64,000 bases of DNA from the IMG/VR virus record IMGVR_UViG_3300032116_000144; one strand, written 5' to 3'. Source of the stretch: a virus. The first letter of the stretch is position 1; each line of letters begins with the position of its first letter. The notes beneath the pieces were generated by a model. That model was given only the letters and a program-made list of their open reading frames with translations, had not been told where the DNA came from and made no database searches. A program made the translations under genes and the position numbers. Below, one piece after another: positions 1 through 64,000 of this stretch.

Positions 1-1
1 T

Positions 2-250
2 GATAAGAAAAATAAACACAAAGGTGTTCTTGAAAAACAAGAAGAGTTAGAAAAAGAGATAGAAACTCTTAAAGTACAAATTAAAGAAATACACGAAAAA
101 GATAAAGAACAAGACCTTAGTTTTAATATAAAGAAAACATTTAAACAAGAAATGGTTGATGTTTCTAAAGACTTTATTAAATTAATTATTCAGTTTGTAG
201 GTTTATATCTTGTTCTTAAAGGAATTATGCCTCCTGATGGTTTATTATGA
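2..250 (+). CDS. Partial CDS (C-terminal part): coiled-coil protein with C-terminal transmembrane segment
   Basis: Frame 2 is open from window start to TGA at 248-250. Translation is K/E-rich heptad-like, then hydrophobic LIIQFVGLYLVLKGI. Its stop overlaps the ATG of the next ORF. Confidence 0.4.
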   Translation, partial: DKKNKHKGVLEKQEELEKEIETLKVQIKEIHEKDKEQDLSFNIKKTFKQEMVDVSKDFIKLIIQFVGLYLVLKGIMPPDGLL

Positions 251-576
251 TTGATTTAATTAAAGACAATCTTGCTAATTATATTGCATATTTTATAGCA
301 ATATCTTGTTTAATACAAATATATGCTATTTATTTTTTGCAGCGTAATAATATAATTAATGATTTACGAGGAAAAGATACTTGGTGGCAATTACGAGAAT
401 TATCTGCTATTATATGGCTTGCTTTATTTCCTACACTAGCTATAATTAGTGTTTTTGGTATATCAGTTGGAGAACAGGTATGGTGGTCTTTAGATTTATG
501 CTACTTTGCAAATTTAGGAAGTAAAAATTTAGATAATTTTATTCAAACAAAGTATGGGAAACAACAAGGCAGTTAG
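247..576 (+). CDS. Small multi-pass membrane protein (holin-like candidate)
   Basis: 109 aa with 2-3 hydrophobic helices (YIAYFIAISCLIQIYAIYF, AIIWLALFPTLAIISVFGI). ATGA overlap with the upstream gene. Confidence 0.4.
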   Translation: MIDLIKDNLANYIAYFIAISCLIQIYAIYFLQRNNIINDLRGKDTWWQLRELSAIIWLALFPTLAIISVFGISVGEQVWWSLDLCYFANLGSKNLDNFIQTKYGKQQGS

Positions 577-931
577 TTTACTTATATTTTTAATAATCGT
601 TCTGATTACTACTCTAATCTTAGAGGGTAATAAGAAACAATACAATGAGTCAGTTATTTTTGAGTTACAACAAAAAAATAAAGAATTAACAGAAATAAAT
701 AATAAACTAAAAGATTCGTTAACATATAACGCAAAATATAAGTTAAATTTATTTCTTAAAATAGATTCTATTAATAAAGAAGTTACGTTACGAAATAATA
801 GAATAGTTTTATTGACTAAGGAGTTAAGTAATATCAAGGGAAGATATAATCATTTAACAACAGATTCAGTACTGTTGTTAATAATAAAAAGATATGAAAA
901 AGATAATTTTTCTACTTCTACTAATAAGTAA
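554..931 (+). CDS. N-terminally membrane-anchored coiled-coil protein (i-spanin-like candidate)
   Basis: 125 aa. N-terminal TM (VSLLIFLIIVLITTLIL) followed by a charged coiled-coil. Overlaps both neighbouring genes. Confidence 0.35.
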   Translation: MGNNKAVSLLIFLIIVLITTLILEGNKKQYNESVIFELQQKNKELTEINNKLKDSLTYNAKYKLNLFLKIDSINKEVTLRNNRIVLLTKELSNIKGRYNHLTTDSVLLLIIKRYEKDNFSTSTNK

Positions 932-1268
932 TTATACTTATAGTCAGAAAGTTTTAGTTGATATTAATATTTTAAAATGGTCTTTAGAAAAAGATGATTC
1001 TTTACAAGTTATTAAAAAAATTAGCTTAGAGAAAGATAGTCTTATAGCAAAAAAAGATACTATAATTTTAACTCAAGATAAAATTATTAAAAATTATAGA
1101 TTAGATAGTGTTATTTATAATAAAATAATCACAAACAAAGACAGTATTCAATCTAATAGTAATAAGATAGTAGATATTAAAAAATCAGAAAATAAAGAAC
1201 TTAAACGACAAAATAAGTTATTAAAAATTATTAGTCCTGTACTTATTGTAATTGCTTTATTACTATGA
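894..1268 (+). CDS. Secreted/anchored coiled-coil protein (signal peptide plus C-terminal hydrophobic tail)
   Basis: N-terminal MKKIIFLLLLISNYTYSQ signal-like segment and C-terminal ISPVLIVIALLL. Embedded in/overlapping the previous ORF, as in spanin pairs. Confidence 0.35.
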   Translation: MKKIIFLLLLISNYTYSQKVLVDINILKWSLEKDDSLQVIKKISLEKDSLIAKKDTIILTQDKIIKNYRLDSVIYNKIITNKDSIQSNSNKIVDIKKSENKELKRQNKLLKIISPVLIVIALLL

Positions 1269-1909
1269 CTGAAATAAAAGTATTTGCAGAAGAAATTGCA
1301 ACAATTTTTAATAAACAATTTGATTTACCTTTTTTAGAGGTATTAAAACAGTCTATTATAGGATATAGAGCAACTATTTTAAAACAAGAGTTTGATAAAA
1401 ATGGTAGATTTCCTAGAGGTAGCGAGCAAAAAATTTGTTTAAAATTAAAGAAAGTTAAAGCAGTTGAATGTTGCATTGACGAAGATATAGAGTGTGAAGT
1501 ATCTAGAACAATAGACAGAGTTCCTTCTGGAGTTAGAACAAATAATATGTCTACTCCTTTCTTATTTGTTGGTTCCGCTAATGCAGAAAAAGCATTTACT
1601 TACGCTCCTTCTTACATTATAAAAAATATATTAGAAGGTAATAAATTTACTAAATCAGATACTTATTACGATTATGTAGATGGATACATTTATATTTTTA
1701 ATAGTGCTACACAACGTATTAATGTTAGAGATGTATTTGGTAATCCATTAGAATTATTAAATTTAACTAATTGTGAAGGTAAACCTTGTTTAGAGGCTGT
1801 TTATATTGATGATGATATGAAACGTCTTATTAAACAATTTATTCTTGAAGAATATAGATCAGTACGTCAAGTACCAGAAACGCAAGAAATTAAATTAAAT
1901 GAATCCTAA
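1265..1909 (+). CDS. Hypothetical virion structural protein
   Basis: 214 aa ORF at the head of an operon of overlapping-start/stop genes on the + strand. No recognisable motif. Confidence 0.5.
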   Translation: MTEIKVFAEEIATIFNKQFDLPFLEVLKQSIIGYRATILKQEFDKNGRFPRGSEQKICLKLKKVKAVECCIDEDIECEVSRTIDRVPSGVRTNNMSTPFLFVGSANAEKAFTYAPSYIIKNILEGNKFTKSDTYYDYVDGYIYIFNSATQRINVRDVFGNPLELLNLTNCEGKPCLEAVYIDDDMKRLIKQFILEEYRSVRQVPETQEIKLNES

Positions 1910-2381
1910 CAGTCAATATAATACTAGATCAATTTATAATCTTTGCATAGAACAAGGTTTAATAAATAAAGAAACTTGTTCCTATAGAGATTTTTACGAT
2001 GTAGTTAGAGAATTTCATAAAGGTGTTTCTAATAAAATTATATTTAACGAATATAATTTTAAAATAAATATAGGATATTTTAAAGTTCTTCGTGTAGCAA
2101 GAAAGGGTGAAAGTATTAATTGGGGAGCTTCTAAAAAGAGAAAACAGGAATTAATAGATAGTGGACTTACTCCTTTTAATAAAACTACTGCACTTGATGG
2201 TGTAAAATGGTTTATTTACCATGAAGGAGATTATTATAAATGGTCTTGGTTTAAAGATAAAGCAGCTACTTTTATTAAGAATTGTAAAATGTATAAGTTT
2301 ACACCAATGACAGGAAATAGAAGAGCAGTTGCAAAAGCAGTACAATTAAATCCACAAGCAGAATATGCCTCACATTCATAA
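1899..2381 (+). CDS. Hypothetical virion structural protein
   Basis: 160 aa. 11-nt overlap with the upstream gene and 17-nt overlap with the downstream gene, i.e. part of the same coupled operon. Confidence 0.5.
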   Translation: MNPNSQYNTRSIYNLCIEQGLINKETCSYRDFYDVVREFHKGVSNKIIFNEYNFKINIGYFKVLRVARKGESINWGASKKRKQELIDSGLTPFNKTTALDGVKWFIYHEGDYYKWSWFKDKAATFIKNCKMYKFTPMTGNRRAVAKAVQLNPQAEYASHS

Positions 2382-3159
2382 ACTTACTTCTGTTTCTACT
2401 ATTTTAAACAAAGTACAAAGAACATTTAGACCACCTGATTCAAGTTGGATTGGTGATGCTATTGAGGATATTGGTTTAGCTATTCAAGCTATTGGTTATC
2501 ATGCTGGATTTGAACATAAACAAACAGAACCACCTTATATTAAAGTAACTAATAATAGAGCAAAAGTTCCGTGTCATGTAGAGCGTATTAAAGTAATAGA
2601 ACAACTGTTACCTGATGCTTTTTCAGAAAGAAATCTACTTAATCCCGACGGCACTACTCCTTTTCCTCAAGTAGAATATAATCCTGACTGTACTTATCGT
2701 GGTGTAAAAATGTTTTTAGGTTCTGATCAAACAGGATATGGATTTGCAGAAGACAATCCAAGGACAACAGGTATTTCTCCTGGTGCTCCTTATTATAATT
2801 TAGATGGAGACTATATTTATACATCATTTACAGAAGGATTGATTAAATTACATTATGTAGGTTTTGCCTTAGATAAAAATGGTTATCCTCGTATTCTTGA
2901 TGATGCTGATTATAAAATGGCAGTTGAGTGGTATGTAGTTTATAATATGCTTTTAAAAGGATTTAAACACCCTGATCTTTCTTGGAAAGATGCATATCAA
3001 ATGTGGGAAACTTATAGACTTCGTGCAGAAAATGCTCCTAAAATGCCTAGCATTGATGCAGCCGAAAGATTTAGAAATACTTGGAGTCGATTTGCAATAG
3101 GTAATGAGTGGGGTCAAGAGTTTTTTATGAATTTAGAACAACCTTCAAATATTGAATAA
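2365..3159 (+). CDS. Hypothetical virion structural protein
   Basis: 264 aa. Stop TAA overlaps the ATG of the 1264-aa gene (TAATG). Confidence 0.5.
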   Translation: MPHIHKLTSVSTILNKVQRTFRPPDSSWIGDAIEDIGLAIQAIGYHAGFEHKQTEPPYIKVTNNRAKVPCHVERIKVIEQLLPDAFSERNLLNPDGTTPFPQVEYNPDCTYRGVKMFLGSDQTGYGFAEDNPRTTGISPGAPYYNLDGDYIYTSFTEGLIKLHYVGFALDKNGYPRILDDADYKMAVEWYVVYNMLLKGFKHPDLSWKDAYQMWETYRLRAENAPKMPSIDAAERFRNTWSRFAIGNEWGQEFFMNLEQPSNIE

Positions 3160-6100
3160 TGTTACCCGATAAAGGATTATATCAAGATAGTAACGAGTTT
3201 AATCAACCAAAAGGAACTTGGATTGATGCACGTAATATTTTAAAAGATAAGAAAAAACGTGCTATTACATCCGATCTAGGTACTGTTGTAACTGCAACAG
3301 GTTATCCATTTGCAACAGCAAAACCTATTGGAACAACTGTATTTCCTGATGGTTCTTATGTTGTTTATTCTGATGGAATCAATGGTGGTCAAGACAGATT
3401 AGGTGTTGTAGAAACTAATGGAGTTTATTCTGATATTATTATAGATAATTTACTAAATTTTAGTCAAAACTATCCTATTAGATCAAGTGAATTTGATTAC
3501 AATTTTTTAAAACAACGTATAATATCTTGGACAGATAAAAATAATGTAGCAAGAATTGCTAATATTGATAATTTAGGTTTTGCTCTTACTGTTGGAAAAG
3601 CTTTTATAACGGCCACAGACTTAAACAAATTAAACCTGTTTCCTTCTTTTAAAAGCCCAAACATAGTTTCTACAATATTAAACAGTGGTGGAAGCATAAA
3701 AGCAGGACACTATACGTTTGCAATTAAATATAAAAATATAGATGGAACTATTACAAATTATAGTCCATTTCAAAGCTCTGTATATGTTGTTGAAGATATT
3801 ACAGGTAATGTTTCATTATATGACGGTACTCCTCCTGGTTCTTTTACTGGTAAATCTATTCAAATTCAATTAACTGGTTTAGATACATCATATAATAGTT
3901 TTGTTTTAGTAGCTATTAGTACTATCAATGGTGTTAAAACAGCTTTTGAAATTAAAGAAGAAATTATCATTGGACCAAATATGACGATTACTTATATTGG
4001 TTCAGAAACACCAGTTACTTTATCTTTAGAAGAAGTATTAACTTCAAAACCTATTTATACAAAAGTTGGAGCAATGGCTCAACTTCATAATGTACTATAT
4101 CTTGCAGATTTAGAAACACAAGAAGATTTTAATTTTCAAGAAGTAGCTAATCAAATAAAAATTTATTATAATAGCACAATTACAAGTGCAAATAATTTAA
4201 ATGCACAAAACTTACCTACTTTTGGACATAAAGAAGTTTATGCTTTTTATATAGTATTTGTATTAAATAATGGTTCTTTATCAAAAGCATATCATATTCC
4301 TGGTAGACCAGTTATTCCCGGAGAACCCGATCCTTTAGCTAATATTACTGTAGGTGGTATTGCAGCTAAAAGATACCAAATAAGAGATACAACTAATCAA
4401 AGCGATACTACTTATACTACTGTTCTTACTCCAGCCGGAACTACTATAAGTCCTAACCAGTCTTTTTACTCAAATATGGGTTATTGGGAGAATGAAAATG
4501 AAGAGTATCCTCCTAATTGGCCTGGTGGTTTAGGTGGTCAACGAGTAAGACATCACGTATTTCCTAGTTATCAAGAATGTAGAACTAGACATTACAATAG
4601 TAATCCCGAATATTTAAAATCTCAATTAGATATTTTAGGTATTGACACGTATATACCTGCAATTCCTGTTGAAATGCAAGGTAAATTTTCAGGTTATTTT
4701 ATTTGTTATGCTAAAAAAGATTATGAAGATTGTATTAATTATGGATTAGATTTATTACAATTTAGTGCTAAAAATCCAACAGTAACGGATAATATAGAGT
4801 GGGATACCGCATATAATAATGAGTCATCTTATGATGGTACACGTGTTCAATCTATTGAGTTTAATAGTATTAGGTCACACATAAGAGATTTACTTAAAGA
4901 TAAACCACAATTATCTACTTCTCAATTATACCTTAGATTAGAAGCAAGGTATAGATATTTTGGAAGCAGAGATTCAAGAGGTGATGTAGTTTCTCCAGAT
5001 AATAGTGGTTTTATATATCTCTTAGATTACATAAATAGACCTATAAAAGTTCCTAATGCTGTTTCTGGAGTTAAAAGAGAGTTTCCTGATCATGTTATGA
5101 TTAATACTCTTAGTACTTTTCCAGTAACCGAATTTAGATATTTAGCAAATGGTGTATTAGACGGCAATAAATATAATTTACGAAGTGGTGAATCTATCTA
5201 TTTAAAAAGTACATTATATGAAAGAATGAATGAAGGTAACCCTCCAAATTTTAGTTTTAAACGTATTAACTATGATACTAAATTGGGTATTACTTTTATT
5301 CCAACTGGTTTAATACAAGGTAATGAACCTACTCCAACAGACTTTATTGAAGAGACGTACTTATATTCTTTATGTCAAGTAAAGTCTAATGTTCATAGTT
5401 TATACGATCAACAAATTTTAACAATTTGTTCTCCTTTATTAGATGGTACAGTAGCTCCACCACTATATACTAAAAATCATATTGGTTACGGTGATAGATT
5501 TATTGGACCTATTACAAAAATGCACGTAGGTAGTACTAGCGCTAGACCAAGTGATATAACTAATAATAAAGCTAGAGCAATGACAATAAGGTATCATATT
5601 TGTGAAAGTAGGTACAATACTAGATTAAGATATGAGGTAGATGGAAATGAAAATACAAAATATTATCCAAAAACTAATGCTTCTAATTTTTATCTAAAGT
5701 CAGACGATAGAAGAATACAATTTAATTTTGGAAGTGATACTTACGATACATCAGGTTTTAAAAGTGATTATAAAGAAACTAATTATATTAATCAAGCATT
5801 AATATATAATCCTAATAAAGTTAATCAGGTAACTAATAAATTTCCGTTTAGAGTTATTCGTAGTGGTGTAGCTGGCACTAATTTTACAGGATTAAATTCA
5901 TGGAAAACATTTTTATCTAATGATTTTTATGATAAGAATAGAAATAGAGGAGAAATTGTTAATCTTGCAGTATTAGATGATGTATTGTTAATTCATCATA
6001 GATATGGTTTATTTAGGACTATTGGAGCAAATAGACTTAGTTTTGATTCTACAGAAGTATTTTTAGGTGCTGGCGATATATTTTCACAAGAACCAAAAGA

Positions 6101-6953
6101 ACCTATTCCTTCTAGGTTAGGTTATTTAGGAGTACAAAATATATTTGGTTGTTGTTCTTTTTTAGGTGGATATAGTTGGTTAGATCAAAATACAGGAAGA
6201 GTATTTATAATTGGACCAAATGGTGTTCAGGAAATATCTAATTTTGGAATGTTTAATTTCTTTAGAGATAATTGCTTAATAGATAATACATTTCCAGATA
6301 ACCCCATTACAGGTCAAGGTATTATGACTTGTTATGATCCTATGTTTAAAAGATTAATATTCAGTAAAAAATCTAATACTAATCCTTTTACTATTTCTTT
6401 CTCTTTGTCCGATCAACAGTGGGTAGGGTATCACGATTATACTCCTGATTATATGTTTTTTAACAATAAGACTTTCTTTGGATTTAAAGATAATAAGATA
6501 CATCAATTTAATGTAGAAGGAACTATCTGTAAGTATTTTGGTAATAGTGTTCAACCATCCTATATTGATTTGGTATTTAATGATTATCAACAAGATGATA
6601 AAATATTCTTTAATACATTTTGGACTAGTGAAATGTTTGATAGTAATAACCAGTTAATAAGAGATAAAACTATTTCTCATATACAACTAGAAACAAATTA
6701 TCAACAAACAGGAGAAATTGTAATACAACCTCATAGTGATTTTAATAATCCTGGAAATACTAGAGCAGCGCATAATACATGGAACTTTAATAAAATGAAG
6801 GATGCAAATGCAGACGTGTATAAAAAGAAACCATTAGTAGGTGTATATGCTAAAGTAAGATTTAAGTACGATAATGCACCTAACTTGGATTTAACACAAA
6901 ATTCATTATATTTATACGATTTTGGTGTAAAGATACGTAAAGCTGAATTATAA
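3159..6953 (+). CDS. Large virion protein (tail / host-interaction candidate)
   Basis: 1264 aa, N/T/S/G-rich beta-type composition typical of tail fibre/baseplate proteins. Translationally coupled to flanking genes. Confidence 0.55.
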   Translation: MLPDKGLYQDSNEFNQPKGTWIDARNILKDKKKRAITSDLGTVVTATGYPFATAKPIGTTVFPDGSYVVYSDGINGGQDRLGVVETNGVYSDIIIDNLLNFSQNYPIRSSEFDYNFLKQRIISWTDKNNVARIANIDNLGFALTVGKAFITATDLNKLNLFPSFKSPNIVSTILNSGGSIKAGHYTFAIKYKNIDGTITNYSPFQSSVYVVEDITGNVSLYDGTPPGSFTGKSIQIQLTGLDTSYNSFVLVAISTINGVKTAFEIKEEIIIGPNMTITYIGSETPVTLSLEEVLTSKPIYTKVGAMAQLHNVLYLADLETQEDFNFQEVANQIKIYYNSTITSANNLNAQNLPTFGHKEVYAFYIVFVLNNGSLSKAYHIPGRPVIPGEPDPLANITVGGIAAKRYQIRDTTNQSDTTYTTVLTPAGTTISPNQSFYSNMGYWENENEEYPPNWPGGLGGQRVRHHVFPSYQECRTRHYNSNPEYLKSQLDILGIDTYIPAIPVEMQGKFSGYFICYAKKDYEDCINYGLDLLQFSAKNPTVTDNIEWDTAYNNESSYDGTRVQSIEFNSIRSHIRDLLKDKPQLSTSQLYLRLEARYRYFGSRDSRGDVVSPDNSGFIYLLDYINRPIKVPNAVSGVKREFPDHVMINTLSTFPVTEFRYLANGVLDGNKYNLRSGESIYLKSTLYERMNEGNPPNFSFKRINYDTKLGITFIPTGLIQGNEPTPTDFIEETYLYSLCQVKSNVHSLYDQQILTICSPLLDGTVAPPLYTKNHIGYGDRFIGPITKMHVGSTSARPSDITNNKARAMTIRYHICESRYNTRLRYEVDGNENTKYYPKTNASNFYLKSDDRRIQFNFGSDTYDTSGFKSDYKETNYINQALIYNPNKVNQVTNKFPFRVIRSGVAGTNFTGLNSWKTFLSNDFYDKNRNRGEIVNLAVLDDVLLIHHRYGLFRTIGANRLSFDSTEVFLGAGDIFSQEPKEPIPSRLGYLGVQNIFGCCSFLGGYSWLDQNTGRVFIIGPNGVQEISNFGMFNFFRDNCLIDNTFPDNPITGQGIMTCYDPMFKRLIFSKKSNTNPFTISFSLSDQQWVGYHDYTPDYMFFNNKTFFGFKDNKIHQFNVEGTICKYFGNSVQPSYIDLVFNDYQQDDKIFFNTFWTSEMFDSNNQLIRDKTISHIQLETNYQQTGEIVIQPHSDFNNPGNTRAAHNTWNFNKMKDANADVYKKKPLVGVYAKVRFKYDNAPNLDLTQNSLYLYDFGVKIRKAEL

Positions 6954-9038
6954 ATGAAACTTAAAAAATATAAGTTTGGTGATTATCTAAACGCTGAGAC
7001 TGCTCCTTTTGCAGGTATGGCAGGTAATCTTGTTGATGTTTTAGATCCAGGAAATGAATTTGGTGTTAGAAGTAATCTAGCGGCAGGGGCTAGTGGTGTT
7101 CTTAAAGGCGCTAGTGCAGGTATGGTAGCTGGCCCTTGGGGTGCATTAGCAGGGGGTGTAATTGGTGGTTTAACATCTGTTTTTGGAAACGAGAAAGCAA
7201 AAAAAGAGGAAAGAAGAATTAGACAAGAAAGACTTGAACGTGCAACATCACTAATTAAAAATCAATCTCAACAAGTACTTAGTACTTTTCCTTCTCAAGG
7301 AATAATGACAGCTAAATATGGTACTTATTTACCAATGCGTCCTGCCGGAGGTTATTTACCTTATCCTACTGATGATTCAGAAGTAAAACAACTTTCATCT
7401 AATGCTGCTGTTTATGAAGGAGATACTCACGCAAATGGTGGTATTCCCATTGATACTAATCAGGATAATCAAGCAGATATAGAAATTGAAGATGGAGAAG
7501 TTATAAAAGATAACATGGTATTATCTAATAGACTTAAACCTTCTAAAGAGGTATTAGAACAATTAAAAGGTTTAGGTGTTAATATTAAGTCAGATGATAC
7601 TTATGCTTCATTAGCAGAAAGATATGCTAAGAAAAAAGGAGAATATGAAACTAATCTTAAATCAACAAGATTAGGAGAGGCGGGAACAGCAAAATTAATG
7701 TTAGAACGATTAAATAGTGCTGTTGATACATTATTTCAAGACCAAGAATTTCAGAAAATAAATAAAAATATATCTAACGATAAAATGCGTTTTGGTGGTT
7801 ATCTTCGTAAAATGACAGAAGGTGGAACTACTGAACCCGGTAAACCTAAAATTGTAAAAGGTCAAGAAAGTATTTATAATTATTTTACAAGTAAAGAACC
7901 TAAAGAAAAAGGTTTTGTGCAGGATAGAGGATGGGTTACTAGAGAAGAATATAATGCTTGGAAAAAAGCATGGCAAGAAAATCAAGTACCATGGAATACT
8001 CCATTACAAGGTAATCAAAATTTATTTTGGGAAGGTTTTGGTGTGAATAAAGTAAAAGATGCATTTGATTCTGATCCAAATATTTCTCGTATTCACATTG
8101 GTAAGTTTGATGGTGATGCTATCAATAAATGGAAATATCCACAAGGTGCGCCTGCGAACTACGTGCCATTTACTAATGATAATGCAGCTATTATTGAAAT
8201 GGAGATGATGACACCCGTTACTAAAAATAAACAAACGACAGAAAAGAGTAGCAAAGTAAAAGAAAGTCAGGTATATCCTACAAACTTTGGTGCTATATCA
8301 GGAGTTTCTGGTGGAAGAGGAGCATTTAAACCCAGTGGTGCAACTAAAGCATATGGAATGTCCTATGCTAAAGGTGGTATGTTACCTAAATATAAATTTG
8401 GAGATATTTTAGAAGCTTTACAAGGTAATACAGGTTTACTTGCTACAGGAATTGGAACTTTAGCTAATCAAGCACAGATTAATAAATTAGAAACAGAGTT
8501 TACTCCTGATGTTGCTCCTGCTCCTGTTTATAATTTTACCAATAGGATGCCTTACTTGAGAGATCAAGTATTTGGTGCTTATAGAACAGCAACACAAGGA
8601 CTACGTGGAAGTGGAGCGCAAGATAACCAAGCATTACAATCTAATCTTTTTGCTAAAAGCTTAGAAAGTTTAAATCGAGCAAGTCTTGATGAATTTGGTA
8701 GAGAAGATCAATTTAAAGCTAGATTTAATGATATGTCTAATAGAACTAATATGTTCAATACATCAGTAACAAATCAAGCTAGGTTAGAATCAATGAATAA
8801 TCGTAATCAAAGACGTGCATTAACTCAACAAAATATTGACGCTGGATTACGTAGTATTATGGGTAATCAAGCAATGAAAGATTCTCAACAATTAGATTTT
8901 ATGAAAAACTTTATGACTACTTTTAAAGAAGGTGATACTGGAGTTTTTCAAAGATGGGCAGATGAAAATCTAGATGATAGAATGTTGCGTAAAATATTTG
9001 GTAATTACTATAAACGTTCACGTAAACCTATTGGATAA
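6954..9038 (+). CDS. Internal virion / ejection protein candidate with glycine-zipper membrane segment
   Basis: 694 aa. N-terminal AAGASGVLKGASAGMVAGPWGALAGGVIGGLTSVFG (GxxxG-type glycine zipper), then a long charged region. The start follows the preceding stop directly. Confidence 0.5.
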   Translation: MKLKKYKFGDYLNAETAPFAGMAGNLVDVLDPGNEFGVRSNLAAGASGVLKGASAGMVAGPWGALAGGVIGGLTSVFGNEKAKKEERRIRQERLERATSLIKNQSQQVLSTFPSQGIMTAKYGTYLPMRPAGGYLPYPTDDSEVKQLSSNAAVYEGDTHANGGIPIDTNQDNQADIEIEDGEVIKDNMVLSNRLKPSKEVLEQLKGLGVNIKSDDTYASLAERYAKKKGEYETNLKSTRLGEAGTAKLMLERLNSAVDTLFQDQEFQKINKNISNDKMRFGGYLRKMTEGGTTEPGKPKIVKGQESIYNYFTSKEPKEKGFVQDRGWVTREEYNAWKKAWQENQVPWNTPLQGNQNLFWEGFGVNKVKDAFDSDPNISRIHIGKFDGDAINKWKYPQGAPANYVPFTNDNAAIIEMEMMTPVTKNKQTTEKSSKVKESQVYPTNFGAISGVSGGRGAFKPSGATKAYGMSYAKGGMLPKYKFGDILEALQGNTGLLATGIGTLANQAQINKLETEFTPDVAPAPVYNFTNRMPYLRDQVFGAYRTATQGLRGSGAQDNQALQSNLFAKSLESLNRASLDEFGREDQFKARFNDMSNRTNMFNTSVTNQARLESMNNRNQRRALTQQNIDAGLRSIMGNQAMKDSQQLDFMKNFMTTFKEGDTGVFQRWADENLDDRMLRKIFGNYYKRSRKPIG

Positions 9039-11050
9039 TGTCATTACCTAATTTTAATATTAACCCATATATACAACCATATATGGGTAATGTTAATAAA
9101 GAATTAAATGAATTAATTACGCAAAGACGTAATGATTATGAAGTTGCTGCGGAAACAGCAGATGTATTAGGTTATCAAACAGACACTCTAAAACAGAGTG
9201 TCGCTCCATTTGAACCAGACTCATATTATGCAGAGGAATTAATGGGTAAGTATCGTGGTCAAATAGATCAATGGTCTGAAAGAGGAGATTATGAAAATCT
9301 TGGTAGAGAAGTAAAGAAAGCGAGTAGACAATTTGCTCAAGAAATTACTCCCTTAATGCAACGTAAAAAAGCTTATGGAGATTATAAAGCCTCATTACAA
9401 GAGCGTTATGAGAAAGGAGAAATTAAATCAGACGTTTATCAAGCAGCATTAAATAAGACAAAGGCAGATAATTCTGCTATGACTAGAGATCAGGTATTAC
9501 AAGGTCAATTTAGTGGTTTTGTACCTTCTAAAAGTGTAGACGTATCAAAGATGCTTGACGATGCCATTAAAGGAATGGAATCTCAAGGAAAAGTAGGTAA
9601 AATTCAAAATAATGGTGATGGTACCTATACTATTGTAGGTGGTGAATATAGAACAATGCAAGATATTCAACAAGCTGCAATGCGATATTTAGAAGGTTCT
9701 TCTGAATTTAAAAGCTATACTCAGACTATGAATGTTCTTGGTCTCGGAGAACAATTAAATAAAGAAATTTTAGCTGGTGTAGCATACGTTGCTGGAGAAA
9801 TTAATCCCAGAACAAATCAACCTATAGGTGGTAAATACAGATTCCTTAAAGATAAATCTCAACAACAAGTTTATCCAGAGTGGATGTATGATAGAATGAC
9901 TCCTGTTGGTTCTTCTTTAGCCATTCAAGATATATCTAGTAAAAATCTTCATGCTAAAGATAAGTATGAAGATTTAAATTACGTAGACGGAAAATTTGTT
10001 TATGGTAATTATATAGGAAATGTTAGTACACCGGAAGGTACCAAGAGAGGATATTATTATAATGAGAAAACAGAGGATAAGCTTAGTCCTCAAGCATATA
10101 TTAATAAAACACAGGAACCTTTGACAAAACAAATAGCCGAAGGTGCAGATAATAGTGCAGTTAATTATAAGTTTAGAGAAGCTTCTAGTGTTGAAGAAGA
10201 AGAAATTCAAAATAAACATATCACTAACTTAACTAATGATAGTAAAAAGCAATTTTTAGTTCAACAAGTTACTGATAATAAAGTTCCAGAACAGTGGTTA
10301 AATGATCCTCAAAAGTATCAAAAACAAATTGATGATTATTTAAGAATTAATGAGCCTCGATGGAATAATCCTGAATATATGAAACAAACTTTAGAGAATC
10401 ATAAAGATGCTGTTAAAAATGCAGCAGTTATGAATGATAATAGAGTTTGGACTCCGATTGAAACTAGAGCTTCTATGAAGCGTAAAGGAGAAGAATTAAA
10501 TATTCCTAATATTATTAGAACTATTGGAGGTAGAGATGTTTTTGAATTAGGTGCTGATAAAGAATCTAAACGAGAAGGTGTAGTAGATATTTCTTCGTTT
10601 TTGGAAGAAACTCAAAAAGATGGAAAACTAGTAGATGTAACATATAATGGTCTTGCACAAATTAATCCTATTAGTGGTAGACCAGGACAGCGTTACGATT
10701 TTATATATCAAGATAAGGATGGTAAAACATTTAAAAGAAGTGTAATTGTTCCTGTTGAAGATAGTGCATTACAACCTATGCAAGATGTAATGAGTGCTGC
10801 AATGGCAGGTAATTCTACACAAATTAAAGCAGATAACGTTTATATTCCTTCTGTTGGAAAGAATATGAATTTGACGTTTGATGTAATAAGTGTTCCTAAT
10901 CCTGATAAAGCTATGAGAAAATCAGTACCTTTTGTTGGTTATGTAGTTATTACTGACGCAGCAGGAATGAAAGTAGCAAAGACTCTTAGTAGTTTTCCAG
11001 AATATTATAAGAGTCTTGTTCCATTAGAAGTAGAAAAATATCTAAAATAA
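9038..11050 (+). CDS. Hypothetical virion (ejection/internal) protein
   Basis: 670 aa, TAATG coupling upstream. Lies immediately upstream of the giant ORF in the same operon. Confidence 0.5.
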   Translation: MSLPNFNINPYIQPYMGNVNKELNELITQRRNDYEVAAETADVLGYQTDTLKQSVAPFEPDSYYAEELMGKYRGQIDQWSERGDYENLGREVKKASRQFAQEITPLMQRKKAYGDYKASLQERYEKGEIKSDVYQAALNKTKADNSAMTRDQVLQGQFSGFVPSKSVDVSKMLDDAIKGMESQGKVGKIQNNGDGTYTIVGGEYRTMQDIQQAAMRYLEGSSEFKSYTQTMNVLGLGEQLNKEILAGVAYVAGEINPRTNQPIGGKYRFLKDKSQQQVYPEWMYDRMTPVGSSLAIQDISSKNLHAKDKYEDLNYVDGKFVYGNYIGNVSTPEGTKRGYYYNEKTEDKLSPQAYINKTQEPLTKQIAEGADNSAVNYKFREASSVEEEEIQNKHITNLTNDSKKQFLVQQVTDNKVPEQWLNDPQKYQKQIDDYLRINEPRWNNPEYMKQTLENHKDAVKNAAVMNDNRVWTPIETRASMKRKGEELNIPNIIRTIGGRDVFELGADKESKREGVVDISSFLEETQKDGKLVDVTYNGLAQINPISGRPGQRYDFIYQDKDGKTFKRSVIVPVEDSALQPMQDVMSAAMAGNSTQIKADNVYIPSVGKNMNLTFDVISVPNPDKAMRKSVPFVGYVVITDAAGMKVAKTLSSFPEYYKSLVPLEVEKYLK

Positions 11051-11051
11051 C

Positions 11052-14000
11052 ATGAGCAATATTAATCCTTTTCTCAGTTCTGGTAAAGAAACTGAAGAAT
11101 TTAATCCATTTCGTTATAAGGCAGATATTAATCCTAGATCACCTATAGGTGGTTTAAGAATGACTTCTGATTCTCGTTTTTTACAAGGATTAACAACTGA
11201 TTCTAATCCTAATGATGTAAAAGCAGCTAATCAAGGATTTTGGAGTGAATTAGGTAATAGTTTAGTTAATTTTGGTGGAGAAGTTGTATTAGGAGCAGTA
11301 GAAGGTGCAGGATATTTAAATCCACTTCAACTTATTACTACTGCTTTTGATTCTGAGAAACAGTTTGGTAATGTTATATCAGAGTGGGCAGCAAAAAAGA
11401 ATGAAGAACTCCAACAAGATATGTTTCCTGTATATAATAATACAGAGACAGCAGATGTAAGTGAGTGGTTTTTTGAAAATTTTTCTTCTATTGGTAGTGC
11501 AATTTCATTAATGATTCCTGCAATGGCTGGAACTAAAGCTTTAGGTGCAACAGCTAGAGCAATGAGAGGACATAAATTGTTAAAAGCTATTGGAGTTGCA
11601 GAAGGAAGTCCAGTTTTTAATACAGCTACTGCGGGCTTAGAAACCATTACAATGGCTGGTATGTCACGTCATGCTGAAAACATGATGGAGGCAACAGAAA
11701 CATACAATACTATTCTTGAAGAAGCTAAACAAAAAGGATTTAGTGATGATTTAGCAAAACAAGCAGCAAAAGAAGCTGCTAAATCTGTTTATAATAAAAA
11801 TTGGACACTGATTATGAATGATCTTGTTCAATTTGGTATGATTAACAAAGGTTGGTCTACTTATTCTAGAAAAGGGAAGGAGTTGGCTTTATCTAATGCT
11901 AATAAATCTACTGCAAAATCTATTCTTACTCAAATGGGTATTGAAGGAGCAGAAGAAGGTTATCAGTTTATTACAGCTGAAGAACAAGCAAGAGAAGTTG
12001 CTCAAAAATATGGTATTCGTGAAAAAGATTATTTATCTTATCCTGAAAGATTAGCTAAATATGCAACTGATGAAAACTTTTTAACTTCTGTTTTCTTTGG
12101 TGCATTAGGTGGTGGTGTATTTGAAGTAGCTGGTACAGCTATTAATAATAAATTTGCAAAACAACAACAAATAGCTAATGAATTACGTGATACAGAATAT
12201 CAAAAACAATTAGCTGTATTTGAAGGAGATAAAAAGAAATTTTTAAAAATTGAACAGGAAGAATCTTATAGATTTATCTTTGAATTATTAGAACAAGGAA
12301 GAGCAGATCATGCAGAATCTTTGTTTCAAATGATGGTTGATACTAAACCAGCTGATGACATTTCGCAAGAAGAAGCAAAAGAAATTAATGCTAAAGGACA
12401 ATGGGGATTAGAACAATTAAAAGGGTTTGAATCTTACTTTAATACCGTTAGAAAAAATAATACTGGAGAAACAATGAGATTTTTACTTGCAAATAAAGCA
12501 GGTAGAAATATTAAACGTGCTTCTTTAGATTTAAGACAACAAGAGGTTAATAAAGAATTAGGCAGACTAACAGAAGATTTTAAATTAACTTCTGATCTTA
12601 CTAAAGTATTAGAACTTAGTAAAGACATTGAATCGCTGGAAGCTTTAAAACCAGAAGATTTAGGTATTGATAAAGAAATTAAAGATAATCTACTTAAAGA
12701 AAAGAAAGATAGTTATGCTTTATTTTTAGAAACTGTTAAAACGAATCAAAGTTTAACAGAAGATCAAGTTAAAGAAAAGTTAAATCAGGTAGATACTTCT
12801 CTTTTAACACAAAATACATTCTTAAAAAGTGTTGAAGAACTACAACTTGCACAACTGAATAAAGACGCAACACTGGCTAGTAATCCTGCAAAAATTCAGG
12901 ATAAAGTTAATACTTTACGGGAAGAAACTCAAAATAAAGAATTACTTACATTAACTAAAAAGATTAATAAAAATACTACTGAAGAAGAGCTAGTTCAATT
13001 AAAAGAAGCAGCTAAAATTATTAATAAAGATAAAGAATTTAAAGAAGCTTTAGCTGTTAAAGTTAAAGAAATACAAGCTACAGCTTCAAAGATTGATGAA
13101 GTAAATTTAGAGGCTTCATTAAAAACACGCTGGACGGATAACTCTCTTTTAAAAGCTAAAGAAGTACAAGAAATTACTAACTTGGCTATACTAAATGGTG
13201 GTATTCCTGAAAATACTGTTGTTGATGAAAAGTATATAGCAGAACGGTATAATAGTGATCCTGTATTTAAAACTAAGCTTAATAATTACTTTAAGCAATC
13301 TAATTCTGTTGTAAGTGTTACTAAAATAGATCTTAAAAAAGAACCGACTAACTCTGATGGTGTAGATGTTAATATTAAAACAAAAGAAACAACTACACAA
13401 CAGAATACAGTTGGCTACCCTACTAACCCGTGGAAAACAGCTAGTCTTGAGTTTAAATATGAGAATGGTTCATTTACAGAAACAGAAAACGGACTAGTTT
13501 TAAATACTTCTTCGTTAAGTCAAAAGATAAATTGGGGAGCGTTAAATAGAGGAGAAATCCCCGTTGGTTCTACTTTATATTATGAATATGATTTTAACGA
13601 TTCTTTTAATAAAGGTACCATTAAAGGATTTGAAAAAATAGATGCAAATAATGCTCAAATAGAAATTGTTTATTATAAAGATAATAATAAAACAGAGACT
13701 AACAGAGTTATTCTAGGTGCTGTTCCTATATGGACTGAAACTAAAAATTTTGGTAGTAAAGATAATTCAAATAATCTTAAAGCTTTTAAAGAAAAGTTGT
13801 GGAGTGAGGTTTTAAATACTACTAATAAGATTGGTCGTATTACTCTTACACCAACTACTAAATTAAAAAGTTATGAATCTGGTCCTATTCATAACTTACG
13901 TCAAGATAGTAAGCCATTAGAACAAAATCCTTTAGATATTATAGGAAATAATAAATTGGTACTTGCTATTGGTCGTCAAAAAACCAATGGTCAAGCTTAT

Positions 14001-17000
14001 CTTGATTTTGGTGACGTTAATCATCCTTATGTTAATAAGGTAACTGCACAAAAAAATGTAGAAAAAGGTGCTGTTTATATGATGATACCTGATAAATCAG
14101 GTAATATACTACCAATTAAGATATTTAATAAAACTCTTAATACTTTTCCTGATTTACTTGCAGAAGTAAGATCAATGGCTCTTTCATTTAAAGAAATTAC
14201 AGATGCCACACAAAGAAGAGAAGCAGTTGATAGAATTTCTGATATTGTTTCTATTAGTGATTTATATTATAGTCCTAACACTCAGTCTTATAATTTAGTT
14301 CTAACTGATAATAAAACTAAGACTATTAAAACTTTTACAGAGGAAAATGCTGTTGAAGTTCTAGGTCAACTCCGTGTTCAAATTGATGTAAATAAAATTA
14401 ATAGAACAGTGAATGGCGAAGCTTACAATAGTACTGTTTCTAAAAACGGATATATTGTAACAGATTTACATCCAGATTATTTTCACTCTACTAGAGTAAT
14501 TGTTGAACCTTACATTCCTGAAGTTGTTAAAGATGCTCCTATTTCAGAAGCTAAAACAACAGTTGAACATTCTAATATTGCAGGATTAAACGAAAAATTT
14601 TCTTTAAATGATGTAGATTTTGGAATTACGTCTATTGATTTAGGAGATATTGGGAAGTTTAAAGAAGCTACAGATGGAGATAATTATACTCCTTTAAATG
14701 AAGGAGAAATTCGTGCTTGGTTTGAAAAGAATTTACCACAAGTTCCAGTAGAAATTATTCCTCATTTAATTGAGATTAAGAAAAACGGTGGATATGCTTG
14801 GGGTATGTTTAAAGATGCGGCAATTATTTTATATAACGCAGCACCTAATAAAATAGCTTATCACGAAGCATTTCACGCTGTATTTAATCTATTTTTATCA
14901 CCAAAAGAAAGAGAAGCTATTTTAAATGAAGCTTCTATAAGATATGGTATTCCTAGAAGTTTTGATTCTGTAGATACTATTGCAAGATATAATGCTGTTG
15001 ATTTTCAACTAAAATCAGTTAATATTCTTTCATCTGATAAAGCTATTGAATGGTTTAAAAAGAGAGATAAAGGACAATGGAAAGGAGAACAATTTTGGCA
15101 AAAATTACAACAAGATTTACAAATACCTAAAGAACAAATAGAGTTACTTAAATCTTTAAGTGTAGAAAATCCTTATAATAGAGAAGAAATACTTACTTCT
15201 TTATTAGCTAATTATAGTTATACTGTTGAGATTAATACTGCGTTTGGTCCAGAAGCTCAAAAACAATTAGATGATGGAGGAGAAGGATTTATTTCAAATG
15301 GTGTAACTTATATAGTTGAGCAAGGGTATAATCGTCCTGAATATTTAAAAATAATAAATGGTGAACCTGTAAGTATTACAATAGAAGAATTTGAGCAAGC
15401 TAAAAAAGATTCTATTGTAAAAGAACCTACTAATATTTACGGTAAGGGTGGAATTAATTTAGTAGCTTCTCGTAATAATCCTAGAGAAGCAGAAATGTAT
15501 AGATCTGAGGATGGTTGGGTATATCAGGAATTAAAAATTAATACCCCTTTGATTACACCTTCTATAAAAGCCCACGCTTCTTTTGCTGATGATAATACTA
15601 TTGGTTGGATAAGATTGTATTACAATACAATTACTAAAGTTGTAGAAATACAAGAAATACAATCTGATTTGTTTCAGAAAGGTAGGGATAAGAAAAGTTT
15701 AGCTTTACAAGAATTACTAGACGTTGATTTTTCTAGCGATACTCCTAAAGAAATTTATTCAGGAGAACAAGAAAATCAATTTCTCCAACTTCTGAATAAA
15801 GACAACAACTGGGTTACATTCTTTATTAAATCTATTATTCAAGATAGTGCTAAGAAAGGTTATGAAAAGGTATTATTCCCTTCAGGTAATACAGCTAGTA
15901 AAGTTGAAGGTCACACTACTTTAGAAGAGTTTAAAAAGCAGAAAGAAGATAGGATTAAAGTTCTCGAACAAGAATTTTTTGATTACACTATTGAACAAGA
16001 TACAGATGGTAGATTTTATGTTGTAAATAATGTAGGTGAAAAAGGTGTTAGTTATAGTAAAAGAGAAAGAGCAGAAGAATTTATTGACAAAATTAAAAAA
16101 GATAGAGTTAAAACTCGTGAAGAAATAAACCAACTTAAACAAGAACTTGAAAGAGTAGAAAAAGAAGGGTTTGGTGCTTTAAAACCTATTTATAATTTCT
16201 ATGAGAATACTGTAGCTAATATTCTTAAAAAACAAGGATATAATCCTGTATTAATTACTGATGAATATGGTAATACTTGGCAGGAAATTACTTTAACTGA
16301 ACAACAAAAACAAGAAATAATTAGACTATCTTCTTTAGACAAATCTGTTTATAATACTAATGATTTAAAATTAGAAGAAAAACTAGCAGATGAGTTTATG
16401 GAGTATGTCCAAGAGGACGGTGCTAATGCAGATTCTTTATCTTACAATATACGACAGTTTTTTAGAAAATTATGGACTGCAATTAAATCAGTATTTAACA
16501 AAGTAGATATTGATACATTAATGTATCGAATTAATACTGGTTATTATAAAGATAAGCAACTTCCTGTTAAAAACACATCTCCCAAATATAAAGTTATAGA
16601 AGATCCTATTGTAGCTAGAAAGCGCGTAGCTATGATTAATTATCAGTTTTTTAAAGCTTTAGATAATTATAGAGCAAAAAATCCTAATTTTGAAGGATTA
16701 TCTGATACTAAACTTATTGAAAAAATTGGTAAGAACGATTATAAATTAGGTTTAATTACAGTATATGGCTCTATTCTAAATGGTCTTCGCCAAGCAGAAT
16801 TTAAATTACCTAATACTGACCCTAGAAAAGCTAAATTACAAAATCTGATTAATCAGTTTTTTGTAGAGAATCAAGATAAAGAAATTAGTGATGTTGATGG
16901 ATATTTTGGAAAAGCATTAGCTGATCTTAGACGCTATGGATTAAAGTATACACCAGAAGGTGAGACTAATGAACAAGTATTAGAAGATATAAATAATACT

Positions 17001-20000
17001 AGTTTTGAAGAGCTGTATGAAGAAGAGAATTTTGATACTATTCATGATAAAAGTAGATTAACAGAAAATCCTAAAGATAACTTTTCATATGATGTTCGTA
17101 AGTTTTTACGTAAACTAGAAAAATATAGTATTGTTAATGGAGAATTTGTTAAAGGAACCAGTGAAACTAATGATGATTTAGGATTTACTAGTTTTGCAAA
17201 TTACGATGAAATTGTAAATTTCTTATTTAATAATTTAGCTGATGTTAATACAACAAATGAAATGATCGCAAAACTTCAGGAGTTACAATATAAACGTCCT
17301 GAATTAAGAGATGTTGTTGTTAAGGCTTTAGCAGATGAACAGTTTAAAACTAAATTATTTGTTGCTTTTAACAAAGCGTATACTCCATTTTTAAAAGTAA
17401 TTCGTAATATTAAAGAACTAGAATTTGGTAATGAAATTAGCATGAGAGTATTTAATGCTAATAGAAAAAATATAAAACAGTTAATTATTGACGAATGGAA
17501 TACAAATTTAAAAAATTCAGCAGGCAATAATATAACTAAAAATGGTGAAATTGATACGGTAAAAGCAAAACAATATTTTGATGAGTATCAGAAAATAGTA
17601 GAAGCTATTAGAAAATCACGTAATATTACACAAGAACAAGCTAATCAACTTAGCACACTATTAGAAAATTTTGGCATCACTATCTCTCCTAAAGTATTTA
17701 TAAATGAGTTTATAGAAAGACCCACTTATTATAGTACTGAAGGACTTACAGCTGTTGAAAATTTATATAATTTTATAGGCGGACCTCGTTCTTTAACTAC
17801 TATTTTAACTTCTATTACAGCAAGTATTAATCCTTATGAAGGAGACACAGCCGAATCATCTTCTCTTATAAGCGTATCTACAACTGTTGCTTCAAATAGT
17901 CTTCAATTACATTTAGATTCTGTAATTAACATTGAAGGTGAACAAGTATATAGTTACGCACTTCCTACTTTCTTATCTAATTTAATTACTGATTTAAAGA
18001 AAAATAATAATAGAAAACAATTACTAGAAAACTGGTGGTTTAAATCTAATGCTTTTTTAAATGATTTAGATAAAGAAGAAAATTATGAATTAAGAGAGAA
18101 TTTTAGTCTAGCTATTCTTAATGGAATTAATTTATTTGACACTAATAAAGGTACGGCATTTAGTAAAATGACAGAAAAAGATTTAGCAATATCAGATATT
18201 GCTTTGTTTAATTCTGGAAAATTTGCATATTACAGAGTACCAATTCTTTCTGATAGTCCTACTTCACCTACTATTAGATTTAAAAAATATACTAAGCAAG
18301 AAATAGTAGATAACTTATATCAAGTAGCTTTAGCAGAAAAAGAAAGAATTGAAAAAGTAGATACTTATAAAGAATTAGGTATTAAACATTGGGAAACTAG
18401 AGGTAAAGAATATCAGTTTTTAACTATCTTTAACGATCCTAATATAGATATTAATAATATAAAAGCTGCTAAAGAAGCTATTACTAATTGGTTAAATGAA
18501 GAATTTAAAATAGAACTAGATCGTTTAACTACATTAGAAGTAATAAAAGGAGATCAAACTTCGTTTTTTGTAACTAGTAATGGTAATTTAGTAGATAATT
18601 TAAAAGATTATTTTTATAATAAAGTTCACGCTAATGTTAATATTATTCAATTAACATCTATTGATCTATCTTTCTATAAAGATTCTATTACATTTCAAAA
18701 ACGTAATGGTCAAATTTATAAATTAACAGATAGACTAGATACTACTGCTGTTTGGAAAGATGGTACTGGTGTTGGACAATATTATAAAAGTATTTATTTA
18801 AAAGATGTTAAAGAAGATACAGAACTATTTAAAAATGTAAATGTTACAGATGCTCAATCATTTATTCGTTTAAATAGATATAAAAACATAATGATTGGTA
18901 TTGGTAAATGGACAGATCAACACGAATCTACTTATCAAAAAGCACAGAAAGGAGCATGGAGTACAGGATTTTCTAATTTTCTACCATCTTCTATAAAGCC
19001 TTTTGCATTTACACACGAAAATATAGATGGTACTGATATAATTATACCAGTACAGCATAAAAACAGCCAAGCATTACTTACGCCAGCTATGGCTAAAGAA
19101 AATCCAGTATTAAAAAAATTACTGGATTACATGGATGCTAATAATATTGATGAAATTCAATTTGCAGACTCTGCTGTTAAAGTAGGAGAATACGGTGCAG
19201 TAACAGTAGAAGAATTTTTAAAAGGTGCAAAACCAGTTATTCACATCTTAAATAATAAGGATTATGGTATTCAGCAAAGAGTACCAGCTAAACATTTAGA
19301 TATTGAAGTATTACTTGGAACTCAGTTTAAGAAATTAGCTTTATCTGAAATTCCTGATAATATTGAAATTATGGGTATGAATAAACAAGAATTATTCAAA
19401 ACCTATCAAAAACTATTAACAGATAATATTATAGAATCTTATAATACTCTATCTGGTGAATTTCAGACCATTGAAAGTGTTCAAAAATTGCTATTAGAAC
19501 AAGTTAGAGATCGTGGTCTAAGTGAGTCTTATGCCGAAGCTTTAAAAATTGTAATTGATCAAGAAGGTAATAAAATATTTAATATTCCTCTATTTGATCC
19601 TATTCATGGTAGAAGAACACAAAATATTTTAAATGCTGTTATTCGTAATAATGTTACAAAACAAAAAATTGCTGGTGCTTCTCTTACTTTGGTTTCTAGT
19701 TGGGGATTAGATAAGAAATTAAAAATAGTAAAAAATAAAGAAGGTGGAGTAGAGTATATGGAAGTAATGCTTCCTGCTTATACTCGTAAGTTTTTTGAAT
19801 TAAAAGATAAGAAAGGTGAAGTAGATATTGAACAGCTTCAAAAAGAATCTCCAGAAGTATTAGAATTAATAGGCTATCGTATTCCCACAGAAGGATGGTA
19901 CTCTATTAAAAAAATGAAAATTGTAGGATTTACTCCCGATATTATGGGTAGTGTTGCTTTACTACCTTATGATATTACTACTATTGCTGGTGAAGACTTC

Positions 20001-23000
20001 GATATTGATAAAATTTACACTATTCTTCCTACTCTAGAAGAAGTAAATTGGAAGTTAAGAAAAGTAAAATATAATTTAGATAAACCTGAAACTTTATCTA
20101 AAGTTCAGAGAGATAATGCATTATTAGATATTATAAACAGTATATATTCTCATCCTGATATGTCGAGTAAAGTATTAACTCCAGGTGGATTTGATACTTT
20201 AAAAACTCTACATAATGAAATAAGAGATTCTTATGGAGCGTTGATACGTCAAGATAATATTATATTACCAAGAACAGAAAGTAAATATTTTGATATCAAT
20301 AGTAATGGTGGGAATTTAATTGGTCTTGCTGCTAATCACAATAGTAGTCATGCTCTTACTCAATATTCTAAACTTGGTTTAACACAATCAATTAGTTTTG
20401 ACGGAGAAAGAAGATCTTCTTTACATACTACGGAAACAACAGAGCAAGGAAGATCAGTAGGTCAAAACTTAGCAGAATTTTTAGGTGCGTTTGTAGATAC
20501 AGCAAAAGACCCCGTAGCAACTGGTTTAAATCTTAACTTATTTACTTTTGATAGTGTTGCTTTAATTATACGTGCTGGATTTAGTTTAAAAACAGCGATG
20601 TATTTTATTAATCAATCTATCTTAAAAAATCTAGTTAATCAATATAATAATCAAAATAAGTCAGAAGCAAAAGTTGATAAGATTGTAACAGATTTACGGC
20701 AACAACTTACAAAAATTATTGGAGATTATCCTAAATCTAAAATGTATGATTTAAGTACAAAAGAATTAGGAAAATCTTTTGTGAGTCTTGCTAATATTCC
20801 TGATCCTACTGCAAAACGTAAAGCAGCACTATTACAAGCTAAAGTTTTAGAAACTTTCTTAGAATTAAGAAAAACAGGCAAACAATTATCTGCTTTAATT
20901 AAAGCTTCAAAAGCAGATACTAATGGTGTAGGTAAAACTCTTGCAGAAAATACTCATTTTTTAGAAAGTGTTGGTAATGTAAGTAAACTAAAATCTTTAA
21001 CTGGAATTGATTCAGTTTTAAATATTCCTTTAATTGATATATCTATTGAATACGGTGTTAAAAAACCACAAGAGGAGATACTATCTAGATATTTTCCTTA
21101 TAATGGAAAACTATTTAAGACATTAGTTAATGTTTTAGAAAATAATAAAGGTCAAGAATTAACAGCAGATGAAATAAATTATGTATTTAATAACTTTATT
21201 CATTTTTATATAAGTGATTTTAGTTTCTTTGATGAGACTAAAAAATTATATTATATAAATGAATACCCTGCTAAATTTGTAGCATTAAAGAAAAAATATC
21301 CTGAATTAGAATTGATTAAATATCTTGCTGTTAAAAGTAAGAGTTCGTTTAATAACCTACAAAGAATTGAGTTTACTTCTGCTGCTACTATTAGTAATGA
21401 GCAGATAGAGCGATTACAAGATGCTTGGGAATCTATGTTAGGTTCTGATAATGTAGAGATTAAAGGAATGGCCAATGATTTATTAAACTATGCTTTTTTT
21501 ACTACATATTTAGGATTTAAATATACTGGATTTTCTCATCTAACTCCTATTAATTTCTTAGAAAACCTAAGAAATAAAGAGGATGTTTCTTATCGAGATT
21601 TTGTATATAGATTACAAAATGAAAAAGATAGTACGCATTTAATTGCAAATTATTTAGATCAAATATATAGACATAAAAGTACTTATAATACTTTACTTCA
21701 AACTTTGAAAAAAGAAGATGTAACTGTAACAAAAAAGAATAAAGGTGGTTTTGTTACTAGTATGAAATTTGACGAAGCTAAAAGTAGAAGTTTAGGTATT
21801 TATGATGAAGAAGGGAAAGTAATACGTAATCGGTTTTTATACGAAAATAGTAACGGTATCACCTATACTTTTAAATATAGTGGAACTACTAAAAATAATG
21901 AAACTGTATTTAATATTCAGGAAAATCTAGGATATGAAAACCATATTGTAGAGTTTGATAAATTAAATCCTGCTGAAACAAATATACCTTCTAACAAAAT
22001 CAAATCTATTAATGCTGACAGCTACTTCGATGTAGATTATGATTATACAACTTTATATTCTTTAGAAAATTCTCAACAAAACGTTAAGAAAGCAGATGAA
22101 AATCTTAATAATATATTAAAAACATTTGCTAGTTCTTTAGGAATTAAAGTAGAAGCACACGAAAATCTTAAATCTAGATTAGGTATAGATGCTGCTGGTG
22201 CTGCGGATATTTACAATAAACTTATTCTTATTTCACAAAATAAAGAAAATGTAAATACTCTTCCTGAAGAAATTGGACACTTTGCAGAAGCATTTACTAG
22301 AGGAACATCTTTTCACGATAGTTTAATGGGTTTAGTTCAAAATACTGCCGAGTATAAAGAAGTAGTAAATGAATATGGAGAGATTTATGCTGGAGATATA
22401 ACTACTTTAAAAAGAGAAACGATTGGTAAACTTATAGGAAAAGCTATTGTTAAGCGGTATAATGAAACTAGAAAAAACACTAATAACGTAGTACTTCAAT
22501 TCTTAGAAGCTTTATGGAACAGATTTATTGGTATTTTTAGAAAAGTAGATATAGCTGATTTTAATAAAGAAGTAAATAGTATTACAGAATATATTGCAGA
22601 ACAAATATTAGCTGGTAATACCAATATATTTACTAACAGAAATATTAAAATTGGAGAGGTATTTTATAAGTTAAGTTCTGAAAAAGACATTAACGATAAT
22701 ATAGAAACTCTTAAACTTGGTATTGATTCTATTTTTAAGAAATTATCTTTATATGAAAGAAAAGCTGGTAGTACCTACTTACAAAGAGAAAAAGACATTT
22801 TTGACAAATTAATAAAAGATCTTAATAAAGAGAAATATGAGTTAGGTTTATTAAGATATTTAGCTAATGCACGAATTGAATTGGATACAGTTGCAAAACG
22901 ATATAATCAAATCGGTGAAATTATTAAAAATGGAATACCTGAAACTTTAGAAGAAAAAAGAGAATTAATTAATACTCTTCGTTCTGCACAAAATTATGTT

Positions 23001-25739
23001 TTAGGTTTTGAAAGTACATTAGAAAAATTAGCAACAGATAAACCTTTTACGAATAATAGTATTAATGTTAAAGCTAGTGATACCTATGTGACTACTCAAG
23101 CTTTAAAAAATAATTATTTAAAATTAGGTAAAACACTTCTTGCTGATATATTTAAGTCTTTTTCATCTAATCCTAAATTAAAACAGGATATGGAAAAAGC
23201 ACTAGAAGTATTAGAAAAAGATATTTCTTTTACTCAACGAGGTTTAGATGCTTTAGCTGAATCCGGTGATCCTATTTTAAAAATTATTGATATTATTGTT
23301 AAAGACTCATTAAATAATTATAGAGTACCATTACTAGAAAAAGCAAAATCTATAGTAGATATGCAGCAGGAATTAGAAAAAGCTGGTATTAAATCTACTA
23401 ATTGGATGTATGAAAGAGATTTTGCAGGCAATCTTTCAGGTAGAATGATTAGTAAGTGGAATGTTGCTGAATATAATAAAGCAAAATCTGCCTTTTTTAA
23501 GTCTATTGGACCAAAACCAGAAGATGCATTTAAACAAAGAGAGTGGAATAGAAAAGTAGCAGAGTGGTTTAGTATTAATACTCAAGTAAATCCTAATTAT
23601 AAAGAAGTTTTAGAAAATAAGAAAAAGGAATTTATTACACGATATGGTCAACGTATTGGTATAAGGGAGTATAATGCCTGGGTTGCTAAAAATAGTACAG
23701 AAATATATAATCCTGAAAGTGGAGAGCGTGAACTTAGATATATTAAAGAACTTGCTGTTCCTTCTGATAAGTATTTAAGCCGTCAATTTGCAGAGATTGA
23801 AAATAATCCAGCACTTAAAGCTTATTATGATAAATATACTAATTTATTAAAAGAAGTAGAATCTCAATTACCTGAAGCATATAAACTATTTGGTTATATG
23901 CCACAAGTAAGAAAAGATTTCTTTGAAAGATTAGCTTTTGTAGATAAAAATGGAGAAAGAACTCTTAAATCTCCTAAAGATTATTTAAACGAAGGTAAGG
24001 AAACTATACTGGAAGCTTTTAAAAAGCAAGCTGGTGATGATATAGAGTTTGGATTAACAAAACTTACAGATGAAAAAGGTAATCCTGTAAATTTTGTACC
24101 TATGTTCTATACTAGACCTATTGATCCTACACAATTATCTACTGATGCAAGTTCTTCATTAATTGCTTTAGTTAACTCAGCTTATAACTATCAGGCTATT
24201 AGTAAAGTAGTAGATATGGTGGAACTATCTAAAGATATTCTTATTGAAAGAGAAATATTAACAGGTACTTTTGATCCTATTACTTACTTTAAAAAAGAAG
24301 GAGAAAAAGGTAAACAAATTACTATTAAAGGTGAAAATAGTAAAGCATTTGCACGTTATCAAGATTATATGGAAATGGTAATTTATGGTAATGAAAAGAA
24401 AGATGAAAAATTTGCAAAGCTTGCAGATACTTTAAATAAATATACATCTTTATCTTCTCTTGCTTTGAACGTTTATGCAGGTGTTGCTAACTTAGCTTAT
24501 GGTAATATAATGACTAGAATGGAAGCATTTGCTGGAGAACTTATTACTAATAAAGATTTATTAGAAGCAGATAAAATTTATTTAAGTGAATTACCTAGTA
24601 CTTTAAAAGATATTGGTGCTAGAAATGTATCTAATAAATTAAGCTTATGGAGTGAATATCATAATACACTGCAAGACTACAATAGAGAATTAAGAGACGC
24701 AAATACTGGTAGAACAAATTGGTTCTCTAGAATGTTTACTCAATCTAGTTTATACTTTATGAATAGAAGTGGTGAACATTATATGCAGCTTAAATCTTCT
24801 TTAGCACTTGCTCAAAGAATAAAAGTAAAAGATACTGAAGGAAATATAATGACTCTTTGGGAAGCTTATGATGTTGTAAATGTGGGAACAGAGGAAAATC
24901 CATCTTATAGACTTAAATTAAAAGAAGGATTGACAAAGGTAGGAGGAGAAAAAGCAACTGATTTATTTAAGAAAGAAGAAAACGGTAAGCCATTGACTCA
25001 AAAAGATGTTAATAGATTTATTAACAGACAAAACTTCTTAAATAAGAGATTACATGGTATCTATAATGATATAGATAAAGCAGCAGTTCATAGATATGCT
25101 ATAGGACGAATGGGTTTATTATTTAGAAAATGGATGAAACCAGGGTGGAACAGACGATTTGAAAAACTTACTTATAATGAGGAAGGGGAAATTTATACAG
25201 AAGGATATTACACAACACTGTGGAGAGTGTTAAAACGTTCTATTCTAGAATTGACAGAACTTAAAGATACTTTAGGAACTACTGACGAAACTATAAAAGC
25301 AGTAGAAAAAGCTAATTTAATCCGTGTTGCCACAGAATTTAGTTTTATGCTTGCTACAGCAGCAATAGCTTCTTTAGCTACTGCATATGCAGATGATGAA
25401 GATAATTGGGTAGCAGCATTTATTGCTTACGAAGCATTGAGAATACATTCTGAATTGCAGTTTTATAGTAACCCTCAAGAAGCTATACGTCTTGCACGTA
25501 GTCCTCTTCCTGCAATTCGTCAAATTGAAAAGTTACAAAGATTAATAGAAGTTTGGAATTGGAACGATGAAATGGAGAAAGGAAAGTACAAGGGATTAAA
25601 GAATTATGAGATTATAGGTATTGAATTAGTACCTTTTGCTGGTACTTACTACAATGCTAGAACTCCTGAAGAGCAATTAAAGTTTTTTAGTAATAATCCT
25701 CCAGTACTTGTGTCGTTAACTAACACTATAATAGAATAA
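11052..25739 (+). CDS. Giant 4895-aa virion protein; candidate fused ejection protein / virion-packaged RNA polymerase (two-barrel, DxDxD type) with a zincin-like HExxH segment
   Basis: Single stop-free frame of 14,688 nt, with consistent A-rich coding bias throughout. HEAFH (HExxH) at residues 1271-1275 (nt 14862..14876). DFDID at residues 2982-2986 (nt 19995..20009), resembling the DxDGD catalytic loop of crAss-like virion RNAPs / QDE-1-type polymerases. N-terminal Gly/Ala-rich hydrophobic stretches and long K/E coiled-coil regions. Confidence 0.6.
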   Translation: MSNINPFLSSGKETEEFNPFRYKADINPRSPIGGLRMTSDSRFLQGLTTDSNPNDVKAANQGFWSELGNSLVNFGGEVVLGAVEGAGYLNPLQLITTAFDSEKQFGNVISEWAAKKNEELQQDMFPVYNNTETADVSEWFFENFSSIGSAISLMIPAMAGTKALGATARAMRGHKLLKAIGVAEGSPVFNTATAGLETITMAGMSRHAENMMEATETYNTILEEAKQKGFSDDLAKQAAKEAAKSVYNKNWTLIMNDLVQFGMINKGWSTYSRKGKELALSNANKSTAKSILTQMGIEGAEEGYQFITAEEQAREVAQKYGIREKDYLSYPERLAKYATDENFLTSVFFGALGGGVFEVAGTAINNKFAKQQQIANELRDTEYQKQLAVFEGDKKKFLKIEQEESYRFIFELLEQGRADHAESLFQMMVDTKPADDISQEEAKEINAKGQWGLEQLKGFESYFNTVRKNNTGETMRFLLANKAGRNIKRASLDLRQQEVNKELGRLTEDFKLTSDLTKVLELSKDIESLEALKPEDLGIDKEIKDNLLKEKKDSYALFLETVKTNQSLTEDQVKEKLNQVDTSLLTQNTFLKSVEELQLAQLNKDATLASNPAKIQDKVNTLREETQNKELLTLTKKINKNTTEEELVQLKEAAKIINKDKEFKEALAVKVKEIQATASKIDEVNLEASLKTRWTDNSLLKAKEVQEITNLAILNGGIPENTVVDEKYIAERYNSDPVFKTKLNNYFKQSNSVVSVTKIDLKKEPTNSDGVDVNIKTKETTTQQNTVGYPTNPWKTASLEFKYENGSFTETENGLVLNTSSLSQKINWGALNRGEIPVGSTLYYEYDFNDSFNKGTIKGFEKIDANNAQIEIVYYKDNNKTETNRVILGAVPIWTETKNFGSKDNSNNLKAFKEKLWSEVLNTTNKIGRITLTPTTKLKSYESGPIHNLRQDSKPLEQNPLDIIGNNKLVLAIGRQKTNGQAYLDFGDVNHPYVNKVTAQKNVEKGAVYMMIPDKSGNILPIKIFNKTLNTFPDLLAEVRSMALSFKEITDATQRREAVDRISDIVSISDLYYSPNTQSYNLVLTDNKTKTIKTFTEENAVEVLGQLRVQIDVNKINRTVNGEAYNSTVSKNGYIVTDLHPDYFHSTRVIVEPYIPEVVKDAPISEAKTTVEHSNIAGLNEKFSLNDVDFGITSIDLGDIGKFKEATDGDNYTPLNEGEIRAWFEKNLPQVPVEIIPHLIEIKKNGGYAWGMFKDAAIILYNAAPNKIAYHEAFHAVFNLFLSPKEREAILNEASIRYGIPRSFDSVDTIARYNAVDFQLKSVNILSSDKAIEWFKKRDKGQWKGEQFWQKLQQDLQIPKEQIELLKSLSVENPYNREEILTSLLANYSYTVEINTAFGPEAQKQLDDGGEGFISNGVTYIVEQGYNRPEYLKIINGEPVSITIEEFEQAKKDSIVKEPTNIYGKGGINLVASRNNPREAEMYRSEDGWVYQELKINTPLITPSIKAHASFADDNTIGWIRLYYNTITKVVEIQEIQSDLFQKGRDKKSLALQELLDVDFSSDTPKEIYSGEQENQFLQLLNKDNNWVTFFIKSIIQDSAKKGYEKVLFPSGNTASKVEGHTTLEEFKKQKEDRIKVLEQEFFDYTIEQDTDGRFYVVNNVGEKGVSYSKRERAEEFIDKIKKDRVKTREEINQLKQELERVEKEGFGALKPIYNFYENTVANILKKQGYNPVLITDEYGNTWQEITLTEQQKQEIIRLSSLDKSVYNTNDLKLEEKLADEFMEYVQEDGANADSLSYNIRQFFRKLWTAIKSVFNKVDIDTLMYRINTGYYKDKQLPVKNTSPKYKVIEDPIVARKRVAMINYQFFKALDNYRAKNPNFEGLSDTKLIEKIGKNDYKLGLITVYGSILNGLRQAEFKLPNTDPRKAKLQNLINQFFVENQDKEISDVDGYFGKALADLRRYGLKYTPEGETNEQVLEDINNTSFEELYEEENFDTIHDKSRLTENPKDNFSYDVRKFLRKLEKYSIVNGEFVKGTSETNDDLGFTSFANYDEIVNFLFNNLADVNTTNEMIAKLQELQYKRPELRDVVVKALADEQFKTKLFVAFNKAYTPFLKVIRNIKELEFGNEISMRVFNANRKNIKQLIIDEWNTNLKNSAGNNITKNGEIDTVKAKQYFDEYQKIVEAIRKSRNITQEQANQLSTLLENFGITISPKVFINEFIERPTYYSTEGLTAVENLYNFIGGPRSLTTILTSITASINPYEGDTAESSSLISVSTTVASNSLQLHLDSVINIEGEQVYSYALPTFLSNLITDLKKNNNRKQLLENWWFKSNAFLNDLDKEENYELRENFSLAILNGINLFDTNKGTAFSKMTEKDLAISDIALFNSGKFAYYRVPILSDSPTSPTIRFKKYTKQEIVDNLYQVALAEKERIEKVDTYKELGIKHWETRGKEYQFLTIFNDPNIDINNIKAAKEAITNWLNEEFKIELDRLTTLEVIKGDQTSFFVTSNGNLVDNLKDYFYNKVHANVNIIQLTSIDLSFYKDSITFQKRNGQIYKLTDRLDTTAVWKDGTGVGQYYKSIYLKDVKEDTELFKNVNVTDAQSFIRLNRYKNIMIGIGKWTDQHESTYQKAQKGAWSTGFSNFLPSSIKPFAFTHENIDGTDIIIPVQHKNSQALLTPAMAKENPVLKKLLDYMDANNIDEIQFADSAVKVGEYGAVTVEEFLKGAKPVIHILNNKDYGIQQRVPAKHLDIEVLLGTQFKKLALSEIPDNIEIMGMNKQELFKTYQKLLTDNIIESYNTLSGEFQTIESVQKLLLEQVRDRGLSESYAEALKIVIDQEGNKIFNIPLFDPIHGRRTQNILNAVIRNNVTKQKIAGASLTLVSSWGLDKKLKIVKNKEGGVEYMEVMLPAYTRKFFELKDKKGEVDIEQLQKESPEVLELIGYRIPTEGWYSIKKMKIVGFTPDIMGSVALLPYDITTIAGEDFDIDKIYTILPTLEEVNWKLRKVKYNLDKPETLSKVQRDNALLDIINSIYSHPDMSSKVLTPGGFDTLKTLHNEIRDSYGALIRQDNIILPRTESKYFDINSNGGNLIGLAANHNSSHALTQYSKLGLTQSISFDGERRSSLHTTETTEQGRSVGQNLAEFLGAFVDTAKDPVATGLNLNLFTFDSVALIIRAGFSLKTAMYFINQSILKNLVNQYNNQNKSEAKVDKIVTDLRQQLTKIIGDYPKSKMYDLSTKELGKSFVSLANIPDPTAKRKAALLQAKVLETFLELRKTGKQLSALIKASKADTNGVGKTLAENTHFLESVGNVSKLKSLTGIDSVLNIPLIDISIEYGVKKPQEEILSRYFPYNGKLFKTLVNVLENNKGQELTADEINYVFNNFIHFYISDFSFFDETKKLYYINEYPAKFVALKKKYPELELIKYLAVKSKSSFNNLQRIEFTSAATISNEQIERLQDAWESMLGSDNVEIKGMANDLLNYAFFTTYLGFKYTGFSHLTPINFLENLRNKEDVSYRDFVYRLQNEKDSTHLIANYLDQIYRHKSTYNTLLQTLKKEDVTVTKKNKGGFVTSMKFDEAKSRSLGIYDEEGKVIRNRFLYENSNGITYTFKYSGTTKNNETVFNIQENLGYENHIVEFDKLNPAETNIPSNKIKSINADSYFDVDYDYTTLYSLENSQQNVKKADENLNNILKTFASSLGIKVEAHENLKSRLGIDAAGAADIYNKLILISQNKENVNTLPEEIGHFAEAFTRGTSFHDSLMGLVQNTAEYKEVVNEYGEIYAGDITTLKRETIGKLIGKAIVKRYNETRKNTNNVVLQFLEALWNRFIGIFRKVDIADFNKEVNSITEYIAEQILAGNTNIFTNRNIKIGEVFYKLSSEKDINDNIETLKLGIDSIFKKLSLYERKAGSTYLQREKDIFDKLIKDLNKEKYELGLLRYLANARIELDTVAKRYNQIGEIIKNGIPETLEEKRELINTLRSAQNYVLGFESTLEKLATDKPFTNNSINVKASDTYVTTQALKNNYLKLGKTLLADIFKSFSSNPKLKQDMEKALEVLEKDISFTQRGLDALAESGDPILKIIDIIVKDSLNNYRVPLLEKAKSIVDMQQELEKAGIKSTNWMYERDFAGNLSGRMISKWNVAEYNKAKSAFFKSIGPKPEDAFKQREWNRKVAEWFSINTQVNPNYKEVLENKKKEFITRYGQRIGIREYNAWVAKNSTEIYNPESGERELRYIKELAVPSDKYLSRQFAEIENNPALKAYYDKYTNLLKEVESQLPEAYKLFGYMPQVRKDFFERLAFVDKNGERTLKSPKDYLNEGKETILEAFKKQAGDDIEFGLTKLTDEKGNPVNFVPMFYTRPIDPTQLSTDASSSLIALVNSAYNYQAISKVVDMVELSKDILIEREILTGTFDPITYFKKEGEKGKQITIKGENSKAFARYQDYMEMVIYGNEKKDEKFAKLADTLNKYTSLSSLALNVYAGVANLAYGNIMTRMEAFAGELITNKDLLEADKIYLSELPSTLKDIGARNVSNKLSLWSEYHNTLQDYNRELRDANTGRTNWFSRMFTQSSLYFMNRSGEHYMQLKSSLALAQRIKVKDTEGNIMTLWEAYDVVNVGTEENPSYRLKLKEGLTKVGGEKATDLFKKEENGKPLTQKDVNRFINRQNFLNKRLHGIYNDIDKAAVHRYAIGRMGLLFRKWMKPGWNRRFEKLTYNEEGEIYTEGYYTTLWRVLKRSILELTELKDTLGTTDETIKAVEKANLIRVATEFSFMLATAAIASLATAYADDEDNWVAAFIAYEALRIHSELQFYSNPQEAIRLARSPLPAIRQIEKLQRLIEVWNWNDEMEKGKYKGLKNYEIIGIELVPFAGTYYNARTPEEQLKFFSNNPPVLVSLTNTIIE

Positions 25740-25740
25740 T

Positions 25741-27078
25741 ATGTCTCAAATTAATGTTAAATTACGAACTAAATTTTATGATTTTTACGATGAAGTTAGA
25801 GGAGAATTTGAAACAGATAATGATTGTATTAAAGCTTTTATAATTAAAGAAAAAGAAGAAGGTAATCAAACATTTACTATTTCTTTATATAAAAAGTATT
25901 TAAAAACCAAAAGTGTAATAAAAACACGTAATACAGCACCTCAAATTACTTTGGGTGAAAATGGAAGAGAAATTTTTGAAAATGAGAATACTAGAGAACT
26001 TAAAGCTAAGACAGAAAAACCTATTACTTCTTTAAAAGAAGCTTTAGATTACTTTGAAGTAGATACTAAAATTTGGAAAGTAGTATCCTGGAATTGTAAG
26101 TCTTGGGATACTTCAATGAAAATAGAAAAAATAAAAGATGGTAAAATAGTACACACTCCCGTAAAAAAGACTAACTATTTAGTAAATGTTCAGCTTGTAA
26201 AGAAAGAAAACGAGATTGATTATCAAAAGATATATAAAATTGTGAATCAATTTGTTAAAAATGATAAGATAAATATTGTTAAGACAGAAAATTTTAATGC
26301 GGGAGTTGTTGCTTTAGCTGATATTCATGCTGGACTAAAAATAGAGAAATTTACTAAACATACACAAGAATACAATGTTCGTAAATTAACAGAATATCTT
26401 ACAGAAATAGTTACTAAAACAAATCAACTCGGATTTAAAGAAGTACACGTTGTAATATTGGGAGATTTGGTAGAGTCTGTAACTGGCTATAATAAAATAG
26501 AGACTCTTAAAGAAATGGAGTTTGGAATGACAGGCGGAAATCTTATTATTGCAGCATATGAATTACTGCATAAGATGTTGTCTTCTATAAATAATTTAAA
26601 ACACGTCTATATGGTTAGTGGTAATCATGATAGACTAACTCCAGAAAAACCTATGGATAAAGATGGTGGAGCAGCACAAATTGTAGCTTATATGTTAAGC
26701 AAAACAGTACCTACAACTTGGCATCCTTTTATCATTAATACTGAAATTGATAATATCTGCTATATTCTAAATCATGGAGATCATAAAATAGCAAAACAAG
26801 ATTTAGGTAAAGTAGTTTTTGAATATGGAGATCAAAGTAAGTACAATGTATTCTTGACCGCGCATTTACATATACGTAAAAGTACAAAAATTTTTCAGGA
26901 AAAGAATACAATACTTAGTGACACAAACAAATATAGGGCTGTAACTGTGGCTCCTATCGTTACAGGAAACAGATGGGCAGAGGAAAATGGTTACAGTTGT
27001 TCACCAGGATTTTCTATATTTGTGGCTAATTCTAGTAGAAATAATGTGCATCATTTTGATTTTGCGCTGAGTCGCTAA
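25741..27078 (+). CDS. Calcineurin-like metallophosphoesterase
   Basis: 445 aa. Motifs ADIHAG (DxH), GDLVES (GDxxD), GNHD, HLHI in canonical order. Starts 1 nt after the giant ORF stop. Confidence 0.65.
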   Translation: MSQINVKLRTKFYDFYDEVRGEFETDNDCIKAFIIKEKEEGNQTFTISLYKKYLKTKSVIKTRNTAPQITLGENGREIFENENTRELKAKTEKPITSLKEALDYFEVDTKIWKVVSWNCKSWDTSMKIEKIKDGKIVHTPVKKTNYLVNVQLVKKENEIDYQKIYKIVNQFVKNDKINIVKTENFNAGVVALADIHAGLKIEKFTKHTQEYNVRKLTEYLTEIVTKTNQLGFKEVHVVILGDLVESVTGYNKIETLKEMEFGMTGGNLIIAAYELLHKMLSSINNLKHVYMVSGNHDRLTPEKPMDKDGGAAQIVAYMLSKTVPTTWHPFIINTEIDNICYILNHGDHKIAKQDLGKVVFEYGDQSKYNVFLTAHLHIRKSTKIFQEKNTILSDTNKYRAVTVAPIVTGNRWAEENGYSCSPGFSIFVANSSRNNVHHFDFALSR

Positions 27079-27128
27079 TAGATGCAATAAAAACAACCGA
27101 TCTGTATAAAGATACAGACGATTAAAAG

Positions 27129-27164
27129 AAAATGGTCTTGCAATTTGTGTTGCAAGACCATTTT
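27129..27164. terminator. Bidirectional rho-independent terminator between convergent + and - gene blocks
   Basis: Perfect 15-bp inverted repeat aaaatggtcttgcaa / ttgcaagaccatttt with 6-nt loop, A/T runs on both sides. Located exactly where + strand and - strand transcription converge. Confidence 0.7.
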
Positions 27165-27169
27165 ATTTA

Positions 27170-27379
27170 TTAGGATTTACTGGTTTTATCTTGAATATGA
27201 CGTAGTTCAAAACTCAAAAATAAAAAACTCCAATAACGTGTAACCTCTTCAAGTGGTTTATTATCTAAAGCTCGTGTATAACTACCTTTAGTAATATAAA
27301 AAGACCAATTAAAGAAACTAAAGCTTACATCAAGTTGGTATTTAGGAAAACGAATTTCCTGTTCATTTTGATAATACAT
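27170..27379 (-). CDS. Small hypothetical protein
   Basis: 69-aa ORF between the MazG-like gene and the convergent terminator. No motif. Confidence 0.3.
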   Translation of the reverse strand: MYYQNEQEIRFPKYQLDVSFSFFNWSFYITKGSYTRALDNKPLEEVTRYWSFLFLSFELRHIQDKTSKS

Positions 27380-27381
27380 AT

Positions 27382-27975
27382 TTATAACTTATTTTCTAGT
27401 GTTTGTCGTTCTTTGTCAATATCTCTATTGATAGCTGCTTCTTCTGTAAACTTATGAGGATAACGAACACGCAGTTTTTCAATATTAGCTGCTCTTAATT
27501 CTGCTCCATTTAATTTATAAACTTCTTCAAGTAAATTTAAAGAAGAATAAATATCGTAAATAGCTTCTAATTCTACTGATTTTTCAATAGGTCTATTGTA
27601 AGCTACAAATTTCTTAACTAGATCATTTAAATCTGCAATACTAGAAATAAGTAATTCCATAGCTTTATAATCAGGTAAGCTATTAATAGTTAATTCATCA
27701 GGAGGAGCAATGTCTTGTAAGTTACAATAATTAGCAATATACCAATACAAATCACCAATTTCTTCTCCTAAATTAACTCGATCTACTCTAACTTTTAACT
27801 CGGTACCAATACAATTTACTAATTCACCTAACTCTGTACTAAGTCCTAAAGCCATGTGAGCCAAGTTTAATTTATGTCCTATTTCCACAGGAATAAGACG
27901 ATTAATTTGCTCTTTATCAAGACCTAAATCAGGAAGAGTTCTTTTAGTATTTTTACAATAAATAAGATTGTTCAT
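27382..27975 (-). CDS. MazG-like nucleoside triphosphate pyrophosphohydrolase
   Basis: EEIGDLYWYIANYCN matches the MazG EExGDxxW...N signature. 197 aa. Confidence 0.65.
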   Translation of the reverse strand: MNNLIYCKNTKRTLPDLGLDKEQINRLIPVEIGHKLNLAHMALGLSTELGELVNCIGTELKVRVDRVNLGEEIGDLYWYIANYCNLQDIAPPDELTINSLPDYKAMELLISSIADLNDLVKKFVAYNRPIEKSVELEAIYDIYSSLNLLEEVYKLNGAELRAANIEKLRVRYPHKFTEEAAINRDIDKERQTLENKL

Positions 27976-27976
27976 G

Positions 27977-28720
27977 TTAATTTATAAAAAGATTTGACAC
28001 CACTACTGTTTTACTAGCTTTATCTACAATATCAACTTTATCGGTAATATATTGAGTAACAGCTGAATAAACATTCCATTGAGACACTTTATTTTCTCGA
28101 ATAGCATATCTTGATTTATTATCGTCAAGATCTTTAACTGCAGAAAGAATAGCACTAGTACCAATCTGCTTATTTCTGCTACCTTCTCTTAAAAGGTAAC
28201 CCACTACTCGATTAATATCATCTCCTTCATATACTTTTTCATTCATTCTTTCATAAATTTCTCGGAACCTATGAAGTTGTTCTGTAACACTATCTACATA
28301 CTCATATGCTTTTTCATATATAGAAGAGTTGCCTTGTAGTAATTCTACCTGATGAATATAGCGAGCACCAAAAATAGAAAGATTAGTACACGCCCAAGCA
28401 TTTTCACCTGAATATACTCGCATCGTAGGTTTTTGAGTGTCTAGCGCATAGACCATACCAATTACAGAATCATGGTCATAAGCACAAAACTCATTAGGAA
28501 GTTTTGCTTCAATTAAAACACGCCCATACGCTTCATTAATACTACCTGATTCTTCTTTATTAGCAACGCGATCAGATACAGAAACTCTAAAATTATTAGT
28601 AATTCCTTGTAACTTTTCAACAAAAGGTTCAATATATTGACGAGGACTTCCAAAACTAATAAGAGAGTCTTCCTTTACATAAACCTTACTATTTAATACT
28701 TGATCTAAACTTACATCCAT
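27977..28720 (-). CDS. Hypothetical protein (shares LPNEFCAY segment with the 60413..60919 protein)
   Basis: 247 aa. Contains an exact 25-nt match (28478..28502) to 60647..60671, encoding LPNEFCAY. Confidence 0.5.
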   Translation of the reverse strand: MDVSLDQVLNSKVYVKEDSLISFGSPRQYIEPFVEKLQGITNNFRVSVSDRVANKEESGSINEAYGRVLIEAKLPNEFCAYDHDSVIGMVYALDTQKPTMRVYSGENAWACTNLSIFGARYIHQVELLQGNSSIYEKAYEYVDSVTEQLHRFREIYERMNEKVYEGDDINRVVGYLLREGSRNKQIGTSAILSAVKDLDDNKSRYAIRENKVSQWNVYSAVTQYITDKVDIVDKASKTVVVSNLFIN

Positions 28721-28722
28721 AA

Positions 28723-28995
28723 TTAATTACGATAAAATTTAACTCCAATCCTAGTACCCTTAACTGGTTTATCTTTAATACTTAATACATATCTTCGATC
28801 ACTACTAGTTTCATTTAGATTTTTAATTATTTCCCGTACTGTTACTGTACTTAACATAGTAGCTTCTATAAAAATAGACTGACCTGCTTTAAGGTTTGGT
28901 AAAACTCGTAAAATACTTTCTTTTTCTTTTTCTTTACGAGCACCACGACCTTTTACTTCAACATCTTCAATTTTAAATTCAAATAAATTTTCCAT
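28723..28995 (-). CDS. Hypothetical protein
   Basis: 90-aa ORF, tightly packed in the minus-strand operon. Confidence 0.45.
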   Translation of the reverse strand: MENLFEFKIEDVEVKGRGARKEKEKESILRVLPNLKAGQSIFIEATMLSTVTVREIIKNLNETSSDRRYVLSIKDKPVKGTRIGVKFYRN

Positions 28996-29000
28996 ATATT

Positions 29001-29249
29001 TTAAATGCTGTTATTCGTAAATTTTATGTTTTTAGAATAATAATTTAACATTGTTTTAACATCTCTAAATAATAATTCAAAAGATTTTAAATCACCTAGA
29101 TACTCCCTATTATAGCCGTCACAATTAACTCGATAAAAAATATTGTTTTTGTTGGTTTCAATAGACTTAATCCAACCTTTTACAAATCCTTCTGTATTAC
29201 TTAAAAAATAAACTTCGTCACCTACTTCATAAATTTCTATTGTTTTCAT
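29001..29249 (-). CDS. Hypothetical protein
   Basis: 82-aa ORF in the operon. Confidence 0.45.
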   Translation of the reverse strand: MKTIEIYEVGDEVYFLSNTEGFVKGWIKSIETNKNNIFYRVNCDGYNREYLGDLKSFELLFRDVKTMLNYYSKNIKFTNNSI

Positions 29250-29354
29250 ATTAATATTTAACTATATAAAATTTTTTACTTTTAAATTTAATATCTTGAG
29301 CTTTACATCTTTCTATAAATTTACTTTCTATTTCATCTAATATTTCTTTCATAA

Positions 29355-30146
29355 TTAAAAAGGAGCAGTATCGCTCAATTTAAGATTAAAATGTGGTTCT
29401 GTTACAGGTAACCAATCAATACAAGTAGTATGTGTATCTAATAAAAATTGATTAGCTTGACTAAAATGTTTACAACCGCTAAATGTATTAGGGTAATTTG
29501 GTGTAATATTTCCAAAACTATCTGAATTATATAAGTCAGATGCAGGATGTTTTGCTTCTAAAACTAAATGAACATCATAGAAAAAATAATCAATTTTGGA
29601 TTTAACTCTATTAAATGCTGCCTTAGCTTCATTACCCCATAACATAAATACTTTGCGAGAGGGTTCCATTATTTGACTAATAATAACAGCATCTGTAAAG
29701 TTTTCCCAACCTAAATCTTTATGACTTGCAGGTTTTCCCTTAAACACAGTTAATATACTATTAAGCAAAAGAACACCTTGTTTAGCAAGATAATCTAATT
29801 GATAGTCTTTATTTAAATTGAATCCATCGTAACAATCTCTTTCTATTTCTTCTAGTATAATATCAAGAGATTTTTTACCTTTTGGAAACTTTAATCCATC
29901 TTTATAGGAAAAAGCTAAACCATCCGCAGTGCCATCATAATAAGGATCTTGACCAATAATAACAACTTTAACCTGACCATATGGACATAGCTTTAAAGCT
30001 TTAAATATATCTTGACTTTCAGGATAAATTGTTTTACTTTGTCTTGTATATGTAATCCAAGCACCAAGTTTTTGAAGATATTCTTTTTCAAATTCTTGTC
30101 CAAGAATAGGAACCCATCTTTCACCTATTTTATCTGCTAAATTCAT
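29355..30146 (-). CDS. Uracil-DNA glycosylase (family 1-like)
   Basis: VVIIGQDPYYDGTADGLAFS resembles the UNG GQDPYH...GLCFS catalytic motif. 263 aa. Confidence 0.65.
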   Translation of the reverse strand: MNLADKIGERWVPILGQEFEKEYLQKLGAWITYTRQSKTIYPESQDIFKALKLCPYGQVKVVIIGQDPYYDGTADGLAFSYKDGLKFPKGKKSLDIILEEIERDCYDGFNLNKDYQLDYLAKQGVLLLNSILTVFKGKPASHKDLGWENFTDAVIISQIMEPSRKVFMLWGNEAKAAFNRVKSKIDYFFYDVHLVLEAKHPASDLYNSDSFGNITPNYPNTFSGCKHFSQANQFLLDTHTTCIDWLPVTEPHFNLKLSDTAPF

Positions 30147-30409
30147 TCTATTAAAATATATTTTATTCCTTTATCTTCCCAAACAATAAATTGACTAAAC
30201 TCTCCACTAATGACACCACAAGGATGTTTTCTTAAACCTCTATTAACTACCCAAGTAGGTACGTCAATATTTATTTTATTAACAATAAATTTTAATCCTT
30301 TTAAACGATTGTTTTGTTTTATAACAACAACCCACTCTCTTTTATTTACATCTTCATAGTTATTTCTAAGAAAGTATAACCAAAACGTATATTTATTCTC
30401 GCTGCTCAC
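30143..30409 (-). CDS. Hypothetical protein
   Basis: 88-aa ORF with 4-nt overlap with the UDG gene. Confidence 0.45.
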   Translation of the reverse strand: MSSENKYTFWLYFLRNNYEDVNKREWVVVIKQNNRLKGLKFIVNKINIDVPTWVVNRGLRKHPCGVISGEFSQFIVWEDKGIKYILIE

Positions 30410-30713
30410 AAATATCTAAATTAGAAATAGTTATTGTAAAAAATTCAAGTTCTTCTGCATCTTCATCAGTAAGAAATATTATTTTATATCCTTTCTTACT
30501 TCTTTCATAAGTAAATAACCAGGCATATCCTTCTTCATCTAAACAAGCATATGTCGTATCATTGATTTTGTGAGATTTTATTAATCTTACTTGGTACTCT
30601 TCAGTATTAATGTATACAAAATGTTTAGTATTTTGATACTGAACATTTTCTACACTACAAAAGCCACCTATAAAAACATAAGCATAGTATAACGTTTGTA
30701 ATAAACTGTCCAT
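30393..30713 (-). CDS. Hypothetical protein
   Basis: 106-aa ORF, overlapping neighbours. Confidence 0.45.
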   Translation of the reverse strand: MDSLLQTLYYAYVFIGGFCSVENVQYQNTKHFVYINTEEYQVRLIKSHKINDTTYACLDEEGYAWLFTYERSKKGYKIIFLTDEDAEELEFFTITISNLDICEQRE

Positions 30714-30931
30714 TACTGATATTCATTTAAATATATATGATTATCTTCTAAAATTTCATTAAATTTACGGTGAAAATCTTCTAACGGTAATTCTTTATAT
30801 TTAATATCTGTACGTAACTCCTCTGATATTTGAAATAAAGCGTTAAACAATTTATAGCCGTGTACTGCTTTTCTAGAACTAATCTCATCTTCGTGATTAT
30901 CTAGATCAAATTCAAGAATTAATTTAGCCAT
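30713..30931 (-). CDS. Hypothetical acidic protein
   Basis: 72 aa, acidic helical composition. Confidence 0.4.
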   Translation of the reverse strand: MAKLILEFDLDNHEDEISSRKAVHGYKLFNALFQISEELRTDIKYKELPLEDFHRKFNEILEDNHIYLNEYQ

Positions 30932-31161
30932 GTTTTAGCGTAACTTATTTCAACTTCAATTATTTCTAACTTATTTAAAGTTTCATTTGCTAGTTCTTGT
31001 GGAATACCCTCAACATTTATCATATAATCTCTTAAACCTTCTATAGTAGCTTCTTTTGCTAAAATGCGAGGAATTTCACTAATTCCAATTTGTCCATCTG
31101 ATAAATAAGCTGCCCATTCACCATTCTTGGTTACTAAGGTTTTGTGTTTTTGTGTTGTCAT
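30919..31161 (-). CDS. Hypothetical protein
   Basis: 80-aa ORF. Confidence 0.4.
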   Translation of the reverse strand: MTTQKHKTLVTKNGEWAAYLSDGQIGISEIPRILAKEATIEGLRDYMINVEGIPQELANETLNKLEIIEVEISYAKTWLN

Positions 31162-31352
31162 TTATATTAATTTCTAATGTAATATTATGCAAATTTTGAA
31201 AATGCTCAAAAGTAGTTTTATCAGAATTAAGAGCGTGTTTCTTATATCCTGCAAAAATACTTGCTTCTAGACTATAAAATAAAAATTTATAATTTCTATA
31301 ATAATATCCATCACCTTTTTGAATGATACTACTTGTATAAAAAATTCTATTA

Positions 31353-32249
31353 CTAAGAAATAATTCTCTCACAAATAAGAATCTCTTTAACCTTACCCAC
31401 CAGTTGTTCGATTGTTTCATTGTTATTAATTGTATAATCAAAAGTAGCATTATCTAAAGCTGTTTCAGAAGGATGAATTTCTGTGTAAGCTCTATTTCCT
31501 TCACTTAGCAATCTATTAACTCTAACACAAATACCTCCTCTATCTTTAATAGCTTGTAGCTCATTAGGAAACCGCATATCAGTAATAATCCAATTAGGAA
31601 AATGTGAAGGCTCAAATAATGGATGGTCTTTTATTTTTATAGTTATTTTTGTATAATTTCCTTGAGAATCTTTTATTTTATCATAAGTATGAGTAGTAAA
31701 TCCATCTTCACCAGCAAATTTACTTTTGTAATCAGCAAACAAAGCATTAACCCAAATGTTGTTAAGTAGTTTATCTCTAAATAAATCAGTACCAATATAC
31801 TGCATTAATAGTCTAGGATTGTATTTTACTTTATAAGCTGTTTGCCAATTAACTCTTAGTTCATCTTCATATCTTTCTTTAGAACATTCTTTGTTCATCA
31901 TAGTAACAACTTTGACACCGTCTTTATAGACATCACTAAAACCATCAGCATAACCGTATCTAGTCCAATCTTCTCCTAATAATCTATCTTTAACTTCTTG
32001 TTTCTCTAAATCTTCAACAGATATTCCAGTCAGTATAGATACAATTTGTTTAAGTTTACCTGCAAACTTTTTAATTTGCCAATCTGATTGATTACCATTC
32101 CATTTATCTAAAAATTTAATAATATCAATTTCTTTAGTTTCATGTAATGCTTCTACAATTTTATTATCAGATTTAATAGTTAAATACTGTATAATTTTAC
32201 CCACAGTATCTTTACCACTACCAATTTTACCACTTATTCCTATAATCAT
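31353..32249 (-). CDS. Deoxynucleoside monophosphate kinase-like P-loop kinase
   Basis: N-terminal MIIGISGKIGSGKDTVGKI (GxxGxGKDT P-loop typical of phage dNMP kinases). 298 aa. Confidence 0.5.
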   Translation of the reverse strand: MIIGISGKIGSGKDTVGKIIQYLTIKSDNKIVEALHETKEIDIIKFLDKWNGNQSDWQIKKFAGKLKQIVSILTGISVEDLEKQEVKDRLLGEDWTRYGYADGFSDVYKDGVKVVTMMNKECSKERYEDELRVNWQTAYKVKYNPRLLMQYIGTDLFRDKLLNNIWVNALFADYKSKFAGEDGFTTHTYDKIKDSQGNYTKITIKIKDHPLFEPSHFPNWIITDMRFPNELQAIKDRGGICVRVNRLLSEGNRAYTEIHPSETALDNATFDYTINNNETIEQLVGKVKEILICERIIS

Positions 32250-32303
32250 AATATTTTTAGTTTAAAATTAGTAGTAAGATAAATCTTACTACTAATTAGA
32301 TTG

Positions 32304-33395
32304 TTAACTTATGTTTTCATTATTAAACATCTTACGATATTGAACAAAGCCTCTAAAATTACCGCTCCATCCATTACTATAAAATTCAGGTCCATCTCCA
32401 CTATTTCCTTTATGAAATGAATTATCAAATTCACCAAAATTCATAGCTTTAGCACAATGCTCAAATGGACTCCAATGACCACTTTCAGCTAATCTATCAT
32501 GAAGTTTTACATCATTTTCATAATTAGGTTCTTTACCTTCTTCACCAACTACTGTATAAGATACTCTTGCACAACGAGCAGTTGCTATTTTGATCTTCAA
32601 AATATCTAATTCAGTTCTAAAACTCTTAATGCCCCATTCGTTAATAGTGCCTAAGCTAAATTGTTTATAAACTTGAAACTCATCGAGATTATCCCCAAAT
32701 GGTATATGCCACTCACCAGCCTTTAATTCTTTAGGAGTGGATTCATTATAAGCATCCCACATTGCTTCTGCTAAAGCCATCATGTGAATTTCAGCTTGAC
32801 CTTTATTATGTTTAAGTTTTTTAGTATTATCAAACTTAGAATAGAAATCATAATCATGATTACGAAGATCATAAGAAGTAATAGCTTTGATTACATCTTT
32901 CCAACTTCTAAATAATTTACCACTAACTTCTTTATTAGGTTCATTAATACTATATTGTGGACACCTCAATGCAAAGAAATTCTCCCATTCTGTAGCAGTT
33001 ACAATTACTGTATGCCACATATAAGCTTCTAAACCTCTATTAACAATTTGTTTAGTAAGTCCTTTACCGTTTAATGTTTCTGCTTGTTGTACTGCATAAT
33101 CTCTAGCAAATAAATACTGACTTTTTAATTCTCTAATCTCATCTTCATTAGTAAAAAATTCAGTTCCTTGCATACCTCTATGATCTTTCATCCATGCTAT
33201 AGGCACAAAGGGATTTTCTTTAATAGATTTAACCATCTTCTCAAATGGTATAGCTCTACTACTTGCAGAGTTTCTACTAAACATTCTATGAGTATTAAAT
33301 TCTGCTAAAATAATACGTGGAAATGTAACTATCATTGTAGTAATACGATCACCAAATTCGTTTTTACTGTCTGCTACTACTTTTGCTAATATCAT
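32304..33395 (-). CDS. thyX: Flavin-dependent thymidylate synthase ThyX
   Basis: NTHRMFSRNSASSRAIP matches the ThyX (R)HRxxxxxS signature region. 363 aa. Confidence 0.65.
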   Translation of the reverse strand: MILAKVVADSKNEFGDRITTMIVTFPRIILAEFNTHRMFSRNSASSRAIPFEKMVKSIKENPFVPIAWMKDHRGMQGTEFFTNEDEIRELKSQYLFARDYAVQQAETLNGKGLTKQIVNRGLEAYMWHTVIVTATEWENFFALRCPQYSINEPNKEVSGKLFRSWKDVIKAITSYDLRNHDYDFYSKFDNTKKLKHNKGQAEIHMMALAEAMWDAYNESTPKELKAGEWHIPFGDNLDEFQVYKQFSLGTINEWGIKSFRTELDILKIKIATARCARVSYTVVGEEGKEPNYENDVKLHDRLAESGHWSPFEHCAKAMNFGEFDNSFHKGNSGDGPEFYSNGWSGNFRGFVQYRKMFNNENIS

Positions 33396-33655
33396 ATAAT
33401 TGTGATTAAATATTTACTTAAAAAATAACCGCAATAGGTGCCTAACATAGCACCTATTGCGTAAATAAACCTATCTCTTGTATTACCAAAAGCAACTTTT
33501 TTAACATTGAGTGTCCAAATAAATGAAATCATAAATCCAGTAACACCAATCATAATAAGACTGTTGTTAATAATACTGACAGAACTCATAGCTACAAAAG
33601 TTACTTGAACAAAAGCAGTTACAAATAATGTAACTTTATCTTTTAATCCTATCAT
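33392..33655 (-). CDS. Small membrane protein
   Basis: 87 aa, three hydrophobic helices. Confidence 0.45.
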   Translation of the reverse strand: MIGLKDKVTLFVTAFVQVTFVAMSSVSIINNSLIMIGVTGFMISFIWTLNVKKVAFGNTRDRFIYAIGAMLGTYCGYFLSKYLITII

Positions 33656-33995
33656 ATTGTACTACTTTTAATTTCCAATCATTAATAGTAACAGTTTTAC
33701 CATTTTCAAGATTTTCAGCAATCTTATCTAAACCATCTGAATTTCCTAATGCAATTTCTTTAATAGTTACTTTTGCATTTACGTATTCACTATGATCCTT
33801 TTTATTAAATTTTTGCTCTCTACGATCTATTAAAACTTTTCCAGTTTGCGTTTCTATAAATGATTTAGTTACATCAACTGTTTTAGAGCGTATATACGGA
33901 AGAAACAATCCTAAATCATATAAAGTACTAAAAAATACTTTATTATCAGGAGATACAATTTGAATATTATTTGCTTCAATCTTTATTTGTGACAT
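33636..33995 (-). CDS. Hypothetical protein
   Basis: 119-aa ORF. Confidence 0.45.
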   Translation of the reverse strand: MSQIKIEANNIQIVSPDNKVFFSTLYDLGLFLPYIRSKTVDVTKSFIETQTGKVLIDRREQKFNKKDHSEYVNAKVTIKEIALGNSDGLDKIAENLENGKTVTINDWKLKVVQYDRIKR

Positions 33996-34362
33996 ATTTT
34001 TTTATTTTATTAATTTGTTCTTCTGTATAATCACAACTTCTCATACTATCAAATATTTTTTTTTCAGTAAGCTGTACTAGTCGCCAACTAATTTTTTCAA
34101 TATGATTATGAACCTTTGCTACAGCAGTAATAGGAATATTCAAACGATAATGAAAATCTAAAAGTGATCTATAATAATTTAACTCTTCTAAAGTAAAAGT
34201 TTTTTTCTTAACAAAATCGTAAAATCCATTAGCAGAATTAAATTTAACACCTCTTATAATATTAGAGTTAACATTAAAATAACTAAATTCTTTACAAAAA
34301 AGTTTAACTAATTCATCTTTAGAATACTTAACTTTTTTAATTTCTTCAGATTTTAACTTCAT
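33976..34362 (-). CDS. Hypothetical protein
   Basis: 128-aa ORF. Confidence 0.45.
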   Translation of the reverse strand: MKLKSEEIKKVKYSKDELVKLFCKEFSYFNVNSNIIRGVKFNSANGFYDFVKKKTFTLEELNYYRSLLDFHYRLNIPITAVAKVHNHIEKISWRLVQLTEKKIFDSMRSCDYTEEQINKIKKYVTNKD

Positions 34363-35456
34363 AATTCAATATAACCAACATTATACTCTTCTTTAGTAAG
34401 ATTCCAATTTTGAAAGTAAATATGATGTGCTAATCTTTTCATAATTTCATTATAACTTCTCTTAGCGCTTAATATACTATCAAAACTCATTTGATAAATA
34501 GCAGTTGTATAAGGTTCTTTTGTTTCAACTACTATGTTACGATAAATTATTTGTTTTTGATTTTGAGTAACTGCATTGTAACCAACACCATAACTTATCA
34601 ACTGCCGACCCAGATTCCATTCTTTAAAAGCTCCTTCTTTGAAGTCTCCAACATTATGTGACGTAGTTTTTAAATCACTAATTATAATAGTATTTTCAGT
34701 TTTTAGAATATTGTCTAATTTTGCTTTTCTTTTAATATCAATATATAGATTTTCTTCTACTTCTGTTCTTTCATCCCAGAATAATTCTAACTCTTTTCTT
34801 CTTGTAGTATTAAGAAGATTATCAAATAACATCATCTTTGCAGTTGGATGTTGTCGTAAAGACTCATAACAATTTATAAGAATCTTTTTTGTCTCTCCTG
34901 TAACAGCAATCTTTCCTGTAGCAGATACTAAAAACTTAATATATGGTAAACATTCTTTAAATTTTTTAATTACTGTTGAGGGTACTAATCTTTTATCATA
35001 TTCTGCTTGCTTACGAGCATAAAATATACTATAAACTAATAATTTTACTTCATCTTTTTCAGGAGATCGTTGATTTAAATCTTTAAATAGATCATTTACA
35101 ATAAAATAATCCTCTGCTTCAAGTTGCATATCGCCTTGACAAAATTCAGCAAATTCTTCTGTAATTTCATATAATTTATTACAATATAATTTATAGAAAG
35201 ATTCACTAAAATCGGCTAATTTCTCAGCAGGTTTATTAACTTCTGAAAAAACAAAATCATCAGGATGCTCAATCCAACTATGAAGTAAATCCCCTCTTTC
35301 TAAAGATGGTGTTTTCTTTATTGGTTCAAACTGCATTATATAATTAGCAAACTTTTTAGGGTGTCCACCCATATTAGGGTCTAATTGATTAAGAGCAGAT
35401 TGACTAACAATAGGATTACTAAGATCACCATTATTAACTAAATATCCAATAGGCAT
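34359..35456 (-). CDS. PD-(D/E)XK family nuclease candidate
   Basis: 365 aa. IIISDLKTT resembles the hhhDhK core of RecB/Cas4-type nucleases. Located in the replication/recombination module. Confidence 0.4.
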   Translation of the reverse strand: MPIGYLVNNGDLSNPIVSQSALNQLDPNMGGHPKKFANYIMQFEPIKKTPSLERGDLLHSWIEHPDDFVFSEVNKPAEKLADFSESFYKLYCNKLYEITEEFAEFCQGDMQLEAEDYFIVNDLFKDLNQRSPEKDEVKLLVYSIFYARKQAEYDKRLVPSTVIKKFKECLPYIKFLVSATGKIAVTGETKKILINCYESLRQHPTAKMMLFDNLLNTTRRKELELFWDERTEVEENLYIDIKRKAKLDNILKTENTIIISDLKTTSHNVGDFKEGAFKEWNLGRQLISYGVGYNAVTQNQKQIIYRNIVVETKEPYTTAIYQMSFDSILSAKRSYNEIMKRLAHHIYFQNWNLTKEEYNVGYIEL

Positions 35457-35538
35457 AATATTTTCTTATAATTTTTAATATGTAAATTTATGAAAATTGA
35501 TTGGAAAAATAATTTTAAAAAATAAAAAATTTTTAAAA

Positions 35539-35724
35539 TTATTTTTCTTCTCGATCAATTTGGTTCCATGTTTCTGTACTAGGATCAAATTCAGTATAAT
35601 TTTCTAAATCAATTAGAATAAGTATACCTTTATAGATATTATAATTAAGATAACCTGGAACTATATTATATCTAACTACATTACCTGTGTTTTTATCTAT
35701 TATCAAATATCTAAAATCCATCAT
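35539..35724 (-). CDS. Small hypothetical protein
   Basis: 61-aa ORF. Confidence 0.3.
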   Translation of the reverse strand: MMDFRYLIIDKNTGNVVRYNIVPGYLNYNIYKGILILIDLENYTEFDPSTETWNQIDREEK

Positions 35725-35956
35725 AACCTAAATCTCTTAATATATTTGTTATCGCTCTTCTATCTAATGCTTCTATTTCTGGCCTAACAAACTTATCTAA
35801 CTCTTTGGACTTTACTATATATTGATAACCTAAATCAAAAATAAAGGTTCTTATAAAATGTCTATCTGATTCACTATGAAGCTTATTTATTACATTTAAA
35901 ACACGTTCAATTTTAGCTTCATATGTTAAGTCTGTGGGTCTACCTGCTATTGGCAT
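35711..35956 (-). CDS. Small hypothetical protein
   Basis: 81-aa ORF. Confidence 0.4.
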   Translation of the reverse strand: MPIAGRPTDLTYEAKIERVLNVINKLHSESDRHFIRTFIFDLGYQYIVKSKELDKFVRPEIEALDRRAITNILRDLGYDGF

Positions 35957-36672
35957 ACATAAATATTAAATACTAATTTAGGTTCAGGATCAAGAAAAGA
36001 ATCCATTTCTTCTGTAAACACTTTTCTTTTTTCTCCTAAAGAATAAAATATAGGATGAGCAGGACACATTATATATTTATATGAATCATCTGGAATAACC
36101 CCTAGACCTAAAGGATTTTTATCAGTTTTAGGTTTTAAAATATCTTCAAATACTTTACAATATAAATAACCTCTATTAATTACATCCCATATATTACCAG
36201 ATATTTTATCGTTATTATAATCGTGTATCTCGCATTGAACATATAAAGGAAATTGACTAATTACTGGCATAGCTTTTAGAAAAGAGAGAAGGAATTGACC
36301 TATCTCTCTTACTATTTTAGCTTGAACACTAGGGTGATATGCTCTATTATAAACTTTTTCTGCATTAATTACTTCCCATTTTTCTGTACCTGCTGTTCTT
36401 GTATTCTTAACTACAAACTCATTAGTTGCAGTATCAAATAATCTTATTTCTTTCTTTTTTGTAGAAGAAGTATATTCTCTCCATTGATACCTATTACTAT
36501 TAAACTTTTTCTTTGTAGTTTTAACACTTTCATCTTTTGGAAAAGTATAATACTTTGCACGTCTAGCATCCGAAAGTTTTACTTTTCTAATATAATTAGG
36601 AATAGTAACACTATAAATTAATCTTACATTAGGAACAAAAGGTTTAATTACATTATTGCCTGCACTCTCCAT
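35947..36672 (-). CDS. Hypothetical protein
   Basis: 241-aa ORF. Confidence 0.5.
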   Translation of the reverse strand: MESAGNNVIKPFVPNVRLIYSVTIPNYIRKVKLSDARRAKYYTFPKDESVKTTKKKFNSNRYQWREYTSSTKKKEIRLFDTATNEFVVKNTRTAGTEKWEVINAEKVYNRAYHPSVQAKIVREIGQFLLSFLKAMPVISQFPLYVQCEIHDYNNDKISGNIWDVINRGYLYCKVFEDILKPKTDKNPLGLGVIPDDSYKYIMCPAHPIFYSLGEKRKVFTEEMDSFLDPEPKLVFNIYVCQ

Positions 36673-36741
36673 ACATGATTAGTTAGTAGTATATACATTA
36701 ATTATTGTCTAATACCATATTTTCTGGTCTGGCATGGAAGC

Positions 36742-37047
36742 CTACGCACAGTTGGGGTCATTATCTTGGCAGTACCCACATTGTTTTGAGCATTGTGGGT
36801 CTGATCTATCTATACACCAAAAACCCGCCCACCTGCCACGGTAATACTTGCCAACGCACTCAACTAACTTGAGTGGTTTCACGGCTTCAAAAATCTCCTT
36901 CATATTTTCAACATCTTTTGAGTTCATCAATAAGAAAGCAACACCTTCTTTCATAAATTCATTAGGCATTACCATTATTTTAATTCCTGCCTTTACTTCA
37001 AGGAATGTTGCAATCCCTTGTAAGTCTTCTACTGTTAGTTTTTCCAT
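36742..37047 (-). CDS. Small cysteine-rich protein
   Basis: 101 aa. C-terminus CIDRSDPQCSKQCGYCQDNDPNCA, encoded by an unusually GC-rich stretch (36742..36860). Confidence 0.4.
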   Translation of the reverse strand: MEKLTVEDLQGIATFLEVKAGIKIMVMPNEFMKEGVAFLLMNSKDVENMKEIFEAVKPLKLVECVGKYYRGRWAGFWCIDRSDPQCSKQCGYCQDNDPNCA

Positions 37048-38041
37048 CGCGCAAAAAGTTTAATAAAAATTTGATTCCATTGGTTTCATTTATAATTTGT
37101 TTAACTTTATCAATTTTATATAGCTTTATATTATCAGATAAATCTTTACCCATAGTCCAAGGAAACACATAATAAGGAATATTATATTTTCTCCAATGTT
37201 CTAAAGCAAATTGTCTTCCAGTATCATCATGATCTGCAACACAAACAATATTCCGGTATTTAGTTTTAAAATAATCTACTTGACTTTGTGTAAGTATTTG
37301 ATATTCACTAGTAGGAGCAACACTATCTAGATTAAATAAATCAAAACACATAACATCTTTATAGCTTTTAGTAAGAACTAAAGTATTAGATTGATACTTT
37401 AAGTAGCTTTCACCTTGTAAAAGATTATCATCTTTAATAGAATTTTGAAAAAATCTATTTTCTTTTCTAAAAGGAAAATAAAGTTTAATTATATCAATAC
37501 CATCAATTTTACCAAAATAATAAGCATAACAAGGATCATTTGGTTTACATCTGTAATAATCTCCATTAAGCCAAATAGCTTTACATGGATAAACTCTATA
37601 ATCTGTAAGCCTAGAAATATCTAAACTATATTGATTCCAATATTGAACATCTTGTAAATCCCAACTTCTAGTTGCAATTTGTATTCTCGATCTAAACTTT
37701 TTAAACTCTTGTGGAGTAATATCGTATTGAGCATTTATTGTATTAAGTTTAAAATCCTTAATAATAATACGCATTGCATCTGTAAAAGAGCAATTATTAT
37801 TAATAAACTGAACAACATTAAAACAATCCCAGTGATATTTTTTACTAAAATCTTTAAAATAGATTCTATTATTACTTGCTCTATAAAATCTACAACCTGC
37901 ACGTTTATCTAATCGCAGAGGATTTATGTAAGTAACACTATCGTCTACTGGCATACCAAGATATTTTTCAAATATCTGTTCTTCTGTTATCCGTTTTAAA
38001 ATCTCGTCTCTTCTTAGAGGTATTCCTGGTTCGATGGGCAT
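36998..38041 (-). CDS. DNA primase candidate (TOPRIM domain)
   Basis: 347 aa. VCVADHDDTGRQFA resembles the DnaG TOPRIM DxDxxGR motif. Adjacent to helicase genes. Confidence 0.45.
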   Translation of the reverse strand: MPIEPGIPLRRDEILKRITEEQIFEKYLGMPVDDSVTYINPLRLDKRAGCRFYRASNNRIYFKDFSKKYHWDCFNVVQFINNNCSFTDAMRIIIKDFKLNTINAQYDITPQEFKKFRSRIQIATRSWDLQDVQYWNQYSLDISRLTDYRVYPCKAIWLNGDYYRCKPNDPCYAYYFGKIDGIDIIKLYFPFRKENRFFQNSIKDDNLLQGESYLKYQSNTLVLTKSYKDVMCFDLFNLDSVAPTSEYQILTQSQVDYFKTKYRNIVCVADHDDTGRQFALEHWRKYNIPYYVFPWTMGKDLSDNIKLYKIDKVKQIINETNGIKFLLNFLRDGKTNSRRLTRDCNIP

Positions 38042-38148
38042 ATATAAGTTTAATTATATCTTTACGAAGATTTTCAGGATCAGACGATCTTGTATTATGT
38101 TTTTGTAATATTTTTTCTAGCTTATTCCTTAGTATCATAAAAATAAAA

Positions 38149-38174
38149 AAGGGAGAACATTGCTGCTCTCCCTT
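38149..38174 (-). terminator. Rho-independent terminator downstream of 38190..38957
   Basis: Stem aagggaga / tctccctt with a 10-nt loop, followed on the minus strand by TTTTATTTTTAT. Confidence 0.6.
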
Positions 38175-38189
38175 TAGATTTAGAAGTAA

Positions 38190-38957
38190 TTAAAACTCTA
38201 TATTTGCTCCTGCTGGAACACTCAAATCTGCGGGTTTATCACCTGCTACAGCAGTAGAACCTACATATGGTTTAAATGCGAGATCATTTTGATAATCTGC
38301 TTTAAAATCTCCATAATCAGCTTCTAATGCTTTTTTCCAAGGATCAAGGCTTAATTGATAAGAACGTTGAAAGAATTTAGTATAAACAGCTTGATACTTA
38401 CCATCTTGTGCTCCTAATAATGCACGAACTGTATTATTTTTAAGAGCATTATGTGTATCAGTTAATTCTTTAATATTACCTTCAAATAACGCAGCCATAT
38501 TATCAAGAATTGCTTGACTACTTTGTTCTACGTTAGCCCATGCTTTAATAAAGCCTACTAATGCTTCTTCACCTACAAATGCAGGACGAGCACCTTCTTT
38601 ACTAAACCATTCATAATTTGGTGCATCTGTTTCATTAGTAGACCATGCAAACGTACCAAATTTGTTTACCCATTGAACTTTAGTTGCATCTTTATTAGTA
38701 CGAGGTTTATTTTCTAACCAAAAAGAAGCTTTTGTAACTCGACTTAAATTCGTGGTTGTATGAGATAGATAAAAATCTAATCGCAATTTTTTAATACCAT
38801 TTTCTTCTGTCAAATACTGTGGCTCTTTTTGAGCATTAATACCCATACTAATAAGTGTCTCTTTAGTTGGATTAATTACAGATACTTTTACGCTAGTAAC
38901 ACCTGTATATACACCACCAACTACTTGTTTTTCGGAACTATTACCACCTACCGGCAT
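38190..38957 (-). CDS. Hypothetical protein, monocistronic, ending in -EF
   Basis: 255 aa with higher GC than its neighbours. Flanked by hairpin terminators on both sides. C-terminal ...GANIEF. Confidence 0.5.
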   Translation of the reverse strand: MPVGGNSSEKQVVGGVYTGVTSVKVSVINPTKETLISMGINAQKEPQYLTEENGIKKLRLDFYLSHTTTNLSRVTKASFWLENKPRTNKDATKVQWVNKFGTFAWSTNETDAPNYEWFSKEGARPAFVGEEALVGFIKAWANVEQSSQAILDNMAALFEGNIKELTDTHNALKNNTVRALLGAQDGKYQAVYTKFFQRSYQLSLDPWKKALEADYGDFKADYQNDLAFKPYVGSTAVAGDKPADLSVPAGANIEF

Positions 38958-38987
38958 TTTATTATGTTTAAATTAATTAGAATAAAA

Positions 38988-39020
38988 AAGAGAGGAGTGA
39001 AATTTATCACTCTCTCCCTT
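38988..39020. terminator. Imperfect hairpin terminator between 38190..38957 and 39047..39622
   Basis: agagaggagtga ... tcactctctccc inverted repeat followed by ttttgtttt. T-rich on both sides. Confidence 0.4.
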
Positions 39021-39046
39021 TTGTTTTAGTGGTTAATTAGAAATTC

Positions 39047-39622
39047 TTAGAACTCATTGCTGTTTGCATCAGCAGATGCTTCTTCTTCAGCAGCAGCAGC
39101 GTCAATAGACTCATCTACTACTAACATATAAGCACCTTTTACGTGTGAAGGAAGATCAGCAACTTGAGAAGTTACGTCTTGCAATGCGATGTATTGATTA
39201 CCAAGTTTAGTGGCATCAATAACACCAGCAGATACTAAATCAGCAGTTAAAAACTCATTAGAAAACATTTTACCTTTCTTTTGAGGAGCGCCATCTACTT
39301 TAGCAAAAGACCTACGCAAGAATTTAGGAGCAGGCTTTACATTATCACTATCTGCTAATGATAACAGAATCACCTGATTACCTTTTTTAGTTTGTAAAAG
39401 CGCATTTTCTTCTAAACCAAGTTGTTCCCAAGCTTTGTTAGAAATAACAAATTGCTCTTCCATAAAAGGAACAAACTCTTTTCCTTCTTCTTGGGCTGCT
39501 TTCTTACCTTTCTCTGATTCATACCTACGAAACTTAATACCTGTGTAAGCTTGAGTTCTTACTGCACCACCTTCACGTGTAAAGGTTTTTTCTACTACTT
39601 CTAAATCTCCAAACTTAATCAT
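39047..39622 (-). CDS. ssDNA-binding protein candidate (acidic C-terminal tail ending in Phe)
   Basis: 191 aa. Basic N-terminal half, C-terminal DESIDAAAAEEEASADANSNEF, which is T7 gp2.5-like acidic-tail-plus-terminal-F architecture. Lies in the replication module. Confidence 0.4.
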   Translation of the reverse strand: MIKFGDLEVVEKTFTREGGAVRTQAYTGIKFRRYESEKGKKAAQEEGKEFVPFMEEQFVISNKAWEQLGLEENALLQTKKGNQVILLSLADSDNVKPAPKFLRRSFAKVDGAPQKKGKMFSNEFLTADLVSAGVIDATKLGNQYIALQDVTSQVADLPSHVKGAYMLVVDESIDAAAAEEEASADANSNEF

Positions 39623-39739
39623 ACTGTGTTTGTTTTAGTAATTAAACGTTTAAATTTATTTTGACTTATTTAGTCCAAATTATTGACCAAAGGTACACTC
39701 TTTCACCTGTCTATGTCAAGTAAAAGATGAAATTTATTT

Positions 39740-40537
39740 TTACCCTACCTTATAGGCATCAATAGCTTTCGCCACTTTTGCTAAATCGTTGGGCATTTTA
39801 TAAGGAAGGCAACCTTTGGGAGATTTTGCAGTCGTATAGCCGTCAGTATTTGTAATAAAATAATACTCCGGCTCGTCTTTACCCGCTACTTTCTCTGTGT
39901 GTGTAAATAAAACATAAGTAAACATACCTTCCAGACTTATTTTATCGTCCAGCAGATTACCAATAGTTTTAATTTTACGTCTTTGATTAACACCTTCCTT
40001 TACAACTTCATCATGTGTTAATACAAAAACTTTTATATCTGCTCTTAAATTCCTACTTTTATCTAATATATCGTAAGCATGACGAGCAAGTTCAGTATAC
40101 TTATCCCAACCTTTTTCATATGCTCTACGCATAAATTCATCTGCCATTAGATATTGGTAGTCATCAATAATAATATACTTTATATGAGGCATATTATCAC
40201 TAATATTTTGAAGAAGAGCTACTATAACATCAGATATATTACTGTTATAATAGTTACCTTTCTTTCCTTCTTCTGTTTTACTACTATAAGGTTTATATTT
40301 ATTCATCCAACCTCTAAAGGGTAAAGGTTTATTAGATAAATTAATATAAAAAGTCTCAGATGGATTTAAATTTTCTGTTGAAGTACTTTTACCACCGCCT
40401 GTCGGTCCAACTACTGCTATTAGTTCTGAACTATAACTCATTTGTATTATTTTAAGTAAATCTAGTATACTCTCTTGCTTCTCTATAATTATGTTCTGAC
40501 ATAGTATTAGGAAAATCTCTAAAATGACCACATTCAC
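39740..40537 (-). CDS. P-loop NTPase (replication/recombination-associated ATPase)
   Basis: VVGPTGGGKST Walker A and IIIDDYQYL Walker B-like. The annotated ORF overlaps DnaB-like gene by 86 nt, so the true start is probably the internal MSYSSE Met. Confidence 0.5.
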   Translation of the reverse strand: MNVVILEIFLILCQNIIIEKQESILDLLKIIQMSYSSELIAVVGPTGGGKSTSTENLNPSETFYINLSNKPLPFRGWMNKYKPYSSKTEEGKKGNYYNSNISDVIVALLQNISDNMPHIKYIIIDDYQYLMADEFMRRAYEKGWDKYTELARHAYDILDKSRNLRADIKVFVLTHDEVVKEGVNQRRKIKTIGNLLDDKISLEGMFTYVLFTHTEKVAGKDEPEYYFITNTDGYTTAKSPKGCLPYKMPNDLAKVAKAIDAYKVG

Positions 40538-41564
40538 CTAAAAAATTAAGATTTAGTGTTTTCATATCACTAGTATCTCGACTTTTTAAGATAGAAAGAG
40601 GTCTATATCTTCCTTGTAAACTAACTACATTTAATCCTGCATAAGTTGTTTCACCATAGCGTAAAGGATTAAATAAAGTCATTACAACTTCTGCGTCTTC
40701 AGATGCGTTACCTGTATTTTTAAAATCTTCAAGTTGAGGCGTAAGTTCTGTAAATCTACGCCTATCCATATCTGCTAAATCTCTATTAAATTGAGATATT
40801 GATACACGACTAACACCATATAAATTACGAAGTGTAATTGCATTTTCTGAATCATGATCTATAATTTCTTTTTTGTTTCGATAACTAGCAGTTATTTCAC
40901 CTTTATCATTTCTAATAGTTTCAGGACGTAATAGGCCAATATGATCTACTATTACAACAACAATTTCGTAAGAATCATTTGGAATATAAGTTTTAAATTT
41001 TAAATCTTGACCTCTTACATTTTTGATGATTTCTTTAGTAGTACCATTACGTTCCATATATTCTGATACTTCTTTATAAATACCATAAGGATTTATAGGT
41101 CTATCAAAAATATGAACCCAGTCCATCATTTTTTCTATGTAATCTCTACACATTTTTATCATCTCGTATTTTTCTTCACTTAATTGACTTCTACGAGAAT
41201 AAACTTCATTAATATCTATGATTATTTGATGTCTCTCAAACATTAATAAACATACCCATTTAGCTATTTTTCTTTTAGCAGCAATTTCTTGTGAATAATA
41301 AAATACTCGATATTTAATAAGTGGACCTTCTCTATAATTAGAAGATATTACATTATGTAAATAATTTTTATATGGTGATAAAACGAAAGCAAAATCCGCA
41401 AAAGCAGTTTTACCTGTTCCAGTATTTCCACCAATAAGATAATAAGTACCTCTTTGAACACCTCCTATTAAACCATCTAATTTAGCACTACCTGTACTTA
41501 AACCATAGTTTCTACCAGCTAAACCATCTTCAACATCTTGAAGAAAACCATCGAAATAATTCAT
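40452..41564 (-). CDS. DnaB-like replicative helicase
   Basis: GGNTGTGKTAFA (DnaB Walker A GxxxxGKTAFA) and VVIVDHIGLL (DnaB Walker B-like hhhDYLQLM region). 370 aa. Confidence 0.65.
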   Translation of the reverse strand: MNYFDGFLQDVEDGLAGRNYGLSTGSAKLDGLIGGVQRGTYYLIGGNTGTGKTAFADFAFVLSPYKNYLHNVISSNYREGPLIKYRVFYYSQEIAAKRKIAKWVCLLMFERHQIIIDINEVYSRRSQLSEEKYEMIKMCRDYIEKMMDWVHIFDRPINPYGIYKEVSEYMERNGTTKEIIKNVRGQDLKFKTYIPNDSYEIVVVIVDHIGLLRPETIRNDKGEITASYRNKKEIIDHDSENAITLRNLYGVSRVSISQFNRDLADMDRRRFTELTPQLEDFKNTGNASEDAEVVMTLFNPLRYGETTYAGLNVVSLQGRYRPLSILKSRDTSDMKTLNLNFLGECGHFRDFPNTMSEHNYREAREYTRFT

Positions 41565-42124
41565 AATGTTTGGAATATATTTTCTTTAGAACCTTTAGTT
41601 AATTCTTCTTCATAAAGATTCCATCTTCTATTTAAAATATAGTTCTCTATTTTTTCTTGTGCATAAGGCTTAGACTTAAACCAATTTTTAGTAATATTAA
41701 TTACTCTCTCATGGGCAATTCTATTCTTTTTATGACATTTTAAATAATCTTTAGCTATTTTAACTGGATCACCAGTTATTGCAGGAACCTTAGAACCATT
41801 TATAAGTAACCATTTTGGATAGACTTGACACAATTCTTCATAACTATCTTCTTCATCAATAACTATTCGCTTAATAAATCTATCTGATACAAGAAAATCA
41901 GTTATCATATAATCTCTATTTTGAGAAGCTATCCCAAAATCATCAAGCCATCCATAATCTATTAAATACTGAATTGCATTAACGTCAAAATCACCAAAAG
42001 TTTGTTTATACTTTTTAATATTTTCAACATCTTTTGTATAAACTAACCAAAGAATAAGAAAATGATTCTCACTCAAATGATTTTCTGTAAGAAAATTAAC
42101 ATATTTATTAATGTCTGCTATCAT
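41561..42124 (-). CDS. Hypothetical protein
   Basis: 187-aa ORF with 4-nt overlaps to both neighbours. Confidence 0.5.
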   Translation of the reverse strand: MIADINKYVNFLTENHLSENHFLILWLVYTKDVENIKKYKQTFGDFDVNAIQYLIDYGWLDDFGIASQNRDYMITDFLVSDRFIKRIVIDEEDSYEELCQVYPKWLLINGSKVPAITGDPVKIAKDYLKCHKKNRIAHERVINITKNWFKSKPYAQEKIENYILNRRWNLYEEELTKGSKENIFQTL

Positions 42125-42354
42125 ACAAAATCTTCTTCTATTTCTGCACTAAATATTTCTTTTTTATGCTCTTCTACAATATAAGCTTCTTCTATTTCAT
42201 GTAATCCATCTATAATATCTTTATTAGTATAAGATGTATTAAAATATTCTTGAAGTTTTTGCTTATAAATAGAAGTTGGAGTTAGAAAATTTAAAGATTC
42301 TCTACCCATTAAAATAGATAATCTTGTAGTAAGTAATTCTTTATTTATATTCAT
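42121..42354 (-). CDS. Small hypothetical protein
   Basis: 77 aa. Confidence 0.4.
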   Translation of the reverse strand: MNINKELLTTRLSILMGRESLNFLTPTSIYKQKLQEYFNTSYTNKDIIDGLHEIEEAYIVEEHKKEIFSAEIEEDFV

Positions 42355-43847
42355 AATATATCGGTTAAATTCTCAATCCAACGAACATTAATATCTCCTT
42401 TTTGACGCTTCTTTAACCAAGCTTCATCTTGAGTATTTTTAATATAAAGATTTACAATTTTAGCAACTTTACCTTCTATAAAACGAAGACCGCGCCCCAT
42501 TCGTTGAACATATTGTCTCTTTTTGCTAGAAGCGCTGCATATAATCGCACATTCAATACCTTCAATATTAAGTCCTTCATCTAAAGCTTTTGCGGTACAT
42601 AAAGTAGTAATTTCCTTATTCTCAAAAAGAGATAAAGCTATTTTACGTAATTTAATAGCACTGATCTTCTTTTCTTTATAATATTTAATAGGATAACCTT
42701 TTATTTCTTCAAAATTACCTATCTTACCATTATATTGAAGAGCAAGTTTTTTAGCTGCTGTTAATTGTTTACGATAAACAATTACTTCTTCTTTTTCAAA
42801 TCCTGGTTTTAAATTAGTATGATATGCTCTGGCCTTATCTCCTAACCTAGTGGCTAATTCATCTGCAAATTCCGTTGTTTCTGCAAATGTAATAGTTGAT
42901 ACATTAAGTAAATTAATAATTTCAATAGCTTTATCAATTTTACTATTATGTTTATATAAGAAATCTTTTCTATTTCTCATTGCCCAAGACCACTGATTTG
43001 CATATTTAGCAATATTTTGTGGACTCCACGGATGATCTGCTTCTTTATTCCAACCTTGTTCTTGAGCATACCAGCTTCTCCATTCTGCACCTGTTTTCCA
43101 AACTCCATTAACTTTTGCATAATTACTTGCACCAACAGAACAAGCTTGAGCTAATTCCCAATTATGTTCTCCGTTATTATGAAAATTAAATTTAGAGTAA
43201 TTAGAGTTATGAATATCATTAAGCCTAGCATATTTTTCAGACTCTTCTGGATTTAATTCTATACCTATATTATATACAATATAATCAGAAATATAATTAA
43301 ATCTTTTCGCTTCACTTAATGTTACTTTATCAATAATTGGTATTTGTAATCTTTCTAGAACATTTTTCTCTTTATCATCTAAAGTAGCTGATAAACCTAA
43401 AAACATTTTAAATTTAGTACACTTAATTGTTTGGTTAAACATTAAAGCATCATCAGAAAGATAATTATGAACTTCATCACATACTAATAAATCACATTCC
43501 CAATTTGTTTGACGAGATTGATATTGTAATACATAAGTATTTACAACATAAACAGATACATTTTTTAATTTAAAAGTTTCAACATTATCTTCCCAATCTT
43601 TTAATAATTTAATAGATGGAACAACAATATTGATTTTAGCATCAGGATATTTTAAATTTAAACGATAAATTGTAATAATTGCAACCATCGTTTTTCCAAA
43701 ACCAGTTACAGCTTCTAGAACTCCTATTCCATTATGCTTAAACCAATTAGTTATTATAGATAGTTGACGTTTTAATTTATCTTCATGTACTTTAATAATA
43801 CCTAATTGTTTAAACCAATTAAGAACTAATTCTAAATACTGATCCAT
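42351..43847 (-). CDS. Superfamily 2 DNA/RNA helicase
   Basis: 498 aa. EAVTGFGKTMVAI Walker A, LLVCDEVH (DExH box), C-terminal QRMGRGLR helicase motif VI-like. Confidence 0.7.
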   Translation of the reverse strand: MDQYLELVLNWFKQLGIIKVHEDKLKRQLSIITNWFKHNGIGVLEAVTGFGKTMVAIITIYRLNLKYPDAKINIVVPSIKLLKDWEDNVETFKLKNVSVYVVNTYVLQYQSRQTNWECDLLVCDEVHNYLSDDALMFNQTIKCTKFKMFLGLSATLDDKEKNVLERLQIPIIDKVTLSEAKRFNYISDYIVYNIGIELNPEESEKYARLNDIHNSNYSKFNFHNNGEHNWELAQACSVGASNYAKVNGVWKTGAEWRSWYAQEQGWNKEADHPWSPQNIAKYANQWSWAMRNRKDFLYKHNSKIDKAIEIINLLNVSTITFAETTEFADELATRLGDKARAYHTNLKPGFEKEEVIVYRKQLTAAKKLALQYNGKIGNFEEIKGYPIKYYKEKKISAIKLRKIALSLFENKEITTLCTAKALDEGLNIEGIECAIICSASSKKRQYVQRMGRGLRFIEGKVAKIVNLYIKNTQDEAWLKKRQKGDINVRWIENLTDIL

Positions 43848-43849
43848 AT

Positions 43850-44068
43850 CTATACTATTGCATTTTTAATAAAATCTAATTTAGCAATAAACTCTTCTGG
43901 TGTAGACATAACCCAATCATTATAAATAGATGGATAACAATTAAAAATATTAATACCAAAACGAGAGCCGTCTTTATTACGGTAAATAGATACAGATTTT
44001 TTAGTTTCTGTATCTACTTTAGCGTAATATTTAGTTAGAGTATCTTCTTTTTTATAGTAGTTAATCAT
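43850..44068 (-). CDS. Small hypothetical protein
   Basis: 72 aa. Confidence 0.4.
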   Translation of the reverse strand: MINYYKKEDTLTKYYAKVDTETKKSVSIYRNKDGSRFGINIFNCYPSIYNDWVMSTPEEFIAKLDFIKNAIV

Positions 44069-44453
44069 ATGTAAATAATATTACATTTCCTTTACCAACT
44101 CTTACAACATCTAATAAATAAGCTAATACTCTTTGCTTAGCTGTATTTTGATTATATTTCCAATGAAAATAATCCACTGCTCTCCCATCATTTATTTGAG
44201 ATATTAAAGATTCACCAGGTGCACTTTGTCTAATATAAATTTCTTGTTCATGTAAAAATACATTATTTATGTTACTAATATTAGCTCTAGGACTAGAATT
44301 ATTAAAAAGTATCTTAGATAAATGACCTATACTACAACAATTATCTTTTTCTTGCTCATATGCACCAGTTATAAATTTATCTTCTGGTATCTGTAATAAT
44401 ATATCTAATGCTTCTTCATAAGTAATATTAATTCCTTCATTTTTCATTTTCAA
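44061..44453 (-). CDS. Hypothetical protein
   Basis: 130 aa. Confidence 0.45.
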   Translation of the reverse strand: MKMKNEGINITYEEALDILLQIPEDKFITGAYEQEKDNCCSIGHLSKILFNNSSPRANISNINNVFLHEQEIYIRQSAPGESLISQINDGRAVDYFHWKYNQNTAKQRVLAYLLDVVRVGKGNVILFTYD

Positions 44454-45018
44454 CTAATTTATAACCAATATAATCTAATATTCCATTAGTTTTAATATCA
44501 GAACCATAAAATCCCCAACAAGAATCTTCTTCTTTTAGTTTAACAGTTTCTTCGGATTTCTCTCTAAAATCTTCTAACCATATACATTCTTGGTTCTTAC
44601 AAGAATTATCAATTATTTTATTTACTTTATCCTCTGAAATATTATAATATTTAACTTTCTTAAATACTTTAAAACCCCAAACATCACCAGATAAATACTG
44701 ATTCCAAGTTTCAATTAAACCTTCTGCATATTCTTTAGCAATTTGTTCTTTAGTCTTACTTTTATCCTTTTCTGTAATAAATACGCTGTCTTTATGAACT
44801 AAAATAAAACCAGTAACACTAGTATCCCAACCTTGTCTTTGTAAAGAATCAGTAAGATTTAATACAATATCACTATGAATATAAGCAGCAACAGGAAAAA
44901 CATAATATCCTTCATAATCTAATGTTCTAAAAGAAGTTCCATACCATTCAGCAATATCCTCTGGTGCAAATCCTTTTCTTTTTACAGTGAATTGTCTGTG
45001 GTCATATACAAGAAACAT
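44437..45018 (-). CDS. Hypothetical protein
   Basis: 193 aa. Confidence 0.45.
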   Translation of the reverse strand: MFLVYDHRQFTVKRKGFAPEDIAEWYGTSFRTLDYEGYYVFPVAAYIHSDIVLNLTDSLQRQGWDTSVTGFILVHKDSVFITEKDKSKTKEQIAKEYAEGLIETWNQYLSGDVWGFKVFKKVKYYNISEDKVNKIIDNSCKNQECIWLEDFREKSEETVKLKEEDSCWGFYGSDIKTNGILDYIGYKLVENEK

Positions 45019-45130
45019 ATCAGTATCTTCCCAATTATCAGGAGATTTAGAATCATTATCTTAATATATCCTTAAAATTCTATCTTGTTCTAACTGATAC
45101 TCTTTTTCAAATTGTTCTTTTTGTTGTTCA

Positions 45131-46417
45131 TTATTCTCCATCTGATCTAATATGTTTAACTAATATTTCAGTATCTTTATGTCTTACAACACCCTGAGTA
45201 GGCAATCCATCATTACTTCTTGTAAAAAATCTAACAGTAGCTTTCTTACCTTTAAACTTATCTATATTATAGAACCAATACTCTTTTTGCTTTTCTGTTC
45301 CAGTAGGTCTAGATTTAAATATTAAATCATTAATATTGTTCTTTAATACAAAATAAAAAGACTCACCAATAGATTTATTTTCATCATTACCACAAGCAAT
45401 AATTTCAAATTCTTCGTCTTGATATTCTTTTATTTTAATCAATGAATATGATCTAGTATTAAATTCATAAATACCCATAGGATTTCTTAGAATGGCACCT
45501 TCATATCCTTGTGATACATAATAATTATGCACCATTTCAGCTTCTTCTTTACTGTAGATTTTTTTACTTTCTACAAATTTAATAGAAAGTAAATCAAAAG
45601 AATATTTTTGATTAATGGTTAATAATAAATCACGTTCTCTTTGTGATGCTTTACTATCAATCAATGAAATAACATCATAAATATGATATTCTAACCAACT
45701 ATTAGAAGCAAACATTCCATTTTCTTCTTTTCTAGCTGCTCCAGAAATTTCTTGAAGAGGAATCCCATGTTTGTAAATTTCACCATCTAATAATAAAGAA
45801 CTATAACCAGCATTTCCTAAACGTTTTAAAAATATAGTAAGATCGTTTATTAAATGAGGTATTTGATAATATTGACCACCTCTACTAATTAAAACAGCAT
45901 CTAGGTTTTTTTTTTTTACTAAACATCTAACACCATCTAACTTAGGTTGAATAATGTAAGGAAAATTTAATACCTTTACATCTTTTATCTTATGTGCAAG
46001 CATTGGTAATTCATCCCAGTTACTATTTGTATAAGCAAAATTAGGTATATAGTTAATAGCTTTTGCTAATATTTCTTGTTCTGTGATATTGTAATTTACT
46101 TGAATTATATTAAACTCCAATAATCTTTTAACAAGGTCATCTAGAGATTTATATCCTTCATCTAATTTTTGTCTCCACAAAGCGTTTAACTGAAATATAG
46201 CCTGCTCATAAACATTTCTTTTTTGTTTACCTTTTTTAACTAATTCCATCTTAGGAGTAAGTTTACCATCTATTAAACCTGTTTCAGTTTTAATAGCATA
46301 TCCATCTTCTGTTGAACTAGCTACAACACTAGCTTTAAATATTCTAACTTTATTAAAAGAATCTAATGTGTATAAAGTAGGTAATACATTTGCTACTACA
46401 TCAGCCATATTATTCAA
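45131..46417 (-). CDS. ATP-dependent DNA ligase
   Basis: 428 aa. KLDGVRCL (ligase/adenylyltransferase motif I KxDG) with downstream nucleotidyltransferase-like spacing. Contains a 12-nt A-run in the coding strand (45906..45917). Confidence 0.7.
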   Translation of the reverse strand: MNNMADVVANVLPTLYTLDSFNKVRIFKASVVASSTEDGYAIKTETGLIDGKLTPKMELVKKGKQKRNVYEQAIFQLNALWRQKLDEGYKSLDDLVKRLLEFNIIQVNYNITEQEILAKAINYIPNFAYTNSNWDELPMLAHKIKDVKVLNFPYIIQPKLDGVRCLVKKKNLDAVLISRGGQYYQIPHLINDLTIFLKRLGNAGYSSLLLDGEIYKHGIPLQEISGAARKEENGMFASNSWLEYHIYDVISLIDSKASQRERDLLLTINQKYSFDLLSIKFVESKKIYSKEEAEMVHNYYVSQGYEGAILRNPMGIYEFNTRSYSLIKIKEYQDEEFEIIACGNDENKSIGESFYFVLKNNINDLIFKSRPTGTEKQKEYWFYNIDKFKGKKATVRFFTRSNDGLPTQGVVRHKDTEILVKHIRSDGE

Positions 46418-46730
46418 TTTTTAATTCTTCAAATTTAATTTTTTTATCTACAGGAACATTTTCTCTTAATTCTAGAGTTACTACTCTAGAGTTCATAGGA
46501 TCATAATGATCTTTACCTGTTTCATCAATAGAGACTACGACAGGAATTTTAGGTGTAGTGTCTTGTGTAGGTCGCCAATTAACAACTTCCATACATTTAG
46601 TACAATAAAGACCAAACATTCCTTGTAGATTAAATTTATCAGTAGGTGGATTACCACCACAATCTCCACAATTTGCTATTCTTTCGGCTCTAACTTTTTT
46701 AAAAAAACTATGCTCTGGTTTTTTTGCCAT
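46410..46730 (-). CDS. Zinc-ribbon protein
   Basis: 106 aa with CGDCGG ... CTKCMEV Cys4 arrangement. Confidence 0.45.
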   Translation of the reverse strand: MAKKPEHSFFKKVRAERIANCGDCGGNPPTDKFNLQGMFGLYCTKCMEVVNWRPTQDTTPKIPVVVSIDETGKDHYDPMNSRVVTLELRENVPVDKKIKFEELKIE

Positions 46731-46906
46731 ATAATATCTTCTTCTATAAGTACAACGGTTATATTAAATTTTTTAGAAAATAAACTACGATTAATTTTAT
46801 TTTCTTTTCTTAAATTATGAGAGTGTTTAAATCTAAAATAGTTATTAACAACAGTTATAGTTTTAGCTTGCGCTACCAACTCTCCATTATGATATACGTT
46901 AATCAT
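46676..46906 (-). CDS. Small hypothetical protein
   Basis: 76 aa, overlaps upstream ORF. Confidence 0.3.
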   Translation of the reverse strand: MINVYHNGELVAQAKTITVVNNYFRFKHSHNLRKENKINRSLFSKKFNITVVLIEEDIIWQKNQSIVFLKKLEPKE

Positions 46907-46909
46907 TAA

Positions 46910-49195
46910 TTAATCTTTATGCCAACAATGTCCAGTATGTCCTGAAACTTCCATTTCTATTTCATTTAAATATAAGTTACAAGTATTAGTAACTACCTGA
47001 CCAATTTGTTTTGCAAATTTTTCTGCTTCTTGTAAATTATTAGCTTTATGTGCAAATACAATTTCATCATGTACTTGTAATAACCACCTAAAATTATCCC
47101 GTCTATTTGATCCAAATTGATTATTCACAAATCTATGAATATTAACCATAGACTCTTTAATCATATCGGCTTGAGTGCCACTAATACCATAATTTTTACA
47201 AGCACGCTTAATAGCAGACTTATCTTTTTGAGATAACTCAATACCTTTTCTTTGTGCGTCTAACCAAGTTTCAAACCAATGTCTAGAATTAGTTCTTTCA
47301 TTAAATATTAAATAACCATTCTTAACACCAAAATTTGATATTCTATCTAGATACGCAAAAGCTTCAGGTAAGGATTCTCTCATAGCTTCTAAAGCAAGCT
47401 TGGCATAATAAGGTGCAATATTTAGTGTTTCAGCAACTTTCTCTTCTCCTGCACCATAATTAATACCATATACGATATTTTTAACAGGATTTCTAATATC
47501 AGGATATTTTTTCTTATCTATTTTAAACTCCTTTTGACTTAATGCTAATTCTATACGTTCATTATGAATTTGAGATAACTCTAAATAAGTAAATTTTCTC
47601 TTCTTTTTAACACCATTTTCCTCATATTCATGCTCATAGTCTTGCTGTAATCTATTTACAACTAATAATTGAGCAATTTCATCATATGCTCTATTAGAAG
47701 ACATTGTATTTTTAATATAAGAAATAATTTTAGTATAGATAGCACTAGCAAGATAACAATGAAGATCCGCTTTCTCTTTTAAAAGCTTAATCAAAGTTTT
47801 ATCTCTACTATTACTAGCAAGAATAACTAATTCTGCACTACTCAAATCATAAGTAGAAACATACCAACCATTAGCTATTTCTTCTTGTGTTAAAGTAAAA
47901 CAGTTTCTATATTTATTATCTTTTATAATTTGTTGGCTATTATAAAAACCATTTTTAACATCACCAGAAGATAAACGACCATTTTTAGTAAATTCTTGTT
48001 TATATATAGTATGAACTTTTCCAGTTTTACTATTATAATAACCAATTTTAGATTTTTTTGAACCTGGCTTACGTATTAACTCTTTAAGAAATATTTCTCC
48101 AAAAGAATTAATAGCTTTTTCATATTTTCTATACTCTAATAATTTATTAATAAATGGTAAAACCTTAGAACTAGGATATTCTATCTTATATTGTTCAAGT
48201 GCTTCTTCTGCAAATGAATTCTTTTTTGCTTTAAAATCTTCTTCTTTACCTTCTCTATCTTGTTTTTGAGGAATTGGTTCTCCTAAAATAGTAAATAATT
48301 TAACTAATTGTTTAGTTGAAGAATAAGAAACATTTCTTTTATTTTCATTAGATATACTTACAGACTGACCAAAAAAAGATAACTGTTCTAATTCTACTTT
48401 TTTTCTTTTATTAGTCCATAAACCACCTTTTAATTTAGGATGATCTTTAGAAAATTTTACAATTTCTTCATCTAATTTTAATTCAATTTGAAACTTTTTA
48501 CTTTTATTTTCATTTAAAACCTCCAACCACTTATTACTATCTAAAGTAAATCCATTAACGCACATTTCCCCTAGTATTGGAACTAAAGGATCACCTATTT
48601 CATATACTCTTCTCTCTAATTTATACTGACTAATCAGTGGTTTTTGTTTTTCTAAAATAGGAAATAAACAAATAGGATCGTATGCAGAATAATAAATATG
48701 CTCCCATTGAAATTTAGGATTATATTTCATTTTAATAAAATCATCTCTAGTAGATTTACTCATTGGCATAAACGCATTAAGACGTCTAAAATGAGTTTCT
48801 TCTAAAGATGCAGATCGTCCACTACCTCTTCCTAGAATTTGTTCATGTATCATAGTATCTATAATATTATCAATATCTAAAGATACTCCATATTGCTGAT
48901 TTAAAATCTTCCAATCATATTGTGCGTTATGAAAAATTAGTTTTTTACCTGTAAAATTAATATCTTTTAAAAATTCAGTACCTATTGTTGTAATATCTAC
49001 AACAAAACTGTCTTTACCGTCAGAAATTTGAAACAATAATGGTGTAGCATTTATAGGATTAATGCTATTATTTTCTGTATCACATCCTAATAAAGTACTA
49101 TTTGTAATTGCTTCCTTCATTTTAGCTAAATTTCCCACAATTTCTATTTCAGGGTGGTTCCAACTTTGAGCTTTAGCAGTAATGAAGTAATACAT
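46910..49195 (-). CDS. Family A DNA polymerase with N-terminal 3'-5' proofreading exonuclease
   Basis: 761 aa. LLGCDTE (Exo I DxE), KNIVYGINYGAGEE (Pol A motif B-like K..YG) and LLQVHDEIVF (motif C VHDE). Confidence 0.8.
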   Translation of the reverse strand: MYYFITAKAQSWNHPEIEIVGNLAKMKEAITNSTLLGCDTENNSINPINATPLLFQISDGKDSFVVDITTIGTEFLKDINFTGKKLIFHNAQYDWKILNQQYGVSLDIDNIIDTMIHEQILGRGSGRSASLEETHFRRLNAFMPMSKSTRDDFIKMKYNPKFQWEHIYYSAYDPICLFPILEKQKPLISQYKLERRVYEIGDPLVPILGEMCVNGFTLDSNKWLEVLNENKSKKFQIELKLDEEIVKFSKDHPKLKGGLWTNKRKKVELEQLSFFGQSVSISNENKRNVSYSSTKQLVKLFTILGEPIPQKQDREGKEEDFKAKKNSFAEEALEQYKIEYPSSKVLPFINKLLEYRKYEKAINSFGEIFLKELIRKPGSKKSKIGYYNSKTGKVHTIYKQEFTKNGRLSSGDVKNGFYNSQQIIKDNKYRNCFTLTQEEIANGWYVSTYDLSSAELVILASNSRDKTLIKLLKEKADLHCYLASAIYTKIISYIKNTMSSNRAYDEIAQLLVVNRLQQDYEHEYEENGVKKKRKFTYLELSQIHNERIELALSQKEFKIDKKKYPDIRNPVKNIVYGINYGAGEEKVAETLNIAPYYAKLALEAMRESLPEAFAYLDRISNFGVKNGYLIFNERTNSRHWFETWLDAQRKGIELSQKDKSAIKRACKNYGISGTQADMIKESMVNIHRFVNNQFGSNRRDNFRWLLQVHDEIVFAHKANNLQEAEKFAKQIGQVVTNTCNLYLNEIEMEVSGHTGHCWHKD

Positions 49196-49259
49196 AGATT
49201 AAAAATTTGTTTTTATCGAAACCTTTCTTAATTTTGTGTCGTTATTAAACAAAGAAAAT

Positions 49260-49382
49260 ATGAGCCTTACAGTAATAAATATCGGGTCTAAGCGTGGTCG
49301 TAGGACTGTTTCAAAGAAAACCGCTTTAGAGCAAATTAAACGCGCTCTGGCCCTTCATAAAGCAGGAGTAGTATTAGTGTAG
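49260..49382 (+). CDS. Isolated 40-aa basic ORF on the + strand inside the minus-strand block
   Basis: ATG 49260 to TAG 49382, translating to MSLTVINIGSKRGRRTVSKKTALEQIKRALALHKAGVVLV. Locally GC-rich. Hairpin gtaggat(15-nt loop)atcctac overlaps the stop. Confidence 0.3.
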   Translation: MSLTVINIGSKRGRRTVSKKTALEQIKRALALHKAGVVLV

Positions 49383-49415
49383 GATAGTAAACGTTATGAA
49401 ATCCTACACTAAATA

Positions 49416-49940
49416 CTATTGTACTAACCGTATATTTCTAAATTCGGCTAGTTGAACAATTACAACGTAATCAATATAAATTCCCCATTTCTTTGCTTCA
49501 CGTCTAGTATCTTTACTAATCTCATTATCAAGTGTATTTAATTTACACTCTTCCCAAGTTCTAGACATAATTAACTCTTTTGTTTTAGCCATAGCTATAT
49601 CATCAATAGCATCAGTAACATCTCTTACATCAAGTAAGTACTTTTTTATACTCTCTTCTGTATCATCTACTTTATATTTAATTACTAAAGCTGTAGTAAT
49701 TGTTTTACCATCTTTCGTAGTTAATGATTGAGGTTTAGTAGATATAGTTTCAGTTGCTATTGGTACTGTATATAACTTATCGGATATAGGTCTTTTTATC
49801 TTTAAACCGGGTCCAACTACCTTATGATACTTTCCCCATCGAAGTATTAAACCTCTTTCATATTCATCAATAACACAAAAAGGCCATATAGATTCCCAAA
49901 AATCTTTAATTACTTCAAGGAGTTGTACTAAAAAATCCAT
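49416..49940 (-). CDS. SPFH / band-7 (stomatin-prohibitin-HflK/C-like) domain protein
   Basis: 174 aa. ERGLILRWGKYHKVVGPGLKIKRPISDKLYTVPI ... TKDGKTITTALVIKYKVDD ... AKKWGIYIDYVVIVQL follows the SPFH core pattern (R.GK...V.GPGL...P..D.V ... TKD...V.V.AVV.YRV.D ... WGI.V..V.I). Confidence 0.6.
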   Translation of the reverse strand: MDFLVQLLEVIKDFWESIWPFCVIDEYERGLILRWGKYHKVVGPGLKIKRPISDKLYTVPIATETISTKPQSLTTKDGKTITTALVIKYKVDDTEESIKKYLLDVRDVTDAIDDIAMAKTKELIMSRTWEECKLNTLDNEISKDTRREAKKWGIYIDYVVIVQLAEFRNIRLVQ

Positions 49941-50433
49941 TAGTTATATTATAATATTTAGTTAAACTAGTTGAATACTCTTTTATAGATGCAGTATAGT
50001 ATTTTTTAGACTTTAATTCAACAGCATATTGATATGGTGTTTCCCATTTAAAGCTATACTTTTTTCTTTTTAAATAAAGATACTGACTTATAGTTGCATC
50101 TTCAATACTCTTATACTTAGCAAAATTATTGTGACCTTCTGCTTCCGCTCCTGGACCTAATGCTAAAGTATCAAACTTACTATAATGTCTGGCAAATACA
50201 TTATTATATTTAGTAAGTTTATTTTTAAAATTGCCTGATTCATGTTTAGCTTGTGCTACTAATAATTTTACAATATTAGTATCTAAATCATATCTAAATA
50301 ATACCAACTTAATACTATCTTCTTTTGATAACGGAGTAACATCTAATGTTTCATCCTTATAGTTGATTTCTGTTATTTGCTCTTTTGAGTTAAAACAAAC
50401 ACATAACAAAAATGCTGTAAGAATAGTTTTCAT
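49915..50433 (-). CDS. Secreted peptidoglycan hydrolase candidate (glucosaminidase / FlgJ-like)
   Basis: 172 aa. N-terminal signal/lipoprotein-like MKTILTAFLLCVCFNS. LVAQAKHESGNFKNK resembles the AQAALESGWG glucosaminidase active-site region. Confidence 0.45.
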   Translation of the reverse strand: MKTILTAFLLCVCFNSKEQITEINYKDETLDVTPLSKEDSIKLVLFRYDLDTNIVKLLVAQAKHESGNFKNKLTKYNNVFARHYSKFDTLALGPGAEAEGHNNFAKYKSIEDATISQYLYLKRKKYSFKWETPYQYAVELKSKKYYTASIKEYSTSLTKYYNITNGFFSTTP

Positions 50434-50459
50434 ATTTATTTATTTAGTTAAACAAAAAA

Positions 50460-50485
50460 GAGCAAGAGGATTTCTCCTCTTGCTC
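50460..50485 (-). terminator. Strong rho-independent terminator after 50498..51109
   Basis: Perfect 11-bp stem gagcaagagga / tcctcttgctc with 4-nt loop, followed on the minus strand by a T-run. Confidence 0.75.
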
Positions 50486-50497
50486 ATAAATTACAAA

Positions 50498-51109
50498 TTA
50501 AGCTTCTTGCATTGCTGCATCACCTACTTTAGCACTTGCTAAAGTCTCTCCATAACTAGGTAATTCGCTTTCTGGTACAAAAGTACCTTCAACAAATACA
50601 TGGTTAATTTGAGAAGCAATGTTTACACTTGTACGAGAGAAGATAAAATGTCCTTCCTCATCCAAGAAATAACCATTTTGACCTACATATTTAGTAAGAT
50701 CATACTCAGTTTTGATTTTACTAGAAGCAACCTTATCAGTTATCATTAATTGCTTTGCAGACTTGGCAATATTTTGTTTTTGCCATGCATCAGGAATAGT
50801 AGTTTCTCTAACCTGAATAGCTAGTTTCTCACCTTGAAGAGTGGGATTTTCAATAGCCAATTCAAAACGTTCTCCTTGTTCAAGATTCATAATATTACTG
50901 ATTGTTGATTCAGGCAAATTAAAATCTTCTTGAAGTGTTGCAAGAGTTACAGGAAACCATACTCTACGCTCAGAACCAGAACGAAAACGAGCATCACCTT
51001 TATTAAGATGAGCGAGAACGTTAACTGCACCAGGACGCTCAACTAAACCTGTCATTTCTGCTTGAAATGAACCATTAGCTACTTTACGGATACTTACGAT
51101 TTTTGACAT
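50498..51109 (-). CDS. Hypothetical protein (monocistronic, terminator-flanked)
   Basis: 203 aa, higher GC than its neighbours, immediately followed by a strong terminator. Confidence 0.55.
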   Translation of the reverse strand: MSKIVSIRKVANGSFQAEMTGLVERPGAVNVLAHLNKGDARFRSGSERRVWFPVTLATLQEDFNLPESTISNIMNLEQGERFELAIENPTLQGEKLAIQVRETTIPDAWQKQNIAKSAKQLMITDKVASSKIKTEYDLTKYVGQNGYFLDEEGHFIFSRTSVNIASQINHVFVEGTFVPESELPSYGETLASAKVGDAAMQEA

Positions 51110-51207
51110 AAAAATGTACTTTAGAAAATTAAATAAAAAGGATCACTTGGTAGTTCCGTACACCCGCTATCTGATTAAAGAGAAATAGCAAAATCTCTAA
51201 CTAGTCG

Positions 51208-51292
51208 TACCATTGAGAGGAATCGAACCTCCACGTTCTTAACGAACAACAGATTTTAAGTCTGTCTTGTCTACCAGTTCCAACACAATGGC
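51208..51292 (-). tRNA. tRNA-Leu (anticodon UAA), type II with long variable arm
   Basis: Reverse complement gives acceptor GCCATTG/CAATGGT. D-loop AACTGGTAGA. Anticodon stem ACAGA/TCTGT with loop CTTAAAA (U33, UAA, A37). Variable hairpin GTTC-GTTAA-GAAC. T-arm GGAGG-TTCGATT-CCTCT. Discriminator A, no encoded CCA. Confidence 0.8.
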
Positions 51293-51311
51293 CCAGTGTT
51301 CAACTTATTAG

Positions 51312-51647
51312 TGGAGCAGAGGGGAATCGAACCCCTGTCCATAAATACTACATTATACAATTTATACAAGCTTTGGGGCTTCCCGATAGGAACACCTTCC
51401 ACCATCTATATTTGTTTAAGGTACATTATATAGAATTAAACCTGTTCAACTTAAACTAAGTGTTCTTTAAGCAGCTACACGTAGCTGAACACCTTCACTT
51501 TGTCCTACATTTACTCCTTGAGGAAACATAGGCACTACTTTTGCTTCTTTAGCAATCGTTGTTGTATGCGCATTTTCAGTAGGTACAACATACTTCCCTA
51601 CGCTTGATTATATAATATAACTATTCATGTCAAAACCAATCTGCCCC
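51312..51647 (-). ncRNA. ssrA: tmRNA (ssrA-like transfer-messenger RNA), about 336 nt
   Basis: 5' end GGGGCAGATTGGTTTTGACA resembles the canonical tmRNA 5' end GGGGCUGAUUCUGGAUUCGAC. 3' end GGACAGGGGTTCGATTCCCCTCTGCTCCA resembles the tmRNA 3' end (T-arm plus GCUCCA). 7-bp acceptor stem with G3:U70 (alanine identity). Internal reading frame ends GTA GCT GCT TAA (..VAA stop at 51468..51470), which sits in an 8-bp inverted repeat as in tmRNA helix 5. Confidence 0.75.
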
Positions 51648-51657
51648 AAATACTACA

Positions 51658-51861
51658 TTATAATTTACTCCACTCTTTTTCAAATGCTTCTGCTGCATTA
51701 TTAAAAGAAACAGGATCACCATAAGCATCGCCTAGTTCCCACAGCTTTATAGCATCAGACTTTTGAATAATACGATAATTTTTTTTATGAAGATATAAAA
51801 AACAAACTGCGTATAAAATAGAACAAAGAATAAATCCAATAAAAATATAAAATGCTATCAT
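51658..51861 (-). CDS. Small membrane protein
   Basis: 67 aa, N-terminal TM helix IAFYIFIGFILCSILYAVCFLYL. Confidence 0.4.
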   Translation of the reverse strand: MIAFYIFIGFILCSILYAVCFLYLHKKNYRIIQKSDAIKLWELGDAYGDPVSFNNAAEAFEKEWSKL

Positions 51862-52039
51862 TTTGTTATTAATTTAAGTAAAAGAGAGTTCAGGTCTTTA
51901 ACCGAATCTTTAATATTTAATAGTACTCCAATCTATATTTAGTAAATTGCATTTTACTGTAATATATGACATATTTCTATGTATACTATTATTAATAATA
52001 TTACGTGCATCTTCCATACACTATCTCTCTTTTAAAATT

Positions 52040-52675
52040 TTACTTTAATCCATATTTTTTATCACTAATTTGCTTAGGATAAATTAATACAGTTTTAGTA
52101 TAACGTTTATCAATTCTACCAAACGTATTTCTTAAAGAAGCAACAGTTGCTCCGTTTTTAATTAATTGTATTGCTTGTTTATTTAGTCTTTTAACATGAA
52201 GAGGTTTAGCTAATACATAACTAAAGATATTATTCCTATGTCTACGCGTATATTTCTTAGAATTATTTGTTAATCTAGGATGTTTACGTGCAGATAAATT
52301 TTCAGAATTAGGTAACCCTTTATTAATCTGATATGACAATCGTTGCATATCTTTCATAATATTATGCTCTAATTTACTATAAGGAATAGGATTTTCTATT
52401 TTAATACGTTCTTTTCCATCAGATGTTTTATATTTAATATTTACAACACGAGGAATATAAACACTCCTACTTTGAAGCTCATTTAAGTTATCTTGAATAA
52501 ACTTATTTTCTTCTTTTTTACGAGCAACATCTTGTCTAACTAATTCTATAAAATACTTTTTAGCAAGTTGTTTTGCAGTTTTATTAAGCTTTTTATCTTT
52601 AGAAAAAGCCTTACCTAAATATATATTTGCCATGATACCTGCTTCATTAGCAAGTACATTTGATTGATTTTCCAT
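52040..52675 (-). CDS. Basic hypothetical protein (possible nucleic-acid-binding/regulatory)
   Basis: 211 aa, very K/R-rich (pI clearly basic). No motif. Confidence 0.5.
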   Translation of the reverse strand: MENQSNVLANEAGIMANIYLGKAFSKDKKLNKTAKQLAKKYFIELVRQDVARKKEENKFIQDNLNELQSRSVYIPRVVNIKYKTSDGKERIKIENPIPYSKLEHNIMKDMQRLSYQINKGLPNSENLSARKHPRLTNNSKKYTRRHRNNIFSYVLAKPLHVKRLNKQAIQLIKNGATVASLRNTFGRIDKRYTKTVLIYPKQISDKKYGLK

Positions 52676-53199
52676 TATTTATTAGTAGGAATTTGTTCTA
52701 CAGTTTCATACTCACTAGACCATATTTTTTCATTATAAAATGGTCTAGCATTAATATTATTCTTGATTTTATCTTTAATCTCAAACAATTTTAGTTTTTC
52801 TTCTTCTGTTTTCTTAAATACATCTCTATTAAACTTATCTTGTAAATGATTAATAGTTTCTAAATGTCTAAATTCAGAAGAAGCAAATGTATTACCTTTA
52901 TAATCGTAAAATTGTTTTATATCTGAATAAGAGTGCCATTTAGCTTCTTTCTTTACAGGAATAGATTCTTTTACAACAGATATTTTAGAAGACTTTTCTT
53001 TCTTATTAAACTGTTTTAAATAATCAAATTTACCAACTAATACAAATTCTTGCTTTGATAGAAAATCTATATAACCCCAAGACTTAGAACCTAAATCTTC
53101 TGCTTTTGATATATCAAGTACGTTATTACTACGGTCAAATTTTACTCTTTTTTGACTTAAAACCTTAATTACGAACTCTATATTTAGTCGTTTACTCAT
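52675..53199 (-). CDS. Hypothetical protein
   Basis: 174 aa, start overlaps previous stop. Confidence 0.5.
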   Translation of the reverse strand: MSKRLNIEFVIKVLSQKRVKFDRSNNVLDISKAEDLGSKSWGYIDFLSKQEFVLVGKFDYLKQFNKKEKSSKISVVKESIPVKKEAKWHSYSDIKQFYDYKGNTFASSEFRHLETINHLQDKFNRDVFKKTEEEKLKLFEIKDKIKNNINARPFYNEKIWSSEYETVEQIPTNK

Positions 53200-53447
53200 T
53201 GTTTATTAATTTCTTCTGCTAATTTCGTTAAATATCTAGTCAGCTGCAAGGAATCGTCCATATTTTTTATTCTAACAGCAGCTTCTGTAATACTAATTTC
53301 TTCTTTTTCTTTTGTATCTAACTGTTGGGTTAAATAATCTACTATATCATTTAATGCAGTTACATAACCTAATCTATAATTCTGTTTACTTAATTTATTT
53401 TGACGAATAGCAAGATCTGCTAAACATCTTTTAACATTATCACTCAT
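53196..53447 (-). CDS. Small hypothetical protein
   Basis: 83 aa, helical. Confidence 0.4.
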   Translation of the reverse strand: MSDNVKRCLADLAIRQNKLSKQNYRLGYVTALNDIVDYLTQQLDTKEKEEISITEAAVRIKNMDDSLQLTRYLTKLAEEINKQ

Positions 53448-53450
53448 ATA

Positions 53451-54035
53451 TTAAAAAGGTAAATTTTCTTCAATATCATTATTTATAAATAAATCTCCTT
53501 GAGTTATATAAATAGGTTGTCTCGCCCAAGAAGGTTTACCTCTTTTTGTCCAAACTACAGGCTTTATTTCATCGGTAACAAACCATTTATAATTAAGTGC
53601 TTCTTTATATGCATTAAATACATTATTATCATCACCAAAAGATGTAGCTTTTACAAAAGATTTAGGTAATATATTACAATCAGGAATATATTGTATTAAG
53701 CTTGTAAAAAGAGAATAAAGGTAGTGAGTGTGGCCTGTTCTATATTCATGTTCATTAAGTAATGCAATAGCATGATTCCAAAGCCAAACAAAGTTCTCTC
53801 TTTTAGAAGCTACCCAATTAGTACACTTATGATAGAGTAACTCATTAAACTTTTCTCTATTTTGACCTCTACGCTCTACATCCCATATTATAAAAGGAGC
53901 AATACATAAATTTGTTCTTTTAAAATACGCCATAGAAAGCATTTCAAAACACTCTTTCGGCATATGTTTAACTCTTTTATCATCAAGATTCCTAGCACTA
54001 ATTACAGGATCAGAATCAGACACAAATATGTTCAT
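53451..54035 (-). CDS. Hypothetical protein
   Basis: 194 aa. Confidence 0.5.
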   Translation of the reverse strand: MNIFVSDSDPVISARNLDDKRVKHMPKECFEMLSMAYFKRTNLCIAPFIIWDVERRGQNREKFNELLYHKCTNWVASKRENFVWLWNHAIALLNEHEYRTGHTHYLYSLFTSLIQYIPDCNILPKSFVKATSFGDDNNVFNAYKEALNYKWFVTDEIKPVVWTKRGKPSWARQPIYITQGDLFINNDIEENLPF

Positions 54036-54276
54036 GTTCTAATATTTCTGTTAATTCTGTAATATCTTGTTCTACTACTGGTGCAAAATGATCAGTAGCA
54101 TAGTAATCAATGGGTCTACCTTCTTCTAAGTTATAAAAATCTCTTGAAGTATTTTCATTACTAAAAGTTTTTTTCTCTAACACAGTATAATAACAATCTT
54201 TTTTAGGTATAAGACTAAAATCTGTTTTTTTACCGTCAAGAACTCTCCAATTATCATTAATACATACAACAATCAT
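54016..54276 (-). CDS. Small hypothetical protein
   Basis: 86 aa. Confidence 0.4.
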   Translation of the reverse strand: MIVVCINDNWRVLDGKKTDFSLIPKKDCYYTVLEKKTFSNENTSRDFYNLEEGRPIDYYATDHFAPVVEQDITELTEILEHEHICV

Positions 54277-54464
54277 AATTCATCTGTATTAATATCTTCA
54301 TACCAAGAATTTCTAATAAAGCGCATAGTACCACAAAGATATTTAATATATACCCCATCGAGTATATTACATGAACGATAAATCAAATTATTTCTATATG
54401 TAGTACTGTCTGAATGAAAATTATAATAAATAATGCTATTTGATTCCAATGAATATCCATTCAT
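54273..54464 (-). CDS. Small hypothetical protein
   Basis: 63 aa, first gene after the palindrome-rich intergenic region. Confidence 0.35.
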   Translation of the reverse strand: MNGYSLESNSIIYYNFHSDSTTYRNNLIYRSCNILDGVYIKYLCGTMRFIRNSWYEDINTDEL

Positions 54465-54481
54465 AAAAATTAATTTAATAA

Positions 54482-54513
54482 AACTACTAGAGGTTATTAC
54501 ACCTCTAGTAGTT
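54482..54513 (-). terminator. Perfect 13-bp stem-loop 18 nt upstream of the 54464 start codon (terminator/attenuator)
   Basis: aactactagaggt-tattac-acctctagtagtt, followed on the minus strand by TTTTATTAAATTAATTTTT. Confidence 0.55.
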
Positions 54514-54892
54514 AACTCTTAATGTGAGTAAGATCACTAAGATTTTACAACAAATATACGACTCGTTGTAGTACAAATTATTGATAAATAAATAGCTATA
54601 AACTTAGTTTATTTTTAGGTAAATAGCTATTGAATTAAGAATAATTTTAAGTCCAACAAACTATAAGAGAAAAATCTATATAGATTTTTCTTATCATAGT
54701 TTGACTAAGACTATTTTTTACAATAGATGTTGCTATCTCAAATAAAGGTTTGTTAAAAGTATGAATATGCAGAGTATCACATAATCTCGGGCCAGAGATT
54801 GTCCATAGTCTCAATACAAGAACTAATAATCTAACTTTATTTTATCTTACACTTACCATTGTATAAAATATAACAGCTTACTCCTGATTAAA

Positions 54893-55705
54893 TTAACCAA
54901 TTACTTTCTCTATTCTTTCAAATAAAGAACGATTAAAGGATTTATTTAATTTTTTTATAGTGTCAGTAAACATATGACACATAATAATATGCTTAATTAA
55001 CGTAGGATAATGAAATGTAGGTTCAAATAATCTCCATTCAGTAGTGGGTAAATGTCTAGCTACTATAATTTCAGTATTAGAAGAAACACCAATAAAAAGA
55101 GCCTGACTCCTTTTATCTCTACAAAATTTATATTTTGTATTGTTTTTCTCAATTTGTTTATAAATATATTTATTATACTTATAAATTTTTTTACAATGAT
55201 TAAAACATACTAAATTCCTAACTCTAAGATCACGAGTGTCTGTATCTTCATTAATACCTCTACACTTTTTAGTATCTGTCATATCAATATGAATATGTAG
55301 ACCACCATAAGTTAAATCAGGCCAAATATTTTCTTCTTTATTAAGTATACCAGTAAATTCTTTAAGAATATGAATATGATAAAATCCACGCACACTTACT
55401 CTTATTTCCGCTTGTTGTGCATAACTTACATCGTTTTTTGTACACTTATCTAATACAATTGGTTTAAATCGTAGTATCTTTTCGTATTTAGTATTTATGT
55501 TAGCTTGAAATAAGTTTAAAGAAGCAACTTTACCCGATGTAAACGCAGTATCAATTTCTACACCAACACGAGTAGGCCAAACAGTTTTAAGAAATGAAAT
55601 AATATATCCAGGATTATTACTATTAGCAAGTAATCGCCTAATTTTACTAGGCTCATGTAAAATAGTATTAATTACCTGTTCTTGAACATATGTTAATTTA
55701 GACAT
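54893..55705 (-). CDS. Hypothetical protein
   Basis: 270 aa, contains GGLHIHIDMTD. No confident family assignment. Confidence 0.5.
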   Translation of the reverse strand: MSKLTYVQEQVINTILHEPSKIRRLLANSNNPGYIISFLKTVWPTRVGVEIDTAFTSGKVASLNLFQANINTKYEKILRFKPIVLDKCTKNDVSYAQQAEIRVSVRGFYHIHILKEFTGILNKEENIWPDLTYGGLHIHIDMTDTKKCRGINEDTDTRDLRVRNLVCFNHCKKIYKYNKYIYKQIEKNNTKYKFCRDKRSQALFIGVSSNTEIIVARHLPTTEWRLFEPTFHYPTLIKHIIMCHMFTDTIKKLNKSFNRSLFERIEKVIG

Positions 55706-55748
55706 AAAAAATGGTGTGAGTTTTATTTCTCACACCATTAGTTAATAA

Positions 55749-55979
55749 TTAAATTTTATTAATTGGTGGTTCAGGAGCAAAACTTCCAAGAATATTATTA
55801 CTTACATTTTTAGCAACTGGAACAACCGGAGCAGCTACAACAACAGGAGCAATTTTCTTTGCAGTAGCTTTCTTTTTTACTATTTTCTTAGCAGCAACTT
55901 TCTTTTTTGCTGTCTTTTTAGATACTTTTTTTGCTGTTTTCTTTTTAGGAGCAGCTTTTTTTGCAGCTTTTTTAGCCAT
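55749..55979 (-). CDS. Histone H1-like lysine/alanine-rich DNA-binding protein
   Basis: 76 aa. First 50 residues are AKK/KKA repeats (MAKKAAKKAAPKKKTAKKVSKKTAKKKVAAKKIVKKKATAKK), followed by a Pro/Val-rich tail. Confidence 0.55.
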   Translation of the reverse strand: MAKKAAKKAAPKKKTAKKVSKKTAKKKVAAKKIVKKKATAKKIAPVVVAAPVVPVAKNVSNNILGSFAPEPPINKI

Positions 55980-56033
55980 TGTTTTTTGATTTGCTTAATT
56001 AACAATTATTTTAGTAATCTATAATAAAGGTGG

Positions 56034-56270
56034 TTAATCACCACTCGTTAGTTTTTTAATTTCTAAATACAATCTATATCCCATTGGTATAACAAAACCA
56101 ATAATAAAAAGATAAGCAAGACATATTACGAATATAATAAATCCTATCTTTCCAACAATAGTCATATCATAATATGTACTATTATCTTTTATTAATATAT
56201 CAGTTAATGCTAAAAAAAATGTGGTAAGCATTACTCCAAAAACAAGCTTTACAACTTTTTCATTATTCAT
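56034..56270 (-). CDS. Small membrane protein
   Basis: 78 aa, two TM helices. Confidence 0.4.
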   Translation of the reverse strand: MNNEKVVKLVFGVMLTTFFLALTDILIKDNSTYYDMTIVGKIGFIIFVICLAYLFIIGFVIPMGYRLYLEIKKLTSGD

Positions 56271-56485
56271 TTAAAATTGTTTTTATATTGATAACTTCCA
56301 TTTTTAACAATCTTAAACCTAGTATATAATGTAGTAGGTCTAAGAAATTCAATTTTTTTCTTTTCACTATATGCAATAGCTTTAGAAACATTTGTCTTAT
56401 GTGTAGCAACTTTTACAAATGTACCTCTTATATGATCTCGTCTAAATTCAACGAGATCATATAAGGTAGGATTTTTATTCATCAT
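56267..56485 (-). CDS. Small hypothetical protein
   Basis: 72 aa. Confidence 0.35.
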   Translation of the reverse strand: MMNKNPTLYDLVEFRRDHIRGTFVKVATHKTNVSKAIAYSEKKKIEFLRPTTLYTRFKIVKNGSYQYKNNFK

Positions 56486-56675
56486 TTTGATTTATAATAA
56501 CAAATAATAGTGCTACTAACATTGCCCAAGAGAATACACTATATTTAACAGATTGATAAAATTCTTGTTCTGTTAATTTATGTGTATGCATATATCTAAG
56601 ATAACAAAGAAGAGAAACTGCTAAAAGAACACCAATTAAATATAGTGACAAAGTAACTAATATTATTTGCCACAT
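56475..56675 (-). CDS. Small membrane protein
   Basis: 66 aa, two TM helices. Confidence 0.4.
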   Translation of the reverse strand: MWQIILVTLSLYLIGVLLAVSLLCYLRYMHTHKLTEQEFYQSVKYSVFSWAMLVALLFVIINQNDE

Positions 56676-56823
56676 ATAATTAAAAGTAAAAATGATGTAT
56701 CATAGCACCAAAAAACAATAACATAACAATTAAAAAGATAACTACAAATTGATTTACACTACTTGCAAATGATTTTTTCATAAAATGTTTGTTTAAAGAA
56801 TTAATATTTTTGTTTAGCACCAA

Positions 56824-57648
56824 TTAGGTATATTTTAACATTAAATTTACTTTATCAATTATCAGTTGACCAAGTATTTCTCTGCAAATATCTGCTGTTT
56901 GTTTTTGATTATTTTTATAAGCAGCAGCATAAGCAGCAGGAGGATCATTAACATTAGCATAAGCAGCAGCATAAGCAGTATCAGCAGCATAAGTAGCAGC
57001 AGCAGTATCATCAACATTAGCAGCAGCATCAGCAGTATAAGCAGCAGCAGTAGCAACAGCATAAGCAGCATAAGCAGCAGGATCACTAGCAACATAAGCA
57101 GGAGGATCATCAACATTAGCAGCAACATAAGCAGCATAAGCAGCATAAGCACCATAAGCAGCAGCAGAAGCAGCATCATAAGTAGATCTTGCAAAAGGTA
57201 CTAAGTCTTCTAATGTCATTTCCTCTACCAGACCAAATCTCTCTGCTGCATTAACCGCATCAATACTTCTTTGATCTTTCATTAAATGAATTACTGTTTT
57301 AGCACATCTAGCTTTAGCTAACGTTAGAGGTTTAATAGGTAAGTCTAATTTTTTAGCTAACCATAATAACCAGTCACCACGTTCTACTTTAGCTATTGTT
57401 TCTTCAATAGTAAAAGTAGATGCCCATTTTTGTGCTTCTTGACAAGCACGAAAGTCTTTAAGTAAATTCTGAAATGTTTTCATAGTCATCTTTTTAGGTA
57501 ATATAATGATTTGTTTTTCTAATTCAGCAGCTATCTTTTCTTCAAGCTTTTGCAATGCAGCTTGAGTAGCTTTATTGCTAATACTTTCTTTTGAGAAGGA
57601 GCACACTACCGACTTAGCCATCAATTTCTCAACATTACTTTTTGACAT
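56824..57648 (-). CDS. Protein with C-terminal Ala/Tyr-rich tandem repeats
   Basis: 274 aa. Helical N-terminal 170 aa. Then AAYGAYAAYAAYVAANVDDPPAYVASDPAAYAAYAVATAAAYTADAAANVDDTAAATYAADTAYAAAYANVNDPPAAYAAAY, encoded by GCAGCA/TAAGCAGCA 9-nt periodic DNA (about 56925..57180). Confidence 0.55.
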   Translation of the reverse strand: MSKSNVEKLMAKSVVCSFSKESISNKATQAALQKLEEKIAAELEKQIIILPKKMTMKTFQNLLKDFRACQEAQKWASTFTIEETIAKVERGDWLLWLAKKLDLPIKPLTLAKARCAKTVIHLMKDQRSIDAVNAAERFGLVEEMTLEDLVPFARSTYDAASAAAYGAYAAYAAYVAANVDDPPAYVASDPAAYAAYAVATAAAYTADAAANVDDTAAATYAADTAYAAAYANVNDPPAAYAAAYKNNQKQTADICREILGQLIIDKVNLMLKYT

Positions 57649-57873
57649 GGTTATAGATGTTTAAGTTAAATAATGACAGTTTTACACACTAGATTTTCTC
57701 AATGTAAAACTTGTAATAATAGCCCAGCCTAATTCAACAATCTATCTGTTCTAATCTCAGACTTGAAAGGTTATCTATGACTATTACAAGAGGTTTCAAC
57801 TTTTTATAGTCTAAGATTTTAATTTAATTTTAACTTTTTTTTGAAAAGAGATTTCTCTGCTTTAAAACAGTAA

Positions 57874-58227
57874 TTAAGGTATTCTTAAATTTCTTCTTAT
57901 TGCTTCTTTAACATATTTTTTATAGTGTAAATGCTTTAATGCTTTTTTACCTATTAAAAAATCTTCTTCATACCAAAAACTATCAGCATCAGAACCCCCA
58001 CCTTTTCTAATTCTAATTCCTTCTTTAGCTCTTTTCTGAATATATTTAATAGTATTAATAAGATGATTATCATCCATTTTAGGATAATCTTTTGATACAC
58101 CTCTAATATCTATAATTTTACCATCTTTACATTTATGTAATAATGGTTTTAGAACTTTAGGTGGAAAGTTTTCAAGAAACTCATCCCCCATTTGTTGTAC
58201 TCTATAATAATCTGCCATATCTCCCAT
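57874..58227 (-). CDS. Hypothetical protein
   Basis: 117 aa, basic. Confidence 0.45.
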   Translation of the reverse strand: MGDMADYYRVQQMGDEFLENFPPKVLKPLLHKCKDGKIIDIRGVSKDYPKMDDNHLINTIKYIQKRAKEGIRIRKGGGSDADSFWYEEDFLIGKKALKHLHYKKYVKEAIRRNLRIP

Positions 58228-59754
58228 AATCTTTAATGTTTAAAATTAATAAGAATAGTACTAATAAGTTGACTACTAGCTTTGAGTTTTAGTACGTAGC
58301 TAAACACTACAATTTCCTCTATATACATTCACTCTACTACTCTTAAATCTTTAATGTTTAAAATAAAACTACTAACTAATACAGACCTTATAGAGCAACA
58401 ATATACAATATACATTCGTATGCGACATATATCTTGTTATTCTATTCTTGTTAGTAGTTTTAATGTTAATAACTCTTCTGTCCAATTTTCTAGTTGGAAT
58501 AGTTTATTCTTACATAGCATGGTAATTTAATACCTACATTACTTGTCAATTCAAGTAGAACGTTCAGAACTTACTATCTCTACAACAAACATTAACTGCT
58601 GGAACAGAACTATAACTCGGTACTTACGCCAAATCTCCGATAGTTTTTGTTTTGGAGATATATAGTTGTTTGTCTTCAAGCAGAAGAGTTAAATCTTTAT
58701 ATCAATCTCCAAGTAATACCATTACTAAAAGTTTGATACATACTTCCATTGTTGTTATTGGTATCTATCTTTATCGTCAACATATTTTAAGTATGTTAGC
58801 ACCCTTTAATTACTAGGCACAATTTAACGTAGCTAATATATTAAGTAGGGTCATGTAGTTGATTGTATGGACGAGACAATCTGCTATTTAACTACTTGCT
58901 GAGAACTCATTTGTGTTGGGTATGTTCTTCCTTTTGGGAAGTTTCCTTTACTATCCTTTCTCAAGGGAACAACACATCTAGCTTTACAGCATTAATAGAT
59001 ATCGGTTTTACGATGCTCTATTAACATCCTATTAATTCAGGATTAGTATCTTTATGTGAATTAAGCTTTTTGACTTATTGACGTTGCATTGCTACACAAA
59101 CCTATTCACAAAGGATCAATGTTTAGCCTATTATCTAGATTATTTTTATTTTACCAGATTTAAGGAAGATAAAGAACAGTTTATAAGTTGGTTACTACAA
59201 TTCAGCAGACATTTGTCGTAGGATTAGATACTCTAATTTACCTAGCTCTCCATTAGAAGAATGACTTCTATCTTTAGTTCTAAATCTACCTGTAGATCAT
59301 TATGTCTTTTTCATAGTTTTATTTCATAATTATCTCAATCAGTTTTTAAAGTTGGTAGTGTGTTAGAGTCGTTTAACGTCTCGCTATATCACCAGCTACT
59401 CTTTCTCTACCAACCTTGTTCTCAAAATAACACTTACTACAAAAAGCTCTATGATAACACGACATACTTTTCATACAATATAATTTATCCTTGACACCAA
59501 ATGTGGTCTGCTTCAAATGCTTCTTCCTCTCTAAACCAGAAGTATTTAATAGTGTCTTTTGAAATCCTAACTTTTGTTATGAAGTCATCTTCACCCATTA
59601 TCGCAACGCAAACAGAACTCATTTTATCAAACCAATTTATTTCTACTCTTCGTAGGACGGTTTATCTGTTAGTCGTTTTTAAATTTTAAAACCTTATTTC
59701 ATCATTCTAATCAAGTTCGTGCTATTTCCGGCCACTATCTGTTAAAGTCCGTTT

Positions 59755-59958
59755 TTATATTTTTTCAAATACATCAATTAATTCATTCAGTTCTTTAAAT
59801 AACTTACTATGATTTTCATTAATCATGTAATTATTTACTGTATCTATATCAACTTTACAAGTATCTTGCATTAGTTGATACATATATTCAGTAGACTTAT
59901 CTTCATGATCACATAATTGGTGTACTGCTGCAAGTTTAAGCTTAGTTATGTATTTCAT
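59755..59958 (-). CDS. Small hypothetical protein
   Basis: 67 aa, the only ORF >60 aa within the 58.2-60.4 kb ORF-poor region. Confidence 0.3.
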   Translation of the reverse strand: MKYITKLKLAAVHQLCDHEDKSTEYMYQLMQDTCKVDIDTVNNYMINENHSKLFKELNELIDVFEKI

Positions 59959-60412
59959 ATTTTAGGTCTTTCACCGTTATGAGCTACGCACTCTTTACAA
60001 CCTTAGAGCATCCTTCTGGGCAAGAATGTTTGTATGAGCGTTTCATAGGATAGTTTAGTGAATAAAAAATATTAAAAAAGATGGCTAACCCCGATTACAG
60101 CCAGCACCACACGGGAGGGGGCAGCGTGTTACATGGTAGGCTACAAACGTATTACTACTTGCCCTGTGTTGCCTCTCATCACCAACACTTCCACTTGTCG
60201 GCCATTGTTCTGCCAATCTCATTTGATTGGTGTCTGTACCAGAACTACACTGCTCGGCCACTGGTTTTCCCGCCATCTTTTTTAATATTTTCAGTTTGTA
60301 TTTCAAATATAGTTCATCTCTTAATAATCGGCACTGGTTATATTCTTGTTCGTTATGCACAATTAAGCAACGCATCAAACAGCTATAAGTGATTTTACAA
60401 GTTATTGTAAGT

Positions 60413-60919
60413 TTAATCACTATTACTTCTATAATAGTACTTATACATTTCCTGTGCAGTAGGTATTGGAACATTTTTATCTTTCAGGTATTCATGCACA
60501 AGCTTTTCAGGTTTTATATACTCTTCTGTTTCTGTTTCAGCATACTTAGAATCATCAACAAATCTCCAAGCTTTATAAATACAAGTACCATTATCCAAAG
60601 ACTTTTGAAATGATTGTGCTGTATAACCTGGTTCCATAAAGCCATTATAAGCACAAAACTCATTAGGAAGTACTTCAACACCAATATCTATCCCTTCTGT
60701 GTGTATAATCACCCAATCATGCTTGATGTAAATTGTTATTTTACGCTTATCAAGATTAATATCAGGATGAAAAATAGCAATTACACCTTTGACTATATCC
60801 ATATTTGCTGGATTAGTCATAAAATCTTGAAATCTGTTCATTTGTTTTAATTTAATGTTTAGTAAAAAGAATTGGTAATGTGCTTCTACATACTCTGTTC
60901 CGTCATTAGCGGGAGGCAA
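60413..60919 (-). CDS. Hypothetical protein, paralogous segment to 27977..28720 product
   Basis: 168 aa. Track start is TTG, so the true start may be a downstream Met. Contains LPNEFCAY, with a 25-nt exact match to 28478..28502. Confidence 0.45.
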   Translation of the reverse strand: MPPANDGTEYVEAHYQFFLLNIKLKQMNRFQDFMTNPANMDIVKGVIAIFHPDINLDKRKITIYIKHDWVIIHTEGIDIGVEVLPNEFCAYNGFMEPGYTAQSFQKSLDNGTCIYKAWRFVDDSKYAETETEEYIKPEKLVHEYLKDKNVPIPTAQEMYKYYYRSNSD

Positions 60920-60948
60920 CCTTATTCCAATTCAGCCACCTGACTGTG

Positions 60949-62079
60949 TTATTTCTTTTTAAATTGTTCAAACCATTCTTTAGCATCTTGATAATTAAAA
61001 ATAGAATTATGTGTGTTTAATTCAGATTCTCTTTCATATAAAAGATTGAGAACTTCTTTCTCACTATACATTCTTTCTTGTTGCTTATCTCTTTCTTCCA
61101 ATGCTTTTTCACAACTTGCCAAAAGTGTTTTAGTGTGTCTTAATTCTATTTCCATTAAACCATAATGTTCTTGTTGCCATTTAGCACAATATTCTGCTAC
61201 CCTTCTTGCTGCTGATTCTATATTTCCCCAAACCCATCCCATATCAGAAATTATTCTTTTAGCAGCTTCTTCAAGTGACTCTTGTTTAGTAATCTCAATA
61301 AAATGTCCTTCACTACCACATTGAGCACCACAAGTAGTACATAAATAATATTTATTACAGTCACCACATTTAATATATTCTTTTTTAGGTTCTTCTTTTG
61401 GAATCGTAGTTTCTTGTTTAGACTCTTTTATAGCTATAAAAGTTTTACCAAATCCTGTTACAGCTTCTATTCCTCCTCGTGCTTTGTTTGATCTCCACAA
61501 ATTAAATGATTTTTGTTGTCTTTCAAATCTTACAGGATCAATATTATTTAAAGGTAAAATATTTCCTTGATAATTTAAAGAATGACCTTCTTCATCAAAT
61601 CCTGTGTGAGCATTTATATCTTTAGGTTCTTCTTTTGGAATGATTATTTTGTACTGATAAGAAGTTGCTTCATCAATCATCCCATTCTTTTTATAACCTT
61701 CTCTATAAACCTCAACCTCCTCACAACTTGGATTCTTAACAAACCATTCTAAAAACTCATCATCAATAGCTTGTACACCATATTTGATTAATCCTTGGTC
61801 TGTTGTTAGGATGATTTTTTTAAAATACAATGGATTGTATTGGTCATTCCATTCAACACTTTCTAAATCATAGCCTACTTGGTGTAAATGATTGCGATTA
61901 TCCTTAATGTCTATAAACCAATCTTGGCTTGATGTGATTTTATCATCAGAAGTGATGTAGATGTGTTGGGCAGTATTGCTACCAATTAAAACATCCTTAT
62001 CTAATTCTATTCTTCTTCTTAAATTATTAACCCACAACGTACTTGGTTTGTCCGTTAGTAATACGTGTATGTTTTTCAT
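60949..62079 (-). CDS. Hypothetical protein with Cys4 zinc ribbon and helicase-like Walker A fragment
   Basis: 376 aa. CGDCNKYYLCTTCGAQC. GIEAVTGFGKTFIAI resembles the N-terminus of the SF2 helicase at 42351..43847. Internal IPKEEPK repeat. Confidence 0.5.
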   Translation of the reverse strand: MKNIHVLLTDKPSTLWVNNLRRRIELDKDVLIGSNTAQHIYITSDDKITSSQDWFIDIKDNRNHLHQVGYDLESVEWNDQYNPLYFKKIILTTDQGLIKYGVQAIDDEFLEWFVKNPSCEEVEVYREGYKKNGMIDEATSYQYKIIIPKEEPKDINAHTGFDEEGHSLNYQGNILPLNNIDPVRFERQQKSFNLWRSNKARGGIEAVTGFGKTFIAIKESKQETTIPKEEPKKEYIKCGDCNKYYLCTTCGAQCGSEGHFIEITKQESLEEAAKRIISDMGWVWGNIESAARRVAEYCAKWQQEHYGLMEIELRHTKTLLASCEKALEERDKQQERMYSEKEVLNLLYERESELNTHNSIFNYQDAKEWFEQFKKK

Positions 62080-62098
62080 CTTATTTGTTTTTTATTTG

Positions 62099-62247
62099 TA
62101 GTCAGAACAGGATTTGAACCTGTATTTAATGTATATACTTAAATCTTATAGTTGCATCATTCAACAATGCTTTACCTTATGGTTAAGGTATCAGGAGTCA
62201 ATCCCTGATTCTTCTATAAGTGCGTCTACCAATTCCGCCACCTGACT
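62099..62247 (-). ncRNA. tRNA-like gene (149 nt) with about 60-nt insertion in the anticodon arm
   Basis: Reverse complement: acceptor AGTCAGG / TCTGACT (7 bp, one G:U) with discriminator A. D-arm GCGGAATTGGTAGACGC (type II Leu/Ser-like). Extended anticodon stem CTTATAG / CTATAAG enclosing hairpins ATCAGG-GATTGACT-CCTGAT and TACCTTA-ACCA-TAAGGTA. Variable hairpin ATTTAA-GTATATAC-ATTAAAT. T-arm ACAGG-TTCAAAT-CCTGT. Confidence 0.5.
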
Positions 62248-62308
62248 AAAAATCTAATTCTACGCTTACTACTTGTCTTGTCCTATGAATTAGTAACAGT
62301 CTTCATTG

Positions 62309-62457
62309 TAGTCAGGACAGGATTCGAACCTGTTTTGTAATAAAGGGTCTCACGACTGTTATTTCTAACCTACATTTCTGTAGCGTGGTCTGGTTTGAGT
62401 AGGCCCTAATCTGTTCTCATTTATATTACAATGGCGTACCAATTCCGCCACCTGACT
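62309..62457 (-). ncRNA. tRNA-like gene (149 nt) with about 90-nt insertion in the anticodon loop
   Basis: Acceptor AGTCAGG / TCCTGACT (7 perfect bp). D-arm GGCG-GAATTGGTA-CGCC. Anticodon stem TTGTAA / TTACAA separated by about 85 nt. T-arm CAGG-TTCGAAT-CCTG. First 21 nt identical to the 62099..62247 element. Confidence 0.5.
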
Positions 62458-62599
62458 ATTTGCTTGTCTTTCCAAGCTGTCACCACTTTGATAATTCCTC
62501 CAATGTAACTCTTCAGAAAAGCCATAGATGGTTCACTATGAGCAGCAATCAAGACAGGATTCAGAATCTGTCTTAGTTAATGAAAAACACTAACTAATA

Positions 62600-62836
62600 T
62601 TATTTCCTTGTATAGTAAATAATATAAGCAAAAAGAATAAGAAAAGAACAACACAACCATACAATACCCATAGCAATACTAATATACCACCAAGCTATTG
62701 TAGATACAACAATCAAAAATAATGTATGAAACATAGCACTACCCGCTTCTGTATCTTTACCAGTAGGTGTATTTACAAGAAAAAGATAATTAATAAGTAC
62801 TGATACAGTAGCAATAAGTGCAATAGCTAGTATCAT
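62600..62836 (-). CDS. Small membrane protein
   Basis: 78 aa, three hydrophobic helices. Confidence 0.4.
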   Translation of the reverse strand: MILAIALIATVSVLINYLFLVNTPTGKDTEAGSAMFHTLFLIVVSTIAWWYISIAMGIVWLCCSFLILFAYIIYYTRK

Positions 62837-62870
62837 ACAGCTAGTTGTTTAGTAATACGTGCTGGTTTTT

Positions 62871-63077
62871 TCATTTTCCGCGATTGTGACGACCAGTACG
62901 TTGTATGTATTCTTTACTACATGATGACTTATCTCGTAAAACACTAACTTGTGTGTTGCGAGATAAAACGCGGTTCGTTGCGCCTACATACTTACTTTTG
63001 GAAGATAATCCGTTGTACTTATCAGAGCATACCCAGTATGCATCAGAAGGTAAATGATATTCGGAAGATTTAGTCAT
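62871..63077 (-). CDS. Small basic hypothetical protein
   Basis: 68 aa, locally GC-richer, C-terminal RTGRHNRGK. Confidence 0.35.
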   Translation of the reverse strand: MTKSSEYHLPSDAYWVCSDKYNGLSSKSKYVGATNRVLSRNTQVSVLRDKSSCSKEYIQRTGRHNRGK

Positions 63078-63439
63078 AAGGTTATATTATTAGAAAGTGA
63101 AACAATGGTAAGTTAGAAAAGAAATGTGAAAGTAACTGTGGTATCAGGTACCAACATGAGTAAATCCATGATTAGTATATCAAAATTAGCAATTCTGATA
63201 ACACTAATGGATAAGAGTATGCGAAGATGCTTCATTACAGTAGTTGTTTTTGAAGTATCTTCGTCATATTCCGCAGTTTCAACAGCTCATTTACATTATA
63301 ATATGGTGCGCGTAGCATTGCTTCTATCTTATTAATGTTGAGTTGTACTTGCTCTTTGATCTGGTTTTGTGTTAGCTGTGTCATATGCTATATATGAATA
63401 GTATGCTATGTCATGATGAGAAACAGAGAAGAGAGGTGC

Positions 63440-63703
63440 TTACGCACCTACTCTCAAACTCAACCAAGTCATGTCCTGTTGACGAACTTCACCATTTTCA
63501 TCAGCAAGCTCAACAGTGCGCGTGATCTCTTGGAACATTGAAGGATCAAGATCAAATTCAGCACCAATTAAGGCTGCTTCTGATGTCTTAATGTAGCGTC
63601 TTGTCTGTACTGTACCAAGACCAGGAACAGATTTGCTTACTGCAAGAGTAGTTACAAAACCACCATTGCTGCTTTGTGTGCTTTTAATTACAGATGCTTT
63701 CAC
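63440..63703 (-). CDS. Hypothetical protein
   Basis: 87 aa, GC-richer than the genome average. Confidence 0.4.
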   Translation of the reverse strand: MKASVIKSTQSSNGGFVTTLAVSKSVPGLGTVQTRRYIKTSEAALIGAEFDLDPSMFQEITRTVELADENGEVRQQDMTWLSLRVGA

Positions 63704-64000
63704 GTTATTATGTGTTTAAGTTGAACAATAGGGGGATACTGTTTCCCCCAAGTATTTGACGGGTGGTTGAGGTAGCAGGTACCCGCGCACATAGTGGTTT
63801 TATAATTTTATCTATAGTAAAATTTGCTCTACTAGTACCCACGCACATAGTTTACCATACATATTGCTCCTATTACACTATGTTTTGTTGTAGGGGGGGG
63901 GAGTATTACTAGTTTGTGAAAGAGCAGGTGGGTAGTTCCAATCCAATAACACTATCTTTCTTTTATAAGCTTATACAGTAGTAGTGTATAAAACAGTATG

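What the first reader, a model, noticed from the sequence alone, without database searches (positions are those of the whole stretch)
11052..25739. Single 4895-aa giant ORF: candidate fused virion RNA polymerase / ejection protein
One uninterrupted 14.7-kb reading frame makes up 23% of the window. It sits at the end of a translationally coupled structural operon, after 1264-, 694- and 670-aa virion proteins. I saw two motifs directly. HEAFH (HExxH, zincin-like) at residues 1271-1275. GEDFDIDKIY (DxDxD) at residues 2982-2986, which resembles the DxDGD catalytic loop of the two-barrel virion-packaged RNAP described in crAss-like phages (e.g. the Cellulophaga phage phi14:2 RNAP, which is only about 2200 aa) and QDE-1-type polymerases. 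A protein of this size would carry extra N-terminal (about 2000 aa, coiled-coil-rich, HExxH) and C-terminal modules in one polypeptide. It is either a natural fusion of the usual three large cargo/ejection proteins or a polyprotein processed in the capsid, possibly by its own HExxH domain.
Basis: partly seen in the sequence, partly recalled or inferred. Interest (0 to 1): 0.85.

Follow-up and report, generated by a model that had tools for sequence, protein, structure and literature searches.

The report
Fused crAss-like virion RNA polymerase polyprotein
The 4895-residue ORF is real and is the three-gene virion RNA polymerase cassette of crAss-like phages fused into one protein, a form already noted in the literature; it also carries a swapped-in effector module and contains no cysteine at all.

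Summary
ORF 11052-25739 (+) encodes 4895 aa, with HEAFH at residues 1271-1275 and DFDID at 2982-2986.

Residues about 2000-3640 are homologous to the phi14:2 virion RNAP (PDB 6VR4, E=3e-25), and DFDID aligns on its catalytic 1361-DFDID-1365. An AlphaFold model of residues 2496-3541 matches 6VR4 (E=5e-35, TMq 0.76) and then QDE-1.

The ORF is a collinear fusion of three crAss001 cargo homologues: gp47-like (zincin), gp50-like (RNAP) and gp49-like. The fusion is not an artefact. Twelve homologues of 4432-5227 aa (about 25-60% identity) from other assemblies show the same architecture. [quoted passage not shown]

Three things seem new:
- A 450-aa module with a tentatively GNAT-like core sits inside the zincin loop. 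The closest relative found carries ADP-ribosyltransferase domains at the same place.
- All 13 fused proteins contain zero cysteine.
- Split relatives carry cysteines almost only at the termini flanking each gene boundary. This suggests a thiol tether that the fusion replaces with peptide bonds.

Proteolytic processing is untested.

The parts
11052..25739 (+). Giant ORF of 4895 aa (about 560 kDa): fused virion RNAP cassette with zero cysteine
11052..14951 (+). N-module (residues 1-1300), the gp47-like 'RNAP-associated protein fused to zincin'. It has a conserved N-terminal region (residues about 30-400), a helix-rich region, and a Gly-rich hydrophobic segment at residues 343-364
   Evidence: blastp/tblastn to crAss002 gp32, p-crAssphage gp45, crAss001 gp47 and IMG/VR relatives; hydropathy
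14862..14876 (+). HEAFH (residues 1271-1275), the zincin HExxH helix
   Evidence: conserved in all split and fused relatives examined except P0245 (HEAFE)
14952..16307 (+). Inserted effector-type module (residues about 1301-1752), absent from the nearest IMG/VR relatives. Its core is tentatively GNAT-like. It belongs to a widespread family of polyvalent-protein modules
16371..16397 (+). LEEKLADEF (residues 1774-1782), the second zincin helix carrying the predicted third-ligand Glu. It lies 503 aa after HExxH here, against 35-64 aa in most relatives
16827..21971 (+). RNAP module (residues about 1926-3640, boundaries approximate), homologous to crAss001 gp50 and phi14:2 gp66
18537..21674 (+). 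Modelled RNAP core (residues 2496-3541) with two double-psi beta-barrels, the connector and downstream helical domains
   Evidence: AlphaFold pLDDT 83.4, pTM 0.82; Foldseek 6vr4_A E=5e-35, TMq 0.76; QDE-1 E about 1e-5
19995..20009 (+). DFDID (residues 2982-2986), the predicted Mg2+-binding catalytic motif
   Evidence: aligned on 6VR4 DFDID; the motif is essential in gp66; conserved as DFDxD in all 12 fused relatives
21972..25736 (+). C-module (residues about 3641-4895), homologous to crAss001 gp49 and phi14:2 gp076. It contains LPEEIGH (nt 22260-22280), which aligns with the HEIMH of phi14:2 gp076
3159..11050 (+). Upstream operon partners: a 1264-aa muzzle/'stabilization' protein homologue, then 694-aa and 670-aa ORFs in the syntenic position of cargo proteins C1/C2 (both with zero Cys)
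   Evidence: synteny with crAss001 and crAss002
25741..27078 (+). 445-aa Metallophos/exonuclease-like ORF directly after the giant ORF. It is conserved in the same position in the closest relative found
27129..27164 (.). Bidirectional terminator-like hairpin with a 16-bp stem, between the convergent + and - gene blocks

Best explanation
The ORF encodes the complete 'transcription/cargo' cassette of a crAss-like (Crassvirales-type) podophage as one polypeptide of about 560 kDa. It has three modules in order. The N-terminal module is gp47-like and carries a zincin-type HExxH...E domain. The central module is a single-chain two-barrel DNA-dependent RNA polymerase with the DFDID catalytic loop. 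The C-terminal module is gp49-like and mostly helical.

By analogy with phi14:2 and crAss001 (inferred, not shown here), the protein is made late and packed in the capsid cargo zone. It is then extruded partly unfolded through the tail ahead of or with the DNA, and refolds in the cytoplasm. There the RNAP module transcribes the early genes without host RNAP.

A loop of the zincin domain holds an exchangeable effector module. Here its core is tentatively GNAT-like. In the closest relative found it is two ADP-ribosyltransferase domains. The protein therefore also looks like a 'polyvalent' delivery vehicle for host-directed enzymes.

Whether the fused chain works intact or is cut after packaging or ejection is unresolved. 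The total absence of cysteine fits a protein that must travel unfolded and, unlike its split relatives, needs no terminal cysteines.
For: - Homology: phmmer against PDB hits only 6vr4_A (E=3e-25), with DFDID aligned on DFDID.
- tblastn and blastp map residues 2009-3541 to crAss001 gp50, 3648-4879 to gp49, and 1150-1299 to the zincin part of gp47. Residues 56-403 map to the crAss002 gp32 and p-crAssphage gp45 N-termini.
- Fold: the model has pLDDT 83. Foldseek gives 6vr4_A E=5e-35, TMq 0.76, then eleven QDE-1 chains.
- Synteny with crAss001, crAss002 and phi14:2.
- Fusion conserved: 12 collinear homologues of 4432-5227 aa, all with DFDxD. The closest relative found has the same neighbouring genes.
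- Zincin motifs are conserved and the insert lies between the HExxH and Glu helices.
- Experimental basis for the analogy: gp66 is virion-packaged and transcribes early genes. gp47, gp49 and gp50 are virion cargo by mass spectrometry.
Against: - There is no direct evidence for packaging, ejection or activity of this particular protein.
- Pfam and PHROGs give no hit for any part, so every assignment rests on pairwise homology, motifs or predicted structure.
- The GNAT-like call is fold-only. It comes from a medium-confidence model (pLDDT 71.7, pTM 0.46). No Q/RxxGxG/A motif is evident and profile searches gave no support.
- Module boundaries are approximate.
Confidence: 0.88

Rival explanations
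1. It is a true polyprotein. After packaging or ejection, its own zincin domain cuts it into the three canonical proteins (N-module, RNAP, C-module).
For: Drobysheva et al. propose that fused forms are 'likely cleaved into individual components' and that the zincin might activate the RNAP. Iyer et al. propose autoproteolysis by MPTase domains of polyvalent proteins. HExxH plus the Glu helix are intact here.
Against: The zincin is just as conserved in phages where the three genes are already separate. One fused relative has HEAFE. N4 vRNAP, which also carries an MPTase, is packaged unprocessed. I identified no conserved cleavage motif at the junctions, and the junction regions (about residues 1900-2000 and 3640-3665) are poorly conserved.
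Confidence: 0.3
2. The single ORF is an assembly or sequencing artefact, or a pseudo-fusion, that merges three genes.
For: Most crAss-like relatives have two or three separate genes.
Against: Twelve homologues from other assemblies are fused in the same way across about 25-60% identity, and the junction-spanning query matches the closest of them in one unbroken stretch. The closest relative found, on a separate Logan contig, has the same gene order. The fused proteins also share a coherent property, zero Cys, that split ones lack at their boundaries.
Confidence: 0.02
3. It is mainly a structural or ejectosome protein (channel or tape-measure-like), and the DFDID match is a relic without polymerase activity.
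For: About 3000 of the 4895 residues have no assigned enzymatic function. There is a hydrophobic Gly-rich segment at residues 343-364. P23-45 shows that RNAPs can be fused to structural proteins.
Against: DFDxD is conserved in all 12 fused relatives. Both barrels and the downstream domains are modelled with high confidence and superpose on active gp66. No other RNAP candidate was seen among the window ORFs scanned.
Confidence: 0.05
4. It is an N4-type (T7-like single-subunit) virion RNAP polyvalent protein.
For: Comparable size, virion-RNAP logic and MPTase fusion.
Against: The fold and sequence hits are to two-barrel enzymes only (6VR4, QDE-1, then multisubunit RNAPs). No T7-like polymerase appears among the 50 Foldseek matches listed.
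Confidence: 0.01

Closest known systems
Cellulophaga phage phi14:2 gp66 virion RNAP (PDB 6VR4) with its flanking genes (GenBank Phi14:2_gp078, gp077, gp076)
   Same: The DFDID catalytic motif is aligned. The two-barrel single-chain fold matches (Foldseek E=5e-35). The gene order N-module, RNAP, C-module is the same, at the end of the structural operon.
   Different: phi14:2 has three separate proteins (1797 + 2180 + 1421 aa) with cysteines at the boundary termini. Here there is one 4895-aa chain with no Cys. Identity is only about 25-27%. In phi14:2 the only HExxH found (HEIMH) is in the C-module homologue gp076, whereas the window has HEAFH in the N-module and LPEEIGH at the gp076-equivalent position.
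Bacteroides phage crAss001 gp47 / gp50 / gp49 (virion cargo, RNAP-associated)
   Same: All three have homologues in the ORF, in the order gp47-gp50-gp49. The HEAFH zincin context is identical in type. The crAss001 proteins are proven virion components.
   Different: In crAss001, gp47 is convergent with gp50-gp49 (three genes, 6102 aa in total). The window ORF is shorter. It lacks about 250 aa around the RNAP/C-module junction, including the M-x-x-x-C leader, and it carries the 450-aa insert.
crAss002 gp32 + gp33 and p-crAssphage gp45 + gp44 (Intestiviridae)
   Same: They show partial fusion: the RNAP is fused to the C-module (crAss002 gp33 is 4245 aa; gp44 is annotated 'RNAP catalytic subunit fused to unknown RNAP subunit'). 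The N-module carries the zincin.
   Different: The N-module is still a separate gene ending in Cys, and the next protein starts MSC. Sequence similarity to the window is weak (22-26%).
Fully fused uncultured relatives P0241-P0271 (4432-5227 aa)
   Same: They have the same three-module single ORF, zero Cys and DFDxD. P0250 has the same insert family in the same loop.
   Different: Identity is about 25-60%. The loop content differs: ART-PolyVal x2 in P0241, short inserts in P0245 and P0247, none in most.
Polyvalent proteins of phages and conjugative elements (Iyer et al. 2017), including N4 vRNAP
   Same: A giant virion-delivered protein combines an RNAP, MPTase (zincin) domains and host-directed enzymatic modules. 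[quoted passage not shown] GNAT and ART domains are listed as typical modules.
   Different: The polymerase here is a two-barrel enzyme, not T7-like. The insert family itself matches no Pfam model.
QDE-1 family eukaryotic RNAi polymerases
   Same: Single-chain two-barrel architecture. They are the second-best structural match (E about 1e-5).
   Different: TM-score is only about 0.24 and identity about 9-12%. There is no virion context.

Membership tests
crAss-like virion-packaged two-barrel RNAP (phi14:2 gp66 / crAss001 gp50 family) | Significant sequence homology to gp66/gp50 across both barrel regions | tested here: met
   phmmer 6vr4_A E=3e-25, query residues 2519-2998 and 3020-3300; blastp crAss001 gp50 E=1e-118
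crAss-like virion-packaged two-barrel RNAP (phi14:2 gp66 / crAss001 gp50 family) | DFDxD metal-binding motif with I/V at position 4, aligned with gp66 1361-DFDID-1365 | tested here: met
   AGEDFDIDKIY aligns with GSDFDIDKMY; motif definition
crAss-like virion-packaged two-barrel RNAP (phi14:2 gp66 / crAss001 gp50 family) | Two double-psi beta-barrels plus connector in one chain (fold) | tested here: met
   Predicted structure only: pLDDT 83.4; Foldseek 6vr4_A E=5e-35, TMq 0.76; QDE-1 E about 1e-5
crAss-like virion-packaged two-barrel RNAP (phi14:2 gp66 / crAss001 gp50 family) | Genomic context: end of the structural/cargo operon, next to gp47-like and gp49-like sequences | tested here: met
crAss-like virion-packaged two-barrel RNAP (phi14:2 gp66 / crAss001 gp50 family) | Physically packaged in virions, ejected, and transcribes early genes | not testable with these tools
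   Known for phi14:2 and crAss001; needs virion mass spectrometry and transcription assays
Zincin-like metallopeptidase (MPTase) of polyvalent proteins | HExxH helix followed by a helix with a conserved Glu | tested here: met
   HEAFH at 1271 and LEEKLADEF at 1774, conserved in relatives
Zincin-like metallopeptidase (MPTase) of polyvalent proteins | Match to a curated MPTase/zincin profile, or the zincin fold | tested here: inconclusive
   No Pfam hit at E<=5. GenBank records annotate the p-crAssphage gp45 homologue as 'fused to zincin protease'
Zincin-like metallopeptidase (MPTase) of polyvalent proteins | Proteolytic activity | not testable with these tools
   -
GNAT acyl-CoA N-acyltransferases (for the insert, residues about 1301-1752) | GNAT core fold | tested here: inconclusive
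   [not shown]
GNAT acyl-CoA N-acyltransferases (for the insert, residues about 1301-1752) | Sequence-profile match or the acetyl-CoA pyrophosphate loop Q/RxxGxG/A | tested here: not met
   No Pfam hit. The profile search against PDB found no GNAT. No canonical motif was seen by inspection of the family consensus
Polyvalent proteins (Iyer et al. 2017) | One large polypeptide combining several functionally unrelated domains, with MPTase as hub, in a phage late/structural context | tested here: met
   Architecture. Insert homologues co-occur with ART-PolyVal, Zeta_toxin/AAA_33, PDDEXK and His_Phos. Definition
N4-like (T7-type) virion RNAP | T7-like single-subunit polymerase fold | tested here: not met
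   The listed structural and sequence hits are all to two-barrel RNAPs

The most novel reading that the evidence does not exclude
In crAss-like phages the vRNAP cassette proteins are delivered as one physical thread. Where the genes are split, the products would be tethered head to tail through single terminal cysteines: N-module C-terminus to RNAP N-terminus, and RNAP C-terminus to C-module N-terminus. The simplest tether is a disulfide formed in the virion and reduced in the cytoplasm. The window's phage and its clade have replaced both tethers by peptide bonds and so contain no cysteine at all.

The same 'M-x-C ... C-stop' signature on arrays of small polyvalent-module genes in other large phage contigs would make thiol concatenation a general way of building injectable polyproteins. 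In addition, the zincin loop would be a plug-in slot for host-directed effectors (GNAT-like here, ADP-ribosyltransferases in the closest relative found).
Probability: 0.35. Interest if true: 0.75.

Novelty: new member of a known kind. Interest (0 to 1): 0.45.

Why it matters
The giant fused RNAP itself confirms existing knowledge of Crassvirales in a divergent lineage. That lineage has no megablast (about 85% or more identity) DNA match in the phage collection, and the closest protein found is 58% identical.

Its value is as a natural Rosetta stone. It fixes the order N-module, RNAP, C-module, and it shows that the cysteines of split relatives disappear exactly where peptide bonds take over. 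This turns an open question into a direct experiment: how several proteins of 150-280 kDa are packed and ejected in order through a narrow tail, and how the RNAP is released or activated. The experiment is non-reducing versus reducing analysis of crAss001 or phi14:2 virions.

The exchangeable effector slot also suggests that crAss-like phages inject host-modifying enzymes together with their polymerase.

Tried and rejected
- Whole-protein and chunked Pfam and PHROGs scans gave no usable hits.
- Megablast of 20 kb against the phage collection found no match.
- The first full-length homologous-protein query timed out.
- The word-indexed protein search returned only proteins shorter than about 1830 aa, so it could not show fusions. 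The exhaustive HMMER search was needed.
- Single-sequence locus scans of IMG/VR and JGI metagenomes found no close relatives.
- The insert was searched against PDB by sequence and by profile, with nothing meaningful.
- The afdb50 fold library was unavailable.
Its homologue in L085 instead sits at the N-terminus of the gp49-like gene.
- Yutin et al. 2018 (PMC5736458) is not held, so the 'fused polyprotein' statement is cited through Drobysheva et al.
- Rejected ideas: intein or trans-splicing as the reason for the terminal Cys (no intein-like sequence was noticed at the boundaries, not formally searched); a lipoprotein signal (the Cys is at residues 3-6, with no signal peptide); internal promoters at module junctions (promoter-like sites are not enriched, 72 against 93 expected).
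Full report
**1. The observation**

The ORF listing shows a single ORF at 11052-25739 (+) of 4895 aa. It is preceded by ORFs of 1264, 694 and 670 aa that abut or overlap it (TAATG, TAAATG, TAATG, TAAcATG). A 445-aa ORF follows one base after its stop codon. GC content is about 27-33% throughout, and GC skew flips at about 27-28 kb, where the + block meets a convergent - block. A terminator-like hairpin with a 16-bp stem lies at 27129-27164. HEAFH is at residues 1271-1275 and DFDID at 2982-2986.

**2. What it is**

Curated profile libraries are silent: Pfam and PHROGs give no hits. A phmmer search of all PDB sequences returns a single hit, 6vr4_A, the virion RNAP gp66 of Cellulophaga phage phi14:2 (E=3e-25). 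In that alignment the window's 'AGEDFDIDKIY' lies on 'GSDFDIDKMY'. This is the 1361-DFDID-1365 motif, in which each aspartate is required for RNA synthesis.

tblastn against 50,697 phage records finds only crAss-like phages (107 records, all below 60% identity). Annotated regions and blastp give this map:
- residues 56-403 match the N-terminus of crAss002 gp32 and p-crAssphage gp45 ('RNAP associated protein fused to zincin protease');
- residues 1150-1299, including HEAFH, match crAss001 gp47 residues 2046-2185;
- residues 2009-3541 match crAss001 gp50 (RNAP), E=1e-118;
- residues 3648-4879 match crAss001 gp49, E=7e-142.

The ORF is thus a collinear fusion of gp47-like, gp50-like and gp49-like modules. 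phi14:2 has the same order as three genes (1797, 2180 and 1421 aa). crAss002 and p-crAssphage have two genes, with RNAP and C-module fused. In crAss001, gp47 is convergent with gp50-gp49.

An AlphaFold model of residues 2496-3541 (44-sequence alignment; pLDDT 83.4, pTM 0.82) matches 6vr4_A with Foldseek E=5e-35 and TMq 0.76.

**3. Is the fusion real?**

Among 80 IMG/VR relatives, most have a 2400-aa RNAP ORF plus a 1350-aa gp49-like ORF. The six nearest (L005, L007, L008, L009, L059, L080; 28-35% identity) have the N-module and RNAP fused (3249-4464 aa) with gp49-like separate. None of the 80 is fully fused.

An exhaustive HMMER search with residues 3100-4299, which span the RNAP/C-module junction, was run against 1.84 billion representative proteins. 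It found 967 hits. The best are giants of 4432-5227 aa, and in the closest of them the 1200-aa query matches in one stretch (P0241 58% identity, P0242 45%, P0243 46%, and others). All twelve that I retrieved are collinear with the window ORF (P0258 lacks a detectable N-module match and P0271 has only a short one). All keep DFDxD, and eleven keep HExxH. P0241 lies on a separate Logan assembly with the same neighbours: an upstream cargo-like ORF, a downstream 445-aa Metallophos ORF, and a convergent MazG gene. The three-way fusion is therefore the conserved state of a whole clade and not an artefact.

Compared with split relatives, about 250 residues are missing at the RNAP/C-module junction. 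These are the C-terminal tail of the RNAP and the 'M-x-x-x-C...' leader of the next protein. I infer that a deletion fused the genes.

**4. What is known**

Drobysheva et al. state that orthologues of gp66 and its two neighbours are virion components. [quoted passage not shown] A 2023 review speaks of RNAP genes 'up to ~6000 aa'. crAss001 virion mass spectrometry detects gp45, gp46, gp47, gp49 and gp50 as cargo, modelled as stored in the capsid and ejected partly unfolded. The finding is therefore a new, divergent member of a known kind. There is no megablast match in the phage collection.

**5. The zincin domain and an inserted module**

Alignment of the HExxH region with six relatives and crAss001 gp47 shows a conserved pattern: AWGxF...GTxYHEAFHxVF...[LI]EExLA[DE]xF. 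This fits the MPTase description of an HExxH helix plus a Glu helix.

In most relatives the two helices are 35-64 residues apart. In the window they are 503 residues apart. Residues about 1301-1752 are an insertion that is absent from the nearest IMG/VR relatives.

The insert has no Pfam or PDB sequence match. It does have more than 250 homologues (best E=6e-101, with 40-70% identity over the conserved blocks). Most are stand-alone proteins of 300-800 aa. Some are fused to Zeta-toxin/AAA_33, PDDEXK, His_Phos or ART-PolyVal domains.

In one crAss-like contig (L085) the same module sits at the N-terminus of the gp49-like gene instead. The fused relative P0250 has it in the same zincin loop. P0241, the closest relative found, has two ART-PolyVal ADP-ribosyltransferase domains in that loop (Pfam E=1.3e-26). 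The loop is therefore an exchangeable slot for effector-type domains, as described in general terms for polyvalent proteins.

**6. Cysteines**

The giant ORF has no cysteine. The other window ORFs average 1.16% Cys, so about 57 would be expected (P about 1e-25). The 694-aa and 670-aa upstream ORFs also have none, while the muzzle protein homologue has 11. All twelve fused relatives, about 56,000 residues in total, also have zero Cys.

In split relatives cysteine is nearly absent except at the termini that flank gene boundaries:
- 69 of 73 RNAP-containing ORFs with a complete N-terminus have Cys within residues 2-8. The four exceptions are N-module-fused ORFs.
- 73 of 74 have Cys within the last 10 residues.
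- 66 of 70 gp49-like ORFs start M-x(1-3)-C, and 0 of 67 have a C-terminal Cys.
- 59 of 59 convergent gp47-like ORFs end with a Cys, with one other Cys in 97,800 residues.

The same pattern holds for phi14:2 (C1797/1797; C3 and C2179/2180; C3) and crAss001 (C2339/2341; C5 and C2404/2412; C5). It also holds for p-crAssphage (gp45 '...SFSCM', gp44 'MSC...') and crAss002 (gp32 '...SFVCS', gp33 internal 'MSC' at residues 33-35). In loci where the N-module and RNAP are fused, no Cys is seen at or near the fused junction.

In an unrelated 155-kb contig (L086), consecutive small module genes are separated by GIY-YIG endonuclease genes. Four of them (197, 397, 419 and 377 aa) have exactly two Cys, at residue 3 and at the last or penultimate residue. 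Of the 120 insert-family proteins, 97 start M-x-C.

crAss001 virions do contain inter-subunit disulfides. None of the papers I could search mentions cargo-protein cysteines.

My inference is that terminal cysteines tether the cassette proteins head to tail, by a disulfide or some other thiol link. The fused clade does the same with peptide bonds. General Cys avoidance would reflect passage in an unfolded state. This is a hypothesis (about 35%), and it is directly testable.

**7. Mechanism and open points**

Shown here:
- homology, motifs, predicted fold and synteny;
- conservation of the fusion;
- the position of the insert;
- the cysteine statistics.

Inferred from phi14:2 and crAss001:
- late synthesis and packaging as cargo;
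- ejection in the N-to-C direction;
- refolding and transcription of early genes.

Unresolved: whether the chain is cut. The zincin is conserved whether or not the genes are fused, and it is degenerate (HEAFE) in one fused relative. Cutting the fusion junctions therefore cannot be its only role.

The C-module motif LPEEIGH aligns with the HEIMH of phi14:2 gp076. It reads EExxH in most relatives, and LPHEVGH in P0252. This may be a second, mostly degenerate zincin-like site.

**8. Verdict**

The object is a new member of a known kind. Interest is moderate. It is raised above 'ordinary' by the effector slot and by the cysteine pattern that the fusion exposes.

Noticed in passing
window 11052-25739, 6954-11050; loci L005-L084, L001, L003, L004, L088: The giant ORF, both upstream cargo-like ORFs and all 12 fused relatives have zero cysteine. 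In split relatives, cysteines sit almost only at the termini flanking each gene boundary: gp47-like C-terminus, RNAP N- and C-termini, and gp49-like N-terminus. This is not mentioned in the papers searched.
   Followed up: yes
[not shown]
   Followed up: yes
L089 1176-16349 (P0241): The closest relative found carries two ART-PolyVal ADP-ribosyltransferase domains in the same zincin loop.
   Followed up: yes
L086 5036-17258: A 155-kb metagenomic contig has an array of small module genes interleaved with GIY-YIG homing-endonuclease genes. Four of them (197, 397, 419, 377 aa) have exactly two Cys, at residue 3 and at the last or penultimate residue. The array follows a 5546-aa helicase-domain protein.
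   Followed up: partly
window 51309-51647 (-) and 51208-51292 (-): A phage-encoded tmRNA (Rfam RF00023, 102.6 bits, E=5.6e-39; ARAGORN tag peptide VGQSEGVQLRVAA*) lies next to a tRNA-Leu(UAA).
   Followed up: partly
window 25741-27078 (+): A 445-aa Metallophos/exonuclease-like gene (phrog_284) starts one base after the giant ORF's stop codon. It is conserved in the same position in the closest relative found. It has 4 Cys, so it does not share the Cys-free cargo signature.
   Followed up: partly
window 22260-22280 (residues 3737-3743): LPEEIGH in the C-module aligns with the HEIMH (HExxH) of phi14:2 gp076 and with LPHEVGH in P0252. Most relatives have EExxH. This may be a degenerate second zincin-like site.
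   Followed up: partly
window 27129-27164: A perfect 16-bp-stem bidirectional terminator-like hairpin lies between the convergent structural/cargo block and the replication block.
   Followed up: no
window 27382-62079 (-): The minus-strand block is a typical crAss-like replication and nucleotide-metabolism module: MazG, dNMP kinase, Thy1, a primase-like Toprim protein, DnaB, an SNF2-type helicase, ATP-dependent ligase and family A DNA polymerase.
   Followed up: no
L085 10001-12200: In a 77-kb crAss-like contig the insert-family module is the N-terminal part of the gp49-like gene. As assembled, a stop or frame change splits it.
   Followed up: partly

Follow-up and report, generated by a model that had tools for sequence, protein, structure and literature searches.

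A predicted one-piece tmRNA gene with a long tag reading frame in the replication region of an environmental crAss-like phage

We studied a small RNA gene in a 64-kb stretch of viral DNA (hereafter the window; IMG/VR record IMGVR_UViG_3300032116_000144). It is very probably a functional one-piece ssrA of a crAss-like phage from the environment, ~90 kb in size, with a genome layout like that of phage FpV4 and a likely Bacteroidota host, and it would serve trans-translation together with host factors. The identification as a tmRNA is supported by a covariance-model match, a covarying tRNA-like domain, the stems of pseudoknot PK1, a resume codon and an open tag frame; apart from PK2-PK4, all the hallmarks of tmRNA sequence and structure that can be read from DNA are present. 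Phage tmRNAs occur in about 2% of phage genomes and have been catalogued for twenty years. The gene described here is a well-supported further example, which stands out chiefly because its conserved tag is unusually long.

Gene ends, tRNA-like domain and pseudoknots

ARAGORN called a one-piece tmRNA at 51311-51647 on the minus strand, and Rfam model RF00023 matched 51309-51647 of the same strand over the full model (1-374) with 102.6 bits (E 5.6e-39), far above the gathering score of 47. Both searches agree with an initial annotation, made from the sequence alone, that had placed a minus-strand tmRNA at 51312-51647 and named the covariance-model search as a check. The termini that it had quoted as close to canonical (5' end GGGGCAGATTGGTTTTGACA and 3' end GGACAGGGGTTCGATTCCCCTCTGCTCCA) are present in the sequence, as are the 7-bp acceptor stem with the G3:U70 pair (GGGGCAG/CTGCTCC) and an internal frame ending GCT GCT TAA. 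The CCA is not encoded, and the DNA runs on as C-T-A (ACUA). The features of the gene and its neighbours are collected in Table 1.

Table 1 Features of the tmRNA gene and adjacent genes. Positions are those of the window; tmRNA nt 1 is position 51647, counted along the minus strand.
Feature	Position	Strand	Details
One-piece tmRNA gene	51312..51647	-	ARAGORN; Rfam RF00023; covariation with 11 further distinct phage sequences; 3' ends
tmRNA termini	51647; 51312		5' G; discriminator A
Acceptor stem, 5' strand GGGGCAG (nt 1-7)	51641..51647	-	pairs with CUGCUCC 51313-51319; includes G3.U70
Helix 2, 5' strand (nt 19-46)	51602..51629	-	pairs with 51340-51371 (nt 277-308)
Pseudoknot PK1 (nt 47-84)	51564..51601	-	stem 1 GUAGG/CCUAC, stem 2 GUAUG/CAUAC
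Resume codon GCU (nt 95-97)	51551-51553	-	
Tag reading frame, 28 codons, AKEAKVVPMFPQGVNVGQSEGVQLRVAA	51467..51553	-	Rfam alignment, homologous starts in relatives
Hairpin within tag frame, AUGUUUCCUC-AAG-GAGUAAAUGU (codons 9-16)	51507..51529	-	conservation and compensatory change
Helix enclosing tag-frame end	51460..51492	-	outer GUGUUC/GAACAC, inner hairpin CAGCUAC/GUAGCUG
Tag stop UAA	51467-51469	-	
H-type pseudoknot downstream of tag (nt 207-243)	51405..51441	-	GUUUAA/UUAAAC interleaved with UCUAUAU/AUAUAGA
Conserved heptamer UGGUGGA (nt 244-250)	51398..51404	-	candidate signature of phage tmRNA lineage
T-arm AGGGG-UUCGAUU-CCCCU (nt 312-328)	51320..51336	-	part of tRNA-like domain
tRNA-Leu(UAA), type II, CCA not encoded	51207..51292	-	ARAGORN; Rfam RF00005, 53 bits
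Small ORF, 67 aa, hydrophobic N-terminus	51658..51861	-	stop codon 10 nt upstream of tmRNA 5' end

Covariation was scored at 43 pairs in an alignment of 12 sequences, that of the window and 11 other phage sequences. Across the alignment 94.7% of the cells were paired, against 37-49% in slid controls, and changes on both sides were found in 22 of the 43 pairs, a value that none of 500 shuffles reached. All 12 sequences carried G.U at position 3, and the 3' end UCCA was invariant. The acceptor stem was 96.4% paired, had changed on both sides at four of its seven pairs and appeared in the minimum free energy structure of 10 of 11 members, whereas the T-arm was paired in 100% of cells with compensatory changes in three of five pairs. 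Helix 2, which connects the tRNA-like domain to the part containing the pseudoknot and the ORF, showed both-side changes in 13 of 21 pairs. Both stems of PK1, which the annotation had suggested looking for, were 100% paired in all 12 sequences with one covarying pair each (AU/GC; UA/CG/GU), and the PK1 core was nearly invariant within the family. A resume codon was expected ~90 nt from the 5' end and was found as GCU at nt 95, 10 nt 3' of PK1. As judged from this alignment, compensatory changes have preserved the pairing of helix 2, PK1 and the tRNA-like domain across the phage clade.

The region corresponding to PK2-PK4 comprised 96 nt only, and the Rfam alignment there contained deletions and had low posterior probability; accepted tmRNAs with reduced pseudoknot sets occur. 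The score of the putative H-type pseudoknot downstream of the tag was reached by one of 200 dinucleotide shuffles in the window. The same pseudoknot was found in relative L003 (2/200) and an equivalent with different sequence in L021 (11/200). We rejected it as a general element preceding UGGUGGA in all members, support having been found in these three sequences only. Of the 12 family members 11 had the heptamer UGGUGGA itself, as did FpV4, whereas none of 97 Bacteroidota tmRNAs contained it. The reverse complement of the heptamer, UCCACCA, is the mature 3' terminus of both tmRNA and tRNA-Ala; a switch in cis from the acceptor stem to a helix between UGGUGGA and the 3' end would cost 3-18 kcal/mol more and is not favoured.

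The tag reading frame

The Rfam alignment placed GCU at the resume position, and ARAGORN called the homologous start in relatives. For the window, ARAGORN proposed a 13-residue tag (VGQSEGVQLRVAA) starting at an internal codon, which we overruled on these two grounds. The 28-codon tag ends in RVAA, and Ala-Ala are the last two residues in all members, several of which have a second in-frame stop. The frame was open in 12/12 sequences, with 1-5 stops in the other frames, and indels within it were whole codons. Among single-base codon differences the synonymous share was 55%, compared with 24% expected, and the differences in the N-terminal 16 codons fell 32/23/86 at the three codon positions. 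Tags of the family are 21-37 residues long, with amino-acid conservation of AKEAKVVPMF.. and ..[RK][VI]AA. On this comparative evidence the tag frame evolves in the manner of a translated sequence under selection.

Predicted RNA hairpins within the frame account for part of the tag conservation. The mid-tag hairpin retained 8-10 of its 10 pairs in six members, and in L007 it showed a compensatory change from CUC/GAG to CAC/GUG at two synonymous third positions. Rfam placed its helix 5 on this hairpin, with an out-of-frame UAA in the loop; we rejected that placement, and the frame of this UAA is not the tag frame because UAG closes it eight codons upstream. The end of the tag is differently enclosed than the initial annotation had proposed, i.e., with the stop lying within a GCAGCUAC/GUAGCUGC helix. 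The actual helix is CAGCUAC/GUAGCUG and the UAA lies 2 nt 3' of it, in an internal loop closed by the outer helix GUGUUC/GAACAC. The seven complementary bases of the inner hairpin surround a 2-nt gap, so that it is effectively of 6 bp with a CGUG loop. The outer helix covaried in L003 and L005, which have CUGUUC/GAACAG (one compensatory change).

The phage genome, its likely host and related tmRNAs

The annotation had treated the genome as that of a virus, and its phage nature was borne out by Crassvirus virion domains, a giant ORF with a DFDxD-type motif and phage replication genes in the window. Pfam matches were CrAss_Ring_2 (1265-1909, E 3.2e-18), CrAss_Ring_1 (2365-3159, E 2e-29), crAss_MUZ_C (3159-6953, E 1.9e-09) and crAss_CARG1 (6954-9038, E 8.8e-08); the motif, EDFDID, was at residue 2982 of the 4,895-aa ORF, and the replication genes included those for PolA, ligase, helicases, exonucleases and thymidylate synthase. 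The tmRNA sits in the middle of the phage replication block, on the minus strand, whereas the crAss-type virion genes occupy the other arm. By its predicted virion genes in the window the phage is crAss-like, the capsid, portal and terminase genes lying outside the window. The contigs carrying relatives of the window are about 90 kb long, its closest structural relatives are crAss-like, Cellulophaga, Bacteroides and Flavobacterium phages, and its gene order is that of Flavobacterium phage FpV4. No integrase was found among the window ORFs scanned with PHROGs or Pfam. SmpB had no Pfam match among window ORFs of at least 100 aa, the window being 64 kb of the ~90-kb source contig JBKCYO010000194.1; the other ~26 kb (record positions 1-5095 and 69096-90119) may hold a phage SmpB gene. 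A tblastn search with an approximate E. coli SmpB query was likewise negative for the window, for the related loci and for the FpV4 genome; this search had no positive control, so the negative result rests on the Pfam scans.

The most likely host, as judged from the sequence, belongs to the Bacteroidota, a preference based on the Crassvirus-type virion genes, the FpV4-like layout and the 5' motif of the tmRNA (GGGGNNGAYUGGUUUUGACA), whose matches were nearly restricted to Bacteroidota genomes. A cyanobacterial host is less likely: it is suggested by the NCBI record, which files the source contig under a Pseudanabaena MAG, and by distant PolA and muzzle homologues in cyanophage Lbo-JY46, a Leptolyngbya phage.

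The neighbouring tRNA-Leu lies downstream of the tmRNA at the distance of 19 nt given in the annotation, and UUA was indeed the dominant Leu codon, with 61.6% of the Leu codons in window ORFs. This adjacency was seen only in the window, its duplicates L011/L012, and L003/L004; it is therefore limited to the window's own lineage and does not define the tmRNA family. On the other side, the short distance of 10 nt between the stop of the 67-aa ORF and the tmRNA 5' end suggests that the two are probably co-transcribed. Scans for promoters and terminators around the tmRNA detected nothing beyond the level of shuffled sequences, and no upstream motif was conserved among the tmRNA relatives.

Related tmRNAs were found in 11 other distinct phage contigs. 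The gene was upstream of the polymerase in the seven contigs with a visible polymerase, the polymerases being 46-77% identical. This arrangement was seen in L003-L009 and L013, in most of which the position of the tmRNA relative to a conserved ~200-aa ORF was constant (in L009 it lies further upstream), and tmRNAs were also present in L017, L020, L021 and L023. Four relatives (L010, L014, L015 and L016) had no tmRNA within 10 kb of PolA, which suggests that it is dispensable for the clade. The sole IMG/VR locus with the exact 5' 20-mer, L001, was discarded as a chance match inside a CDS, with no tmRNA by ARAGORN or Rfam. Among viral contigs, the neighbouring 203-aa protein had no relatives and the polymerase had one, L002, which begins inside the polymerase and does not cover the tmRNA side. 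The PK1 and resume core of the family was absent from deposited phages, even at E up to 10, and the PK1 core pattern had no matches in 185,579 bacterial and archaeal species-representative genomes. Note that ARAGORN missed the tmRNAs of L013, L017 and FpV4 and gave too short a tag in the window; surveys relying on ARAGORN only may therefore undercount phage tmRNAs.

Comparison with known tmRNAs and possible roles

The window tmRNA resembles the one-piece tmRNAs of Bacteroidota (RF00023) in the acceptor stem with G3.U70, the discriminator A, the T-arm, helix 2, PK1 and the resume codon, as well as in its 5' motif; in the sampled genes of both, the tag ends in Ala-Ala followed by the stop and CCA is unencoded. 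It differs in being shorter (about 337 nt vs a Bacteroidota median of 396 nt), with a PK2-PK4 region of about half the Bacteroidota length and a UGGUGGA that the bacterial set lacks, and in its tag of 28 codons starting with Ala (GCU), whereas Bacteroidota have 9 codons starting with Gly, mostly GENNYALAA. Among 105 bacterial tmRNAs sharing the 5' motif, nearly all from Bacteroidota, 93 had 9-aa tags, mostly of that sequence. Overall identity to Bacteroidota tmRNAs was about 50%, with similarity seen only at the two ends of the tRNA-like domain. This restriction, together with the lack of the PK1 core in the 185,579 genomes, argues against a recent capture from a host.

A closer parallel is offered by FpV4-like phages of Flavobacterium psychrophilum (Fipvunavirus), all 29 genomes of which contain a tmRNA with a 35-codon tag, unannotated in their records. 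These phages are like that of the window in size (about 88-92 kb), muzzle-like protein, giant virion protein and minus-strand replication block, and their tmRNA likewise lies upstream of the polymerase and has a long tag ending VAA and the UGGUGGA heptamer. SmpB was not detectable in the complete FpV4 genome. The FpV4 tmRNA (58.2 bits with Rfam) nevertheless represents a different sequence family, its global identity to the window family being 45-57%, about background; it is 415 nt long, has GGA as resume codon (Gly, as in Bacteroidota hosts) and another PK1 sequence. UGGUGGA being shared with FpV4 yet absent from the 97 Bacteroidota tmRNAs, the gene has probably resided in phages for long.

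Other phage tmRNAs have been described in mycobacteriophages (Bxz1, Cali, Catera, Wildcat and others), Bacillus phage G, huge phages and marine myophages such as Melnitz (PMC4131195, PMC1475703, PMC7162821, PMC9004378). Like the window gene, they are complete ssrA genes in virulent phages, usually beside tRNA genes and with no sign of integration; they differ in belonging to other phage groups, with hosts among Actinobacteria, Bacillus and marine Proteobacteria. Melnitz, a marine myophage, represents a two-piece type with a glutamine riboswitch (PMC9004378), and huge phages may additionally carry SmpB (PMC7162821). Sustaining translation and tagging proteins have been proposed as roles of phage tmRNAs (PMC4131195, PMC1475703, PMC7162821, PMC9004378). 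The suggestion in the annotation that the phage manipulates ribosome rescue or tags proteins during infection is a reasonable reading of the gene, and the same speculation has been printed for other phage tmRNAs (PMC9004378, PMC7162821). The literature searched contained no description of a tmRNA gene in crAss-like or FpV4-like phages, nor an experimental test of what phage tmRNAs do for the phage.

We propose that the tmRNA would be transcribed together with the minus-strand replication-gene block, that host RNase P would cut its 5' end, and that the 3' end would be trimmed. Since the gene does not encode CCA, the host CCA-adding enzyme would presumably supply it, and host AlaRS would charge the RNA with alanine. 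Host SmpB and EF-Tu would then bring it to ribosomes that have stalled on an mRNA that is broken or lacks a stop, where translation would restart at GCU, adding Ala and the 28-residue tag. At UAA the ribosome would be released, and the ...RVAA at the C-terminus of the tagged product would probably target it to host proteases. The phage would likely benefit by having ribosomes available during infection, at a time of rising mRNA damage and of possible failure of host transcription and of the supply of host tmRNA; the adjacent tRNA-Leu(UAA) may serve the same end by supplying the dominant Leu codon of the phage.

Other readings of the gene are possible. One goes beyond ribosome rescue: the window family and FpV4 would represent two branches of a tmRNA lineage that has long resided in Bacteroidota phages, as suggested by the UGGUGGA, long tags and genomic position that they share, and tag and heptamer would provide an additional activity. 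We regard this as unlikely, though less so than the readings that follow.

The RNA may instead act mainly as a decoy or competitor that binds host SmpB, AlaRS or EF-Tu and blocks or out-competes the host tmRNA; such a decoy could have the purpose of stopping a host response dependent on trans-translation. The ends of the tRNA-like domain, the only parts resembling Bacteroidota tmRNAs (31 identical 3' nucleotides are common to these and L021), imply that host factors should bind the phage RNA, a molecule of mycobacteriophage DS6A consisting of the tRNA-like domain only has been proposed to titrate SmpB (PMC4131195), and the Pfam scan of window ORFs of at least 100 aa found no phage SmpB. A tag frame would be superfluous in a decoy, yet it has stayed open in every member, with length changes by whole codons and an excess of synonymous differences, and PK1 and the resume context are conserved. 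We therefore give a primary decoy function a low probability; competition with host tmRNA may remain as a side effect of a working tmRNA.

It is similarly improbable that the point of trans-translation here is a phage-specific tag, directing rescued proteins to another protease or adaptor, to slower degradation or to a phage factor. The amino-acid conservation and length of the family tags, unlike the 9-residue GENNYALAA, would fit such re-routing, as would the 9-aa tags of 93/105 bacterial tmRNAs with the 5' motif and the 35-codon tag of FpV4. The contrast between host and phage tags is, however, provisional, the host phylum being presumed; the Ala-Ala ends of all members are those of ordinary degradation tags and fit normal proteolysis, and RNA hairpins explain some of the tag conservation. 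Long tmRNA tags are also known in some bacteria.

Two further readings have almost no probability. The gene might not be the phage's own, i.e., a host ssrA beside a prophage or a remnant of attP or imprecise excision in a temperate phage, as ssrA is a common integration site, the contig is filed under a bacterial MAG, and the attP of K1 mycobacteriophages has a ~24-bp core equal to the 3' end of the host tmRNA, next to the integrase (PMC3203893); the window gene, however, is full length rather than a 3' fragment, is unlike that of any sampled host, lies amid replication genes with no integrase found among the ORFs scanned, has a PK1 core seen in 0 of 185,579 species genomes and covaries within a phage clade. 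The other reading, that of a host-derived copy which has lost its function, is decaying and is carried along passively, would fit the four related phages that lack the tmRNA and the reduced PK2-PK4 region, but is contradicted by the compensatory changes in 22/43 pairs, the tag kept open despite polymerase differences of up to about 50%, and the heptamer common to FpV4 and missing from Bacteroidota.

Our preferred reading, that of a functional phage ssrA, adds a well-supported tmRNA family from ~90-kb crAss-like phages, which had not been noted as tmRNA carriers in the literature searched, with a tag that differs sharply from that of the probable host phylum. If the two-branch phage lineage is real, the activity particular to it could consist in giving rescued proteins a mark that changes their fate or, alternatively, in interference with the 3' ends of host tmRNA or tRNA-Ala. 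Because the tmRNA of the cultured, aquaculture-relevant FpV4-like phages is broadly of this type, they would allow a direct test of what phage tmRNAs do.

The tmRNA gene and its phage genome

The RNA genes that ARAGORN predicted in the 64-kb window are a tmRNA and a tRNA-Leu(taa), at the positions listed in the table below. The covariance-model search proposed in the initial annotation gave an RF00023 match over the whole model (102.6 bits versus a gathering score of 47, E 5.6e-39), and the tRNA-Leu matched RF00005 of Rfam with 53 bits. The 5' and 3' termini quoted in that annotation, the 7-bp acceptor stem with G3.U70, the frame ending GCU GCU UAA and the 19-nt spacer to the tRNA-Leu are all present in the window sequence, and UUA is the dominant Leu codon as claimed (61.6% of 1,530 Leu codons in the window ORFs). 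The placement of the stop codon within a helix stood in part: there is a helix near the stop (CAGCUAC/GUAGCUG), but the stop lies 2 nt past it, and GUGUUC/GAACAC closes the internal loop that contains the stop.

The window presented two opposed gene blocks with ~29% G+C. The proposed viral carrier was borne out by Crassvirus-specific Pfam domains in four proteins and by a gene order that is, in both blocks, that of the cultured Flavobacterium psychrophilum phage FpV4. The 4,895-aa ORF had no Pfam match; its EDFDID motif fits the DFDxD catalytic motif, a signature of crAss-like virion RNA polymerases (10.1101/2020.03.07.982082), and its FpV4 counterpart (~4,290 aa) occupies the same position. 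The minus-strand block encodes MazG, thymidylate synthase, exonuclease VIII, a Toprim protein, an AAA_24 protein, DnaB, a helicase, a ligase and a family-A DNA polymerase, with the tmRNA 2.1 kb upstream of the latter. Among deposited sequences, the structural proteins were closest to those of uncultured crAss-like phages, Cellulophaga phage phi14:2, Bacteroides phage crAss002, ~88-kb Flavobacterium psychrophilum phages and one cyanophage. From the Crassvirus domains, these relatives and the FpV4 gene order, we conclude that the source is an environmental crAss-like, FpV4-like phage. A polymerase identical to that of the window is found in NCBI contig JBKCYO010000194.1 (90,119 bp; GCA_046315635.1), filed under a Pseudanabaena sp. 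MAG with its proteins named accordingly; this label probably arose from faulty binning, although there is a distant cyanophage relative, Leptolyngbya phage Lbo-JY46. Many contigs with polymerase relatives measure 90-95 kb. Four AT-rich stretches (0.6-1.9 kb) of the minus-strand block had no ORF of at least 80 aa, had each frame interrupted many times by all three stop codons and matched no Rfam family; they may contain small early genes or regulatory DNA.

Coordinates of features in the window, in loci with related polymerases or tmRNAs, and in FpV4
Feature	Sequence	Position	Strand	Remark
Tail ring protein 2	window	1265-1909	+	Crassvirus-specific Pfam domain
Tail ring protein 1	window	2365-3159	+	Crassvirus-specific Pfam domain
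Muzzle protein C-terminal domain	window	3159-6953	+	Crassvirus-specific Pfam domain
Cargo protein 1	window	6954-9038	+	Crassvirus-specific Pfam domain
Single 4,895-aa ORF	window	11052-25739	+	EDFDID motif at residue 2982; after cargo protein 1
tRNA-Leu(taa)	window	51207-51292	-	ARAGORN
tmRNA	window	51311-51647	-	ARAGORN
tmRNA	window	51309-51647	-	RF00023
Resume codon GCU	window	51551-51553		nt 95 of tmRNA
Heptamer UGGUGGA	window	51398-51404	-	immediately 3' of pseudoknot
Decamer, first copy	window	51487-51496		nt ~152-161, tag-frame end
Decamer, second copy	window	51389-51398		nt ~250-259, just after UGGUGGA
AT-rich stretch	window	54276-54893		
AT-rich stretch	window	55705-56824		
AT-rich stretch	window	58227-60081		
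AT-rich stretch	window	62079-63440		
LAGLIDADG homing endonuclease gene	L007	7768-8181		
480-aa protein	L013	5377-6819		PF03098
Small ORF	L007	3815-4099		
Small ORF	L008	4658-4924		
Small ORF	L010	6992-7228		
Small ORF	L014	4174-4446		
tRNA-Cys(GCA)	L020	758-830		
tRNA-Lys(UUU)	L020	5810-5882		
FpV4 tmRNA	NC_041872.1	81947-82361	-	same as L147 31947-32361(-)

Conserved structure and tag frame

The window tmRNA was aligned with 11 further distinct phage sequences, together called the family here. Standard pairs occurred in 94.7% of the cells versus 37-49% with partners slid by 1-3 columns, changes affected both sides of 22 of the 43 pairs, and none of 500 shuffles reached the observed pairing values. 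The acceptor stem, T-arm and helix 2 had good support from compensatory changes; both stems of PK1, the pseudoknot before the resume codon that the proposed fold check sought, were fully paired in all 12 sequences, each with only one covarying pair. Because of this compensatory pairing and a G3.U70 invariant across the 12 sequences, a decaying or chance tmRNA-like sequence was ruled out.

The resume codon, expected about 90 nt from the 5' end, is a GCU in the Rfam alignment, and ARAGORN chose the homologous start in L005-L009, L021 and L023. Both place the start of the window tag, the peptide of the internal frame, at this GCU, yielding AKEAKVVPMFPQGVNVGQSEGVQLRVAA (28 codons); the tag given by ARAGORN for the window copy was too short. 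Tags of relatives comprise 21-37 codons, for example AKEANVVPMYPQGVNVLEGNSVQLRVAA, ANEARIVPMFAQGVNVDEVAMKIAA and AKLALVASLGGVLGNRQDAIVSRKLVPAMEAELEMAA; those of L017 and L020 are of a different, even longer type (33-37 codons, ...LGGVLGNRQDA...MEAEL..AA). The frame was open in 12/12 members, with 1-5 stops in each other frame, and tag lengths differed by whole codons, which is hard to explain if the tag is not translated. Single-base codon differences were synonymous in 55% of cases versus 24% expected, and pairwise differences at codon positions 1/2/3 numbered 32/23/86 over the N-terminal 16 codons. The RNA of codons 9-16 folds into a hairpin that six members retain and in which a single compensatory change affects two synonymous sites; the last codons fold into hairpins as well (CAGCUAC/GUAGCUG or, in the MKIAA group, GCAAU-GAAA-AUUGC). 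Tag conservation is partly RNA-level, with constraints on peptide and RNA both acting. The decamer GAAGGUGUUC is found twice in the window tmRNA; GAACAC, 3' of the stop, is a potential pairing partner of each copy, and a compensatory change in relatives was seen for the first pairing only.

From the stop codon to the 3' strand of helix 2 there are 96 nt in the window tmRNA, poorly aligned by Rfam. An H-type pseudoknot followed the tag in the window, L003 and L021 (matched by 1, 2 and 11 of 200 shuffles, respectively); none passed the same finder in the other members. The heptamer UGGUGGA occurs in FpV4 and 11 of the 12 family members; the 97 Bacteroidota tmRNAs compared, among the matches listed, all lacked it. 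It is the exact reverse complement of UCCACCA, the mature 3' end of tmRNA and tRNA-Ala. Pairing with this end in cis would cost 3-18 kcal/mol relative to the acceptor stem and is energetically not favoured; the 3' end is invariant, and therefore covariation cannot probe the pairing.

Relatives in phages and Bacteroidota

Relatives were sampled by taking the DNA around polymerase homologues. A tmRNA lay upstream of the polymerase in L003/L004 (polymerase 77% identical), L005 and L006 (61%), L007 and L013 (58%), L008 (51%) and L009 (46%), that of L013 being detected by Rfam only; L010, L014, L015 and L016 had none within 10 kb of the polymerase. Its position relative to a conserved ~200-aa ORF was the same in most relatives and further upstream in L009. 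A search pattern derived from the invariant PK1 core revealed four more distinct members (L017, L020, L021 and L023) in viral and metagenome contigs, and had no match among 185,579 species-representative genomes of bacteria and archaea. Among neighbouring genes, the homing endonuclease gene of L007 is directly downstream of the tmRNA, in place of the window's tRNA-Leu; the L013 protein has an animal haem peroxidase domain, unusual for a phage; the small ORFs of four loci, upstream of the tmRNA region, gave weak or faint PP-binding (acyl-carrier-like) matches; and L020 has two further tRNAs.

The FpV4 tmRNA (58.2 bits in Rfam), missed by ARAGORN, sits upstream of the polymerase, in a gap without any CDS. 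It has the acceptor stem GGGGGUG/CACCUCC with G3.U70 and a frame of 35 codons from GGA, GNTNNSVVSLEDNAQVEANMNMAFSLIREDVAVAA, the other frames being closed. The same 415 nt are identical in all 29 FpV4-like records (FpV4 and 28 others), annotated as tmRNA in none, and the literature searched did not mention FpV4 together with tmRNA. A Bacteroidota-type TAnnTTTG box (TAAGTTTG) is located 43 nt upstream.

A genome scan with the 5' motif GGGGNNGAYUGGUUUUGACA found at least 120 loci; among the matches listed, ~75 of 80 were Bacteroidota, mainly Flavobacteriaceae, the median tmRNA length was 396 nt, and 93 of 105 tmRNAs had 9-residue tags, mostly GENNYALAA. CCA is encoded in neither the Bacteroidota nor the family genes. 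Similarity between the two groups was confined to the termini, ~20 nt at the 5' and ~30 nt at the 3' terminus, with ~50% overall identity versus 56-89% within the family; on these grounds the tRNA-like domain looks Bacteroidota-adapted, and the remainder has diverged within phages.

Probable function of the phage tmRNA

The best-supported reading of these sequences is that the window tmRNA would act in ordinary trans-translation with host factors. Pfam scans found no SmpB among window ORFs of at least 100 aa (the window being 64 kb of a ~90-kb source contig), nor did tblastn in the complete FpV4 genome, using a query without positive control. The long tag may also have a phage-specific role. 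The notion of a decoy RNA instead of a working tmRNA is weakened by the selection on the tag frame. A host ssrA or attP remnant, rather than a phage gene, fails against the full length of the tmRNA, its phage gene context, the lack of an integrase among the window ORFs scanned and the absence of the PK1 core from the bacterial genomes searched. A non-functional pseudogene copy fails against the covariation across the family.

Phage tmRNAs are known in eight mycobacteriophages and Bacillus phage G, the DS6A copy being TLD-only, i.e., only the tRNA-like domain (PMC4131195; PMC1475703), in huge phages, some also with SmpB (PMC7162821), in 402 of 18,146 phage genomes, among them marine myophages with two-piece forms (PMC9004378), and in 7 of 788 gut viral genomes (PMC12291355). 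Since they are already established, the window adds a further example and not a new kind; the literature searched held no report of tmRNA in crAss-like or FpV4-like phages, and no deposited phage had the core common to the family. The most interesting point raised by the window tmRNA is the possible phage-specific role of its long tag.

Follow-up and report, generated by a model that had tools for sequence, protein, structure and literature searches.

A gene-free 1.5-kb stretch of a phage genome carries members of two structured RNA families found beside tRNA genes in other phages

The window analysed here is the whole 64,000-nt stretch of IMG/VR virus record IMGVR_UViG_3300032116_000144. Between two minus-strand genes of 67 and 117 aa lies a long stretch in which no gene could be placed. 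On the minus strand, this region is a patchwork of module A, the B RNA, a spacer, the C RNA and module D, in that order. The features are as follows.

59958-59755, minus strand: 67-aa flanking gene
59131..59754, minus strand: module A, 624 nt of non-coding DNA directly 3′ of the stop of the 67-aa gene
59622-59485, minus strand: 45-aa ATG ORF in module A
59415-59351, minus strand: 65-nt hairpin in module A, then UUUAAAAA
58794..59130, minus strand: B RNA, a 337-nt structured RNA and phage family member
59129-59112, minus strand: P1 hairpin of B, loop UAAACAUUGAU
about 59110-59050, minus strand: P2 of B
59046-58978, minus strand: P3 of B, expanded
58977-58909, minus strand: P4 of B, enclosing P5
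58908-58890, minus strand: invariant 19-mer of B, GAGUUCUCAGCAAGUAGUU
ending at 58845, minus strand: P7 of B and ACAUGACCCUAC
58805-58796, minus strand: AGGGUGCUAA, in which P8 of B ends
58691..58793, minus strand: spacer between B and C, about 100 nt, AT-rich (GC 0.26)
58471..58690, minus strand: C RNA, a 220-nt structured RNA of a second phage family
58470-58228, minus strand: module D, an AU hairpin and an apparent duplicate of the next gene's leader
58357..58469, minus strand: long AU-rich hairpin (AAAACUACUAAC ... GUUAGUAGUUUU), then AUUUU
58346..58363, minus strand: 18-nt direct repeat UUUUAAACAUUAAAGAUU, upstream copy
58228..58245, minus strand: 18-nt direct repeat UUUUAAACAUUAAAGAUU, downstream copy, abutting the ATG of the 117-aa gene
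58227-57874, minus strand: 117-aa flanking gene

The ORF-free stretch spans 58228-59754 (1527 bp), the coordinates given in the initial annotation being correct, and is the longest in the window at a threshold of at least 63 aa. The next-longest stretches are 548 bp (which contains a tRNA and a tmRNA), 520 bp and 428 bp. The accompanying claim that no ORF exceeds 60 aa was slightly off, as the ORF listing contains a plus-strand ATG ORF of 62 aa at 59501-59689 and the longest stop-to-stop frame reaches 67 codons (minus strand, 59576-59376). ATG ORFs on the gene strand do not exceed 45 aa. Stop codons are, as had been noted, frequent in all six frames, with 30-57 per ∼509 codons (TAA 15-28, TAG 7-21 and TGA 3-14), and no single reassignment rescues a gene. 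Their density is close to that expected from base composition (∼8.7% per codon by our own calculation). Because stops occur at this random-expected density in six frames and no relative's protein matches the region (tblastn searches with all ORFs of the related loci gave no match), the region is non-coding. The plus strand is pyrimidine-rich (A 0.31, C 0.18, G 0.13, T 0.38), as described previously, but the negative GC skew extends through the neighbouring genes as well and marks the transcribed strand rather than 58228-59754 specifically. GC content is indeed higher in the region (0.31) than in the two flanking genes (0.24-0.27) or the window (0.29), and the rise is due to modules A (0.32), B (0.34) and C (0.33). 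A self-comparison of the region against the whole window, performed as a DGR or repeat test, gave no template/variable-repeat pair. No tRNA or tmRNA was called within 58228-59754 by ARAGORN or Rfam, and σ70 (Sigma-70) promoter and terminator scans performed no better than shuffles.

Module A makes up about 40% of the region and shows neither conservation nor a structure signal. It has no similarity to any of about 240 fetched loci, and its folding z-scores (minimum free energy, MFE) are −0.37 (minus strand) and −1.93 (plus strand). A comparison with Rfam at E up to 10 returned only a chance-level match to RAGATH-33 (16.5 bits, where the gathering score is 120). Its frames matched no PHROG family and, among 5.8 billion proteins, only the same phage's own call of the 45-aa ORF, which has no homologue beyond that phage in this set. 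The spacer between B and C likewise has no homologues among the fetched loci. In the closest diverged lineage (loci L004, L005 and L020), the segment 59754-58698, and module A with it, is missing, and C is found directly after the stop codon. Comparison with L005 revealed an imperfect direct repeat of 15-20 nt at the two junctions flanking this segment, one copy of which (ATATAAAGATTTAAC) is held by the 3′ end of the spacer. More distant relatives carry packed protein genes after the 67-aa gene. Intermediate forms of the region were sought beside the homologues of the 67-aa gene (P0003, P0005, P0007, P0011, P0016 and P0032) and none was found; these loci show only the L005-like form or packed genes. 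Among 50,697 phage records, blastn with the 2.8-kb region gave no match at E 1e-5.

The initial annotation had named intact protein genes in relatives as a sign of pseudogenisation. Such genes do exist at this position, but since the relatives' proteins have no similarity to the region's DNA, sequence comparison points to block replacement and not to pseudogenisation. It is about an even question whether the region, or at least module A together with the spacers, consists of former coding sequence in decay or of neutral filler, left by insertion or recombination and without a function of its own. The absence of the segment from the L004/L005/L020 lineage, the direct repeat at both junctions, the random-like stop density of module A with no homologues and no structure signal, and the packed genes of distant relatives would all fit such an origin. 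Against it, no protein of a relative, PHROG family or larger protein set matches the frames of module A, so nothing positively indicates that a gene once stood there. The region is also intact in seven independent assemblies at 99.8-99.95% identity, which says little at such divergence. For B and C, decay, offered earlier as an alternative, is inapplicable, as both are under the clear structural selection described below. Strains L012-L018 (99.8-99.95% identity) are too alike to inform on constraint.

The B family is defined here by a P1 hairpin with loop UAAACAUUGAAU, P2, the P3 hairpin, P4 enclosing P5 with loop CUUGAGAAA, the invariant GAGUUCUCAGCAAGUAGUU, AACUACGUGACCCUAC and a 3′ AGGGUGCUAA. 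Every one of these elements was found at 59130-58794, with small variations in the P1 loop (UAAACAUUGAU), in the P3 loop (UGUAAA) and in ACAUG, which replaces ACGUG. The exact 19-mer GAGUUCUCAGCAAGUAGUU is present in 99 IMG/VR contigs, and the members are 262-505 nt in length. A search for this 19-mer across 185,579 bacterial and archaeal species genomes gave only 3 matches, in 2 MAG contigs. The 3′ domain was modelled with a 137-position core covariance model (R2), which matches 58981-58845 with 115 bits (E 5e-26) as the sole copy in the window. Nine base pairs of B show compensatory changes, and the observed values were reached in none of 500 shuffles; pairing is 96.6%, as opposed to 39-45% in slid controls. 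In P4/P5, for example, GUGUUG/CAACAC is replaced by GUGAGU/ACUCAC and UUCC/GGAA by UUGC/GCAA. Variants of P1 and P3 likewise compensate, the covariation of P1 being based on inspection of sequences. The MFE z-score of B is −2.71. Pairing is possible between the P5 loop (UUGAGAA) and UUCUCAG, which would form a pseudoknot. This candidate pseudoknot, P7 and P8 are conserved without covariation, partly because the members were gathered via the invariant 19-mer.

The C family is defined by a 10-bp closing helix, CUUGAAGAYAAACA paired to UGUUURU, a hairpin of the form AACUG-loop-CAGUU, UUGUAGAG and a 3′ hairpin whose loop pairs with that of the first hairpin. The sequence at 58471..58690 belongs to this family, with covariance model R1 scoring 105 bits (E 1e-17) across all 170 positions. 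Its closing helix is AACUCUUCUG/CAGAAGAGUU and its core CUUGAAGACAAACA ... AGCAGUUAAUGUUUGUUGUAGAG, accompanied by two variable arms, the conserved hairpin CUG-UUCC-CAG and the hairpin UCCAA-CUAGAAAA-UUGGA, the loops of these two hairpins pairing mutually. At least 119 IMG/VR matches to the core pattern were obtained and reduced to 69 unique members, with a family length of 155-272 nt. By RNAalifold and pair counts, 97% of cells are paired and 18 of the 33 pairs show compensatory changes, a level that none of 500 shuffles equalled. The loop-loop contact covaries as well, occurring in four types (UCAG:CUGA, CUAG:CUAG, CCAG:CUGG and UUAG:CUAA), and the contact in the window, CCAG:CUAG, has one mismatch. 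The MFE z-score is −3.30. The window copy falls in an "AAU-insert" subtype together with those of L005, L020, L144, L181 and L195. The covariation that comparative alignment had been proposed to reveal is therefore present in both RNAs.

In both families, wobble pairs reveal the strand. B has both U-G and G-U pairs on the minus strand; for C, 26 of 26 sequences have G-U at pair 17-122, and 20 of 26 have U-G at pair 13-126. Because such pairs are kept on the minus strand only, this is the functional strand, in agreement with the transcript orientation first suggested. These wobble pairs and the compensatory changes also bear on a possible role of the region as a replication origin or packaging (pac/cos) site, as they are the signature of an RNA and not of a DNA site. 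The long non-coding stretch in a dense genome would suit an origin or packaging site, as would module D, which places a single pair of direct repeats of 18-22 nt, together with the AU-rich hairpin, at the 3′ end of the region. Cumulative GC skew, however, declines steadily through the region with no turning point and has its minimum near 62.6-62.8 kb. No iteron arrays were found, and the only two-copy repeat (direct-repeat families D1/D3, 118 nt spacing) is the leader of the 117-aa gene, as its downstream copy abuts the ATG of that gene; the upstream copy resembles a duplicate of this leader. This alternative, raised in the initial annotation, is thus extremely unlikely. The AU-rich hairpin is inverted repeat I1, with 29-nt arms that are 76% complementary and a fold z-score of −1.23. 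The terminator scan did not detect 58357..58469 as a terminator, and the hairpin may, rather weakly, be considered the terminator of the RNA cluster.

B and C occur singly, or together in either order, in other phages, B without C being found in L006 and C without B in L005 and L020, where it follows the 67-aa gene. When both are present they share the same strand (16 of 16 cases). On this distribution, B and C are best regarded as independent modules and not as one RNA, so the large structured non-coding RNA proposed at the outset was upheld as to its conserved, covarying structure but is divided between two modules of 337 and 220 nt, with no structure signal in module A. That the whole 1.5 kb is a single giant RNA of the GOLLD/ROOL type, with A, B and C as domains, is very unlikely. 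The modules do share one strand, and no recognisable promoters separate them; GOLLD too has a variable 5′ and a conserved 3′ part. Yet B and C each have their own closed fold and separate in other phages, and module A shows no conservation or folding signal.

GOLLD and ROOL are abundant, ornate and nanocage-forming RNAs, and large structured phage RNAs that adjoin tRNA islands have been a long-standing puzzle. The identity with GOLLD or ROOL that had been suggested for the region was not found: the models RF01998 and RF03087 gave no match even at E up to 10, nor did they match any of 18 + 5 B/C-carrying loci (23 related loci). Rfam 15 (4227 models) was searched with the window at gathering score, with 57600-60400 at E up to 10 and with the related loci at E up to 1, and yielded no GOLLD, ROOL, intron or other family match for B or C; only tRNA and tmRNA were found on the window and related loci. 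Group I and group II introns were rejected on the same search at E up to 10; the 67-aa gene needs no splicing to be complete, and the flanks of B and C vary among phages (tRNA ends, diverse ORFs and each other). B and C are thus two widespread phage RNA families absent from Rfam 15, each represented in roughly a hundred viral contigs or more. Literature searches with core sequences or for crAss- or tmRNA-linked RNAs found no description of either, and the main text of a catalogue of 10,006 candidate viral RNAs does not single them out (PMC10690425). GOLLD is encoded by phages and prophages, often adjoins tRNA islands, may have tRNA-like elements embedded in it and has an elaborate covarying structure with pseudoknots (PMC12286853). 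ROOL is likewise a phage or prophage RNA near tRNA islands that can be very abundant, with multiple pseudoknots and no known protein partner (PMC12286853). B and C are also phage-borne and near tRNA islands, a context common to GOLLD and ROOL (PMC12286853), which favours a single giant RNA to that extent, and some of their members contain T-arm-like hairpins. GOLLD, however, is usually >800 nt with a fixed order of variable 5′ and conserved 3′ parts, whereas B (262-505 nt) and C (155-272 nt) are separable; ROOL is about 580-660 nt and found mainly in Firmicutes-type hosts, whereas the sizes of B and C differ and their hosts point to Bacteroidota. The two families therefore join the GOLLD/ROOL habit with different folds and a different host range.

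As expected from the initial annotation, this genomic habit, phage-borne and next to tRNA islands, was found at the level of the families. In other phages, B and C are strung among tRNA and tmRNA genes, separated from them by just 5-30 nt, and tRNA ends abut members of both families. A tmRNA lies 170-260 nt past the B 19-mer in five loci, and all tRNAs and tmRNAs detected in the vicinity of B share its strand. The counts of tRNA adjacency near B are underestimates, as ARAGORN missed many insert-bearing tRNA-like genes. For the window copies, the description "near tRNA clusters" was loose: the called tRNA-Leu and tmRNA (51207-51647) are about 6.6 kb from the region, but two uncalled tRNA-like genes lie 2.4 kb upstream of it on the same strand. 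Both families appear, from the contigs in which they were found, almost confined to phages. The hosts of these phages are probably Bacteroidota, based on promoter-like boxes and one cultured host (Cellulophaga). No recognisable Bacteroidota −7 box (TAnnTTTG) precedes either B or C in the window. B and C share arrays, strand and few-nucleotide spacers with tRNA and tmRNA genes and would for this reason probably be processed by the same nucleases, but they are not tRNA-shaped, have no tag-peptide frame and are not matched by ARAGORN or the Rfam models.

A search with a short B-core query (E up to 10) identified Cellulophaga phage φ14:2 (phi14:2) as the only cultured carrier found. Its B copy (record 2911-3361, 105 bits) occupies the 685-bp gap between gp006 and gp010. 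A weak C-family copy is found at record 1285-1483 and is not mentioned by Drobysheva et al. (bioRxiv 10.1101/2020.03.07.982082). According to that paper, rightward transcription covers two long intergenic regions at the left end of the genome; their RNAs outnumber most protein-gene transcripts, are already seen at the earliest time point and hold their level, unlike other early transcripts, which fall (bioRxiv 10.1101/2020.03.07.982082). In the same text, these "long non-coding RNAs" are described without structure, family or boundaries (bioRxiv 10.1101/2020.03.07.982082). The gap filled by B is most likely the published "g004-g005 junction" region, which was equated with GenBank 2905-3589 from gene order and gap lengths. 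The published RNA is transcribed on the B strand and comes closest to an experimental account of the B RNA; expression of a B homologue has probably been demonstrated in phi14:2. The other long intergenic region contains a diverged tmRNA, at record 4031-4502, and no B or C RNA. One of two puzzling phi14:2 RNAs most likely gains an identity in the B family, while the other contains a diverged tmRNA. As a cultivable crAss-like model phage (NC_021806) with existing RNA-seq (GSE133609), phi14:2 makes the function of tRNA-island RNAs testable.

The positions of B relative to genes were also compared with those expected of a cis-acting leader. HK022 put and the EAR element are cis-acting antitermination or leader RNAs of about 70-120 nt. 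No element of the put or EAR type is known from within tRNA arrays or as an abundant, stable species. Like such leaders, B stands upstream of diverse genes at the head of co-oriented gene blocks and has conserved unpaired nucleotides. It is improbable that B, and perhaps C, acts in this way on the polymerase or ribosome reading the tRNA, tmRNA or protein genes that follow, through processive antitermination or as a riboswitch-like 5′ element. B is always co-oriented with the following gene, and an ORF of at least 50 aa begins within 120 nt of its 3′ end in 29 of 66 members (15-120 nt, typically 15-40 nt), with a tRNA, tmRNA or C within tens of nucleotides elsewhere. Long invariant unpaired stretches would fit binding by a conserved machine such as RNA polymerase, and some copies lie just 3′ of a TAnnTTTG box. 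The ORFs downstream of B, however, are unrelated (31 proteins in 28 clusters), which also makes a metabolite riboswitch unlikely. B is also found immediately 3′ of tRNA ends inside arrays, and C, a closed domain with a U-tract at the end of its closing helix, lies between tRNA genes with no obvious leader role. The intergenic RNA of phi14:2 exceeds most protein-gene transcripts and persists as other early transcripts fall (bioRxiv 10.1101/2020.03.07.982082).

Taken with the structures, these observations argue for a minus-strand cluster of RNA genes encoding two independent structured non-coding RNAs, B and C, which probably act in trans as stable RNAs. B consists of a 5′ domain of three helices and a 3′ domain around a helix-enclosed hairpin, the loop of which would form a pseudoknot with an invariant single-stranded stretch. 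C is a multi-helix junction, closed and held together by a kissing contact between two loops. In phages that carry them among tRNA and tmRNA genes, the RNAs would most likely be co-transcribed with their neighbours and then released by tRNA-processing nucleases. The window copies have no adjacent tRNA, which leaves their ends undefined. B and C may then accumulate as stable trans-acting RNAs, with their invariant unpaired nucleotides binding a conserved host or phage partner tied to tRNA or translation biology. The link to tRNA and translation is suggested by the genomic neighbourhood and by T-arm-like hairpins in a few members (4 of 49 for B and 5 of 67 for C). B and C would on this account be functional analogues of GOLLD and ROOL and not relatives, and module A, the spacer and the hairpin-and-repeat region would be filler, or lineage-specific insertion and regulatory DNA.

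Whether trans-acting B and C could go further, as ribozymes or RNA-only assemblies active in host takeover that act on tRNAs, tmRNA, ribosomes or tRNA-targeting defences, is speculative, and we consider it unlikely. If this were true, B and C in phages of Bacteroidota, including crAss-like phages, would parallel GOLLD and ROOL in those of Firmicutes and Actinobacteria, and the near-invariant unpaired 15-19-mers around the B pseudoknot would be an active site or binding pocket. The two RNA families also call for caution in annotation, as small ORFs called across regions of the B/C type, such as gp003/004 and gp007-009 of phi14:2, are probably spurious.

The ORF-free region at 58228-59754 holds two RNA genes, from two undescribed, widespread and phage-restricted families that are here called B and C. 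The genes that surround it share their orientation, the minus strand:

59958-59755, minus strand, 67-aa gene preceding the region
59130-58794, minus strand, B RNA, 337 nt
58690-58471, minus strand, C RNA, 220 nt
58227-57874, minus strand, 117-aa gene, 3' neighbour of the region

The initial annotation reported no ORF over 60 aa here; the gene-free stretch holds, although one 62-aa ORF exists on the plus strand (59501-59689). ATG ORFs on the gene strand reach no more than 45 aa, and the longest stop-to-stop frame has 67 codons. With a threshold of 63 aa, no ORF-free stretch in the window is longer than these 1527 bp, the runner-up being the 548 bp that contain the tRNA-Leu and tmRNA genes. As described, all six frames are interrupted (30-57 stops in ~509 codons, with TAA, TAG and TGA in each), at about the density expected from base composition, and GC is higher than in both flanking genes (0.31 vs 0.24-0.27). 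The supposed shift in composition stood only in part, as the plus strand is pyrimidine-rich in the region but also in the neighbouring genes.

Searches of the whole window with Rfam 15 at gathering score returned only tmRNA (51309-51647) and tRNA, and neither is found inside the region. With the cut-off relaxed to E up to 10, searches of the region gave three chance-level matches and no GOLLD, ROOL, introns or RNase P, so that the two large phage ncRNAs initially proposed were not recovered. A replication origin, also proposed, found no backing in the form of iterons or a GC-skew turning point in the region, and no segment of it is copied elsewhere in the window.

The window phage is common in freshwater metagenomes, with the exact 67-aa protein indexed in 207 blocks of the collection. 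Seven assemblies retain the same gap but are too similar to be informative (99.8-99.95% identity over 12 kb). Most diverged relatives have directly packed protein genes after the 67-aa homologue, as decay of former genes would predict, but none of these proteins is similar to the ORF-free DNA. In the lineage of loci L004, L005 and L020 (81% protein identity), the stop codon directly abuts DNA that aligns with window 58697-58458 over three blocks (93-97% identity, compared with 85% for the coding gene). Window 59754-58698 is missing from these loci. An imperfect direct repeat can be seen at both junctions of this extra block, its two copies being ATATAAA[AACG]GACTTTAAC and ATATAAAGATTTAAC, with the undisturbed junction in L005 reading TATAAGACTTAAC; we infer either an insertion or a deletion between short repeats. 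In another relative, L006, a 94-nt match to window 58978-58889 lies 5 kb away from the 67-aa gene.

The 19-mer GAGTTCTCAGCAAGTAGTT from the L006 match was found exactly in 99 IMG/VR contigs. In 185,579 species genomes of bacteria and archaea it was limited to 3 stretches, in two MAG contigs. Alignment of the flanks revealed a common architecture of 262-505 nt, from 5' to 3':

P1, hairpin with loop UAAACAUUGAAU
P2, helix bearing a variable insert
single-stranded segment UAAAGAUAC
P3, hairpin with loop AGUAAU, expanded in some members, including the window copy
P4, helix surrounding P5 (loop CUUGAGAAA) and the variable P6
invariant segment AAAU-GAGUUCUCAGCAAG
P7, helix with a variable tip
3' end, GUGACCCUACUCUUAU ... 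AUAAGAAAGAGGGUGCUAA (P8)

In a 17-sequence alignment of B, 96.6% of cells were paired, vs 39-45% when the 3' partners were slid. Both-sided changes occur at nine pairs, and none of 500 shuffles attained any of five measures. All 7 pairs of P4 vary yet still pair, and P3 has at least 7 compensating variants. A pseudoknot is possible, because UUGAGAA of the P5 loop is complementary to UUCUCAG; both sides are invariant and so show no covariation. A covariance model of the core (137 positions) has one match in the window, at 58981-58845 (115 bits, E 5e-26, E-values of the models built in this analysis being rough), and also matched L006 and Cellulophaga phage phi14:2. B members were collected via an invariant word. 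In 100 loci gathered independently via the C pattern the model found 13 copies, and the core GUUCUCAGCAAGUAG is unaltered even in these.

For C, the blocks common to the window and L005 end in the complementary 10-mers AACUCUUCUG and CAGAAGAGUU. The degenerate pattern AGCAGTT N2-3 GTTTRTTGTARA was found in at least 119 IMG/VR stretches, ~7 of them chance matches within coding DNA; 69 unique members of 155-272 nt were present among the matches listed. RNAalifold on 26 diverse members recovered the closing helix with a 3-bp extension and also gave the helix AUAAACA/UGUUUAU, the base of a variable arm and a 3' hairpin, with compensatory changes in 18 of the 28 predicted pairs. Once the conserved hairpin was added (33 pairs, 97.1% of cells paired), double changes were observed in 113 cells against 35 expected, a value as high being reached in 0 of 500 shuffles. 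The covariation that the initial annotation called for is thus present in both families. Pair 17-122 is G-U in all 26 members and pair 13-126 U-G in 20 of them; as such pairs are fixed on this strand only, the C RNA is read from the window minus strand, in agreement with the transcript direction first suggested. The loops of two conserved hairpins covary over 4 bp in a tertiary contact (UCAG:CUGA, n = 26; CUAG:CUAG, n at least 17; CCAG:CUGG, n = 2; UUAG:CUAA, n = 1), which in the window is CCAG:CUAG, with one mismatch. The C model (170 positions) scored the window copy at 105 bits (E roughly 1e-17) and L005 at 116 bits. The folds of B and C, both on the minus strand, are complex and supported by covariation.

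Among 99 B-bearing loci the C model found 16 copies, each co-oriented with B. The order is B then C in the window, L026 and L045, and C then B in L075, L105 and L161; the two are therefore modules and not domains of the one large ncRNA first envisaged. Both are often squeezed in among RNA genes and separated from these by 5-30 nt: on the 5' side a tRNA 3' end leads directly into B P1 or the C closing helix, and on the 3' side a tRNA or tmRNA begins after AGGGUGCUAA or the C closing helix. The box TAnnTTTG, the Bacteroidota -7 motif, lies closely upstream of some B and C copies and was not found upstream of those in the window. Variable arms end in T-arm-like hairpins of the GGUUCGAAUCC type in some members (4 of 49 for B, 5 of 67 for C; 0.1-0.2 in shuffled sequences), with carriers including L022, L029, L088, L094; L171, L199 and L226, and none in the window copies. 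Further short conserved modules beside B or C (L043, L070, L080, L085, L108, L215; L037, L077, L094; L172, L186, L220), exemplified by TAGCTAAGCTGTGTAAAGCACCAGATCTGATAAACTGTGTGAAGCTA 5' of B, AAAACTACTTGAGTA...GGTCAATCAACAA 3' of B and TTAGAGTTAGCTTATAGTAAAGCAGCGGGGGCTAACCTGCAG 3' of C, suggest from their recurrence more small RNA families in such arrays.

The sole cultured phage found with B is phi14:2 (Crassvirales), for which the positions are:

record 2911-3361, B copy inside the 685-bp gp006-gp010 gap
record 4031-4502 (L121 3904-4375), diverged tmRNA in the second long intergenic region
record 1285-1483 (L121 1158-1356), weak C-family copy, 45 bits, E roughly 4e-6

RefSeq dropped the three tiny reverse ORFs that GenBank places in the gp006-gp010 gap. 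Drobysheva et al. report that, at the left end of phi14:2, two long intergenic stretches, the 'g004-g005 and g005-g006 junctions', are transcribed rightward at levels above most protein genes (bioRxiv 10.1101/2020.03.07.982082). Judged by the order of genes and the sizes of the gaps, the first is probably the B region and the second probably record about 4102-4600. The tmRNA, absent from the GenBank annotation, scores 46 bits, just below the gathering score of 47 (E 3e-15). The annotated ORFs gp003 and gp004 are tiny and lie across the C-family copy, and are therefore probably not genes.

B and C would be made as stable RNAs and, in array contexts, released by tRNA-processing enzymes. The main rival reading is that B is a cis-acting leader: in other B members an ORF starts 15-40 nt downstream in 29 of 66 cases. 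The downstream ORFs are unrelated (31 ORFs in 28 clusters). We favour action in trans on a conserved partner tied to tRNA or translation biology, which would make B and C analogues, not homologues, of GOLLD and ROOL (PMC12286853). No Rfam 15 model matches either RNA, and their core sequences were not found in searchable literature. The text of a 2023 catalogue of 10,006 viral RNA candidates does not describe them, and its unnamed entries may include them (PMC10690425). B and C are new families inside a known kind of system.

Module A (59754-59131) had no match in about 240 fetched loci or in PHROG, and its gene strand gave no signal of folding (z -0.37). The one protein-like ORF in it, of 45 aa, lacks homologues outside the window phage; filler from an insertion event is the most economical reading of module A. 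In module D (58470-58228) a long AU-rich hairpin precedes a run of U's, a weak signal (z -1.23), and UUUUAAACAUUAAAGAUU is present twice at a spacing of 118 nt. The second copy abuts the ATG of the 117-aa gene, and we read the pair as a duplicated gene leader.

Other features were noted nearby:

62455-62303 and 62246-62104, minus strand, two tRNA-like genes with a 75-100-nt insert between halves
60291-60066, minus strand, candidate further ncRNA, perfect 20-21-bp closing stem round a 186-nt segment, 40% GC

The tRNA-like genes, not called by ARAGORN or Rfam, combine a 5' acceptor and D-arm, AGTCAGGTGGCGGAATTGGTA(G)ACGC, with a 3' T-arm and acceptor, CAGGTTCGAATCCTGTCCTGACTACA. Genes of this kind form five repeats in L077 (780-1760) and lie downstream of B RNAs in several phages. 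The segment 60291-60066 may be a further ncRNA, with a TATATTTG box at 60311-60304, a terminator-like end, an MFE z of -2.69 and no Rfam match; the 129-aa and 103-aa ORFs overlapping it on opposite strands look spurious. The phage's own tmRNA (tag peptide VGQSEGVQLRVAA) adjoins tRNA-Leu(UAA) at 51207-51647, minus strand.

The window phage is distant from cultured phages (DNA polymerase at most 29% identical), and a crAss-like affinity is suggestive only. A single 4895-aa ORF (11052-25739, plus strand) is reminiscent of the giant virion proteins that crAss-like phages encode. The 274-aa gene at 56824-57648 (minus strand) has a long Ala/Tyr-rich repeat (AAYAAY...) overlapped by spurious ORFs in other frames, and the otherwise near-identical strain L013 lacks window 57175-56787 within it. 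Finally, the ORF-poor segment 29202-29349 has weak matches (62-69% identity over 65-119 nt) to 11 otherwise unrelated phage loci and may be another conserved non-coding element.
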